Positions 1 through 64,000 of a stretch of DNA of 64,000 nucleotides are shown here, in pieces. The notes beneath the pieces were generated by a model. That model saw only the letters and a program-made list of their open reading frames with translations, ran no database searches and was not told the DNA's origin. This stretch comes from Klebsormidium nitens (Eukaryota; Plantae; Klebsormidiophyceae). Numbering within the stretch: the stretch's first letter is position 1; every line of letters starts with the position of its first letter. The position numbers and the translations under genes were made by a program. The DNA is taken from positions 349,355-413,354 of the forward strand of contig DF236950.1 in assembly GCA_000708835.1 (NCBI GenBank), given 5' to 3'.

Positions 1-947
1 CCTGTTGTCGTCCATATCCACATGCGCTGAGGCTGGGGTTGCGCTTGGGACGCCTTCACAGGAAGGCCCTTTTATTGATGTTGCTCGGATATGCAACTTG
101 GACAAGTCGGATCAACCAGCGTTTTCAACGATGTTTGTGCAGAGATTTTCAAAGCACATATACTGGGCATCTCTTGTTGATCACTCGTCTTCTAAGATTC
201 GCGACTTTCAGCCACGAAAGTTTGCCGTGCTGGAATGTTTCAACCCCGCCATGACCATCGTCTGGCAGATTTGCATCGCGAGCAAGCCGAACTTCACGTT
301 GTCAAAAAGCTCAATCAGGCTTGTATCATTCTGTAGGTGTCGTATTTCAGCAGAGAGCTCCCCTTCTCAGCCCCCGTTGGCGAAAGGCTTGTCAGGTTCG
401 GTGACTTACTGCGTGCAGACAAGGGAAAAGGGTCTGACCTGGATTGCAACTAAACATTCTATCGGCCGCCTCTGCAGTTCTTCTATGGCAAGGTCTCAAG
501 CCTTCCGCTGTGATAGCCGCCATCTGTGCGCAAGCGCTGACCGCCTTCTTCGTAAGTTGAATGTCTGACATGGTTGGCCTTCCAAAGCTCGTAGGGGCAT
601 CTGTGCAATGGAAAGGACAGGGTCATTCCTGCCAAAGCCGCACCAACCAATCAGTTCATTCATTAAGACCAATACTTGTTCAGTCAGGCGTGCTTTCGAC
701 TCGTTCCGTTCCTAAGTCTGTACTTCATCATCCAGGTTTTTCTCCATCGCATTCGAGTACTTTTTCGAGGCCTCTCGACCGTAGACGTATCTTGAGTCTC
801 TTTTCGATCCTTTCCGCAACCAACGGATTTTCCTGCTGCCTTCAACCCAATTTGTTCGAGCACAGTCGCCCGCTTGATTGTGCGTACTGTCCACATACTT
901 GCATCGTCGGAACGTGAATCCTTTTGACAATGTTATGTGCTCTGCAG

Positions 948-1202
948 GCATGGTTACGGATTGCGCTTGGGTACCACACGCCCGCCCAAGTATTGGTAGG
1001 ATGTGCTGTAGGCAACGTGGTCGCCATCAGCTGGTTAGCGATTGGCGAACGCAAGGTTCTCCCAGCCATCGCTTCTCCGGATGGCGCTCTCCTTCGGGTT
1101 GCTCTATTTCTTTCCACCACGCTACTTGTTGTAGCGTTTGTAGCCTATGCATTGCGAAAATGGACGCAAGACTTGCCTTTCTTTGACCGATGGCGGCGCT
1201 AG
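948..1202 (+). CDS. Last coding exon of a lipid phosphate phosphatase epsilon / dolichyldiphosphatase-like (PAP2 family) gene; upstream exons lie before the window
   Basis: Acceptor tctgcag| ends at 947, then AWLRIALGYHTPAQVLVG, matching the PAP2 C3 motif (SRxxxxxHxxxQVxxG type). Two hydrophobic segments follow; TAG at 1200-1202. Confidence 0.8.
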   Translation, partial: AWLRIALGYHTPAQVLVGCAVGNVVAISWLAIGERKVLPAIASPDGALLRVALFLSTTLLVVAFVAYALRKWTQDLPFFDRWRR

Positions 1203-2332
1203 GATTTGCATCGTCTGTTTATTGTTCTGTAATTGTTTCATTTCACTGGGTTGATCGAAAAAGCTACCAGACGTATCCAGATTGGATTGTGTGCATTGAG
1301 TGCAGTACTCGATTCTAGGCGCCTGCGCATTCGACACTGCCAGTTCAAGCTGCATTTGTCGGCGCGGCAGATTGATTGGTCTCGTACTGAGGTGCCTGTG
1401 ACTTTCCTATAGATAGTCGTATCATTGAATCAGTTCGTAAGTCGACAGCAGCAGGCGGCAGGGCGGCTCAGTACTTATTCGCCATCTCTGTAGATGAGTA
1501 TGTTATCAAACGTCCTGGCAGAGGCCCGCTAGGCGGCTAGGAATTCTCAATCTGGTTCCACTGTGCTTACATACAACCATTCTGAAGTCCGGCGCGCTGT
1601 TAGTGTTGACCATTGTCCGGCAAAGCACATATTTGTGCCCACAATCGAGACCACTTTATCCAGCAGATTATTCAGGGCCCTACTACTAGTGTTTAGTAGT
1701 GCCAAAATTTTGGTATGGCCGCGGGCGGCCCTGTGACACACGGGCCGGTCGCAGCCGCATCGTGCCGCCGTAGAACATTGTACCAATCAGCCTTCAAGCT
1801 AGCAATATATGCCGAATCAAGCCGTGATGACATATGTACTGAGGCCCCTAGCTCAATCGAGACGCGACCAGTCATGAGACGTGTGTATACTTCAATATCA
1901 TACGTATGTAACTAGCAGTCGCGGATCAAGTGCGCACTGCCATGGCAACTAATCAGATGTTTCCGTAATTTGGGTACGGTAACATGAGCGGCCCATGGTC
2001 ACTGCCGCGCCGATTGCAAATGAGCCCGAGAATAATCTACTATATACCGGTAGACGAGAAGGCATGGGCGGCTATGCGCATACCTAAAGTCGATAAGCGT
2101 CGAACGGTCAGATCGAACGCAACCAGTTAACGTTGATCTGATCATGTACACAAAGGAAGGACTATCTTTGGTACTAGTCACAGAATAGTATACAAATTGC
2201 AGGGAGCAGAACAACGCATGTCCCAGCCTACTGGTCACTTGTCATGATCAGACAACCTACCAGAAACACTCGACGCTTCCTGATCACATCGCTAACTCTT
2301 CCTGCGTGCACACCGAGTCCAAACTCAAGGGC

Positions 2333-3601
2333 TTAGGGCTTCTTGGAAACTGTTCTCCAATCCACCCCCGAAGAGCTCCCTCCCGTGTCCCTCTTAGGCC
2401 TTCCGCGTCTAGCTGTGGGCTTTGCAGAGGGCTGGCTCTCTTCAAACAATCGGCCCGGGTCAAGGTCAGCGTCCTTTGGCTTGCTTGAGTGCAGCTTGGC
2501 CTTCATAAGGGCCTGCTGTGCTACACCAAGCATTTCCCCACGCCCCTTGAACTCCAGAAGCTGCCCTGGTGGCAACGCGCGATCCGACCGCTGACTGGCC
2601 GCAACACCATAGCTACTTTTCAAGGCTTCTTCCGCCTCCAATTCTGTTTCCTGCAGCCTCCGCTCCTCAAAAGTCTTCGCTAGACTGCTCTTCTTCTGCT
2701 CTTCCGCCTCGTCCCATTGCTTGACCCTCCTCCTTGCGCGCCTGGCCTCAGAGGGATCCTTAATCACCCCAGCTTTGACCGCCCAGCGCGCCGCCTCCTT
2801 CTTCTCCTCCTTTTCCTTCTTGTCCAGCTCAAGCTGAATGTCCATGCTCTTCAGCTTGAACAGAGCGGTCCTGTAGACGTCCTGGCCTGACTCCGCGCCT
2901 TTACCCTTGCCTTGCATTGCAGCTTCCTGCATATCGTCAACATCGACCTGCCTCACATTGTTCTTAATCTCCGGCAACTGCAGCACGATAGCTGCCATCT
3001 CACCCACGTCAAGTGTCTCTTCCTTGCTGCGGAGCACCACTTTGTTCAGCTCCCCCTTCTGCAGGGGCTTTATCGGCGCAGCGCTCGTTGCCAACCACTC
3101 AAGATACTTTTTACTGACCTCCCGCAGCATTTTCCCTTTGTGCTCGCCCGACGTCAACCGATAGTTCAGCATTCTGACAAGCTTTGGGTCAGTCGTAATA
3201 CTTTTCCCTCCCCCAATGAACTGTGCATACTTGGCAAGCTTCTTCTTAACCACGGTCCGCTTGTCCAGCCGCTGCGCACTTCCCGGAGTGGTAAAACCCT
3301 TTCCTTCACAAAACTCCCGAGGTTCCGGCATGTCTTTCCAGTATCGAGGTTGTATTTTTCTAGGCCAGTCTGCAGCTGACGCCTTTTCTGTACCTTTTCC
3401 ATCACCAGGGCCTGCCGCTGCGAGAACAAATAGCCCAGGTCTTATCTGTGTTTGAGCTCCACCTATCCGAACTGCAAAGAGACTTGCAGCACCTTCAAGC
3501 ATATGACGGGCATTCCGACCATCTTGACTACCAAGCGCGAGCGTGCGGCCAAACGAACATTCCCGAACTAATGATGCTTGTGAGCAAACCTCAAAGGCCA
3601 T
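2333..3601 (-). CDS. Intronless 422-aa protein, probably plastid-targeted, Lys/Glu-rich, with a DUF3820/ExoX-C-like motif
   Basis: Uninterrupted ORF from ATG 3601. The N-terminal ~60 aa are Ser/Ala/Arg-rich and end VLAAAG (transit-peptide-like). Internal motif LTSGEHKGKMLREVSKKYLEWLA; charged helical C-terminal half. Confidence 0.75.
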   Translation of the reverse strand: MAFEVCSQASLVRECSFGRTLALGSQDGRNARHMLEGAASLFAVRIGGAQTQIRPGLFVLAAAGPGDGKGTEKASAADWPRKIQPRYWKDMPEPREFCEGKGFTTPGSAQRLDKRTVVKKKLAKYAQFIGGGKSITTDPKLVRMLNYRLTSGEHKGKMLREVSKKYLEWLATSAAPIKPLQKGELNKVVLRSKEETLDVGEMAAIVLQLPEIKNNVRQVDVDDMQEAAMQGKGKGAESGQDVYRTALFKLKSMDIQLELDKKEKEEKKEAARWAVKAGVIKDPSEARRARRRVKQWDEAEEQKKSSLAKTFEERRLQETELEAEEALKSSYGVAASQRSDRALPPGQLLEFKGRGEMLGVAQQALMKAKLHSSKPKDADLDPGRLFEESQPSAKPTARRGRPKRDTGGSSSGVDWRTVSKKP

Positions 3602-4332
3602 CCTTGCAGGTCCAGGATACCGTAAGTGGCCCTAACCCTCCTGCTTTGCGCCCTTGCCCACTTTTCACTGCCCTCCTGTCAAGTTTGGAATTGCCAATGC
3701 TGCCATTGCTGGCTGCGTCCAAAAGTTGCAAGCAGACTCAATGTGGAAAACTACCGTACCTAGCATAAGGGATGGCAGCGGCAGAGTCGCAGCCATCTCA
3801 CAACGATTTGATGACTGACGGCCGTTCGACCAAGACAACATGGACGGTTCAATATGCTTCTTGGTCCGACGGTGCTCGCCGCGCTTCGTCCGCAAATCGA
3901 CGGCCTTTGAAGTGCGCCAAACTCTTCCTGGCTGGATCGAGAGTTCAAATTTGAAATCGTGCTCTAGCCTTTAAGCTTGGACTCGTCACTCTTCTTCTCT
4001 TGCCACAAGACTCGTGGACGGTGGCATTGAAACTTGAAAGCAATTTGAACGGTGCACAGGCAGCAGTACCTAAGGTGCCTAGTGACTAGTCCCAGTGTCT
4101 TCTCATCTCTTCTGAGGCGGCAGGCATTCATGTTGAATCTGCTCTTTGCGCCAGCCTTTTGGCAGGTGTTTTTGCATGGGGACGTGGTTCAAGGAAAAGT
4201 GCCAACCCGTTAGCGAAGAAGAGTCCAGTGTGTGATACAGAACGCTTTGTGTAGGGACATGGACAAAGTGAGGGCAACTGAAGCTGACTGATCTGTATTC
4301 TGAAAGCAATACTTTTCCAAGTCTGCACTAGC

Positions 4333-7300
4333 ATGGGTAGCGCAGGGGATTTGGCGGGAGCCATGAACAAGGTAAGCATCTAACATCTACATGATCATGT
4401 TCATAGATGCCTGTGGACAGTCAGTCGACCAAGACCGTCTGCATGAGCATCAGGACGTCAAGAGCTTGGCAAGTCGGCCGCTGAAGACCGATCACTGACT
4501 GGACGGGACACTCGAACCTCAAACACTGACCTGGCAGCCTAGTATGCTTGCGAGAGTTGCTGAAAGACTTACAGCAGCACTCTGCTGCAACGCAGATTGC
4601 GTCTCTGGAACAAACGATAATTCGTCTAGAGGGGGATCTAGCACGGAGACGTGTTCAGTTTGAGAACCTGGAGTCTTCACTCCAAAAAGGACAGAAGAGC
4701 CTTGCAGAGGAGAGAGCAGAGAGAGAAGCCCTTCAGAAGGTACAGAAAACTTCCTACCTCGCATCCTGTTTCCATAAAGTGCTAATAGGCTTGCAAAAGT
4801 CCGACCAACACTTGCTTTCAAGGACATGATCTGTGTATACAGGAGCAGCCACGCAGGGGCCAAAGTAGGAAGCAGATCAGGTTGAGCCCTCTGTTTGAAG
4901 CATGATCTGGGACCATGATGCACGGAGCAGTACGAGGCTTGTGATGATCGATGTTGCATCCCTTGGCTGCAAGTTTGAGAAGCTTGGCCGAAGTTGTCAT
5001 CCACATAATCCCCCATGCAGGACTTCCTCAGGCTGCAGCGACGAAACGATGAGTTGGAGCAGTTGGGAGAGGCAAAAACCAAGGTGCGCATTCGTTCATA
5101 AAACGGCAGACTATGACTAAAGCGAAGACCTGATCACATTTTGATGTCGATCTGCTGTCAAATTGGGCATCCATTTGCTATCGAAACTTACTTTCTCAAC
5201 TTATTGAGATTGTTCTTGGATTTCTGGTTTCTGGCCCTTCCTTTTTCCACCTCTTTAGTGCATAGTTGCAGCACCACATCATGCCTCTGCTTGACTTGAC
5301 ACACTGCCTGTCAAAATGTGGTTGTGCAGGAAGTCCGTGTCCGCAGCGAAGCTTGCTCTTTACTGGAAATCCAATTGAAGAAAACACAGCAAGAGAGAGA
5401 CGAAAGCGCGGTAGCAGAGCGCCACCTTCGGTCCAAACTCGCTGACTTGGCAGAAACAGTGGATGGGCTTTCACGAGACAACAAGGAGGTATGCAGGCTG
5501 ACTATTCATTCCTTCAAGCTTGCCATTGTCCTCTCTGCCGCAAGTTTTGCACTGGCCCACAGCATATCGCATCATGCCTGTTTAATAAGAGTGGATGGCT
5601 TGCTTTCGACCTCTTCAGTAACATTTGAGATTTGTTGCTGTGCAGCTAAGGAAGCAGCTGGTTGGGGAGAGGAATCAAGCTGAGAACTTGCAGAGACAGG
5701 TTGAGAAACAGAGGGAGATTCACGAACGATCTATCCACCAACTAAAGTGCAGGTAAAGCCAGTCTTCTTCTGCAACGAAACTGTGATTGAGATAGTTTTA
5801 ATTCTTGCAGAGTTAATTCATGCCAACCTATGTCCCACAGCATAGCGCACACGCTTCATGACATGGGCACTTTCCTGAACGCACATTTTATTCTACAATT
5901 AGATACTGGATTCAAAGAGACTTCGTAAACTGCTTTCAGTCCCAGAATATGCAATTTAGAGCGTGTCTTTCGGCGTTGCAAGCAAATGTATCTGACTACA
6001 TCTCTCTTTGCTCTGGACAGTCTCTCAGAGAAGGATGGGAGCCTCCAGCAGGTCAACCGCACCCTTGCTTCACAGCAAGAGGAAGCATCCCATGCAGGGC
6101 ATCGTGCACAGCAAGCAGAAGCGAGCGCCCAGAAGCTGCGCACGGAGCTGGCGGCAGCACTGCACGTCACAAGCAAACTGCAGGAGCAGTGCGATCGTCT
6201 CCAAGAGCAAGTGGCGCAGGGGGCTAGTTCAGCACAGCATGCCCAAGAGGCGCAAGGCGCTTCTGAGCGGAGGTGCTCGACATTGGAAGCAAAGGTGAGG
6301 CTGGCCCGCACATGTTGAGGCACTGTAATAGCGTGATATTTGTCAAGGGGGTCCGCCGCGTGGTTTGAAGAATGTGGGTTGGACGTGTCCCAAGCGTAAC
6401 CGGTGTTTAGAATCGAAAAGTTGCGCCTGATTTTTGAAGGGTGACTGTTCACGAACGGGGTTGCACTTTTACTGCTCTTCTGAGATTTTACACTTCTTTA
6501 CTGAGGTAGCTTGCAAGAGAACTGGGAAACTTTATACTCATTCAAACATTTTCTGACTGAAAAGACGCCAGCAAAGATTGCACCGTTTCGTCCTTCTTGC
6601 AATCAGGACGAAACTACCGTAGTAAAAGTTGCAAAATAGTAGAGTAGTAAAGTCGCAACGCAGTTTGGCCTAAAACATTGAAGCAGTCTTCACACCAAGA
6701 CTCAAAAGCAAAGATTTCAATCTTGTACCTGCGCTCTTGAAGCCGGCTTCCCCAGATACGAAAACTGGTCCTAGTAGCATTGCCAGGTGAGGCAAGTCAG
6801 ACTTCCAATCAACGATTTCTGAAAAATCTGCTGCGCTTTTCCAGGTGGCAGAGCTGGAGAAGGAGCTGACTGCCGCACTTACCGAGCGTTCAGCCAAGGA
6901 AGCGGCCTTTGCCGGACAGAGCCAGATGGTCGAGGTTCTCTCCGCTGAGAAAGTCAGTCTCACCAACGCACTTGAGACGGCCCGGAAGGATGCGGTCCAG
7001 GCAAAGGACGCTCACGCAAGCGCGGCCAAACGGGTTCAGAGCCTTCAGCAGGAGTTGTTGGATGCTTCAAACCACTTAGAGCGCCTGAAAGAGGCTGAGG
7101 GTTTGGTGGCGCAGCTGACAGCCGAAGTGAAGGAGAGGGAGGAGAAGTGCGCCGCCAGTGAGCAAGCGGTGGTGAGCCTGCAGTCGAAGCTCGGCACAGC
7201 GGCGGTCGAAAAGAGGGATTTGGAGTCGAGGGTTGGAAAGCTGGCGGACGACTTGAGTGCAGTGACGGCTCTTCTCGAGGATGCGCGGGTGCGGCTGGGT

Positions 7301-10300
7301 AAAGAAGAGGAGGGAAAGAGGGTGCTGGAGGCTCGGCTTGAAGCCCAAACGGAGGAGCTGAAGAAAGCGGCTGCACAGGAGGGGACGCAATCCGCAGAAC
7401 TGGAAAGGCTTGCTAGGGAGCTTGAGCAGTCTAAGGATGCGGCGACTGGCTTAGCGGTTCAGCTGAAGGAGGTCGACGCTCGCTACCGCGAAAACGAGGC
7501 GAAGCTGCTCGAGTTGCGGTCGGAGGCGGAGGCCAATTTGAAGCGGGTGGACGATGCGGAAAGGGCGGCGGCGGAGAGCCTCTCGGCACTGGAAGAAAGC
7601 CAGGCCCGGGAAGCCGCCCTCGCGGGCAGGGTCAAAGAGCTGGAGAGCTCGAGGCGGCTGGGGGAGAGCTTGTCGGGGGCGCTGAAAAGGGAGGTCGTCG
7701 AGAAGGCACAACAGCTGGCGGCATGCCGCGCCGAGCTTGCGGCCCTGAGCAGCGGGATGGAGTCCGTCAAGGAAGGGGCGGACCAGCGGGCGCAGGAGCT
7801 CGCAGGCTGGGAGGAAAAGTGCTCGCTTCTGGAGGCGGAGGCGGGGCGAAAACTCGAGCAGCTGCGGTTGGAGAACGGGGCTCTAAGCCAGCAGTTGCAA
7901 GCGCTGGAGTCGCAGCTGCAGGAAGCGCGGGGAAAAGTCCGCCAGAACGAGGAGGCGGTTCTGGCTCAGCAAAGGAAGGTGTTTGAGTTGGAAGGACTGG
8001 TTGGGGCTGCGAAAGAGGAGCGGCTTGCACGGGAACTAGAGCGGACGGCTCTGCAGGCGGAGCTTGACACATTCGGGGCGCAGTTGCGGGAGAGCAGGGT
8101 CGCGCTGCAGTCCAAGACCAACGAGTGCGCGGAAGCTGTGGAACGGTTGCGGACGGTGGAGAGCTTCCGAGCAGAAACGGAGGGGGCGCTTAAGGGCGAG
8201 GTGGCAAGACTCGAGGAAGCCCTCTCAGCAGCAGAGCGGACAGCTGACGGCATGGCCGAACAGAAAAAAATAGTGGAAAGGAAGTTGAAAGAGGCCGAGA
8301 TGAAGCTGGAAGCCGCAACGGGGTTGAAGGATGCGTTGCAGGGAGAAGCGGAGGAGGCCCAGATGCGCCTCGTGGAAGTGGAAAGCGAGCTTGAGAAGAC
8401 ACGTGGCACCCTTTTGGAGACCGAAGAGAGGCTGTCCGTGACTGCACGGCTGGCGGAGGAACGCGCAGCCAAGCTGGTCGAGGCTGGGAAGGTGGAAGCG
8501 GTCTGGCGGGGAAGGTTGGAGGGGATGGAGGCAGACTCTCAAAAGAAGGAAGCAGAAATGCTTGGGCTTGTGCAAGAAGTGGATGCTTCAAAACATCGCT
8601 GTGCTGCTGTCGAGCAGGAATCGGGTCGGGCCAACGAGGAGGTGGCCCACTTGCGCGGGGAGGTGGCAAAAGCGAAAGAGAGGAGTGCGGCAGCGGAGAG
8701 GGAGACGGAAGAGAAGCTGGCTGCGCTCGAAGTCGAGCTGAAGAAAGCGCAGGGAGAGTTGGCCGCGAAGTGTGAGGAAGTGGCAGTGCAAGCGTCATGC
8801 CTGGCCCAAATGGATGCGCTCGTACTGCGGGCGGAGTCTGCTGGAGAGGAGGCGGCTCAGACGGAGAAGCTGTTGGAAGAAGCGGTTGCCAGGCAGCAAG
8901 CTTTGGAGGAGTCGCTGTCGAGGCTGAGCCGGGAAAAGGACGAGAGAGAGCGGCGGGTGCGGGATCTGACGGAGGCTCTGGCGGCGAAGGAGCGGCTAGT
9001 CGACGAAGGGGAGCGTCGGGAGAGGGGGAGGGAGGCGGAGCTAAGAGCGAGGGAGGAGGCTGCGGCTGCGCTGGAGAGAAGCTTACAAGGAGCGCAGGCC
9101 GAAGTCAAGGCGAAGGCAGACAAGCTTGCTGAGTTGGAGTCGATCCTAGCGGGTGGCGAGAAACGGGCGGGGGAGTTGGCGGCCGTGAGCAGAGCGCTCG
9201 AGGAAGAGAAGGAGGCCCTTGTGCGAGACTTCGAAGCCAGGGGAGGTGCGCTCGAGCGGGCGGAAGCGACGGCTTGGACTGAGAGCGGAAGGGCTTTGGC
9301 CCTTGAGGCTCAGCTGGCGGAACTCACGGCGGCTGCAGAAGCCACTGCCTCTGAGGTGGCTCGCCTGACGGGGGAGAGAGACGGGCTGACGCTTGAACTG
9401 GAGGCGAGGACGGAGCAGCTGGCCACCAGCAAGATGGCGGTCGCCTCGCTGACCGAGAAGTTGGACGCAGTCGAGCGGGAGCTTTCGGTCAGGAAGGCAG
9501 CGGGTAAGGAACGAGAGGAAGGTCTGCAAGCGGAGCTGAGTGGTTTGGTTGGCAGGCTCGACGCTGCTGAGGCGGAGCTTTCGGCGGGCAGCGATCGGTT
9601 GGCCGCCAGCGAAGAGAGGGAACGGAAGCTCCAGGGAGCGGTGGAGGCGCTTCGTCGCCAGCTTGACACGTGTCAGATCGACCTGGAGGCGGGGCGCAAG
9701 CACCTAGTAGCGGCAAGCGGCCAGTTGGCGCAGTCTCAGGGACAATTGTTGGCGAAGGAAGCTGAGATCCTGGAGCTTAAGGCGCAATTCGAAGGGCTGG
9801 AAGCAGTGCACAGCCAGCAAGCCGCGCGGTTTGCAACGGAGAAGAAGGGGCTCGAGGAGAGGGAGGCGGAGGGGCGGGGCAAAGTGGAAGCCATGGCGGT
9901 GGCCTTGGAAGCGGCGAGGGGTGCGCTGGCGGCCGGGGGCGACAAGGAGGGGTGCATGGAGGCGCACATCGGGGTACTGGAAAGGCGCCTCGAGGACAGA
10001 GAACGCGAAATCGAGACTCTGTGGAAGGAGGTGGCGGCTGTTACGGACGAACTGGGAAGCCGGGAAAGCGCGGCGCAGCTGGCGAGGCTCGACAACGTGG
10101 AAAGCAAGATGAGGCTGGCGGAAATTGAGGCGGCGCTGGCTGCAGCGAACGAGCAGAAGGCGCGGCTGAGCGGCGAGTTGGCGGCGGCGCGGGCGGATTT
10201 CGAGCGGAGCGGAACGGAGCTAGAGCGGAGCCGGGAGCGAGCTTCGCAGTTGGAGATGGAGCAGAGGCAGCGGGAGGAAAGTTCCGGCGCGCTGAGTGGA

Positions 10301-13300
10301 GCGCTGACTGCGGCGCAAGAGAAGCTTGCGGCGGCGCAGCGGGAAGTCGGGGAGTGCCGGGCGGCACTGGGAGCCGCGCAAGCGGACGGAGAGGCCAAGT
10401 CGGCGGAGCTCGCCGCGGTCAAGCTGCTGCTCGAGAAGTTCGCGCTGGAGGTCGAGGGCCTGACGGAGAGCCGGGAGAAGCTGGCGGGCGAGGTCGCGGC
10501 CGCCCTGGACGCGCAGTCTGGCGCTGAGCAGCAAACTGCACAGTTGTGCAAGGAGCTTGAAGAGTTGGTGGAGGCGAAGCGGGAGGTTGACATTGAGATT
10601 TTGGGGTTGAAGTCGCGGCTCGAGCAGGGGGCGGTAGTTGCACATCACATGGAAGAGGCGAAGACGGAGGTGGCGCGGTTGGAAGCGGAGGTGCGGGCAG
10701 CAGAAAGCCGGTGCTCCGCACTGGAAAGGGCGGTCAACGATGAGAGGGCGGTTGTTGCAGCCAGAGACGAGAAGATCGAACAGCTGCAAGAGGCGGCCCG
10801 GGTGAAGGAAGAGACGACGGCAGGGATGCGGAGCGCCTTAGACGAGGCTTTGGAGGCAGAGAAGATGCTGGAAGCGAGCGCTGAGGAGCTTTCCGCCCAG
10901 GGTGCGAAGGCTGAAAAGGAACTCTTGGAACTTCAAAGGCAGCGGGAAGAAGGATTGGGGAGAATCACAGAACTCGAACGTCAGCTGGAGTTGACGCAGG
11001 CCACCTGCAAGGATATCTCGGCCGAAAAGCAGGCTTTGGCGGAGCAAGTCGAATGCGGGCAGGCCGAGAATGCGGCTCTGTTGGGAAAGCAGCGCGATCT
11101 GGAGTCCGCCATCCAGCAGCTGAAGACAATCAAGGAGCGGACGGCGACCGAGCTGCAGGCACAGCTAGACTCGGCGGTCGCCGAGAAGGCCCGGATGTGC
11201 ACGGAACTAGAGGCGGCGACTGCTGACGTGGCGGAGCTGCGGGCAAAGGAGAAGGTGATGGAGGGCAGCCTGCAGCAAGTGGTGGCCCTGGCTCAGAAGA
11301 TCGACGGCCTGGAGAAGGAGAAAAAGCAGCTCCAAACGGCGGTCGGAAAAGGTGGGCAGGATGCGGGGGCGCTGAGCGAGGCGCTGGCGGCAGCACAGGA
11401 GCGGGCGGAGAAGCTGCTGTGGGAGCTGAACGGGAAGATTCAGGTGGGGCTTCGCTTGCAATGTGGGGACCGTCGGTCTGGTCAGCCTCTTCGCATTTCA
11501 CCAATCTTCGGAAGTAGGATGAACAAGCCCGTTATAGGATGTTCGGCTCATCACCTTTTACAAATTCAATGTAACTTTTTTTGCGTTCTTCACTTTCTCT
11601 TGATAAAGACAATTTTGCGCGAAAGTGGGGTTCGATCAGCGCACATGCTGGGCATGCAACGCTACGGTTCAAGCGCTTAGCTTCCGCTCAAGTATAACGG
11701 CCAGAGAAAGCAAGTCGTAATTCCTCCGGCGAAGACAACTCTTCAGTTGCCACGCTGGCCAAGAAGGCACATGATGCTGCCTTTGGCTGTTTCTTCTCTC
11801 CCTTCTCTCTTCTAAATGCAGTTACTTTTGAATAAGTATTTTTCCACGCTCGTACTGCTAACGAAGGCAGTCGAAAGCTCACGCAGCTTACGACAAGTTA
11901 CTCCGCTTGAGTTGCTGAATTATCTCGCTCTGCTCTGAAACCCTACCGATAACGAGTGAACTCCGTTTGGTCAGGTGCTGGAAGCCAAGAACGGGGCCCT
12001 GGAGCACATGAGCGCTCAGCTGCAAGGCGCCGAAGCCAAAGCTGAAGAGCAGGCCGCCAGCTTGGCTGTACAGGAAGACCAACTGCAAACCCTTCGTGAG
12101 ACTATCGCTCATCTCGAGGACTCCCTCCACTCGTACAAGGAGTCCGGAGACAGCCTGCAGAGGACGATTGGCGAGCGGGAAATCAGCATCGAGACTGGGA
12201 ACCGCGATATCGAACGGCTGCAGACGCTGCTGGAAGAGAAGCGGGTCAAAGTTGAGGGGATGGCGCGGGAAGCGGCAGAAGCAAGCAACAGGCTGGCTCA
12301 GGTCGAGGAGTGCGTGAGCGCTTTACAGGCGCAATTGACCAGTGCCCAGAAGGAAAGCAACGGGACGGAATCCAGTTTGAAGGAGCTAGCGGCGGCGTTG
12401 CGCGGGAGAGAGGCGGATGTCGACAGTCTGCGCGCGGAGAAAGCGGCGCTCTGCGGCGAAGTTGAACGGTTCAAGGGGCAGATGGAAGCGGCCCTGAAGC
12501 GAAGGGAGGCCGTAGAGAGTGGCGCGGCGCTGACGTCGGCAGAGCTGGAGCGAGTGGGGCGGGAGTTGGAGGCGATGCGGGCGACGGTCTCGGCCCTGGA
12601 GGTGAAGCGTAGCGAAGAGGAGCTTAAAAGTCAGCAGATGGAAGCGGCGCTCGCCGACAAGGACGGCCACGTGGCCGAGGCGCGTGCGGCGCTCGAAAGC
12701 GCGCGCGCCGAAGGGGCGCAAATCGCTAAAGAGCTCGACGCTTCGCGCGCAGTGGTCGGCCTCCTGCAAAAAGAACGGGGGGTGCTGATCGACAAGATGC
12801 ATCAGCTGGAAGCGGTGGTGACGTCAGCGAAGGCCGCCCTGGCGGAGAGCGAGCGGCTGTACTCAGAGTCGCAGGAGGCGGTGAAGGACGCGGGCGAGCT
12901 GAGGGGACAGCTGGCGGAAGCGACGAGCGCGCGTGTGGAGGTGGGCCGGCAACTAGAGGAGGCGCTGGCGCAGATCGAAAGAGAGAAAGGGGCGGCGGAC
13001 GAGTGGCAAAAGAAGGTCCGGGTGAGGCAACTGATCTGCAAATCTGCCGATTTTAATGCCGATTGGCTTTTCTGACTTTGATCGCGACCATAGTGGACAC
13101 CGATAAGGCAAGTTGATCAGTGCTGCTGTTTTCAATAGCATGACTGCCCTGGTCAACCCCTCATAACAAGTTGATCCATTACGAGCTCCCTCAGGTCCTC
13201 TATCAGATCAGGCTGATTGACCCCAATCGCTTTGAATCTGGTATCTTTGACGGACTATTAAAATCCAATGTAGGTTTCATTGAGCCCTGATTATTCATCT

Positions 13301-16300
13301 TGACGTCTTTGCCCCAACGTTCCTCCATTTCAGGAGAGCGAGGCAACGGTGGCTGCCCACTTGGCCGCCCTGGACGCCCTCCAGCTCAAGGTCTACCGCC
13401 TGCAGCAGTCCGTCGTTGAGGGCGACACCCAGAGGCAGCAAGCCGAGCAGGCGGTCGCCCTCCTGCACTCCCAGCTCGAGGCCCTGTCCGGAGAGCAGAG
13501 TGCATACGCCCAGACAGCGCTGCACCTCTCCCAGGAGGTGGAGCAGTCCCACAAGGCCCTTTCTGCGGCGCAACGGGAGCTGGAAGCGCTGGAAGACGGG
13601 CGGAGGGGCAGCGAGGCGGCGTGGCGCACTGAAAAGGAGACACTGTGCGAGGAGATCAGCATCTACATGACGCAGGTGGAAGAGTTGAACGGGGAGCTCA
13701 AGGCAATGCGCGTGGAGAAGGCGGAAACGGAAGCGGAGATAGCGGACATGCGGGCGAGGCTCGAGCAGGTGAGAGTGCTGCCCTGAGCGGTGCTTAATAT
13801 AACTCTCGCCGGAAGTAGCCGTTCATGATTCCGTCCGTCCAAATGACGCTCCTGTTCTCAACGGAGGGACTATGGGGTCCTTCTGTTGACTGAATCAAGT
13901 TCAGAAGCCCTAGGCTGTGCCTTTCAGGGAGCACGCAAGTCGAACACAGGCAACAGCTTTGTACAGATCTTGTGTCGAAAATTGCATTTCATGGTGCTGG
14001 CTCAACAGTCGAAAGCTGGTCCTCCCGGCGTGTCACCCTGGCTCGTGCCTTGCTCTCGGGGCTTCCGCAAGTCGTAAAGGTGAAAAAACTCCTTGCGTTC
14101 CTCAGGTAGGGCTCATCTCCGACAAGCTCCACGAGATTCAGCGGGACAGAGTAGAGGAGAAGCGCCAGATGGACGCCACGTCAGAAGACCTCGAGGTGAG
14201 CCGTCAACCAGGAGTGTCCCAAGCAGCACGGCTAGAAACTCGTAACCAACCCAAAGTCGGATTTGCAACGTCTATTGGCACGTTCTTCATACGGTACATG
14301 GGGCCGACTCGATTCCATAAAGTAAGGGCTTCAGAGACGTCAACAACTTGTTCGGCTAGTTGTGTCCGCAACCAGAACGACCCAGTCATGGGCCCGTGCG
14401 TGGTGGGGTTTCACTCCGGCCCGCTCTGGACCGAACCTGTTCACATTACGTGTTCGGTCCAAGCACATGCGTTCTTGGTTTCTTCCTTGTCAGCTGGTCC
14501 GCAAGGAGCTGGCGCGCGGCACGGCCGCCACGTCGAGCATCATGGAGCAGCTGGAGCGGACGCTGCAGGCAGTCACCGCCAAGGACAAGCACCTCGCCAC
14601 GCTGCAGGTGACCCCTCTTGAACCTAAAGGGCCTTGAAAAAGACGACTTTTGCTGGATCGTCAGACAGGGCGATCATTTTCATTGAGGTGCATCTCCTGG
14701 CCTCAAGGTTCTGTTTTGCGGTTGGCTTTCTGTCTATTTCCACTCCAAAAGCTTCCACCAAAGCTCTTGAGTTGAACTTTTCCTTTCAACTGGCAGAAAT
14801 CCATCTAGATTCTGATATCGTCAAAGTCAACTGATTTCCTTTTCAGTGCCAGCTTGCAATTCAGCAAATCATCATTAACCCTTTGAAGAAGGACGTTCTC
14901 ATAACCTGTAGCGCTGACTCAAAGCCGTCGCACCGGTGCAGGCGGACCTTGCCGCAGCGGAATCCGTCATCCTACGGCAGCAAGCGGGCTTGGCTCACGA
15001 GTCCCGCACCGCCGCTTCCCTGGTCAGCAAGCTCAAGCAGCACCAGGAAAAGGAGCGCCGCATGGAGGCCGCGATGCACGCCCTGCGCGCGCGCCTCCTG
15101 GAGTCCGGCCAGACTGCTCCGGAAGCGGAAGTCTTCCAGGTGAGGATGGTTGAGTCCAGGCATAAGCTCCTAGTAGGAACATCAAGCTCCCAAGTGACCT
15201 CAAAAGAACCGAAAACTATTATTCTAGCGGCTGCGCACCCTCTCCCAACCTATTCGCACACGTCCCGGGTGATAAGTCCTGCCACTTTTACAATCTTACA
15301 TTCGACACTCGTTTCCAGGTGGGCAGCCCGGTGAAGGTCCCCGGGCGCCCCTGGGGCGAGGACGCGGCCGCGGAGGAGCGGGTGGTGGAACAGGAACTGG
15401 CGCTGAGGCTGCAGCAGGCGCAGGCGGAGCTGCGGCGGGCCAACCTGGAGATTGACGACATGCGCACCAGGTGGGTTTTCGCTGACGATCCACGTGGCGG
15501 GATCTGGCTTTCCCTTATTACGGCCAAGGCAGGCCCCCGTGGCCATGTCAGGCGTCCTAGCCAGAGCCCCATCCGAGGCAGTCTAAATTCAAAAACTTTC
15601 CATCAACGGGCGCCGATGGTGAACAAATACTTCACGCAGATGCTTGGAAGTTCAAGGGCTTGGAAGTGCCATAAGAGACAGGTATCGAGACTAGTTTTCG
15701 GTGGTGCTTCATATCCATGATCAGGAAGTCACAAAAGTGTGTAAAAGCCATCGGACGCTTTAGCAGAGCATCCGTGTTCTGTTCGTTTTTGTAATGCGTA
15801 GTCGCTGTGACTAGTTGCTCAAATGCGACGCAATCGCTTTTTAGGAATTTTTGCCTTTCTGTGAAACCGAACGATCAGCCTCAAGTGGCCTTCTATCAAA
15901 ACGCAGGGATGCGATTTGTTCTTGGCTTGTCCGTACGGCCTTAATGCGTGATTGTGGTTCTGTTTGCATGAAGTACTAGCGCAGGCTTCGACGACTCACG
16001 TCTGAAGGCGGTCTTTCCAAAGCTTCTCTCTTTCTTTCGCAGACTGTACGGCGACCGGACGCCCGCCACCGGGAAGCACCCCCGGCAGGAGGCATCGCCC
16101 GAAGAGGTGCAAGAGTTGCAGGTGGCCGTGAAAGACCTGCAGAGCGAACTGGCGCTGGAGAAGGCAGCGCACAACGCCACCAAGCAGGCGCTCATTGAAG
16201 AGCAGGGCCGCTTCGCGACGCAGCTCCAGGAACTGCAGGTGGGAACCGCTCCGGTTGACGTCTTTGGAGTGTCGGAATGTACTCGAGCGCTGAAGCATGT

Positions 16301-18651
16301 ATGCCTCTGCTGATCAAAATTGTTTAAGGATTGCAGCAGGTCGAACAGCAGTGCCACGTCGAATCAGTATGAATTGGGACTTGGCGCTTCAGTGCAACGC
16401 CCAAACGTTGGCAACAAGACTTTCGAGCAGGAGTTGTGACCTAGTCAAAGTTGAGAACCAGATGTTTTGCGCTTAATTGATGTAACGTGCATTTGTTTCG
16501 ATGAAATGGTCTGTCTCCTTCTCACCTTTCAATCCTGCAGACTGTCCCAGTGCTCTGATTGATCACGCACTTCCACACGATCCGGAGGTTCGATCCAATC
16601 TTTTCTTTGCAAAGAGTGTTTGTTATAGGCAGATGGTGAGCCATTCAATCCCTTTTCTTGTCGCAGGAACTGATTCAGAATATGAACGGGGGAGCTGCGG
16701 GCGGTGCTTCGGAGATGCCCCCCATCCAGGAGCTGGCGATCTTGAGGGCACGTGTCATCGAGCTCGACATGCGTCTCGCCATGGCACGCTCTGACGGAGA
16801 CGGGAAGAGCGGAGCGATCACCGGAGCCGCAGGCCAAGGTGTGACTTGCAGAGATCAAGCTTTTTCTTTTAAAGAGTTGTCGAACATGATTGGTTTGCTC
16901 TGTTTGTTTCCAAGTCTCCATTCCCAACAAAGCAAACAACCAACAAAGGTGAGGGGTGTTTCTCAGGGACTATCGACTCCGTTCCAAGAGCCTCGGGTCA
17001 GTGGTTTATCACCTTTTCGCAAAGCTGGCTCTGCCGGCCCTTTCTTCACGCCCGACCTTCAACCTTGAGCTGCAATCCTTTGTTCTCAAGCTCCCTGCAC
17101 ATCGTCTCATTTTGTATATTGCGACACGCAACCGAGTCCGAAAATGCTAAGAACCACAAGCTTTGCTCTTCAAACCAGCTCCTCTCTCAACCCGCCTTCC
17201 ACTCGTCCGCAGACTTTGTTCTCGACGCTTCCGTCGAGGACGGGCGCGAGGACGCGGCTGCTGACGGCACGCCTGACGTGTACGAGCTTCAAAAGATGGT
17301 CGCAGCCAAAGAGGAGGAGCTCAATTACTTCGTGGAACGATGCGAGTCGCTCATGAGGTGAGGAGGCGTTTTGCCATCTGGTAATCAGGGAACGGGTATA
17401 ACAAGCATGTCCAGGTTTTTGTAGTTGTTTGCAATGGCCGAGCTAGTGATTGATTATCGGATTCTGCAGAATCTGAAACACTGGTCGGAATCCATTCAAA
17501 AGAAGCGACATTCAAAATCGAACTCGTGACCAAGCGATGTCAAAGTGAAAAAGTTCCGATCAACGAGTTTTTATCTCAAGGTCCGTATCTGTCAGTAGTC
17601 AGCTTGTTCTGACTGCAGGATGACTTTTGTGTGTCATACACTCGTGGTACCCAAAATTATGGTTCCTTTCGTCGAAACCTTGGTTCTGCCAGCCTGACTC
17701 TTGGCGACCCCTACTTATCAGCTCTGCTCGTGCCACTTGTGCAGAGAGAACACGAGCCTCAAGAAGAAGACGGCCAGCTTGGAGAGCCGCGTGCGAGGCC
17801 ACCAGATGCGCCGGAGGGCCGCCGCTGACGCGGCGGGCCCTGCCCCAGCAGCCAAGCCCACAAACCAGCCGGCCGCGCCGCCCAAGGACGAAGAAACGGG
17901 GCCTCCAGGCGCTCCGATTGAGGACGGTGCCCTGATTGCAGAAAGAAGAGTCAGCGAGGGACGCGTCAGCCCTTTGGGCCCCAAACCACCGATTCAAAAC
18001 TCGCTGTGTTCAGGGAATGTGTCCAATGAGGGGTCAGAGGGGGGGAAGTCTTCGCAGAAAGAGTCTGACCAGGAGCAGAAGGCTGCAGTGCTTGACGGCA
18101 AAGTCCCTCAGAACACATTCCAGCCGCTGTTGGGCGTCTCTTCGTTGCGAGCGGACGATCTGCTGGACCTTGGGCCGGAGGAAGGCGGTCTCGACCTGAT
18201 GCCACGTCAGCAGAGCGAGGAGAGCCGCAAGCGCCACGTGGCACGCGGGGTCGGGGGCTACGAGGCTTCCCCGGGCACCGCCCGGGGACTGAAGGTTGCG
18301 AGGACTCGGAGCGTGGGGGCGCTTGTGGAGGCGCGGGGGCTGCAGGCCCTGCTGTTGGGAAGAGGGGGATCCCCCGAGCTGTCTGGTCGTATCAGCTCCG
18401 TAGACAAGCCCTCGCTTGCGGTGAGCGACAAACGCGCTTCCCTGGGGGCTGAAATCGGTCCCAAATCGGCGAAGAGTTCACCGAGCATGGAGCGGTCGCC
18501 TCTGGCAGTCATGCAGCTCTCAGTGGAAGAGGCGAAGGCTTCCCCGGGGGGCGTTGAGAAGGTGTCGCCGAGGATGGCGGGGCCGGCCATTCAACCGCTC
18601 CGTCTGTCGGGCGAGTTTACCAGCCTTCTCCAGGAAAACCGAGACGTGTAG
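4333..18651 (+). CDS. Giant coiled-coil protein (~2,944 aa, 17 exons), CENP-F-like at both ends
   Basis: Phase-consistent GT-AG exons: 4333-4371, 4596-4739, 5021-5083, 5330-5488, 5646-5752, 6021-6294, 6845-11443, 11975-13015 (or 13021), 13334-13768, 14106-14195, 14494-14607, 14942-15139, 15319-15470, 16043-16238, 16667-16838, 17213-17357, 17745-18651. Continuous E/A/L/R/K/Q heptad-rich sequence, then a Pro/Ser/Gly-rich tail. A further 5' exon cannot be excluded. Confidence refers to the gene model, not the CENP-F assignment. Confidence 0.85.
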
Positions 18652-20371
18652 ATCCCCGGACATGAGGAACCGGTGTAAAAATGGCGTCTTATGCGACAGT
18701 GATATTCAACTTGTACTTATAGTGGCAGCAGTAGAGATGAGAATTCCTTCCTTTGTTATGAACTTGCCCAGATACTAGTGGTTTCGATCTGACCGAAGGA
18801 CTTTTCAAGCCGAAAAACTGGAAATCTGTTCGTTCTTCGTCTTTTCAGCACGTACTGGCGCGGACGTATCCGCTGTTCAGATTGTCTCGCATCATCCTGC
18901 AACATGACGTGCCATGCCCAGCTTTAAATCCGTGGCTACATGCATGTCGCGGTCAAACGATTATGCTCAAAATCTCTTGGCGCTTTTCAGAGCGAAGGCG
19001 GCCTGCATGCTTCATGAGACTCTCGGGCATTGTACATGCGTCAAGCTCCAATTGACGGCGCCATGGTATGGAGCGGTTTAATGAAGCTTTGAGACGGTGT
19101 ACTACATGACCTATCTTCTCTAGCTCCAAATACCGTTGCATGTTCGTGTACGGAATAAAGCGGTCACCAGCGATCCGCGTCACTGTTGTACCATTGCAGC
19201 TCCATATGCCTACGCGTAGCTTTGGACAACAGCTTCGATGCGATGAGCTGCAGCAGATCAACGGGAGATCTGCGCGCGCAATCATCGACTCTGAGGGCCC
19301 ATGCAGAGTATGCCCCCTTCGAAGTTCACTGCATCATCATATCAATGCTTAAGACTGCACAAATAGTTCAACTCTACGGTATCAAAATTCACTCAAAAGC
19401 TGCAGAAATTTCCGGTATCCGGGGCCAGCTCCCTTGATTATTAAGAATGTCAAGGAAAGGGTCGCTCGTGTGAGACCGATGGAAACAAGGGCTGCCTCCA
19501 GAGTTTGAGAAGCATTAGTATATGACAGTGGAAGTCTGGGACACCCCAGCGATGCAGAGAAGCTGGCGGCAGCCAGGGAGGATGCCTTTTCAAATATATC
19601 AGGGGAAACGAGACCAGGGCACGGTGTTCGTTCACTGCGTGGCCGAGGTTTCAGGAGCCCCACCGTTTGCTGGGCTTTATCGATGAAGGAAAGAGTGAAG
19701 AAGCTGGCTCGCAAACACAGGCCTCAGATTTCTTCGAAGAGGAGCACTACGAAAGCTTGGACAAGGACGGAGAGGCGCGGGAAACAGAACGAGAGCCTAA
19801 ACGTTGCGAACGATTCACAAACGGTTGTCTTCAACAAAGAAGCTGCATAAAGACAGCCGAAATTCCTGTTTGGGTATGCAAAAATCATGAGCTTGCAGAC
19901 TTCCGTTCTTGTACACCGTGAGGTAGGTAATCATCATCCCTGAGTTCGGAGCAACGTTATATCTTCTTGTTGTCGGCCAGTAATAAGCCATCAATGGGCC
20001 ATGCGACTGTGAAAAAAGTCCTTCAGGGGCATTGGGACGTCTTGAAGATGTTCTGGGGGGATGGCTGACTCCTGATATCAAAAATGAAGGACCTTTTGAT
20101 ATGTAAGATGATATAGAACACGGCTGTGAACGCTTATCTCACGTGTTTAAGAGCACGCTGCTGTACCTTGTCTGCAAGTTGAGCGGCACACTTTCATAAA
20201 TTGAGTGCTAGATACATCAGTGCGATGGCCGCATCGCGTTATATGCCACACGAAGTCGGAAGCTACCCAATCCAGATAATCCAGGAATCTTTAGGAGTGA
20301 CGCGCAGCACGCGCGTGACGCCAAGCCGCTCTAGAAAGTACGGCCGCTTCACACCCGCCAAACAGCAGGCC

Positions 20372-20404
20372 CTCCGACGTCATCGTCTCCGACGTCATCG
20401 TCTC
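20372..20404. repeat. 15-bp tandem repeat (CTCCGACGTCATCGT x2.2)
   Basis: Two exact copies at 20372-20386 and 20387-20401, plus a partial third. Confidence 0.9.
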
Positions 20405-20651
20405 GGATGTTGTCCTTCCACAGCAAACACCGGAAACTTTTGTGGTTTCTCTACCAAGGAGCTGTCCCTTCCTCGCCCAATGCTTGGTTCGGCTCCCCTG
20501 CAGCTGTAAGCGCTTCCTGATCAGGCGCCATACTTTTTGGAGCTTTTTACCAGTGGACAGCCTGACGAAGTGTTTGCAACTTTCCAGAACCAAAATAAGG
20601 GCGTTTCACACTAGCTCTCACACGAGAGCCGATGGAAGAGACGTGGCATCG

Positions 20652-20833
20652 ACTTGTCTCGATTCCATGTTGACTAAGGAAGGCGCCCGGTGGACTGGTA
20701 GGGTTGGTTGGGGGGTTAGGGTGGGTACGGGTGCGGAGCGTGTCAATTTCCGGGTTTAGGTTTTTAGGTTGGTTTTGTTCCCGAGCACTGTCCTTAGTCA
20801 ACATGCTCTTAGTCAACATGAAATCGAGAAGTA
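20652..20833. repeat. Inverted-repeat (foldback/MITE-like) structure enclosing a G/T-rich, telomere-like core
   Basis: Left arm ACTTGTCTCGATTCCATGTTGACTAAGGA (20652-20680). Right arm TCCTTAGTCAACATG (20791-20805) plus a duplicated TTAGTCAACATGAAATCGAGAAGT (20809-20832). The core has GGG runs at 20701-20731 and GGGTTTAGG/TTTTAGG units. Confidence 0.7.
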
Positions 20834-21694
20834 TGTGGTATCGGATCGGACTCGGTCGAGTGAAATCTGGACGGTTTGACCGGTACTCCTCACTGCTGGG
20901 TTACTGTCCATTGCCGTCAGTGGCCATACCTATTCGGATTTTCGAAGTTTTCAGGGGGGCAATGCAAGACGATTTTGGATTGAAGCCAAGTTCATCCGGG
21001 AGAGAATCGAAGCCTGTTTCGCTTTTTCCATTTCCAACTTGCATAGTTTGCAATGGCGGTGGAGTCTGGAAAGCTGGTTTGAGAACTTATGAAACTCGAT
21101 AGAGCTATTTTGACCGAGCTACGCGTTTAGTGGTTCGTTCTTTTTGCATCGGAGTTTGTGTTTGAGTGGCTTGTAAACCGGTCAACAAACACTAGCTGCT
21201 CGGCTTCGTGATTGTCAAGCTGTATGGATTACAATATGGCAGAAGCTAGCTGCACTTGCTAATATTTGAAAGGAGCCATAGGGACACGTACTAAAGTATT
21301 TATGGGATTTGTCGCAAAATCTTGAACAAAACCTCCGTTATACCGGTCAGCTACAAAAGAAGGACATGGTCGTGGTGCACATTTCCACAAGGAAGAGGCC
21401 TGAAAGCTATGGTGTGAAAGGAAAACCCCCGACCTGAAAACCCACTCGGTAACACAACGGCAGAGCGCAAAACAGACCATAAATTCACCCGGGGCTTGAG
21501 GCCGGGTGTTTTGTTGTGCCCCGTTTACATCACTGTCAGAATCAGCAGCAATGGCACATGTAACCGTTGGAATCGCCGCTTGCGCCATGGATACTTTTGG
21601 GCAAGCAGAATTCTGTTTCGGCAAAAAAAGGTGCAACATTGTTTGGAACATGCGCTAATGATGTCAATTGATCACCCGTAGCGCGTGTTCCCCA

Positions 21695-21806
21695 GGACCG
21701 CAGCCTGGACCGGGACCGCAGCCCGGTAAGGAAGTCAGAACCCAGGGACCGCAGCGCTGAACGCCTAGCAGGCGTTGGATAAGGGGTCGGAATTCGTGTA
21801 TATAAA
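21695..21806 (+). promoter_or_regulatory. Promoter-like block: three GGACCGCAGC copies followed by a TATA box
   Basis: GGACCGCAGC at 21695, 21713 and 21746; TATATAAA at 21799-21806, about 65 bp upstream of ATG 21870. Confidence 0.4.
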
Positions 21807-24032
21807 GGCCTCTTACGCGCAACACAGACTTTGTGGGCCCAAAGGCACTAGTCAAGACCCAACCGTCCGATGATGCCATGTGGCAGAATCAACGGCTTCA
21901 AGGAAGGGCACATGAAATTTGACGAGAGTCGGCCACGGCGCGAAGCCGCGAGGACAGCTTCCTGGAAAGCTGAAAACAGATGGTCGGCGAGCACAGGAAG
22001 GCAGGTGATTCAGAGCCGAAGCGGAAGTGACCGTACAAAGGACGGCTCATATCATCCAGGGCAAATCCGAAGGGTTCGGTACATTTTTGATGATTACTAG
22101 GTCCGCTTGCTCTACCTTACGATTTGTCACACGATCTTTGAACCCAAAAGCATGCTCCCTGCCCGTAAAGATGATACTTCCACGCGTCTGATTGCGCCCG
22201 AACGCTATGAAGGTCCGTGCTACAAGCGAATCTTTCTGCGGCTTGTTTCAAGAAGATGCGGCGTTATGTTGATTCTTCTCAAGCGTTTGCCGCGGCGTTT
22301 GCGAAATCTCTTGCCGGGCACATGTCATCAAGGCTCTCGCGCCCGTTAACTGACGTCTTGCATAAAAAGTTGTCTTCAACAAGTGAACAGGTGGGTCAAA
22401 CAGTCGCGGATGTGTACTAGGAAGTGGACTCGGGCTCGGAGTGAGGAACATTGTGACACGGGAATGAAATACTCTAACGTTGTTGATACCGGTGTTGCCA
22501 CGGAACGTAGGTAAACTCGTCCTGACTGCAAAATCATTTGGCGGATTTCATGTCCACCTTGCAAGTAGACATACCTGTTAGTATTGAGCACGTCAGCAAG
22601 TAGACGTACATGTTTTGAACTGAGCAAGTCACCGTTACTGACTGATTGAGTAGAGCAAGAGCACGATGGAAAGATCAGTGGTCTTCCAAAAGCACAGTCT
22701 TACTTTTTAGGGTTTCTATTCTGGGGTATCTACAGTAGCAACCTTGCCTCGTAGCAGATGATTTGGAAGCTTCCGCTTCATACAAGGCCTGCTGCGAATA
22801 TGTCCTATCTGACTACGTTGCAATCCAGATGGCTTCGGACAAAGTTATATAGCAGATCCGCCTCCAAATGACTGTTTGACGACAAAGTGGGTCAGCTCCT
22901 GTCAATCTTGGTCCCTGATTGTCCTCCAATCACTTTCCATCTGCATTCTGAAGACGTGCTCGAGAGCATGCATGTGCTTTGCGGACTTGCTCTACTTCTT
23001 TAAATTCAAGTTTCTGCTCACACGAGCCAGCTCGACACATGCCAGCTCATGTATCACCTTGTCGAGCTTTCGGATAATCTCGTCCGCTAGGAACATATAT
23101 TCTGTCAAACCCCGTTCGCGCCCGGTCTAGCGTGCGAGATAGACATATTAGCAACATACCCCTGCGGCGTCCTGCATGGAAATCGACATCGAGCGGGATC
23201 GGATTGTTGACCGTAAGACATGCACTGATGCAGATGGAACCGTATTTTGGCGGCCCCACATCCGCGATCAAGGCCTCCCGCCGCACGTCGGTCCACATGG
23301 ATCACGACTGGAGCTCTAGGTCGCGCCATGCAGTGCACTAGCTAGTCTCGTATATATAGGCAATGGAAGCCAACGCTGGTGCAGAGCCCCATGACGGTCC
23401 GCAATATCTCATTCCAGATCATTAAATAAGGCCCGAGGATCGCTCGTATTGACGCATTTACCTGGACTGCAAATCGACTCAAAACAAGGTTGCCATGCAT
23501 GGCTTCTGAATACTAAGATTCAGTTTTCAAAAGCATCATGAGCTCTTACACTTCACATGTAAGAAAACCGCACAACTTGAATCAACTCACATGATGACAT
23601 GATGCTCTTGATCGCGTTGGACGTACACGGGTCGGCGCAGGCCGTCCAACCTCATTCACTCCGCTCGTGTCATAGTTGCGTTCTGAGTCGCTAGCACGTC
23701 CAAGATGACGTGTAAGGCCCTGGGCCCGGGTGTCACGGTGAACAGAGCCTCAATACAGTCGAAATACGTTGGCCTTGCGTCCTACAGTAATTCGGGACAC
23801 TTCCAACCTATGCAGCTACTCAACTTCCGTATCATCGTACTCGTCCGGTCAGCAGATCCCGCTGCAAAGAGAATCGTCGTGATGTCAGGCAATTTGAGAG
23901 AGTATTCTTGCATCAGGAAAGCGAATTGGCTCTGCCCAAGTAACGCTCATATAGCTCATCAGAAGTGCATGGATAGGTTGAGAGTGGAATTGGAGCATTT
24001 GGGTATGCCAAACTAGAGCACCGATACGAAGC

Positions 24033-27000
24033 TCAGAGGAAGAAGTTGGTAAGCGAAGTCCTCACTCTGTTTGGCGGCTTTGCTAGGAGCTTCTTGGCTG
24101 GCGCGTAACCGAAGCCCTGACCGTACGCTTTTAGAAGATCATAAGCAGTCAGGTTGTCCTGCACGGAAAGAAACGAGCAAAATCACCTTCTCAGACACTC
24201 GTCGAAGAGACTGGCACAATTGTTAACCGACCCCCATACAAAATCGCCGCTGCACGCTTTCTGCAAGAAATTCGCCGGACGTCACATGTGGAACTGGACT
24301 CACCCGGTTGCGTGCCTTTGGATCGGCCCCGTTCATCAGCAACGTCCGTATTGTGGTCCTTTGTCCGGACTGCGCGGCGACGTGCAGCGGAGTCCAGCCG
24401 TCCTGCAAAAGCATGCGAGTACGTCAGCATGTGACAAGAGCTCTTGCTACGTGGCATTAAGTCCAAAGAGATCTCGACACCTGCTCGCGTGACTAAAGAA
24501 CGTTTTCTCTGTAAAAAACGGTACTTATATGAGAATAGCAGCCTCTTTAGGCGGTCCTGTCAGGCCAGGTCATACACGGACAGAAATCGGCGGGCACAAA
24601 CGTTCGGCGGGCAATTTTGAGGGTCAGAAAGCCGGGTTTGATTACGGCAACTGCGCAGCAATAGCCCTAACAAGAACGACAATGATCGCGCATACATGAC
24701 ATCGAGGGACGTCAGAGGAACGCCGTTACTAGATTCGAACGCTGCGCTATCCGGGTGCCTTCCGTATTCCGTCATGATGGAACATAGGTGACCACTGCAA
24801 CCAGGTTTTCAAGGCAGACGCTCACGTCATCTTTCTGGTTGATGGGCACCTTGGCCCGGATGAGCATTTTGCAAATCGGCACGTTTCCCGCCTGGCATGC
24901 GTAATGGAGAAGACTGGCGCCGTCCTGGAAAACAGCATAGGAAAGAAGAAGGAGGACTAGCCCGGCTTTGACGTCTCACTTTACTAAATCCAAAAGACTC
25001 TCTGGACTTGCCAACATACTTTCTTACCCCAAGCACACTGCAATTCATTTGAAAGAGGTACTTATTCTGCGCGTCTCGTTTACCAGACAGTATCAATCCG
25101 AAGTCGACCGCTTCTCTTCCTTTCCAGCACGAGAACCATGGCCCATAAGAACCCTGTGCCGATATCTGGCAGCGAAATAGGCCGGACAGGGCAGTTCTGA
25201 ACTGCCGTTCCGCTGTCCAATCGTGTCGTCAAGTGTGACGGGCAGATTTTACAAGCCTAAACGCCGCTTTCGCAGCGCCACTCCTTGCACGCTTCATCTT
25301 CTTTCAAAAGCGCTTCTAGTGTATCAGTGATATACAGCCTCCTCCACCCGTTTGTTCTCTATTTCACAGGAGAGGGGTGCTGTAATGATTGCGAGGATGG
25401 GTAGTTCGGGCACTCTCGGGCCCAAGACGCAGATTTCTAGGATTTCGGCTTCGCTTAGTTCCTTAACCTTAGCTTTCTGAAAGTCTTCTTCGCGTGAGTG
25501 CCTTTACCTGGTCGACGAGCAGCGCCTTGGCCCCCAGCCTGAGCAGCTGCCGTACTGCGGCGTCGCGCACGTTCATCACCGCTTTGTGGAGAGGCGTGAA
25601 ACCGTCCTGCGTACACGAAGGGGGCCGGCTTGGGAATATCGCGAAGCTAAAAGCAAGCAAGTATTTCGGCCGACATACTGGAGTGGTCGAGACTCCAAGC
25701 CCTTCAGGAGGTTCCATCAGGATTCTGCAACTCACAGCTGGGGTCCTAACTCGCGTAACATGATGACAATATACCAGGCTCTCTAATTCTTAAATAAGGT
25801 TGACTTCGCTTCCAGCACGATAGTGGTTGCCGGGGAATCAGTATTCCTCTACACGAAAATATGGCAGTCGATGAGTTCGCAGATGAATTCAAGTGACAAG
25901 TGATGCAAATGGCCTTCCTTTTTGTGCAGTTTTCACGGAGGGTACGCAATCTGTAACGTCTCCATTTGATCACTTGAAGAGAAAACTGTCACCAACTCAG
26001 TGACAACGCCGATCGTTACTTGCAATCTGAACTGAGATATGGCAAGCCGAGCGATGCAGATGCGACAACACATCCCATACACCTCGAAAAATGGAAAGGA
26101 AATGGGGCTTTCCATCAAGCAGGCAGCGCTTCGATTCCGCTCAGATAAATTGGCATACGTTATCAGCAGAACGATCAGAGCGCGTCTTCTTAGCTGACAA
26201 CGACACTTGCATGATGCGCCCACAGAAGCGCTTTTCGACGACCAGTTCTAGCAAGACAGGGGCTCACCCTGTCTAACCCGTCGATGTCGACCCCTTGCTG
26301 AACTAGGTATCGGATGTTTGACACCTGGCCGCAGGCTGCCGCCGTGTGAAGGGGCAGCCATTTCTCCTGCAGGATCGACACTCACCCTGTATAAGAAGCT
26401 CTCCCATCAATGCCTCTGCCGGCTGATGCAGTCTACTTGGTCGAGGGAACAGATTCTCTGACAAAGCGAAACGTCAAATAACTTCAATTTGATAGCATTT
26501 TGCTGTTCGAGGCCGTCTTTGACACTGTTTTCGAGGCAGGATGGGAGAACTACATTCGTGTGCGAGCATTTTTTGTGGGGCAAGGCTGTACACCCCACCG
26601 ACTAACTTCCACAACGTTCATTCTTCTGTTGCTCAGAGGCGCTTCGAGTGGCTTACCGAGGTGAATCTTCCAAAGTTTACTAGGTATTTTTTGTGCAAGA
26701 ACTGGTCCTCCGCAGTCCAGGACTCCGCCATGAAGTCCTCGTCCTGCAGAAACGGGCAGCTTGTAAATGAAAACACTCTCAGGACATCCACAGGTCTCCC
26801 GCACATGATGCAGATTGAGTGCAGACTCCCGACGTTGTGAGCTTGATACCCCTTTCTTTCAAGCCTTCCTTATGCTCACGGTAGACTACAACTTCGGTTA
26901 CACATGGAGTCAAGATGTAGCATGTTGCGACACTCTAGACGATTCACCTTGATCAGAGCCCAAACTCACATCCTGGTCGGGTACGTAGTTCCTTTTGGTT

Positions 27001-28412
27001 CTCCTTTTTTCAAAGCCTAACGCCTGTTGCATGGGCGGCTGCCGGGAGGACGTGCTGGCGGTCGGCTGCTCTTCGGCCCGCGAGCTGCTCTCCTCTGCGG
27101 CGTCGTCCGCATCAAACAGGTCTTCCTGGACAGGGTACAAAGAATGTCAGCTCCATATACTTCGATTCCAGAGAGTTTGATGTGGACTCGACAAATGATG
27201 ACCAGGCCATGCGAAGCTGTCAAAACGTCCTTCGCCACACGCCCAGATTCTTGAGCCCTTCTCCGCCCGAAAGGAACCTTAACTCCCATTTGAGCCTGGT
27301 AAGCGATCGTCGGGCCATTTTTTACAGAGCCGTCCTTTCCGGTGGAGCCAATAACGACAAGCGATGCATTCAATCATCTGGGGTTGTACTGTCCGCTGCT
27401 TCTTTCGGTGCACGTGCGCCCTTGACTGTTCATAAGCAAAGCTCGATTGGCATGGGCCTCCTCTGACTGACAAGCATCAACTCACGTCATCAAAATCCCC
27501 ATCTTCGCTATCATCATCGTCGTCGAGATACTCGTCCTCGTCCCCGTCGTCTTCCTCCTCTAGAATGTCATCAATGAAGTCATCTTCTTCATCAAGGTCC
27601 AAGTTTTGCCGGCTCCCTTGCAGACTGGGTGCCGCACCCGCCGCTTGTGCTTGAGGGACTGTGGACCACCGGGACAGCCGATGCGCCCGTTCCTTTTGCC
27701 AGATGCCATTTTCCTGCATCATAACTCGCAGACTTCAACTGTCTGCTGCATCTTCCTGAAATGAACCCGTTTAAAGTTGCAGCGATCCGCCACAGGCATG
27801 GTGGTAGTAAAGGAAACTTCGGGCCTTTGACAAATCAAAGCTCCATCGTTTGCAGCGCCACATCCAAGCGTACAGCAGGAATTGACTTTGAAAGTCCCAC
27901 ATTTGAACTCCAGATTATGCTACCACACAGAGTCCATCTGGAAAGAAGAAGCCTATGAATACCACTCCTTTGCAAGGGCCCTACTTACAAATTGCATTTG
28001 GCCAGCCCCTCGGAATCAAAAGTGTACAAAAGATTGGCAATCGATCTTTCAAGATAGGAAAGTCGTCACCGCTCACCACTAATCTAAAGGGCTCTGCTGG
28101 GGCCATCGACCATTCGCGAGGCCTTTTTCCAGCTGCAAACAGCCCATCCCCTGAGTCCCTTAGGTACAGCATTCGTATCACCCCCTTCGCAAGTGCTGGC
28201 GGAGGAGCCTTTTTAAACACATTGTGCAGTCTGAATTGCAAAGCTACACCAGGGCTGAAGGAGCCCAGGCTTGCTGCGAGACTGGGTGCAGAAATAGAAT
28301 TGATGATTTTTGCAGAAGAGTGTGAACGAGGTTGTTGAGTAGGCTGATGGGGGTGATAACTGGTTGACGCCCCATGGCTCATTGCATCAAGTGAGGCAGA
28401 GGTGGTGGCCAT
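24033..28412 (-). CDS. AKRP: Chloroplast ankyrin-repeat protein of the AKRP/EMB506 family
   Basis: Exons 27486-27713, 26970-27125, 26657-26743, 26268-26366, 25508-25606, 24826-24924, 24304-24402, 24033-24158, all phase 0. Repeats EKWLPLHTAAACG, DGFTPLHKAV, DGASLLHYAC, DGWTPLHVAAQ, DNLTAYDL; the KWLPLHT-A-CG start is typical of plant AKRP. An acidic D/E tract precedes the repeats. The first exon (28077-28412, Ser/Ala-rich transit-peptide-like) and its acceptor are tentative; the alternative start is ATG 27722. Confidence 0.85.
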
Positions 28413-28731
28413 CCCTGATAGATGCTTATGAAGGCAACACGCCATGCCAGACTTGCTCCTGTTCTACACTGACCTACAAAGCGCTGCAAGCGCTGGCAGA
28501 ATTTTTACCGTCAAGTAGCCACCATGCAATCACTGTCAGTGTCAGCAAAAGAGAAGGGGCAAAGGCCAGCCGGATAGACCGACTTGCATGGTAACGGTAA
28601 CTAATGACTGTTGTATCCGGTAATGGTATGCTTACTCGGAAGGAATCTGCAAAATCTGGCGCGATCAGCAATGCTGCGGCGCTGGCCGTAGATGGGAAAA
28701 CTGGAAACAAGATCACCGAGTCAGGTCTCGA

Positions 28732-28770
28732 GTCCTGACTCCTGACTCCTGACTCCTGGATCCTGGCTCC
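28732..28770. repeat. Heptamer microsatellite (TCCTGAC)n, degenerating
   Basis: gtcctgactcctgactcctgactcctggatcctggctcc read directly. Confidence 0.85.
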
Positions 28771-29679
28771 AGTGACTGACTTCTGAAGCTTGAGGCTCAA
28801 AGCTGTAGCTTGTGCTGTCGTAATTCTGATGATACTTCCCTCAATCGACCTCGTTTCGAGGGCTATACATGTCAGCTGCGTGATTATCCAGTACACATGC
28901 TACAACGACAAAAATACCTGCAACCACTTGATCGAATAGGTTTCAAAATCAAATGCCACGTTAAGTCAAAGGTGTAACGGGGTCACATGACAGCCGGAAG
29001 GCCAGTTTGATTGCATCCTACCGCTGCCTGCCTTAGATCGAAACAGCTTTACAACCTGAATGGTGACGGTGGGTGGCAGCCTAGCTCAAAAATCATTGGA
29101 TATAGAACAGACGAATGTCAGTATATCTAGGCACGAATGAACACAATTCTAGAGGTAGATGAGCACCTGTCTTGCATGATAATAACGTAACGCTCTGCCA
29201 GCTTACAGCAATGGTCAAAATGCATAGCGTGAGCTGCTCCAACAGATCAGCTACGAAAGCAGTCATGTGAACAAGCATGTAGGTGCGAACGGGTCAAGGA
29301 GGACCACCGTGAGCGCTGAAAGCTGTATGTGGGCATCCAAGAATTTGCAAGAGGCTATGATTAGCTGATCTCTTTGGAGTCACGATGTTGCATTTGTAAG
29401 TAACGCTTCACCATGAGTTCTACGAAGACTCATCCTGGTGCACTAACTTTGAAGGCTCGCAAGGACTCATTCGCTCTCCCTTATTTGGCTCATCAACTGA
29501 CGAGTGAAATCTATCTTTCTTTCTAAACCTCTGGTGTCTACTGATACAAGCTTTGCTGGCGGCTTACTCGCGTGCTTCTCAACGGGTGACACAGTAAGAC
29601 GGCATGCGGACACAAAAGGCACCTCGCTTTCGGGCCTATCTCTACAGTTGCAACTCATCTGACCTTGACCTTGACAATA

Positions 29680-32600
29680 TCATACATGGTTAGATTCCTC
29701 GTCCGAATCGTACAGGGTGATCCCTTTGTACAACTTTACACAGTCGGCAATTGCCGTCTCCACCGGCAACCTCTCCATAGAGGACGCCCCGTAAAAGCCG
29801 TGGACGTCATGCGTCAACCGCAGGACATACTTGGCATCCTCAACCTTGCTGATAGGACCTGGGAAGAGTATGTGAAACAATCAGGAAAATTTTTAAAAGA
29901 GCGAACAAACAAGTGATAAGCACGCACAGACAGCGCACGTAAGGTGTGTTCAGCCAAAAAGGCATCTTAGTTGTTGAATGATCTCAGCTCAAAAATGAAA
30001 GGAGTGAAACAAGCGATCAGGGCACAACGTGCTACAACGAAAGAGACGGGAGCTATTCCAAAACATGGCCAATTTTTCACATGAAGTTCGCATCGATAGA
30101 GGCCTTATACGCAGGGAATGCGTTAACTCGCTCACCCCCGTGGCAGAGCACGAGAATGTCCGGGTTGACGTCTCGCGCGGCATCGCTGATGGCCTGTACC
30201 CGTTTTACGCTCTGCTCTAGCGTCACGGCGGTCTTGGCGCCAATGGAACCCGCCGTAGTCAACCCCATGTGAGCCACCACTGCCGGCACAAGGGGGTGCT
30301 GACGTCAGAATGAGCTGGACAAATGTGTTGTGTCTTCCGAACGAGCGGGCAACACAGGTGCAAAGCACAGGTGAGCGGCTAAGCAGGAGCCGCCACTTCT
30401 GACCTCTACCGACCTTGAAGAACGCCTTCGAAAGCAGGACAAACTGTCAAGTCGATTCGGTTGATAGCAAAATCTCAAGCTGCGGTTGGCTGGACAGACC
30501 GGGAAGCTTGCTCAGGCTCAGGTGTAGAAATACTTGTGCTGGTTTCGTGAACGACTGTGTGGCTGAATCAAATCCTACCGATATCTGCGCCCGCCTCGGC
30601 CATGGCCCTGGCCTGCTCCTCGTCGAACGCGTACGGCGTGGTGAGCAGGCCCATCTTGTGCGCGCGCGCAATCATGTCCACCTCCAGCCTGCACACACGG
30701 GATCGAGCTTAAGAAACTCACGCTGGACTCGCATTTTTGCAACGAGCGGAGAACTGCTGGCGGTGTCGTAGACGCACCAGTTCTGTCCCGTCCGCAAGCG
30801 AGCTCAGTCCGACCGCGCCAGCTGTCAATCCGCCTGTGACGCAGTAGATGCAGCAACCGCACAACCTGCCTTTTCAACATCCCCCGTGGCGCCCTATCTT
30901 TGGCGGGAAATCCAATCGCGTTTCATGAGAATCAATCGAGACGGAACTAGAGCGGCGAGCGCTGACCCGAAGCCCATGCCGGTCTCCTCCAGGTTCTGGC
31001 GGAAGGTGCCGTCGATGAGGCCGACGGTGGGGAAGTTCTGCACGCCCGCGAAGCCCATCCCCTGCAGCTGCTCCAGGAACTTGTCCATCCGCCGGAACGG
31101 ATCCGTTGCACACACGCCCGCCAGTACCGGCGCCGACTTCACAATCTGCCAAGAATGCATAAAAATTGATGGTCTTCAATTGTTTCATACGGGTGTGCGG
31201 TCAAGGCAGTGGAGACTTGAAGCTTGCTCAACGTTGCAGACTACTTGTTTGTTCTTTGCGCTTGAAGTCAGAGCAAATTTAACAAGGCCAATAGTGAAGG
31301 CTTAAGCCCTTGACAGTCAGTACGCACGCTCATGGCCCCGGCAAGAAAAGTTCGGAACCGTCGATCGATGGGGGCAGCCCCCAACTTCGACCCTCCGGAC
31401 CATCCGATGGGGCTCGCATTTATTGCTCTCTGCCAACCGCAAAGTCGGCCCCTAAACTTCGCCGGCGACGTTTGCACGAGATTTGAGTGAAGACGTCGCC
31501 GCGTTTCCGAACTTTTGTTTTGACACATTCGCCCAGCTATCTGTCAAAAGACCGTTTGTGTCAAGAGGCCAAAAATGTGCGTACTGACTGTTGAAACAAC
31601 AAGCAAAACGAGCCCTCGTCTGACATGAATCCAAAGCTCAAAAGGTCCTTAGATGGATTTGCCACGAGTCACCAATGAGGCTCCTTTCCACCCTGAATTA
31701 TGTTTTCAGGTCAACTCCTAAGGGATAAAGATGCACAGCGTCTTGAAGCACCTGTCCTTTCTCAACCCCCTTCGCAGCTGACAGCAAGGGCGGCTCACCG
31801 GCAGCACTTCGTCCGCCATCTCCACCACAACTGCGTTCGCGTCCTTGTACGGCATCAGCCCCGACAACGAACCCCTCCCGCCCATCCGGAAGCGACCGCT
31901 GCGGAGGAAAGTAAACGTCGGATAGCGACACAGACGCCATCTTGCTGTCAAACTGAAACGCCAGACGCTCAAGCCAGCACAATCTCCGAGATGCGGAGAC
32001 GTCCATCAACTTTTCGACCTGCTGCCACGGCTCCTTTTAGTCCTGTCAACACTCGCAGCAGTACGGGATGTGCCCTTTTCCGATCCACAGTACGAATGAA
32101 CGAACCACTTTGTATGCATCAAGCTAAGCTACTCGGAGCCGAACAGTTTCGACCGCTTTCGACCGCAAAAGGCTCTTGGAAAGGCAACTTAGATTGCACA
32201 GGCTCGCCCTCCTCACCTGTTGTAGATGATGATCATGTCTGCCCCCCCGGCCTCCTCCATCTTGGCGCTCAACCCGGTCCCCGCCCCCGCCCCTATGATC
32301 GGCAGCCCCTCGTCCACCACGTCTCTCAACTTTTGCAACACCCTTCCTCTCAGCGTGTTCAGGTCAAGGGGCGCCCGGTTTCGTTTCGGGGGGGCAAGTG
32401 TCTTGGGGAACTGCGCCAGGGGTTCGGGTGCGGGGCCGGAGTCTCCCCCCAGGGACGCGAAGGAGAAGCCGTCGTCCTCCTTCTTGGGGGAGCCCGCAAT
32501 GTCGTAGTAGGCATCCACGAGGCCGGCGGCGAAGCGGGGGTCGTTGATGTGGTACGGCAGGCGCTTCACCTGGCGGGGATTTGGGAGGCTTGTCCAAAGG

Positions 32601-35600
32601 CTGGTCGATGAATGAGTTGGTCTGGTTGAAAAGTCGTCTGCATCATCTTGATCGCAAAAAGTGCTTTCAAGGAGCTTTCACAACAAAGTAAGTCGATTAA
32701 ATCCTCGAGCGCCTCGATTCATAAACAATTTTGAGTATCTTGTAATACGATCAGGTGGCTCGAGGCTCACGTCGACCACCTGCTTCCTCTTTCATGGCAT
32801 CTCTCTACAAGCAGGCCCTCACGTCTCGCTCACTTTGTGCCGCGAGAAACTTAAAAGTTCTCCCAGGATCAAAGGGTAGAGACCAGTCCAACTTGAAAGT
32901 AGGCAACGGCATCCAGGTCCGGACAGCGTGCAATGAATCTCACCTTGCGCGTGTCCGTCTGGACGACCCTCTTTTCCAGCTCGTCAAAGAGGGAACCCGT
33001 TGCTTCCGGATCGTAGAAAGGCTTTCCGGGGGAGTCCAATGCGGACACGCCCTTCTCGGGGAGCAGGATCGTCACGGGCGCGGTCGACTTGTTCAACTTG
33101 TTGGCAATCACGTGAGCGAAGGCACGGTTCTCGGCAGCATTTGTGCGCATCAGGGTGACCTGCAGATTGGACACGGAAGAAAAGGCTTGCAGACTATTCA
33201 GCTGAGGTTATCAATTCGAAGCAACCGAGGCAGAATCATCACACAAGCCAGTAGGTCATCAACGAACTGATCGAGAGTTTCCGGTTTTGTGTTTCGTGAC
33301 TTCTTCACAGTTCGGGCGAGAGCCTTTTTCCTCGCAATGACGAGTCCAAGTGTTTCAGATGCCGGTGACCAATGTAGTGCCTCCCTTGAATCAAACAGAA
33401 GGACAGCGCCGCTCGGAACCAGCCTTCCCGTTTGACTGATGGACAAAAAATATCGCCACAGTGAAACCGGCGAGCGAAGCCGGCGCACCTGCAGGTTGTG
33501 CACGTAGAGCTTGCGTCGCTTGAACTGCTCCGGCACGGTGTCCTTTGCGCCAAAGTTGACCATGTCCAGCGCGCCCACGCTGACAACCAGAGGGATCCCC
33601 TTCTCGATGCTCGCCTCGAAGCGGTACCGGTCGCACGGCATCTCGCCTCCGACCTGGTAGTCCGCCACCTCAGTGGTGGTCACATCGATCACGCCCTGCA
33701 GACACGTAGTACCAGTCAGATTCACGGAGAAACGGAGTTGCAGACGGTTCAAACATGCCTGGCAGTGCGAAAGTTGAGGATGAACGGGACAGATGAGTAT
33801 CCGAAAGAGTTAGCCTGACGTGGCTGAAACGACGCGGGAGTGATTTGGCTTGAATCCAAGGCTGTGTAAGGGCTACTTCAAGCTCCACGACAGCGGACAC
33901 TTGCTTCGTTTCGGATCAGGGGGAACCTTAAACGCTGATCAGAGGCTGATTGGAAATTGATTAGGGGCTACGCACCTGTATTAGTCCTTGGCTCACGAGC
34001 TTCTCCATCGCTTTGCCTGTCAGGATAAGCGTCTCACGTTAACAACTCACATGAATGTGAGAAGGTTCACATCCCGTCATAACATGTAAGATTGCAATTG
34101 GCGTCAAGATTCTTGAACTCCATTGTTAGAAGCTGTGCTGCTCAAACTGCCCCACATTTCGACTCGCACACATCCAGATGTTGAGCAGCTGCCAACCCGA
34201 AATCACAATCTGCCCTACCTCCCGTCCCCGTGGCATGGAACACGAGGGTCTCCGCCCCGTCTGCCTCGAGCCGCTTCCGCACGGCGTCCACGCAGGGGGT
34301 CGTCACCCCAAACATGGTCAGCCCGATGGTCGGCTTGGGGTCCTTGGGGGGGGTGCTGCCGGCCGCCACACGCCCCGCCACCATGCCAGCCAGTGCCCAG
34401 GCTGCAAGAAGACATTAAGCAAGAATCAGCCTTGCTTTAGAAAGACAAATCCAAGAGAAGGTGATATAACCCTTGGGGTTCTTCAATCGTTTTGACTGGC
34501 GAGTACTTGGAACCACTGTCTTTTCATGCCTCTCGCACGGTACGTCGAGGCGAATACGGAAGACAGTGCAAAAATGAGAATCGCCAAGGCTCTCAAACCG
34601 TCAGCGACCAGAGTTGACAATAGTCTCTGAACACAGAGTACTGGAACTTATGTTGGATCAGGAACACTTCGGGTGAGAAGAAGAATTACCTGCGTTGCTG
34701 AGGACTACTCTGGACACGCTGTTGAGGCCCGCAACATCCACCACCGACGGGAATAGCGCCAGGTCTGTACCCTCAACGTATGGTGCAGTGTGGCCGCTCG
34801 CCACTACATATCAAGACCAACATTTCAGTAAGGCCTTGAAGCACAGCACTTGGGATTGCTCCTTCTCTTGTTATCCAATGAGTACACACTTTACGGCCTG
34901 CACACTGTGTACTGGTTCTCAATGGCTTCGACTTGATCTCTCTTTCTCTTGTCCAAAGATGTTACCACCTTTAAGACCACAACAGCAGCTTTCCTGCTTG
35001 GTAGTCCTTGACTGAGCTGCACATATCACACTGCATATGACGTGCAGCATTGAAAAAGGCAGGCTGACCTGTTGAGACGATGGCCTTTGGCACGCCCACA
35101 GGGAGGGCCCTGAGAGCAGGGGCAATGAGGGAGGTGCCCCCACTGCCACCCGCCCCAATCGAACCCACTATGAGGCCCTCCTCATGCTTTGCCTTCAAAA
35201 ATGCTTCAAGTGCCTCTCCCACTGCCGCCACTGCCTGGTACCTGTGAGAAGCGAAAGATGGTTCTGAGCTTCAACATCTTTCAGAATGAAGATAGGGCAA
35301 AATGAGGTAAAGGGCAAGCATCGCTTGCGCGATGCTTGCTGCTTGGAAACACGGGCGTCTTGTTAAAAGTTTGACTGCACTGATTGAATGGCAAAAGAAC
35401 TAATGAATGATAGGGCCAAACAACCTATCTCCTCGATTGCTCTATGACAGAACACTTGCAAGTACCTGCCTGCTTTCAATGATACCAAAAAGATTATTTC
35501 GTCAGTCTCTGCAGTTCTTTCTACTTTCAACAGCTTGACAGTCTTTTTGCACTTTAAGCCTGATTGATCAACACCAACTGACCTACAGGTGTTACCTAAC

Positions 35601-35984
35601 CCTTGCACAAGAAGTCTAGCTCCTTATCAAGAGACATCTTGAACACATTGATGCTTTGAGCTTTCCTAACTTCTTATCAGAGACTCTCTCAGAAGGCCCC
35701 TCCTCGGGATCAGCTCACCTGTCCATTGGCAACTTCGACGCATCCCTCCTGCTTGCATCGGGGTGATACTTGAACAATTCAAGGCGTCCGATGATCTCAG
35801 CCGGCGTGATTGCCACGCTAGGGGGCCTCTCGTGCCCTGCTGAAACGTCGATGATGGCCACCTTCACATGTGCAACCTGCATTGTGGCCAGCGCCGTCTT
35901 GAGGACATCTGCAATATAGAGGATCTCCTCCTCCTTGGTGTCAAGTGTCCCGATGGTGTACACAACCCTGGTCTGGGGCGCCAT
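29680..35984 (-). CDS. Tm-1L: Tm-1-like protein: UPF0261 ATP-binding N-domain fused to a PEP-hydrolase-like TIM barrel; 754 aa, 13 exons
   Basis: Exons 35719-35984, 35069-35241, 34690-34803, 34219-34401, 33976-34016, 33489-33695, 32944-33159, 32217-32569, 31799-31898, 30967-31145, 30579-30688, 30136-30279, 29680-29858 (2265 nt). Motifs [103 protein letters not shown] match tomato Tm-1. Confidence 0.95.
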
Positions 35985-36415
35985 GTCTGCATGCACCGCT
36001 CACGCAACGTTCTTCCTTTCTGGGTGATCGAGGAATGCAGTTTTGCAGACCAGAGAGCTGCATGCAGCTAGCTAGGTACATCCCCTTCCCTCCAGAATCG
36101 GACCGTTCCACACTTTTTTGACCCTAAAATTGTCGCTAAAAGGTGACCAAAGGCTTGTCGAGCAATAGAACCGGCAGCCGCGGACAGCCTGTTTCCTAGG
36201 TCCTTTTCTCCGACGTCTTGATAGACGTCGTGTTTTGACGGCGACCCGGGTCCTGACCAGTCCTGACCAGGGTGCTGCTGTCGAGAACGCCGAAAGCGAT
36301 ATATGGAGCGCTTCACACTGCACAGCTACTTCGAGCATTCTTAACTTGCAAGCTAGCAATCAAACGGTGCACAGGCAGCCCTTCCGCCGTCTCGCAGCTA
36401 CTTATCCCTTTCAGG
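35985..36415. promoter_or_regulatory. Compact divergent promoter/5' UTR region shared by the Tm-1-like and epimerase genes
   Basis: 431 bp between the opposed ATGs; contains the direct repeat GTCCTGACCA x2 at 36250-36269. Confidence 0.6.
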
Positions 36416-39400
36416 ATGGCGTCAACTCAGCTGGCTGCCCTCAGGCTTCAACCGCTGCAAGCCTCTGCTGGTGTTCCCCTTTCACAATGCCGAAAACACG
36501 TCTACACTGGCGTGTACATGCCAGGACAAAAGGCCTATAATGCCCCCCTGGCAGTGCATCAGATTCTGCGCTTGGCGTCACTCCAATCGCCTCCTCAGCA
36601 GCTGAAAGAGGTGGGGGAAGACCCATAGCATCATCAGAAAAGGCCCTAATCCTGCCGTTATTTGGCCCCAGCTGCAATTGCTACATTACTCCTCCAAGTA
36701 TGGAAGTCTCATAATTGCACAGAGGCATCAGCAAGTACGTTTCCTCAGGGCCATTCCATGAACCCCTGAGAATGCAAAGTTGCAGCAAATGCATCCCGCT
36801 GGAGTGTCTTTGCTTGTCCTGTCTCCACAAGGAGACACCCTTGCCTCTCGGCTTTTGATTCATGTTTGTGCTGCTTTCCAAGGTCTCGATGCAGTACCAG
36901 CTTGGTTCCGCCTTTCTCACTAGCCAAACCCAGTTCTATATGCCCACCACTGAATCACGTTATGCCAGAAGGTGACCAGGTGATACTTGCATCCAGGAAC
37001 AACCTCATCCCCACTTCGGAATTCTTTCCCCCTCATGCCTCCCAGGGATCAAAATCACTTTTAGGAAGCCGTTCCCCCAGCTCCCACAGGCAGCCACGTA
37101 TTCGAGCCACTGCCTCTGATGCGGAACCTGCAGCCCCCTCAAACCTGATTGGTGTCCATTGGCTGACATGGGCCGGGGGCCTGTCTGAAGAGGAGTGCCG
37201 CAAAGCAATCGATGGGTCGGCAAAGCTGGGATACGACCTTGTAGAAGGTGGGATGCGACTTGGTTTGTTATGACAATTGATTGAAAGTACAGGCCAATTT
37301 TCAAACAATACAACACAGAGATCAAAAGAGTTCTCTTTTAGCCTGTGCCTGCTTGGCTTGTTGATGGGCGTGTTTGTCAAATCACTGTGACCCGAAGCTG
37401 TCGTTGATCCTGAAGTATGATCATAGATACACGATAAGGAATGGGAGAATGAGCCCCCCTCCTTTGTTGCTCTTTGCACCACCCGATCATATGTTGGTCT
37501 TGAGCGCTTACTGTGGTGATTCCATGCAGTGCCTCTGGGCGATCCTGATGCGGTGAATGTTCCCCTTACACGTCGAATGCTCCAGGAAGCAAACATGGCG
37601 GCTACAGCCTCACTTGGTGGGTGTACACTGGACCACCTCCATTTGATTGGGCTGGATTTGATGGGCAGACCGTCTGATTGCTCTAATCGAATGCGCTCGT
37701 TCATCTCTCAATGTGGCTGGCTAGCACTGCGCTTTGGTTGGCAAGTTGGAGAAAGTGCACAATCTCCTTGGGGAAAGTGCATAATCTCCTTGGGGAAAGT
37801 GCATAATCTCCATCCGTCATTCAAGTTTCTGCCAAGGTTGTCTAAACATCTCAAGACTCTCTGGCTTTCGTTGCAGGTCTTCTGCCGCATGCTGATGTTT
37901 CCAGCGACGACTCTGAGATTGCGGCCGCAGGAGAGAAGGTGCGACTCCAGAAAAGACGGGGTCCCTTCCGTTTTCATGCGATGTGTTTCTGGCCAGGGTC
38001 TCAAAGAAGTCTGTTGAGCAATAGAGGTCAACGTTGTTCGTCTCGTCCTTGTCATTCTACGGAGCTTAAAGCTTGTTCCTCCCATTCAGCTTCTGGAGGA
38101 GGCGGTTAAAGTTGCGGCGGGGATTGGAGCGACCATTGTCACAGGTGGGGCCACACTTTTCTCGTCGAGAAGCCGGGAACAAGAATATGGGCCTTGAACG
38201 GACTGTAAAGCAGACTTGCATATGCCTTACCTGATTGGGTTGACATCTTCAGGCGTCACCAAGGGCCTCGCGCGCTTTTGAATCAAAGTGGGTGACAATT
38301 GAAGGTAATTCTTCAATATGCTGCATTAAGCCTGAGAATTTGCCTGCAGTGCACTTTCATCAGCTTGAGGCATGGTCTACTGTGTAATCGGCACTGCCCT
38401 CACGCTTGTGGCCGCATGCCCCCGGATCAGACCAAATTTTTGCGAACAGCCTCCTTCACGTATTTCGTCAGGTATCACATACAGTGCCCTTCACAAGTAT
38501 CCGTCCGGCCCAACCGTTGCTGGCCGTCGCAACAGCGTGGTGGCATTGAAACGGATTGCAGCACGGGCGGCCGACTCGGGCATCGAGATCGGTCTCGAGG
38601 TCGTGAACCGATACGAGAGCAACCTGATCAACACGGCCGCAGAGGTGAGGGCCAGCGACCTCCTCCGGAGTGCAGTCGGGGATAAAGGCTGTTTGGATAC
38701 AAGCAGTCCTGGTGCAAGGAGTACAAGATGCACGATAAGAGAGCGGTTTGATTGCATGCCACGTTACTCTCATTACGGATCTCACGGTTTGTCCGGGTGA
38801 GACAAACCGCTGTGAACGGGTTTTAAGACCAGATCCCCCGAATCGTCCGTCAATGTCCCCACCCAGATTTTCTGCATTGCAGCTTGAGTTCTATGGCCTC
38901 CTTCGCCATTCACAATCCTGTCTAAGGAGTGTCTACAACTTGCGGACTGCGAACTACTAGGCTGCTTTTTGAAGGGGCCCCGAACCCCGGTAGTGACTCT
39001 CGATGTTGAACAAAAGTTAACTGGTGCAGGCTATGGAGCTCCTCTCGGAGATCGACCACCCGGGGGTCATGGTGCATCTAGACTCGTACCACATGAACAT
39101 CGAGGAAAACAGCGCCGCCGAGGCCGTGCAGACGTGCGGAGACAAACTGCGCTACGTGAGCTTCGAAAGCCCACCTGCCGTTCTCTGGGTCTGAATGCTT
39201 GAGAACTTGATTGATGATTTGTATCTTGAAAGCTTCTCGAAGGCGTGACCTTTCCGTTGCTGTGCAGTTGGACTTTGCAAGCCCGCTCCTAAGTCACGTG
39301 ACTTTTGTGTGGCATGCCTCAGAGAGCCGGCCGGGCCTGTCGCTCCGGTGGCTGCGGCACCTGTCAAGAAGTGGGTAAGATGACAGATTGAAGTGATTCT

Positions 39401-40311
39401 TGAAGAACGTCGGAACGGCTGATGTGCAGGTGCACATAGGAGAGAGCCATCGAGGGTACCTCGGAACAGGTTCGTCTGTCGCATCCTTAGTATATTGAAT
39501 GCTACTTCGACACACGCCTGGTGATTCACAAAACAAGCCAGGCCCTCAAATTCTTGGATCAAGTACTTAAATCTCAATCGAAATCTCGACTTTACATTTA
39601 TGTTCAGCATGATCCAACCGCACGCTTGACGTTGATCGTTGAATGAACCTGTCTACCTGCACCTCGTATGTCCCGCCGTCTGGCTTACAAGCCCAGCGAC
39701 ACTGACGCCCCCTTACTGCGTAAATTCAGGCAGTGTCGACTTCCCCGCTCTCTTTGCCGCGCTAGCCGCTGCCCGGTACAGGGGCCCGATCACCTTCGAG
39801 AGTTTCTCGTCGCGCGTGGTCAACCCGCAGCTGTCCAACACTCTCTGCATCTGGCGCAACCTGTGAGCTCCCGCCGCACCAATGTTTGTTTGGAGAATAT
39901 CTGCCCTCGGTTGGTTGGGCGTTCGAAGTTTTTCATTTCAGTCCTCCTGGCCTCTTTCGAGGCTCACAACTGAGGAGATGGGATCAAGAGGGCTGAAACA
40001 CTGGTCGCTCGTTTGCATATTACGACAGCATGAGTTAAGCTGACAGGGGCTTAGGGCACTGATGTCAGGAGATCAGGGCACTACCGATGGTTGTAGCGCT
40101 CTAGCGAGCGACTAGTTTGCTTAGTTTCCGTTCAAGCAACCGAGAGACCGATCCTTTTTAATCAGGCTTTTGCTCGTTGGCCAAGATTTCTCGTTCTTAC
40201 TCCTCAGGTCGATAATGATGGAGGTGCTCTTTGTCGCCGTGCAGGTGGGAGGACTCCGAAGATCTGGCTCAGCACGCCAAAGCTTTCATCGATGAAAAGT
40301 GGAACCCCTAG
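36416..40311 (+). CDS. D-tagatose/D-psicose/L-ribulose 3-epimerase family ketose 3-epimerase with a probable plastid transit peptide; 363 aa, 10 exons
   Basis: Exons 36416-36610, 37094-37247, 37530-37616, 37877-37938, 38090-38144, 38472-38644, 39030-39155, 39430-39469, 39730-39862, 40245-40311, all phase-consistent. Catalytic/metal motifs intact: LEVVNRYESNLINT, HLDSYHMNIEE, YVHIGESHRGYLGTG, ITFESFSS, IWRNLW. N-terminus MASTQLAALRLQPLQASA...RIRATAS. Confidence 0.93.
37752..37811. repeat. 22-bp tandem repeat (AAAGTGCATAATCTCCTTGGGG x2.7) in intron 3 of the epimerase gene
   Basis: Copies at 37752-37773 (one mismatch), 37774-37795, and a partial copy at 37796-37811. Confidence 0.9.
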
Positions 40312-41432
40312 CGAGGATTGCATTGGTTCTCCTGTTGCTACCAGGACTGGACAGCGTCTTGAGTTTGAGAAATAGGTCTAGAGGCGCGCGTAAGTTTTGG
40401 GCGCTTACCACCTTGCAGAATCTGACTGAGCGGCGCGCGCATACGGTACATACACGTCTAAGCTAACTGACAGCAACGAGTCGGCATGCGACTTGGATAT
40501 GCTTGCACATGGCCCGACGTATACCAAACGGTAGGCCAGGCTTTTCCATATTGCGTGCATTGAGGAGCCCGGCGTGCAGCGGCCTATTTCAACAATGATT
40601 TCTCAAGGTTTAACAATTGTCATGTGTATGTCAGCGTTTAAGTAGAGCTAGCCTGCTAAATATTGCGTGCGTCAAATATAGCAGATTCGCGCACTGAAGC
40701 GCTTTTGCAACATGCCAGTCATAAATATTATTTAAATATATGCAAATGCTCACCAATAGCGCTCTCAAACACCGCGCATCGACATCCTTAGCTATATAGC
40801 CTCCTCACGTGCGCATGTGATTTAGCCTGCAGCCGCGGGCGGCCATGCCCATGTTGCATGGCGGCTATGTCAACGCGTCTATACAATCCGGTGGAAAAGG
40901 GGGGCCACTGAATGCACTGCTCGACGAAACTCCACCGGTTCTTAGCCGCTCAACGATTGATCGTTTTGGAGAAGCTATAGTCGCTTCATCATGTTGCCGT
41001 TGAGAGCATGTATGCATTTGCAGACCTTCCGCATCATACACCTACAAAAGCTGACGTCACGCTGGATTCAATATGCACTCAGTAACCTTTAGGAACATGC
41101 CTGCAGCGCCTCGGGCGGGGCTTGTGGTCACCGTTTTGCAACTGCCGTTGAACTTACGACTGAGATGGCGCCTTAATGGCTGGCACTTTCAATGACAGGA
41201 ATGATATTGGCACCAGTTTGCGTACGGCAGCTGGTAAAGTCCACAAAGGAGTGCTACTATAGCACTGCAAGCTGTACCTACAGATTCACCTCATTGGCCC
41301 TGCATACCTGCCGTGCCTGCAATGCAGTACAGTCAAAGAACTCTTCAACAGTACAAACCTTTACCTGTGAGCACACTACCTCGCCCCGGGCCGGGTCCTT
41401 GCGTGCTTGTTCACTTGTTCCCGGTGCACAAA

Positions 41433-44400
41433 TCACCTGCTCTTAGCAAACAAATCTTTGACGTCTATGTACCCCTCTGCAGAAGGATCGGCAATCAGCT
41501 TGCAGAAATCGTCGCCGTTCGCTGGAAGTGGACCCGGCAGTGGCCGATCTGGGGTGATGCCAACCTGGAGAAGGAGGCGGAAGTCAGAGCTTAGGTACGT
41601 CCTTTCTAGCTTCGACGGGAGGCAAAGCTGGACTCGCAAGTCACCGTTATGGCTTCTGTTGTGAGGGACAGGGTTCTGCAGACAACCTTTCTCATCCATA
41701 ATACTCGAGCACAGAAGTACTACGGCAAGCTCGTCAAGTCTTACACTCGCACCTTCCCATGTGATTCTTGTCACAACGTTGACGAATTCTCTTGAAAGGA
41801 ACTCGTTGCAGAAAGGGAGAGGGTGCGCGGTGCTCACCTTGTCAATGTCGATCTTGGCAGGCGTCACATAGCGCGCAATCGTAACGGCTAGGCCGGAGCC
41901 GTCGGAGAGGGCAAAGACGGACTGAATCTTCCTGCAGATTTAAAAGCCGCAAAGCTTGTCACAATGCCTCCTGACAAGAAGAGGTCGCAGTGAGACAGCC
42001 AGGATTTGGGCGCAAAACTCCGGTCTGCACGCTGTCTACTTTTGTTGCAAAGGCCGCGACCAATTGGCATGCGCCTTCTCACAACAGCCAACTTTGCAAC
42101 CCAATCTCGATAAACATAGACGACAGCAGAATTCGCACCCCAAAGTTTCTGCAGTCTGTGCGCTGTGCATCCGCTGTCTTGCAGACATACAGCCACAAAG
42201 CTCCCGCTCGGCAGCTTTGCCTACCGACGTATCCAGCCTCAGATTCCCAATCGATTCCTCAGTTCCCCTCACCCTTTTCCAAACGTGGGCTCCCCCAGGA
42301 TAACCGCGCGCTTGTTGTCTTTGAGCGCCCCCGCCAGGATCTCGCTCGCGCTGGCCGTGCCCTTGTTGACCAGCACCGCGAGCGGCTCGCGCACCGAGAT
42401 GGCGGAGCCGGGGTCGTCCTGCTCGTAGATGTCGCGGATGCCCTTGCTGTCCTCGATGAACACGATCACGCCGCGGTCCAGCCACATCTTGGCCACCTCC
42501 ACGCCCGACGGGAACAGCCCGCCGCTGCAAAACATCAAAAGGAAGAAAATGTTGACGTTTGTATTTAAAGTGGGGTATTTATTTACGGTTTTAGTATGAG
42601 TGACTTAACCGTCAGGGATTCGACCATAGGCAGCTCGACTGCTCGACTACAGCCAGATTGGATGCTTGGCCACATTGAAAGGCTCGAACGACAATACGTC
42701 TTGTATCTGGGCTTCCGGTTGACAGCTGGGCCAACAAGCGTTTCCTTATCCTTGTCTGTGCCGATCAATCGACAGGCTGCTTCCATGCTGAAAAACTGTG
42801 CTTGACGAGTTAGCAGTCAGTCGGAACGGACATTTCTCCTGTCTTGAAAGAATCGTCTTGGCATCTGCCAACCAGGCCCCATCGGACGATCCAAACAATC
42901 AAAGTTAGGGGCTGCCCCCGCGATCGACGGTTCCGAACTTTTGATGCCGGGGTCCAAGAGCGTGCCTCCTGACTGCAGTTGCCCCCTTAACCGTAAACCC
43001 GCTTTTGCACAGGCGATGCGACACCTCACCTGTTGTTCCGAATGTCCAGCACGTACGCCTTCGCCCCCTCTTCCTTGAGCTTCTCAATCGCCTCCCGCAC
43101 AGCCGCCGTCGAGTTGCTGTTGAAGGTCGAGAGCCGAATGTAGCCCAGCTTGTCGGCCCCGTTGCCCGGAGTGCACAGCTTCGAAGACACCGGGTTCAGG
43201 GTGATCTTCTGCCGCCTGCAAGGCGATTGGGTTGGATGTAAGAGGAATTCGGATACATCAAAGGCAGCTTTGTTCGTGCTAGGGCTGCGGGTAATTTATG
43301 CGTGTTGAACGGTCGTGAGGGAAATATCAACGTGGCTCAATGGCGCAATCAGAGAGGAGAGTCGACCTTACATCGAACGACTCCCATCTCAGACTAGCAA
43401 GGAATCTAACAATCTTCGAAAGGTGCTCTGGAATCTGTGGTTTGAGTTTCGCAGTCCGCGAATGAATACCTGAGGAACGGAAATTTCGTCGTACTTCATT
43501 AACAACCCCAAAATGCCGCTCTTACGACGCAAGAAGAAACAACTAGTTCTTGTTGGCTGAGTTGGAAACCGCAAACTGACCCGTTCAACAGGGTTCGGAG
43601 CCAAGAGTGCCAATTGAAATCCGATTGATTACTTGTGAGATCGAAGATAATAATCCTCCGAGAACATCCACTACTCTCATCCAAACAAGACTCGATTCCA
43701 GGTCGCCAGGGAGGCATCCCTGCAGCAGGATTCCTGGTGACGACTTATTTCTACGTCTAGACTATAAGCAAAGTCTTATATCATCGTCACGAACCTCACA
43801 AATTGTGGACATTGCAACCGTTTCTCTCATGTCAGTCGATTCGAGAAGGGAACCCCCCGCACGAGCGCAAACATTCACAGGGCTTCGAGGGCGGCCCGTA
43901 CGCTCACTTTATTTGCACTGTCTCGCTCTTCCCGCTTCCATTTCTCCGTATTGTCACGACCACCTCGCTATCAATTGGTCCCCTGCGAACAAGAATTCTC
44001 TGGTGAGATACCACAGATAAGTACCAGCAGCTGCAGAGATCAGACGTGAGCATTAGGCTGCTGTCCATGTCTCCCAACTATTCAGTCAGCAATAACCGTC
44101 GAGCATCGTAGGAAAAGTCGTTAAGACCTGAGCTAACGGCTCACATCTGAGAGATCACACAAGCAGAGCCCCTGCTTCGACCACTTAAGAGATCATCGTC
44201 CAGCCCTACTATCGCAAAAGATCACTTTGTCGAGCTTTGCCTTGACAGGATCGTACAGGCAAAGAGCTGATGCTCACTGCAGCCTCTGTGCGGCATCGTA
44301 TAGGCCCATCCCTTCCGTCGTGGTATCGTCGATGGCCAGGATGGCGTCCCCTGGTTGTACCCCCGCTTTGTCGGCTGGCCCCCCCGTGACAGGTGTCACC

Positions 44401-45994
44401 ACCACGAGCATCGGAGGGGTGCTGCTGTTGAACCCGACCTCAAGACCAACACCGGTCACCGCACCCTGGGCGCCCGACTGCAGTGCATAAGATAAGAAAG
44501 AGACTCACCAAATGTAACTTCACGTTCGGTTTTCAGTGGCGGTGGAATCAGCGTACTGCAGTTGAGAAAGACTAGGAGCTGATCTGAAGCAAAGTGCGGC
44601 AGAGCAGCAACCGTCAGCGGGGGGCATCAAGCGCAGTCTTTGTCGGAGACACATCCGTGATAGCAAGGGCGTAGAGGATTTAGGATTACCTTCAAGGACC
44701 TAAACTTTTCTGGCTCCAGGAACCTTGTGAATGGGTCATCCAGAGTTGCCAGCATCTTCCGGATGGCAGCATCTGCACAGAGGGACTATAGGCAATTACA
44801 GCGTCTGACTACCACAGGACACTTTTGCTACTCTCTCAACTTAGAATGCCATATGTAAGAAGAACTGGTGGAAGGGAGATAGGAATCAACTTCTGCTCAT
44901 GGCCACGATCGAGATTTACAGCACATCTCTATGAATTTCGATTGCCTCGCGCTGAAAGTTGACCGTACTGCGCAACTGGCAGCTGGGTTCAGGCCACTGC
45001 TTCTATCTGTTTTCATTGGGGCTCACAAGTTTCGTCCCTGTCGTTCATTGGCGCGTTCTTGAGCGCGTTCTCCCGGTATTTGAACCAGTTCTGCCCGTTG
45101 AACGTCTTGTCAATGTACGCACGGTCTACCGTCCTCCACGCCTCTAGAAACACTAGGTTCTCCTCGGTCAATGCAGACGCTGCACAGAGTGTCCAGTAGC
45201 CGGTCAGTTCGACAGCCTACCAGAGTAAGCTCGATCGTGGTCGCCCCTCTACACTCTACACTTGTCATTCTCGACCAATTCATGGCCCTTGGCAGAAACT
45301 TGAGTCTTAAAAGCAGAAACATCCAACTGCAAAAGTAGAACTCGAGATTATGGGGTGGTGACAGGTCACCATAGTCAGCACTTCACGAGCAATCGGTGCA
45401 GAAGCAAAGGTGTTAGAGCATCATCATACAACACAGACAGAATAACCTATCGCTCCAGAATCGCTTCTTTTACACGCCCTCACCAGCTGGAGTAGGAAGA
45501 ACGGCCCACGAACCAGCGCACACAACCATGGCCGCGGCAGCCCCCACAAACAGCGTCCATATTCGGCGCCGCACCCTCCTCACGTACGCATCATCAAAGG
45601 GAACCGACCCCTGCAACGCTAATGCAATGGACGTTGAGATGCTCTGCGTAAGCGCTCTAGCTCGGAACAAAATTGCGGCCCAGTGTCGCCTACCGACCGA
45701 TGACTGTCTACTCAACTGAGTTGGAACAAGGTCGCTGCGGCTATTATGTACAGCAAATGGAGTCGCTACGAGAGTGTTTTTCCTGCTTGAGCGGCCCCGT
45801 AATGAACTTCGAGAAGGAACCCGGTTTTCCCGCCACCTGACATCCTTCCTGGCAGCGACTGCCCCGCTTGCAGTCCGTGGCAGAACTAGGTACGTTCGCG
45901 AAAGAGCGGCATTGCTTCCAGCAACGCTCACACCACACCCCAGCCCCTCGCACCAGCACTCCAATAGAGGCTGGGCCCGCAGGAGAGACGCCAT
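41433..45994 (-). CDS. CTPA: Photosystem II D1 C-terminal processing protease (CtpA, S41 family); 561 aa, 9 exons
   Basis: Exons 45484-45994, 45027-45179, 44690-44772, 44278-44477, 43908-43982, 43030-43215, 42273-42524, 41838-41931, 41433-41564. Mature N-terminus [34 protein letters not shown] segment GVGLEV, LDIRNNSGGLF, catalytic Ser in GTASASEI and Lys in TFGKG; long bipartite targeting presequence. Confidence 0.96.
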
Positions 45995-46398
45995 GCCAAT
46001 GCCCTCGAAGCCCTTCAGGCTTCACGTTCGACTCCGCTGTCTTCACGTTCTCGACTTCAGTCCTGACTCCTGAGAAGCTTCTCAATTTCAAGCTTGGCTT
46101 TGCTGCTTGGGGCACCTCCACTGGACCGCTTATGTATCCCGAACTTACTTGAATATACTCCTTGTTTGTCGCAATCGATAAACAATTGGTCTATTCCATA
46201 CCGGCTTATAAAATACTTACCCGGTGTCATTTGGATGGTATATTGTAAGGCGTATGATAAAATAGTCCAGCAAAATATACCGCCTCAGTGCTTTGAGCAA
46301 GCGAAATCAACTCGATTCCACGAGCTCTGCTTTCCCTCTTTCCAAGCTCGCTGCCTGCACCCGTGCCAGCTAGGGCGCCGAGTCCGCCTGCAGCAACC

Positions 46399-48388
<1,990 letters not shown>

Positions 48389-48833
48389 AGAGGGTGAGGC
48401 CAACACTCGCTTTTTAGAAGAAGACGGGTTGGTGATACAAAGTGCGGACAGATATATTCGTCGCTGCACATGAAGGAACTGCGATACTTCGAAGCTTACA
48501 CGATTTTGCTAAGGAGTAGTCCGTCAGTCTTAATGGCACAGTAAGACAAAGCCCTTCTTTGTTGTTCAAGACTCACTGACGTCTGCAAAATCAGTGGTTT
48601 TGCACTGCCTTTCTCTCCACACTCCCTTCCTTGAAGAAACTGAGGTTGATCGAGAACGAAGATTGTTCCTTTTCTTTTGATTGATTGTCAGAATCTTTGG
48701 ACAACGATGACCTAACTTTCAATGAGGACCCTGGTTCTGACGCGTGTTGGTTGAAGGGGCCGTTCTAGTACAAGTACGGTCTTTGGCCATGAACCTTAAG
48801 GCTGGCCGGGTGCATTACTCCCTTCCACCTGAG

Positions 48834-48853
48834 CTCAGCTCAGCTCAGCTCAG
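48834..48853. repeat. Pentamer microsatellite (CTCAG)4
   Basis: Four exact copies read directly. Confidence 0.85.
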
Positions 48854-50563
48854 AGGCAATTGCGCTCAGTCCACTGTCAAATGGAGTAGTCGAAACTTGG
48901 TCACGGCGGTTTCCAGCTTTTGACTAGGTCGTGGCATATTTCCAGCTTCTCTATAGAGCTGGTAGTCAAACATACACTAGATTGAAGAGCTCGCGTTCTG
49001 CAAGTTGAATTGGCGGCTGATGCAAAACGGCTGTAACATAGTCAATGATACCTTTGAGGCTGACGCTCTCGTTGAGAGCTGCTTGTAGCTTGGGCTGAGT
49101 ATTCTGTGTGCAATTTGCAGGTAATCTCCAGTTGTCACAGGCAGCGTTGAGGAAATTGGCGGATCAGGTGCATCCTTCTTCTAGTGCAGAAGGGGCTGCG
49201 CTTCACGCTTCCAATGTATTGTGGACGAGATGTGCTCTCCTCGTGGAAAGTTGCATGTGTCTTTCATTCGGAATGAACCGGTTCATGTGTGTTCACTCTG
49301 GTCATGTTGATGAGAACTCTTATCGTTTGTAGAGGGTCTGGAGCCTAGTCCGTTGCACCCACACACATTTGTTGATCGCCTTCATGTCCCATGAGAGTGG
49401 GAAATGCATTGAGCACCTTGCATGGGTGTCACATGGCTCTGCAACTCAACCTTCAAGTTGGTGGCGCTAGGTTGGGTGCACGTGATGTGCTGTCAGTGTT
49501 ATGTTGATCACGCTACTGGTGGGTAAAGATGCTGCATGGCATGGCGACTCGCACCGCATGCCCATAGAAATGTATACAAAATCTTGTTTTGAAGGCATGG
49601 TTGTCAGAAGTGTAGTAGAAAGTGTTGTAGAAATGATTGTAGGAAGTTCACTGAGTCTGTTGCTAGTTCAACCGTTTTATGGTTGCGGAGAATGAGCTTA
49701 TGAGAACAATGCATGGACAAATCCATGGACTGGCGGCCTGATGATTGCCTTCGGGTTAAGCACAGTGGTCCATGGCCCGGAAAGTCTATACTTTGCCTTT
49801 GGCGCTTCTGCGCTTGCTGCCGACTAATATACCAGGACAAGTTTGATTCCGTTTCCTGAAAGCATCAAATCGTATGACGTTGCACATATTTGATGAAGTA
49901 TGAGCAAGTTTGCTACCGTGAGTCAATAACGTTCATTCTTCATGTCTGCAGCCGGCTGTATTTCATGTGTCCCAGTCCCCTATACACCCATAAACCTGCC
50001 CTTGGCCGGAAACCTTCGAAGCGATCCGCGATTCAAGACAACCTCCACTCTAATAGCTGTGAAGCCTAGAGGCCGGGAAGAGTCCGAAGCATGCAAAGCG
50101 AGTCAACACAGTCAAGAAACCTTCAGTGCGGCAAGAGATGGGCCGCTTAGGTTTAATTTGTGGAACTTCAAATTTCTTGTCGAAGTCGATCAAACTAGCA
50201 AGGCTTTGAAAGCCCTGACCTTACACATCATGCAGGATACGGCTTGCCATGCATGACGACTTACGCACAGCTCCTCGATCCCATGCTTACGTCTGTTTCA
50301 AGGCCAGCAAGGCCGGGATCCACTCGCAACTTCGAACTGCATCAACAAAGCCGCTTGTTCCTGCTATTCAATGTGCGCGACAGTTTCGCTTGAGCGCGCG
50401 AATGATCAATCGTGGCTTTTCCAGTTGAGCCGCTCCTGGTCAGCGTTCGTGGGTAACAATAAGAACCGTAAATTTCGCGGTCCTTCCGCCAAAGCTTTGG
50501 AGGTGCTGCACTCTGCTGTTAGTCTGGAAGCTGCTCCATGCATGCGCACTCTTCTGCTTTGAA

Positions 50564-52915
50564 GTGGAGGGCAATTCGTCAGAGGGAGGCAGCTCTGCTT
50601 CCGGGCCACAATCGCAAGCGGCGTTGGCTGTGGCTTTCTTAGCAATAGAGCCCGCTGACCCACTGCTCGTGAAGCCCTGCAAGTTCACCGTCACGCTTCC
50701 CAAGGTACTCAAGGGGGGCGATGCTCCGGAAGATGATGCAACAGCCGCCGGCTATGTCACCTACTTCTATACAGTCAAAATAGAAGAAGGCCCGACCGAT
50801 GGTTCCTGGATCGTTGTTCAGTTGATGACTCCTCCAACCCTAAGATACCGGCTAGGTCCGGAAGTCGAGGAGGCAAGTACAATTCTTGCAGACATCAGCC
50901 GTCCACCGCCTGCATTTGCTGAAACGGAGATTGAAGTACGCCACTTGCAGGACTCGAACATACAACGTTCGAACCAAATGGTGGTACGGCTCCCTGCGTC
51001 AACGAGCCAAGCAAGCTTCCCCCTACAACATTTGGGCAAGTCCAGCGGCGATAGCAGGTGGAACTTCCATCGGATGGCCGAGAGGGCTCGAAATCCTTAT
51101 CCTTTGGAGATTGACTTTGAGGTTCGGTGGTCTTTCAGCAACCTGGAGCACTCTGCGCGGAAATACTTTTTGAATTCGGACGACGAGGAGCTGGAGCTCA
51201 AAGCGTCGCTGCTGAAGGACGCCGCAATCAGCGGGGACCTTAATCTCATCTGCAAGGTAAGCGACGAACTTGACAACAGCTGATGAATCGCTTAAAACAT
51301 ACATCATTTCAACAGCCACGTTTCGCCGCATCAGGCTTTTGCTGTAGTTGGTCCTTTGGATATGGTGGATTGATACAGAATCTTCTCTCGGCCCACGCTG
51401 TCAAGCTTCGCGAAGTCTGTGGGGTTGGAGTTTTTTTGCAACATCAGAAAAGTCAACGTTGGGGTTCTCAGCAACATGCATCATCGAAGAGAACTACTTT
51501 CTGACTCGTTGGAAGGAGAGAAGTAAGCCGCGGACTGCAATTGTAGCTTGATACCGAAGCGTGTCGACTTGGATTCTTGTTTGCTTGCAGGACGGTTCAA
51601 AGATAGCCGCACACTCTGCTGTGCTGGCGAGCATCCCCTACTTTCAATCAAAGCTGAAAGAAACTGGTCTGGGAACCTGAACAACAAGCTGGACCTGCAA
51701 TTGCCCTGCCCTGCGAAAGCGGCAGTCGTCAGAACGTTCCTCAAGTACGCTTACGGGGATATCTCGTCTCTTGATCACGTCGAGCCGTCGAATGCACCTT
51801 TTTGCCAGGTAAGCTCGTCCTACTTTTCTGATTGCGAAGCAGATTTCAGCGCATTCCATGTTGCTTTTCAGGCGCCCTGCAGCTTGCCAAGACAGATTGA
51901 TAGGCAGAGACACTGTGATAGTACACTGATTTCTCACTTGGACAGCTGTCTTTGTGGTGTTACTTCTGCTGACTTACTCTCGATAATTCTTGTCGCACCA
52001 ACTTGGACATTTGACACGATTTGACATTGCATGACAACAAGAAACACTCAACTGTGCCTCTCTTTCGCAAGCTGTCTTGCATTCAGATTCGGTGGCCTCG
52101 CTTGATGCTCGCTAACATCTCCTCCTCCTTTATCGACTCTGCTGTGTGAACCCTGAAGTCCCTCTTGCTGCTGTTTATTTTTCTGCTCCTCTCATCTGAG
52201 CTACTCATCTATCTCCGTCAGGGTTAAACCAAGCGCAAAAGGGCACCTTTCTTCCTTTCATCGTTGCTCTTCTCTGCGGTATAACAAGAAAAATGTAAAC
52301 TTTCCCCATAGCTGATCAAACTATCGCGGTAATCTGAGGTTTATATATCTCTGAGCTTGGGAACCCGGCGTTTCGGTTTTGTTCCAAACGATTGTGTGCA
52401 CTGACCCGAAGGGCGATTACATGTTTAGCTCTTAGGTGCAAACCAGCCGGTGGACATTACCGGATAGGTTCTGATCTTTGATGGTCCTAATGGGTCCTTA
52501 CGCGCTAAGAGCATACTAAACTACAAGAAAAGATGCGCAAAATTTTTGAAGCCAATAGCACCGTCCTTCCTTCCATCGCAGCTTCTTACGATTGCAGCTT
52601 CTTACGATTGCGGCCTTTGTGCAGGAGCTCTTCTCCTTGGCAGAGTCCACAGGGTTGCTCAAACTCTGCGCGAGCATCAACGATCACGTGCTGGTGACGG
52701 AAGATAATGTTTCTTCTTGGCTCAAATGGTTGGCCGAGGAGCACGACTCAAACACTCACAGAATCTTGGCGAACGTGAAAGAAGTCGTGAAGAGAGCCTT
52801 CAAAAGAATGAGGTTCTGGGCGGACGCAACCGTCGACCAGCTTGCATCTCTGGACAAGGTCGTCAAACAAAAGAAGAGGAAGGATTCAAGGAAGCGTCGT
52901 CGCATGAGGTCTTAG
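50564..52915 (+). pseudogene. BTB/POZ-domain gene with a 1-nt frameshift in exon 2 (pseudogene or assembly error); 5' end unresolved
   Basis: Exon to 51256 (donor gtaagc), exon 51591-51808 (218 nt), exon 52625-52915. The BTB N-half DLNLICK|DGSKIAAHSAVLASIPYFQSKL runs into TGA in its own frame. The C-half RNWSG...VVRTFLKYAYG...Q|ELFSLAESTGLLKLC...VTEDNVSSWL lies in the -1 frame. Confidence 0.75.
52578..52611. repeat. 16-bp tandem duplication (GCAGCTTCTTACGATT x2) just upstream of the last BTB acceptor
   Basis: Exact copies at 52578-52593 and 52594-52609. Confidence 0.9.
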
Positions 52916-54061
52916 AGTGCGGTCGAAGGCTGGTGATAGACCATCGAGATCACAATACTAGTTGGTTCTTGCGCTGCAGAACCGCTTAATCGGGCTCGTG
53001 AAGTGCATAAGTCTGTTAGGTGCCAAAGGCACATAAGCATTTCGAGATTCCATTGGTACAGATAAGGCCCGGTGGCCGGCAATGCCAAACACATACTATT
53101 TAAACCAAGCATGATCCATACTACTCAGAAGTAAGAATGATCAGAAGCCTGTCTTCAAAGGTTTACATTGACCCGACGCATAGGGCAGGCTGTCCTTCCA
53201 GTATCACGTTTTGCTTATGTTATGTCGTTCTTAATGATCGCGAGCAAGGAGGCTGCCTTCAACGTGCGCTGCTGATTCAAGTCAGACACCGACTCACCTG
53301 ACTCAATGACTGAGCAGAGTGGCATTCACAGCCCTCTGTCATCTGCTCACTTTATACTGAATTCACAAGTTTACATGCAAATCCACCCGTTGGGAACTAC
53401 ACTCAATCGTCACATTCATATTATAGCCAAAGCCGCATGCGGTTCGGCAAGCCTTCATTAGCGATTTGCAATGGTGGATCGCGTGGTCGATCGATGTTCA
53501 TTCATTATCCGGAAGATGCGCAGCTCCTGGACATCTGCGCGCGCGGCGGAGCACATCTGCATCTCGCATTATGCTTAAACTCTACATGCGCGGGCATGTG
53601 ATTACGCGTGCACTATACACGCAGGCAAATTTGTATCCGGCCAATCTGTATGCATGCTTCGAACCATCTGCACATTATGGTGGCGGCATATGCAGCGCAC
53701 AAAACAAACGGTGGATTCTCGCTTCTCAGATTCGTCGATCATTGCGACTCCTGCGTCGGAGGGTTGTTTAAGCTGCACCGTGCAAGTAACGAATTGACGC
53801 ATATTGCAAATCAATGCATTCATGGTCAGATCATAGATGAAAGGTATAGTGACGGTTGCATTCAAGACTCTGATCCGGAGCAGTTCACTCAAACAACTGA
53901 ATGCAATCAGTACCATCAGGAAGCATGCAGGCTCGTTGTGGACCGAGACTTGGCATAGTGCTGGCTCATGCATAAGTAGATGATGTTGGCGCACAACTCA
54001 AGGGTTCTTCACGAGATCTATCACTAAAGAACCCGCAGCTAGGTGCGAGGTCAATCTGGTG

Positions 54062-57000
54062 TCAGGCTAAAGTGGCCCTCTTCCCCTTGCCCTTGCTGTC
54101 ACCGCTCTGCAAACAAACGTCAAAATCAGGTCAAGGAACATCTTTGGCCACCCACATCGTGCCCGTGATCAATCGCAGCTTAGGTTGCAAGGGCGAACAC
54201 AAGCAAGGAGCAAGCAAATATTCGATTTTCACCTCAGCGCAGGAAACGACACCTGCAGACAAAACCTGCTCTTGCAACATCCGGCGTTTCAAGTCACGAC
54301 AGAGAACTTGCATATGCACTCGGCAAAAGCTCCACCTTCTGATTCTGTCGGCGGCTTACCGTCGTGCTCCCTTTGGCGCTCCTGGCGCCCACGAACGAGT
54401 CGTAGATGTCGTTCAGCCTCATGCGCTCCGCTGCCGGCACCGACGGGCGCGCAGACAAAGCCGCTGCCTTGAGCTGCTCCATGCTGATCTCGGGCGAGCC
54501 CTGGGTGGGAGGCCCTGTTTTCGGAGGGGTTGCGTCCAGGAAGCGGTGCACGGCGGACAGCTGCGCGTCGCTCAGGACGGCCTGCAGGTCCGCTCCGCTG
54601 AACCCGTCCGTGAGGCGCGCGATCTCGGCCAGGTCCACGTCAGCGGCCAGAGGCAGCTGCGGACACAGAGGGACTCACGATCAGCGAGAATTGAGCTGAC
54701 TAGACAACGTTCAAAGATACTGGTCTCACCGCTCTTCGAGTAACGTAAAGTTTCTCCCATCGTTCAGTCTCCACAACAAAAGAACAAGCAGACTGGTTCC
54801 TGAATTCGATGCAATATGAAATCCCTTCGCATGCATTAGCATCGAAACCAACCTGGTACGACAGCGCTCTACTGAATATGCTCCAAGGCCGGCGAATGCG
54901 CCGCAATCCACCCCCACCCGCGCCTCGTGCGCCCCTCACCTGCTTGGCGAGCACCCCGAGGACGTCCCGCCGCTCAAACTCGTTCGGGAAGTCGCAGAGC
55001 AGCAGCTTGTCGAGTCGCCCCGGGCGCAGCAGCGCGGCGTCGATCATGTCGGGCCGACTGGTCGCCGCAAGCACAAACACCCCGGTCAGTCCCTCCACGC
55101 CGTCCAGCTCAGTCAGCAGTTGGTTGACCACCCGGTCGGTCACCCCGGTGTTGTCGTGGCCGCGCTTGGGCGCGATCGCATCGAACTCGTCGAAGAAGAG
55201 GATGCACGGCGCGGCGGAGGAGGCGCGCTTGAACACGTCGCGGACCTGGAAGGTGGGCCGGTTAAGATGGTCGAACGAGGAAAGACGCGTTTTGAATGCT
55301 GGGTCAAAGAAGCTTCGTTTGTGGTAGAGGACCGACAAATTAGATGTAGGATACAGTAGAAAAGCAAGGGGGCCTGTACGCAGTAAAACTTAACATTCCT
55401 GAAAGATCTCGAATTCACAGGGCACAGCCACGCATTCCTCAAAGCGAGCAGGCAACTTATCCGTCCACATGGAAACCGGTCTCAAGCCCAGGCATATTGG
55501 GTTAAATCTGATCGGTTAACAAGGAAAACCCTGTAATTGGTGAAGCTTCTCATCTGTGCCACAACCTTTTGGACTACGCGTTTGTATTAAAGAGAATCTT
55601 CGTCAGCAATCATAAAATGGTCATACAAACAGCATCTCCGAAAAGCGGCGTGGTCGTCCCCACTCACCGACTGCTCGCTGGCCCCGATGTACTTGTTCAG
55701 CAGCTCGGGGCCCTTCACCCCGACAAACCGCAGCCCGCACGCGGCCGCCGCCGCGCCCACGATGTGCGTCTTTCCACACCCCGGGGGGCCGTACAGCAGC
55801 ACCCCCGACCGCAGCCGCAGCGGCGCTGACGCAAAAAGGGCCGGAAACTTGGCCGGTAGCTCCAGCGTTTCTTGTAGCGCTTGCCGGACTTCCGATAAAC
55901 CCCCGACGGAATCCCACCCCTGCTTGGGCGCACCGTCCGCGCCCCCAACTGCAACGCCGCGCATGGCCGCCGGCACAAACCCGTCCCGCGCTTCCGTAAG
56001 GTCCTCTTCCGACAGCTCGAAACCGCTCGGCACTCCCCCGGGAAGGTCCGCTTGCTTCGGAGTATGGACTTCGTGTCTGCCTGCCTCAGATGCTTCTTCC
56101 ATTTTCTCCAATTTGCCGTTTCCAGGAGACGCATCGTCATTCCGAAAAGCGCCTGTTGCCGCATCTTCTCGGCCCGGAGTGTCCCACCTCACGGCAGCCG
56201 TCGAAGGCCCTGCGGAACCATCCCCCGCAACTTCCGCCTGGCCCCCCGTGCCCACACCCCGCCCTACGGGGCCTCCCAGGTATCGTGCGGCCGCAGCATG
56301 GGTGGCTCGATCAACGAAAACCTCAACATCTGTCGCATCGTAGCCGTCCAAATGCTGAGCGGCCTCTCGAGCGACACCTGGCGCAAGCTGCAAGCCCTTC
56401 GCCGCAACCGCTGACGTCAGCATGGCTGCACGATCCCCGGGCGCAGGGGTGGGAATCTCGACGTGGAAGTCGAAGCGGCCCGACGCGAGCAGCGGCTTTG
56501 CGAGAGCCTGAGCGGACTTGGCGATGGCGAGGAAGGCAACCGCAATCGGCTGCCGGTCGCCGTCACCTGGAAAGACATGGTTATTGCTAAGTATAACGGT
56601 CGCGACGAATTGAACAAACGCTGTCTGTCCTAAGTTTTTTGAGGATGCCAGAAGACGGACGGCCAAAGAAAAGAAAACGCCCACAAAGCAGCTTACCTAA
56701 CATACAAGTGGCTCATTAGACCGCCTCTACCAGCTGCGAAGGACAAGCGCTGCTCGTCAGAAGCTGCCAAATGGAAAGCAAGACCCATAATTTTCCGGCA
56801 GTCCTGCTTTTGAGTCGTCGCAAAGCTTGAAACTTTTGTTCATCCTCACCTTGGCAGTTGTCCAAGATGTCCGCCAAACCTTCGGCAAGCGCCCGCGCCC
56901 CTTCTGCCGCGTCCCCCATCTCCGGCCCCTCGTGCGAGCCCGCTACGGAGTTCAGATCGTCCAGAATGACCAGCGCCGGTGCGCACTGGACCGCGTCCGA

Positions 57001-60000
57001 AATGCGCCTTTCAATCTCTGCTCGGACCTCGTGAGGTTTGTGGGCGCCGTTCCCGCCCGCCAGCTGGCCGCAGCGAATCACCACAGGCTTGGCCAAAATG
57101 GAGGGATCCCCCGCCAGGGCGTGAGCGATGGCAAGTGCCAGGCGGCTTCGCCCACTGCAGATAGGGCGCGTAGTAGATGTAAAGGCGACTCGGAGGAAGC
57201 AGACCAATCGTGAACAAAGACAATCTCCAGAAAGCATGTCGATATCCATTTGTACGTCGTAAAAACCGCTCGACCTTGTGCAAATCAAGGTTAACTGCGC
57301 AGAGATCAGTTGTACACAACAGAAGCGAGTCCTTGAAACGAACTTATTCACGGAACCAGAAACGACGAAGCGCGAGCGACGGCTGCTCAAGGGTGACGTC
57401 TTCTTGAAAGATGAAAGCACTCGTAATCCATTCATGTGACTTTCAAAGGCGTCTTAACCCCTCACCTGGCCTGCGACCCATGTAGGAGAACGGCCCCCGG
57501 AAACGGCGTACCCAGCCGCTTTAGCTCCTGCCGCAATTCAGACGACAAGCACGGCTTCAAGCGGCTCAAAATGGTGTCGGCCGTGCCGCGCAGCCACTCC
57601 ATGCTCTCTAAAGAGGCTCCCTCTAAGCCCGCTTCGCTCGACGCGTCGCTTTGCCTTTCCCACCAGAGAGGGGCTCCCAGCTCGACCGCCAATGTTTTCC
57701 GCCCTAGATGAGCGCCGTTGTGGTCAGAGGCCTGCATAGCGGGTGCACTCCCAATGTGCAACTCGTTGTCTACGAGGAGAAACGACGGCGCATGCTCGGA
57801 ACTGTGGTCTTCTGGCAAGCTTGGGCTTGTAGGGGCTGGAAGTTTTGGCATCATGGGGGGCAAAACAGGGCCGGAATAGATCCCCCCGCCGCTTCGCTGA
57901 TAAGGGCTCGTCGGCGACCCGTGGGCTCTGTTTCCTGCGCCGTGGTTCGCTCCCTGCCCTCCGTGCGGGGGCGAACTCACCAACTCGGCCAAAAACAGGG
58001 CCTCGCTCGGCTTTCTGTCCCCACCCCGCCTGCTGTGGACATCGAACTGGAGAACAGTCCCGCTCTGTATCGGCGCCCCTGGAACACAAACAGGTGGCGT
58101 CCCGCTTTTGCGCTCTACTGATTTGCTCGGAGTTCCCAACTGAGTCCCATCGACCTGTGCCGCGATCCAACTCGCGACAATCTTCTGAACTGCCACGTCG
58201 AGAAACGCCGCCCCCCCCGTGGGGCTAGCATGCGTCCCGTTCAGGCGGCCGGTCTGGCTGACCCCATGCTCTGAGGCCGGGTCGGCTGACTCAGCACCCG
58301 ATTTGTCCAACGCAGCGGCCAGGTCGAAGAGGGAGCGGTGGGCGCGTCCGATGGCGGGAGGGGGTGCGACGTCCTGGCCTTGTGGGTCGGCTACAAAACA
58401 GAACCGAAGCAAAACTGGTCACCCACCGAAGAAGATGTGGAGAGATATATCTCGATTTTCCATTTCGCCGTCTGTGATGTCTTGAGAAATGCCATGACTA
58501 GAACTAGGTGCTTCGACTGATGCAAGGGTGCAGTATGAGACTCTTTGAAAAGAGACTCCAGCATCGCAGCACCAACCATTTACTCAAGCTCAATACAACG
58601 CCAGTGGGCACACAAGACGTTGAACACCACCTTCTCGAGGCGAACTTGCCAAGAGACACAGAGAGACGGAAGTAACTCCAAGCTTTTGAGACGCACCCTC
58701 TTTCTCTTGGTTCGCTCCCTCCTGCTCCCAGGGCCGCTTGTTTCGGCTGGTCTTGTGGCGTGCCCGGACGAGGGGGTGCAGCCTGAGCCGAACGGAAGGA
58801 GGCTTATCCGGAGAGGCACAGGGGACCAGCTTGGCACCTGCAAAGGGAATGTCACAGCTTCGATACAGGGTACGGGAAAGGCTCAGAAAGACCAACGGTT
58901 CGCGAACAGGATATGGCAGCGGGACTGAAAGCGCAGAAGCGGATTTGAAAGCAAGCTTCCCACTTCATTCCCCGTCTTCCCCTCAAAGCAAGTCAAATGC
59001 CACATCACAGCCAGTATACACTGACTGTTGTAGAATCAACGGCTCAAGTACAACTCAAATCAATATTTGCTCTGGCCTGAAAACGAAACTCACGAGCAAA
59101 GGGCTCCAACCCGAGCTGCGCCAGCAGCGGCGCAGCAATCATCACATGGCCCCTCGCCACCCGCTCATCCAATCGCACGCGCACGACCACCTCCGATGCC
59201 GGAGCAGCGGGTGCCCGACCCCCCACATCGTGGCCCCCTCCCCTGTGACCCCCATTCCCAAAGAACGCCTCATGAAGGGTCTTTGCTGGCCCGCTCTCTG
59301 TCCCCTCGTTTGACACTCCGTGATTGAGCCCCTCTACATTGTCGGATGTAGCGTGTTTGTTCCTCAAACACAGTTTTACAAGGAGCCCTTCCTCGAATCC
59401 GGTGAGCTTTGCGGTGGTGGGGGAGATGAACACGGTGGCCGTCGGTTGAAGCGAACACAGCAACTTTCCAAACTTCAACTCTTTCACCAGCTGAGGGTCT
59501 AGCACCTGCACCCGGAGCCAGGCCGGCTTGATGGAATTGGAAGGCTGAGGGATATGGGCCCCCTCCGGGGGGGGTGCTTTCAGGTTTGACTTGCGCTGTT
59601 TTGGGGCAACTGCTAGCTCTGTCCCCTGGACCAAGCGCACCAGGGGGGCGGGCGATGTGGATGTGACGCGCAGACGGAGCTGGATGGTGTTGCGAATCCA
59701 GATGGGGAACTCCTGGCCAGACGCGAGGACGCCGACCTGAAAATAGAATTGAAGGAGGTACAGTCAGCCAGGCCAAAGTTTACCAGCGGCTTTGTGAGAA
59801 CGTGCCTTGAAGGAACAAGAGACGGCTTGCACCACCAGCGCTGACTGCCCGCTTTTAAGGACTTCGGACATTTGATTTGCAAGAATCAAATCGCAGGCAC
59901 AGGTTCTTTTGAAAAAGATAGTTCGCACTGTGCTCCCTTTCCATAACGCATTTTCTCAATGATCAGGCAAGGCCTGGACACTATCGCTATCTCAATTTCT

Positions 60001-60751
60001 CAGCCCTAGTTCAGGGACCATCAATTGTTTTTACGACAGCACACCTGGCTGAGCAGCTGCTCCTCGATGTAGTCCTTGTTGAGCTCCAGTATCTCCCAGT
60101 CGTCTTCGTCCGCTGGCTCTACCATAATCATTTCACCGTCCGCAACATCTCTTCGAGCTCGGACTCCAACTTTGAGGCCCGCAGTGAGCCCCAAGCAGCG
60201 GGCCAGGCTGCTGGGAACCTGCAGACCAGCATGGAACAGAGACATGGTTAGAAAGCCTTCTGGTGAGATACTAGAAGAAGGCAGAGACCAACTAATTGAG
60301 AGCATGGGGAGTGGTTGTTACGACGATGCCGACTGAACCGGTAAACAGCAGAAACATGCACCACTCAGACTTTTTGCATTCCGTGTGCCGTAGAAAAAAC
60401 ATGCTTGGAACCAGCATTCTTGAATGAAAATAGCGACCACACCACACAGGTGAATTGCCGCTGGCTGGGCAAGCCAGTTGCAAAGCACAAGAGAAGGTTG
60501 AGAGTGCTCACCTCCAGTTCATTGCCGCTGGACGCTGCTCCAGCCCAAGCAACGTGCCACTTTTTCCCCCCTCCCCGCTCACCATAGTTGACCCCACTGA
60601 AAGGGTGTACGTGGCCCTGTGCCTCCAAACTAGTTACTTCAAGGATTAGGGGCAGCGGGGGCGGCCTCTTTCCAAACAGGCCCTGCAGAACCACTGGAGG
60701 AAGAGAAACAAAGGACGTAGGACTATGTACAAGCCTGATACTAAACTCCAT
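54062..60751 (-). CDS. PEX1: Peroxisome biogenesis AAA+ ATPase PEX1; ~1,346 aa, 10 exons
   Basis: Exons 60512-60751, 60045-60218, 59094-59736, 58631-58837, 57466-58390, 56850-57154, 55668-56566, 54940-55245, 54360-54656, 54062-54106. N-domain FVSLPP...WHVAWAGA and [15 protein letters not shown]; D2 [70 protein letters not shown]; C-terminus KGKRATLA. Confidence 0.96.
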
Positions 60752-61036
60752 TGCAGTCAATGCGTTCAAAGTGCTCTACCTACATGCAAGAGCAGACCGG
60801 TCCTCAGCTTCAAACAAACTTAGCTGCCCGCACTTGCGCAAACTCATTGGATTGGTCTTGTTGCTCATTGTTATTGTGCAGCACAATGAGGATGACTACT
60901 CCCCCAACAGTGACACGAAGGACGCTTCTTCACAGATTCTCAGATGTCTCTGCAAAATGAAAGGCAGGAAGCTGACTCAGAATATTGGCTGCTGAGCAAG
61001 CTGCCAACTAGAGCAGCATGATATTCCGGCCACCGA

Positions 61037-61055
61037 TTAGGGTTTGCTAGGGTTA
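61037..61055. promoter_or_regulatory. Telo-box elements (AAACCCTAA on the minus strand) in the PEX1/mL53 divergent promoter
   Basis: TTAGGGTTT at 61037-61045 and TAGGGTTA at 61048-61055. Telo-boxes are established promoter elements of plant ribosomal-protein genes. Confidence 0.55.
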
Positions 61056-61337
61056 AGTTTTTGGTTTGTTAAGTACCATTACCTAAGTGGCCCGGCCCGG
61101 GCCGGCAGCCATTACCATTGACATTCAAGCAGACGTAGGCCGCGGCAGCCAGATACAGCCAGCTGGCTCCATGGATATGAAGAAGGCTAGAGATCTAGCT
61201 AGGACACCGCATTCCGAATGGAAGGAAGAGCGACAGAAAGCGCTGCAGGTGTTGAGATTGATGCATTGACACTGCTTTAGAAGGGCATTGGCACCTTTTT
61301 CAAACCCTGGTTGATCAGCGGGCAATAGGCTGGAGCC

Positions 61338-62248
61338 ATGTCGAAACAAGGCATCTTGGCCAATCTCAAGAAGGTTGTGTTCGAATTTCGGTGGAATGAT
61401 CCACGAGCTACTTCCTCCCTGTAAGCTCTGCTTTCTTCCTCTGTGCTAGCTCATATGAACAGTCGCTCGTATGCACTTGCTGAATAGGTGGCAAGAACTT
61501 TAGAGGGCTCTGGAAAAAATGATGACCAGGTTCTCATGATTTCAAGGATGAGCGCCAGGGATTATGTAACCAAGCAAAACAATAAGATGCGTTGATTCGG
61601 CTCTGATCATCGTGGCGTTGCACCCCTCGAGTTCGATTACTTTCATATGTTTCAACCGGAGAGAAAGAGGAGTCTCCCAGCTTCTGCTGATGTTGTGGTT
61701 GCCTTCGTTCTTGTTGGCAGTGAGATGTTGGCACAATTGAGCAACTCAAAAGCCAGGGCAGCCAATCCAGCATGTGTAATTGCTGTCACACGGCGGACAG
61801 ATGACGTACCACCGACCATCGCAATCACTTACAGTAAGTTCTGGAGACTCCTTACAATTTGTCTCATTGATTGTTACCATGTTATGTTGGTGTTCTGAAA
61901 GCGGGCGTGTGCTGGTAGGAATCAAAGCAAAGTTTCTTGGGGGCTTTCTACCTTTTGGACCTACATCCTGAAGTTGTTCAAACTTCTGTTGTCGACACCT
62001 TACGGCGATCTTTTGTTGCAGACAACGACAAGGAAGAGAAGCTGGACTGTACAAAGTTGTCTGCACACGAGATGTGCAAACGAATACGGGCAGACTCAAA
62101 GATGATGCAGTATGAGGCTGAATTTCGAGAAGCTGGATTCAGCTGGCCCCCTCCAGTGCCTAAAGAGCTGCTCAGCCCTCAACAAGAAAAAGCCGCGGAT
62201 GCAAGAGAAAGGGCCGGAACTTCCAAAAGCCAGAGTGTTCAAAGATGA
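61338..62248 (+). CDS. MRPL53: Mitochondrial ribosomal protein mL53; 140 aa, 3 exons
   Basis: Exons 61338-61420, 61721-61833, 62022-62248. LKKVVFEFRWNDPRATSSLEMLAQLSNSKARAANPACVIAVTRRTDDVPPTIAITY...EAEFREAGFSWP resembles plant mL53 recalled from memory. Confidence 0.85.
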
Positions 62249-63163
62249 GTTTGTTGAAGGCGCTGGTCGAGTCGGATATGTCCTCTGTATCATAGTAGGT
62301 ACTGGCTCGTTCCTTCCGATTGACTGTACAGCTATTCATTATCGGTAAGGGAAAAGTAGTGAAGCACTACACGCGGTTGTTCACTAAAGAATTGAAGCAC
62401 TAGCGTTTGTTTCATGTGCCGGCGAACCGCGATGTACCCAGTGACCCTTTATTTGAAACATAATGCTATGCAACTACTAGTAGAATGCAAGATGCATGCG
62501 TCTGAATTGCATGAATGCCGTGCTTGTCGCTCCATGCGACAAGGTAGAGTAGCGAGCTCCGACAATGCATTCAATGATGGGATACAAAGCGCAAATTGGA
62601 CACTTTGATACGAATCCGTCGCCGGGCCGGCTCAGTTGCATAGCTGATGCATCGTAATCAAACTTGGCATGAGGCGTGCACGAGATCAAATGACAGTCTA
62701 TGACCGGTTGAGAGGCAACCGTCTTATGTAGATACTGGCAGCAACGTGAAAGATATGACATGCTCGACAACCATGTCCCGACAGCCAAAATCTTGAATCA
62801 AAACGTGCATGGCGTTTGCCGCTCAATATCAAACATGCATGCTGACATGAAGGTCATCAGCACTTTTATGCAATGTAACCCCATGGAGGAGAATGGTTAA
62901 ACCAGCGCATATACACTCGCTAACAACTTGAATGATTTGCACTGATTAACGTCAGCGAAAAGATGAAATGGGCTCTCACGAGCATATTCGTAGGAAGTGG
63001 ACGATACTCCTGGCAAGCTCTCAAGGCTCAACCAGATTGCGCCTGAATGTAACATCCCCTTGAGCAATATCAAGGTCGCAGAAGCAAGGCTCGTTGACTT
63101 GAAAAGCGACACGAAATGACTCCATGATTGAGAATAGACTACGGGCTTACAATCCTAGCGCCC

Positions 63164-63835
63164 TCATGTCCGTTTCTTGGACCCCTTCTTTCTCACGTTC
63201 TCCTTGAAGTGCTTGTATCTTTCACCTCCCGGCTTCTTGCCGCGATCATCCTTGTTGTTCCCTCGCCTCCGTTTCTGCTTCGACCACAGGGTTCCTTCCA
63301 GGGCCGCTGCCACTTCCGGAACGTCGTCATCGTTCTTGTCCCTCTGCAGAATCAGCAAGCAACAACAGAAGAGTGCGTTTGGTTTCCCTGTTGGTTACAA
63401 TATATCTTGAGGAACAGCTACACGATCGCCGAGAAGCACGCTCGGAGTGGCCCGCCGAAACCCACAGGAATAACATCAGTCCAAGTTGCCTTCGAAGTTA
63501 GTGGTTAGCAATGGCGCAAGATACCCCCGATTGCAGAAAAATTGCAATTGTCTGGAGGCCTTATTATTGCCCGTAAAGAACGCGGGAGTCCCCGGCAAAG
63601 GACTGCTCGCAACATACCGTGAACGCAAAGCTCTTGAGCGGGTCGCTGTCCTTGTCCTTCTTCCGTTTCAGCCGCTTCCGCGCGAAGAACTGGCCGTCAT
63701 TCCCCATGGCCTGGCGCGCCGCATTGACGGCGGACGCTGCGGCTTTGGCTGTGGGGTCTTCCAGGTAAGCGGGGATGGTCCGCAGGTGCGGCGCGGCAGC
63801 CTGCTTCAGGAGGGGCTTGTCGTGCTTCAGCAGCT
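63164..63835 (-). CDS. DDX56: Last two coding exons of a DEAD-box RNA helicase of the DDX56/DBP9 (plant RH16) type; the gene continues beyond the window
   Basis: Exons 63618-63835 and 63164-63343. ELLKHDKPL...PHLRTIPAYLED...ARQAMG...DPLKSF followed by a Lys/Arg-rich tail; stop at 63164-63166. Confidence 0.8.
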
Positions 63836-64000
63836 CTGCACGGCGAGGGGGAATTGTCAGTGTGGAACTAAGAGTGGGGGCTCCGGGCCTTGCAAAGCTG
63901 CATCAAGCCCAAGAGGTCTCCGGATTCTTTGATGGAAGTGACGAGGACGAAGGTCTGAAACGGCAAGATCAGGTCCAATGTAAACTCAGAGGTCGAAGGA

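Follow-up and report, generated by a model that had tools for sequence, protein, structure and literature searches.

CENP-F/mitosin, described from animals, Salpingoeca and Capsaspora, is a protein of ~3,000 amino acids, nearly all of it coiled coil. Comparative genomics has placed CenpF only in Holozoa and has inferred a post-LECA origin for it, which makes it one of the few kinetochore or corona proteins placed after LECA (PMC5579357). In the human protein, the N-terminal tubulin- and microtubule-binding site needs the first 100 residues (PMC4477864), and residues 2922-2990 form the minimal BUB1-binding piece, which binds the kinase domain (PMC6028960). CENP-E, a kinesin-7 that has been proposed as a distant paralogue of CENP-F and whose very long coiled-coil stalk likewise has ends that are functional, is pan-eukaryotic (PMC6028960, PMC10630089), and an old filament of the CENP-E/F type is therefore plausible.

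We analyzed a 64,000-nucleotide stretch of genomic DNA (the window), for which an initial annotation made from the letters alone had proposed a CENP-F-like coiled-coil gene in a green-lineage genome, while holding CENP-F to be an animal-type protein without a plant orthologue, in keeping with its published range. The genome is not human but that of Klebsormidium nitens, a streptophyte alga and a host outside the published range, which is confined to Holozoa. We found that the algal protein shares with CENP-F/mitosin the size and architecture that had been claimed for it, having a first coiled coil in register with positions 16-110 of the CENP-F_N profile and a rod that is followed by a disordered, Pro/Ser-rich basic tail (230-285 residues across these proteins). 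In contrast to CENP-F/mitosin, it lacks the MSW..EWK..GL cap, its first coil is not followed by a Pro/Ser-rich insert (profile positions 111-304 have no counterpart), a kinetochore-targeting/BUB1-binding coil is not supported, and it has no CAAX box, Rb-binding motif, KEN box or internal tandem repeats. Unlike CENP-E, it has neither a kinesin motor domain nor a CAAX box.

Gene structure and selection

The giant coiled-coil gene is real and belongs to the nuclear genome of Klebsormidium (Table 1). A product of ~2,940 amino acids had been predicted at 4333-18651; our own model and the deposited annotation of contig DF236950.1 (GCA_000708835.1, Klebsormidium nitens/flaccidum) both arrive at 2,946 residues for this locus. 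In our model, all introns of the 17-exon gene are GT-AG and the phases are consistent, and the spliced protein begins with MGSAGDLAGAMNK. The junctions of exons 1-12 are kept in a second Klebsormidium contig, L002, including the 5021 acceptor that had been chosen from the sequence alone, and one difference is the exon-5 donor, which is GC in L002. The L002 start codon is an ATG 9 nt farther upstream than that of K. nitens, and the L002 protein begins with MSSISSGEDLAGAMNK.

Comparison of the two Klebsormidium sequences reveals an uneven pattern of purifying selection. Amino acid identity is 92-96% in exons 2-5 and 77% in the rod, and the head, with a dN/dS of 0.058 versus 0.30 for the rod, is under stronger constraint than any other part of the gene. 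A second constrained block lies at aa 2290-2423 (dN/dS 0.086).

Table 1. Features of the K. nitens coiled-coil gene, in positions of the window
Feature	Position	Strand	Observation
Whole gene	4333..18651	+	17 exons; CDS 8,841 nt, 2,946 aa + stop; matches annotated product length
Exon 1, aa 1-13	4333..4371	+	Start region poorly conserved; no W..EW cap
Exon 2, aa 14-61	4596..4739	+	Core of CENP-F_N-like coil; 14.7 bits alone (profile 20-66); 96% identical in L002
Exon 3, aa 62-82	5021..5083	+	CENP-F_N-like coil continues; junctions kept in L002
Exon 4, aa 83-135	5330..5488	+	CENP-F_N match stops at aa 104, nt 5395; 94% identical in L002
Exon 5, aa 136-171, phase 2 end	5646..5752	+	Gene model; GC donor in L002
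Exon 6, aa 171-262, coiled coil	6021..6294	+	Gene model, Pfam scan
Exon 7, aa 263-1795	6845..11443	+	Main acidic Ala/Glu/Leu-rich coiled-coil rod; 77% identical in L002, dN/dS 0.30; no database relatives found
Exon 8, aa 1796-2144, rod	11975..13021	+	Gene model
Exon 9, aa 2145-2289, rod	13334..13768	+	Gene model
Exon 10, aa 2290-2319	14106..14195	+	Second highly conserved block begins; 93% aa identity in L002
Exon 11, aa 2320-2357	14494..14607	+	97% nt identity and 100% aa identity in L002
Exon 12, aa 2358-2423	14942..15139	+	Conserved block ends; dN/dS 0.086 over aa 2290-2423
Exon 13, aa 2424-2474	15319..15470	+	Gene model
Exon 14, aa 2474-2539	16043..16238	+	Gene model; beyond end of L002 contig, hence without orthologue support
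Exon 15, aa 2540-2597	16667..16838	+	Gly/Ala-rich break in coil
Exon 16, aa 2597-2645	17213..17357	+	Last coiled segment starts at aa 2618, nt 17275
Exon 17, first part, aa 2645-2661	17745..17793	+	Last coiled segment ends
Exon 17, remainder, aa 2662-2946 + stop	17794..18651	+	285-aa Pro/Ser/Gly-rich, mildly basic tail; ends ENRDV; no Pfam domain, CAAX, KEN or relatives

Similarity of the head to CENP-F_N

The initial annotation rested on two peptides, which we located at residues 10 and 2618 of the spliced protein, and on fragments of human CENP-F, which occur verbatim in Dataset EV1 of van Hooff et al. 2017 (PMC5579357). Its identity counts were reproducible at both the N end (16/53) and the C end (11/44). 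The N-terminal likeness was also upheld by profile comparison, since CENP-F_N (PF10481) is the top Pfam family on residues 1-135 (E 4.5e-6), although its score of 27.0 bits falls short of the curated gathering score of 37.7. The runner-up family on these residues is ~500-fold worse. Residues 10-104 match profile positions 16-110 without a gap over 95 residues, pairing the two N-termini with an offset of 6 residues, and the match takes in no more than about a third of the domain, which has 304 positions. Exon 2 alone scores 14.7 bits, and extending the sequence over two splice junctions lifts this to 27.0 bits.

HMMER E-values on coiled coils are known to be optimistic (PMC3695513), and the head similarity was chosen out of a scan, which places a look-elsewhere burden on its statistics. 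In ten 135-residue windows of the rod, CENP-F_N gave no match at E<=0.05, and other families there scored at most 22.6 bits. When residues 16-90 of CenpF from Nematostella, Salpingoeca and Capsaspora were compared, ungapped, with ~2,870 positions of the K. nitens protein, each ranked residue 10 best, with 21, 17 and 17 identities over 75 residues, respectively (23-28%); the same holozoans share 21-24 of 75 among themselves (28-32%). An HMM of three non-vertebrate CenpF sequences scored the head segment at 27.3 bits; human CENP-F, run as a control, scored 56.6 and the next site, in the rod, 6.2. As decoys, 491 natural and 9,820 shuffled rod windows reached at most 12.9 and 16.7 bits. None of 5,000 heptad-preserving shuffles of the head segment attained the real score (maximum 24.0 bits). 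Without its 15-residue MSW..EWK cap, CenpF of Capsaspora, a true though distant orthologue, reaches just 35.9 bits over profile positions 16-110 and so falls under the gathering score too, and the K. nitens head reaches 75% of this value; the LMP family scores 25.7 bits on the Capsaspora coil, a level to which coiled-coil noise can rise. Given the rod windows, the shuffles, the holozoan ranks and the capless Capsaspora control, we conclude that the similarity of the head to the CENP-F N-terminal domain is more than chance and is specific and in register, as opposed to a generic coiled-coil resemblance.

This signal escapes routine annotation, as the deposited protein shows just faint CCDC39 and Golgin_A5 matches. 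The three-sequence profile scores the head at 25.0 bits on residues 1-135; within the complete protein, whose composition is biased, this drops to 18.7 bits, and the Pfam match is presumably lost in the same way.

The cap, MSWxxxEWKxGL(P/S), is the most diagnostic feature of the family; it occurs in all holozoan CenpF sequences of the orthologous group as published and contributes ~32 of 68 bits in Capsaspora (68.1 with it, 35.9 without). It is absent at both Klebsormidium N-termini, and we found no W..W motif upstream in any frame. With a pI of 5.7-6.7 the head is not basic, and it has no equivalent of the basic Pro/Ser-rich insert seen in animal CENP-F, so that microtubule binding is not evident.

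An alternative is a structural coiled-coil protein peculiar to the Klebsormidium lineage and unrelated by descent to CENP-F, its N-terminal likeness having arisen by convergence or chance between two heptad sequences that each start a long rod. Such an origin would accommodate a CENP-F_N match under the gathering score, the 22-26 bits that unrelated coiled-coil families score on similar windows, the published restriction of CenpF to Holozoa (PMC5579357), and the cap, CAAX, Rb-binding motif and C-terminal targeting coil being absent or at noise level. Our searches, which were badly limited, likewise recovered no relatives outside Klebsormidium and no intermediates in other lineages. However, convergence or chance would have to produce a family-specific, collinear match, gapless over 95 residues and running from N-terminus to N-terminus, that ranks first with all three of the highly divergent holozoan sequences, is unmatched by any heptad-preserving shuffle, and coincides with the segment where constraint on the gene is strongest. 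We regard this explanation as a serious contender that nonetheless sits well short of even odds.

The rod, the C-terminal end and the tail

The rod is nearly free of proline (0.4%), and self-BLAST of the protein revealed no internal tandem repeats. Matches to CENP-F_leu_zip (PF10473) within it score 13-22.6 bits, versus a cut-off of 34.5, and speak neither for nor against CENP-F, because this model ranks with the 20 most promiscuous ones for coiled coils (PMC3695513). Membership of another long coiled-coil family, such as a golgin, TPR/NUA, lamin-like NMCP/CRWN or centrosomal/basal-body CCDC protein, might be read from the precomputed weak or faint Golgin_A5 and CCDC39 matches on the annotated protein and from scattered sub-threshold matches to TPR_MLP1_2, Nucleoprot-TPR, Filament, Cep57_CLD and HAUS1. 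Yet all of these lie at arbitrary positions, far under curated cut-offs, and dozens of other coiled-coil families score just as well. In our Pfam scan, no golgin, TPR-NUA or other named coiled-coil family exceeded its curated cut-off, and no GRIP/GRAB, transmembrane, NAB, motor or other terminal domain was found. Golgins, TPR/NUA, NMCP/CRWN and crescentin-like rods share with the algal protein a heptad-rich rod and sub-threshold Pfam matches, but it lacks their terminal signature domains, and their profiles stay at noise level, unlike CENP-F_N on the head. We consider such membership highly improbable.

At the other end of the protein, the tail (aa 2662-2946) is disordered and mildly basic much as had been described, with 9.5% P, 11% S, 12% G, a pI of 9.0 and the ending ENRDV. 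It has no CAAX box, as the initial annotation had itself noted, there being no Cys at position -4. Since Capsaspora CenpF likewise lacks a CAAX box, this feature is not universal in the CENP-F family. The Rb-binding motif CENP-F_C_Rb_bdg (PF10490) gave no match at E<=10 on aa 2645-2946 and, judged by eye from published CenpF sequences, seems confined to deuterostomes. Neither a KEN box nor any Pfam domain was found in the tail.

The alignment of the last coiled segment with human CENP-F did not hold up. The human fragment used for it falls within residues 2922-2990, and it matches best, ungapped, at the algal rod end. Together with the head similarity and the agreement in size and layout (a rod, a last coil and a disordered tail of ~230-285 residues), this match would suit a full CENP-F orthologue in which both ends are conserved, the last coil recruits the protein to the kinetochore or nuclear envelope as human 2922-2990 does, and a corona-like role is retained. 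However, an HMM of three vertebrate C-termini scored -1.6 bits at aa 2620-2662, only the third best site in the protein. The ungapped rank of this site is 1 for human and 4 for both Danio and a third vertebrate, and about 100th for the end-of-rod segments of Salpingoeca and Capsaspora. The conserved vertebrate YC motif is also out of register, and the CAAX box, Rb-binding motif, KEN box and cap are all absent. A CENP-F C-terminal targeting coil at this position was rejected as coiled-coil noise on the basis of the profile score and ranks, and we consider a full orthologue quite unlikely. The CENP-F-like reading as first proposed is half right, in that its N-terminal alignment stands and its C-terminal alignment does not.

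Discussion

Our results indicate that, in its head, the K. nitens protein is probably a distant relative of CENP-F that lacks the cap; orthology and a kinetochore function are hypothetical. The best explanation overall, to which we assign a probability of roughly 0.5, is a long filament protein with a divergent head coil homologous to CENP-F_N. Residues 10-104 would most likely be a divergent homologue of the first CENP-F_N coiled coil (profile positions 16-110), related to it by common ancestry. Nearly uninterrupted acidic, Ala/Glu/Leu-rich heptads over ~2,400 residues presumably form a parallel dimeric coiled-coil filament, in which the constrained head coil (aa 14-135) and the C-proximal block (aa 2290-2423) would flank a fast-evolving spacer rod, with the 285-residue disordered, mildly basic tail following the C-proximal part. 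Such a protein could act as a tether that is like CENP-F in outline, the conserved ends docking partners and the rod setting the distance between them. Since the first 100 residues of human CENP-F are needed for its N-terminal microtubule site, the algal head may contribute to binding of microtubules or the mitotic apparatus.

A more ambitious proposal is that the gene is a vertically inherited CENP-F orthologue. A CENP-F-type filament would then have been present near LECA, in the ancestor that plants share with animals, instead of being born within Holozoa, and these algae would keep a mitotic component of the kinetochore, spindle or nuclear envelope that has been lost or become unrecognizable in land plants. 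We find this doubtful on the present sequence comparisons.

If the head likeness is convergent, the Klebsormidium protein is still a well-defined giant coiled coil in which two blocks are under strong constraint. If this is indeed a streptophyte relative of CENP-F, the origin of CENP-F would move back to at least the plant-animal ancestor, and a family supposed to belong to the animal lineage may be much older than thought.

Gene model and similarity of the head to CENP-F_N

By three-frame translation and splice-site reading, we resolved the giant coiled-coil gene into 17 exons, with GT-AG introns throughout and consistent phases. The coding sequence of 8,841 nt specifies 2,946 aa ending in ENRDV, a length that the product in the public annotation of this locus matches exactly. 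The neighboring single-exon ORF (window 2336-3601, minus strand) is found letter for letter on scaffold DF236950.1 of the K. nitens/flaccidum NIES-2285 assembly (GCA_000708835.1); the window thus comes from a streptophyte (charophyte) alga and is not human, and it holds nothing related to a toxin or an animal virus. The initial annotation had proposed a CENP-F-like protein from hand alignments of its two ends with human CENP-F. In our spliced protein, the two algal peptides lie at residues 10 and 2618. The human fragments of the hand alignments are present without a mismatch among published CenpF sequences (FASTA file in Dataset EV1 of van Hooff et al. 2017; PMC5579357). The identity counts, 16/53 at the N end and 11/44 at the C end, were reproduced.

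Compared with Pfam, exon 2 alone (48 aa) had CENP-F_N (PF10481) as its best family, at 14.7 bits over profile positions 20-66 and in the register of the hand alignment. Joining two further exons almost doubled the score, as would be expected of a real similarity and a correct splice model. Spliced residues 1-135 matched CENP-F_N with an E-value of 4.5e-6, and residues 10-104 lay on profile positions 16-110 without a gap (95 residues on 95 positions). The family named in the initial annotation is thus the top match, but its 27.0 bits are below the curated gathering score of 37.7. On the scale of a true ortholog, residues 1-120 of Capsaspora CenpF score 68.1 bits against the same profile; without its first 15 residues, this segment scores 35.9 bits (positions 16-111), likewise below the gathering score. 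The algal coil therefore attains 75% of the score of the coil of a bona fide distant ortholog. Profile positions 111-304 are unmatched by the algal protein. The runner-up family for residues 1-135 was Rod_CreS (E-value, 0.0024), and the precomputed Pfam entries of the annotated product are only CCDC39 (faint) and Golgin_A5 (weak); we consider membership of another named coiled-coil family very unlikely.

Specificity of the head match among coiled coils

The main rival explanation is that the head resembles CENP-F_N by convergence or by chance, as one coiled coil may resemble another, and we regard this as possible, if on the doubtful side. Heptad repeats are known to make HMMER E-values too optimistic, and CENP-F_leu_zip ranks as one of the 20 most promiscuous families (PMC3695513), so we gave no weight to the CENP-F_leu_zip matches in the rod, which are probably noise of this promiscuous family. 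Ten 135-aa windows of the rod had best Pfam E-values of 1.2e-4 to 0.033, from assorted families and with at most 22.6 bits, and none matched CENP-F_N at an E-value of ≤0.05.

We also slid residues 16-90 of Nematostella, Salpingoeca, and Capsaspora CenpF, the three most divergent holozoan sequences in the published file (PMC5579357), along all 2,946 residues (ungapped, BLOSUM62). All three scored best at residue 10 (81, 69, and 77, respectively; next-best scores, 56, 55, and 52), with 21/75, 17/75, and 17/75 identities, and they share only 21-24/75 identities between themselves. A hidden Markov model of these three holozoans gave the algal segment 27.3 bits, the human control 56.6, and the best other site in the protein 6.2. 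When the segment was shuffled 5,000 times with its heptad pattern preserved, no shuffle reached 27.3 bits (maximum, 24.0). With the same model, natural rod windows (n = 491) scored at most 12.9 bits and shuffled ones (n = 9,820) at most 16.7, and the full-length protein's 18.7 bits were reached by 0 of 1,500 shuffled whole rods. The unrelated family LMP scores 25.7 bits on the Capsaspora coil, so a score of 27 bits by itself exceeds the highest noise from coiled coils by only a small margin. The weight of the head match comes from its family-specific, collinear agreement across several species.

CENP-F hallmarks at the two ends

All holozoan CenpF proteins start with MSWxxxEWKxGL(P/S), followed by the coil (PMC5579357). 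The K. nitens protein starts with MGSAGDLAGAMNK, and that of a second Klebsormidium, whose ATG is located 9 nt upstream of the K. nitens one, starts with MSSISSGEDLAGAMNK. We looked for an upstream exon coding for the MSW..EWK cap and found none, and no reading frame of the 730 bp that separate the gene from its divergent neighbor contains a W..W motif. The algal head is an uninterrupted, proline-free coil (pI 5.7-6.7), whereas animal CENP-F has a Pro/Ser-rich stretch after the first coil. Since the start codon is unconserved between the two Klebsormidium genes and conservation begins only at DLAGAMNK, the K. nitens N terminus is a predicted one.

At the other end, the human fragment lies ~229 residues from the C terminus (~2938-2981 in 3,210-residue numbering), inside the minimal BUB1-kinase-binding, kinetochore-targeting piece (residues 2922-2990; PMC6028960), so conservation at the algal site would be meaningful. 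Against a profile built from the end-of-rod segments of three vertebrates, the algal site obtained -1.6 bits, and two other places in the protein scored higher. In ungapped sliding, the site ranked first for human, fourth for each of two other vertebrates, and about 100th for the Salpingoeca and Capsaspora segments. Of the 17 columns that are invariant in the vertebrates, the algal site shares only 6, and it does not have the conserved YC in register. Given these profile and multispecies sliding results, we reject the C-terminal homology to CENP-F that had been proposed. The algal tail has no CENP-F_C_Rb_bdg match, KEN box, or CAAX box. The CAAX box is also missing from Capsaspora CenpF, and the Rb-binding motif by eye seems confined to deuterostomes. 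Because the head falls short of the gathering score, the cap and the CAAX box are absent, and the C-terminal targeting coil is unsupported, we describe the protein as having a CENP-F-like head and not as a CENP-F family member; full CENP-F orthology is improbable.

Constraint along the gene within Klebsormidium

A word-index search with spliced residues 1-135 (candidates of 74-236 aa) returned a sole match, an ORF fragment of 98 aa in contig L002 of Logan assembly SRR23617307, which comes from a second Klebsormidium. This contig carries exons 1-13 in unchanged order, adjoining the same divergent neighbor gene, and residues 1-2423 of the two proteins align with zero gaps and 80.6% identity. Amino acid identity is 92-96% in the head (exons 2-5; dN/dS, 0.058 for aa 14-135), 77% in the rod (exon 7; dN/dS, 0.30), and 93-100% in exons 10-12 (aa 2290-2423; dN/dS, 0.086). 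With the lowest dN/dS among the regions compared, the CENP-F-like head is the gene's most strongly constrained part. The pattern is consistent with a specific role in docking and with two conserved modules between which a spacer rod evolves freely.

Several further features were observed in the two contigs (see the table below). At 0.23, the dS of exons 10-12 is roughly half the value for the remaining gene (0.42), which together with the near identity of exon 11 suggests either extra nucleotide- or RNA-level constraint or a very important protein block at aa 2290-2423.

Features of the K. nitens window and their counterparts in L002, the contig of the second Klebsormidium
Feature	K. nitens window (strand)	L002 (strand)	Observation
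Coiled-coil gene	4333-18651 (+)		
Start region	4333-4371	6064-6111	K. nitens ATG aligns to ATA; L002 starts MSSISS... 9 nt upstream, where K. nitens has in-frame TAG
Exon-5 donor	5753-5754	7482-7483	GT in K. nitens, GC in L002; intron position otherwise conserved
Exon 11	14494-14607		Protein 100%, DNA 97% identical
Divergent neighbor	2333-3601 (-)	4001-5290 (-)	Syntenic single-exon ORF, 422 aa (429 aa in L002); C-terminal half Lys/Glu-rich; no Pfam family for the 422-aa ORF; ~730-bp promoter interval common to it and the coiled-coil gene
AAA+ ATPase gene	~55590-58412 (-)		Multi-exon; Walker A motif GPPGCGKT; no Pfam match in upstream ORFs
ORF of AAA+ gene	55590-56684		Pfam AAA, 54.5 bits

Relatives and meaning of the CENP-F-like head

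Word-index searches with the exon-7 ORF (1,629 aa; candidates of 896-2,850 aa) and the tail (301 aa) returned nothing at an E-value of ≤1e-5 and no match, respectively. The longest stop-free query being 1,629 aa, full-length proteins of ~2,900-3,200 aa fell outside the length window, which ended at 2,850 aa. An exhaustive phmmer search of 1.84 billion representatives, for which 1,200 residues of the rod served as the query, gave no match; it did not return even the query's own annotated protein, so this blank is not readable as an absence of relatives, and very long eukaryotic proteins, or the K. nitens genome, seem to be missing from the library. Two metagenome scans (with rod and exon-2 alignments) found no relatives in DNA collections that hold few algal genomes. 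Given these limits of the three kinds of search, the blanks are weak evidence of absence. PDB sequence searches with exons 2 and 16 gave only noise, and self-BLAST found no internal repeats.

The published CenpF orthologous group consists of holozoans only (human, mouse, another vertebrate, two zebrafish genes, Ciona, Branchiostoma, Saccoglossus, Nematostella, Salpingoeca, and Capsaspora), and van Hooff et al. 2017 inferred that CenpF "probably originated more recently" than LECA (PMC5579357). Klebsormidium is named in none of that paper's supplementary files, and we found no report of CENP-F from a plant or alga in the literature searched.

Our best reading, with a probability of about 0.5, is that the head may be a divergent, cap-less homolog of the first coiled coil of CENP-F_N, carried on a lineage-specific rod. 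Counting in the small chance of full orthology, homology of the head to CENP-F_N is, judging from its sequence, somewhat favored. The N-terminal fragment of human CENP-F is dimeric and has a preference for curled tubulin, and microtubule binding is not seen with human fragments that lack residues 1-100 (PMC4477864). By extension from human CENP-F, it is therefore reasonable to suggest that the algal head may serve in a microtubule- or mitosis-related docking site.
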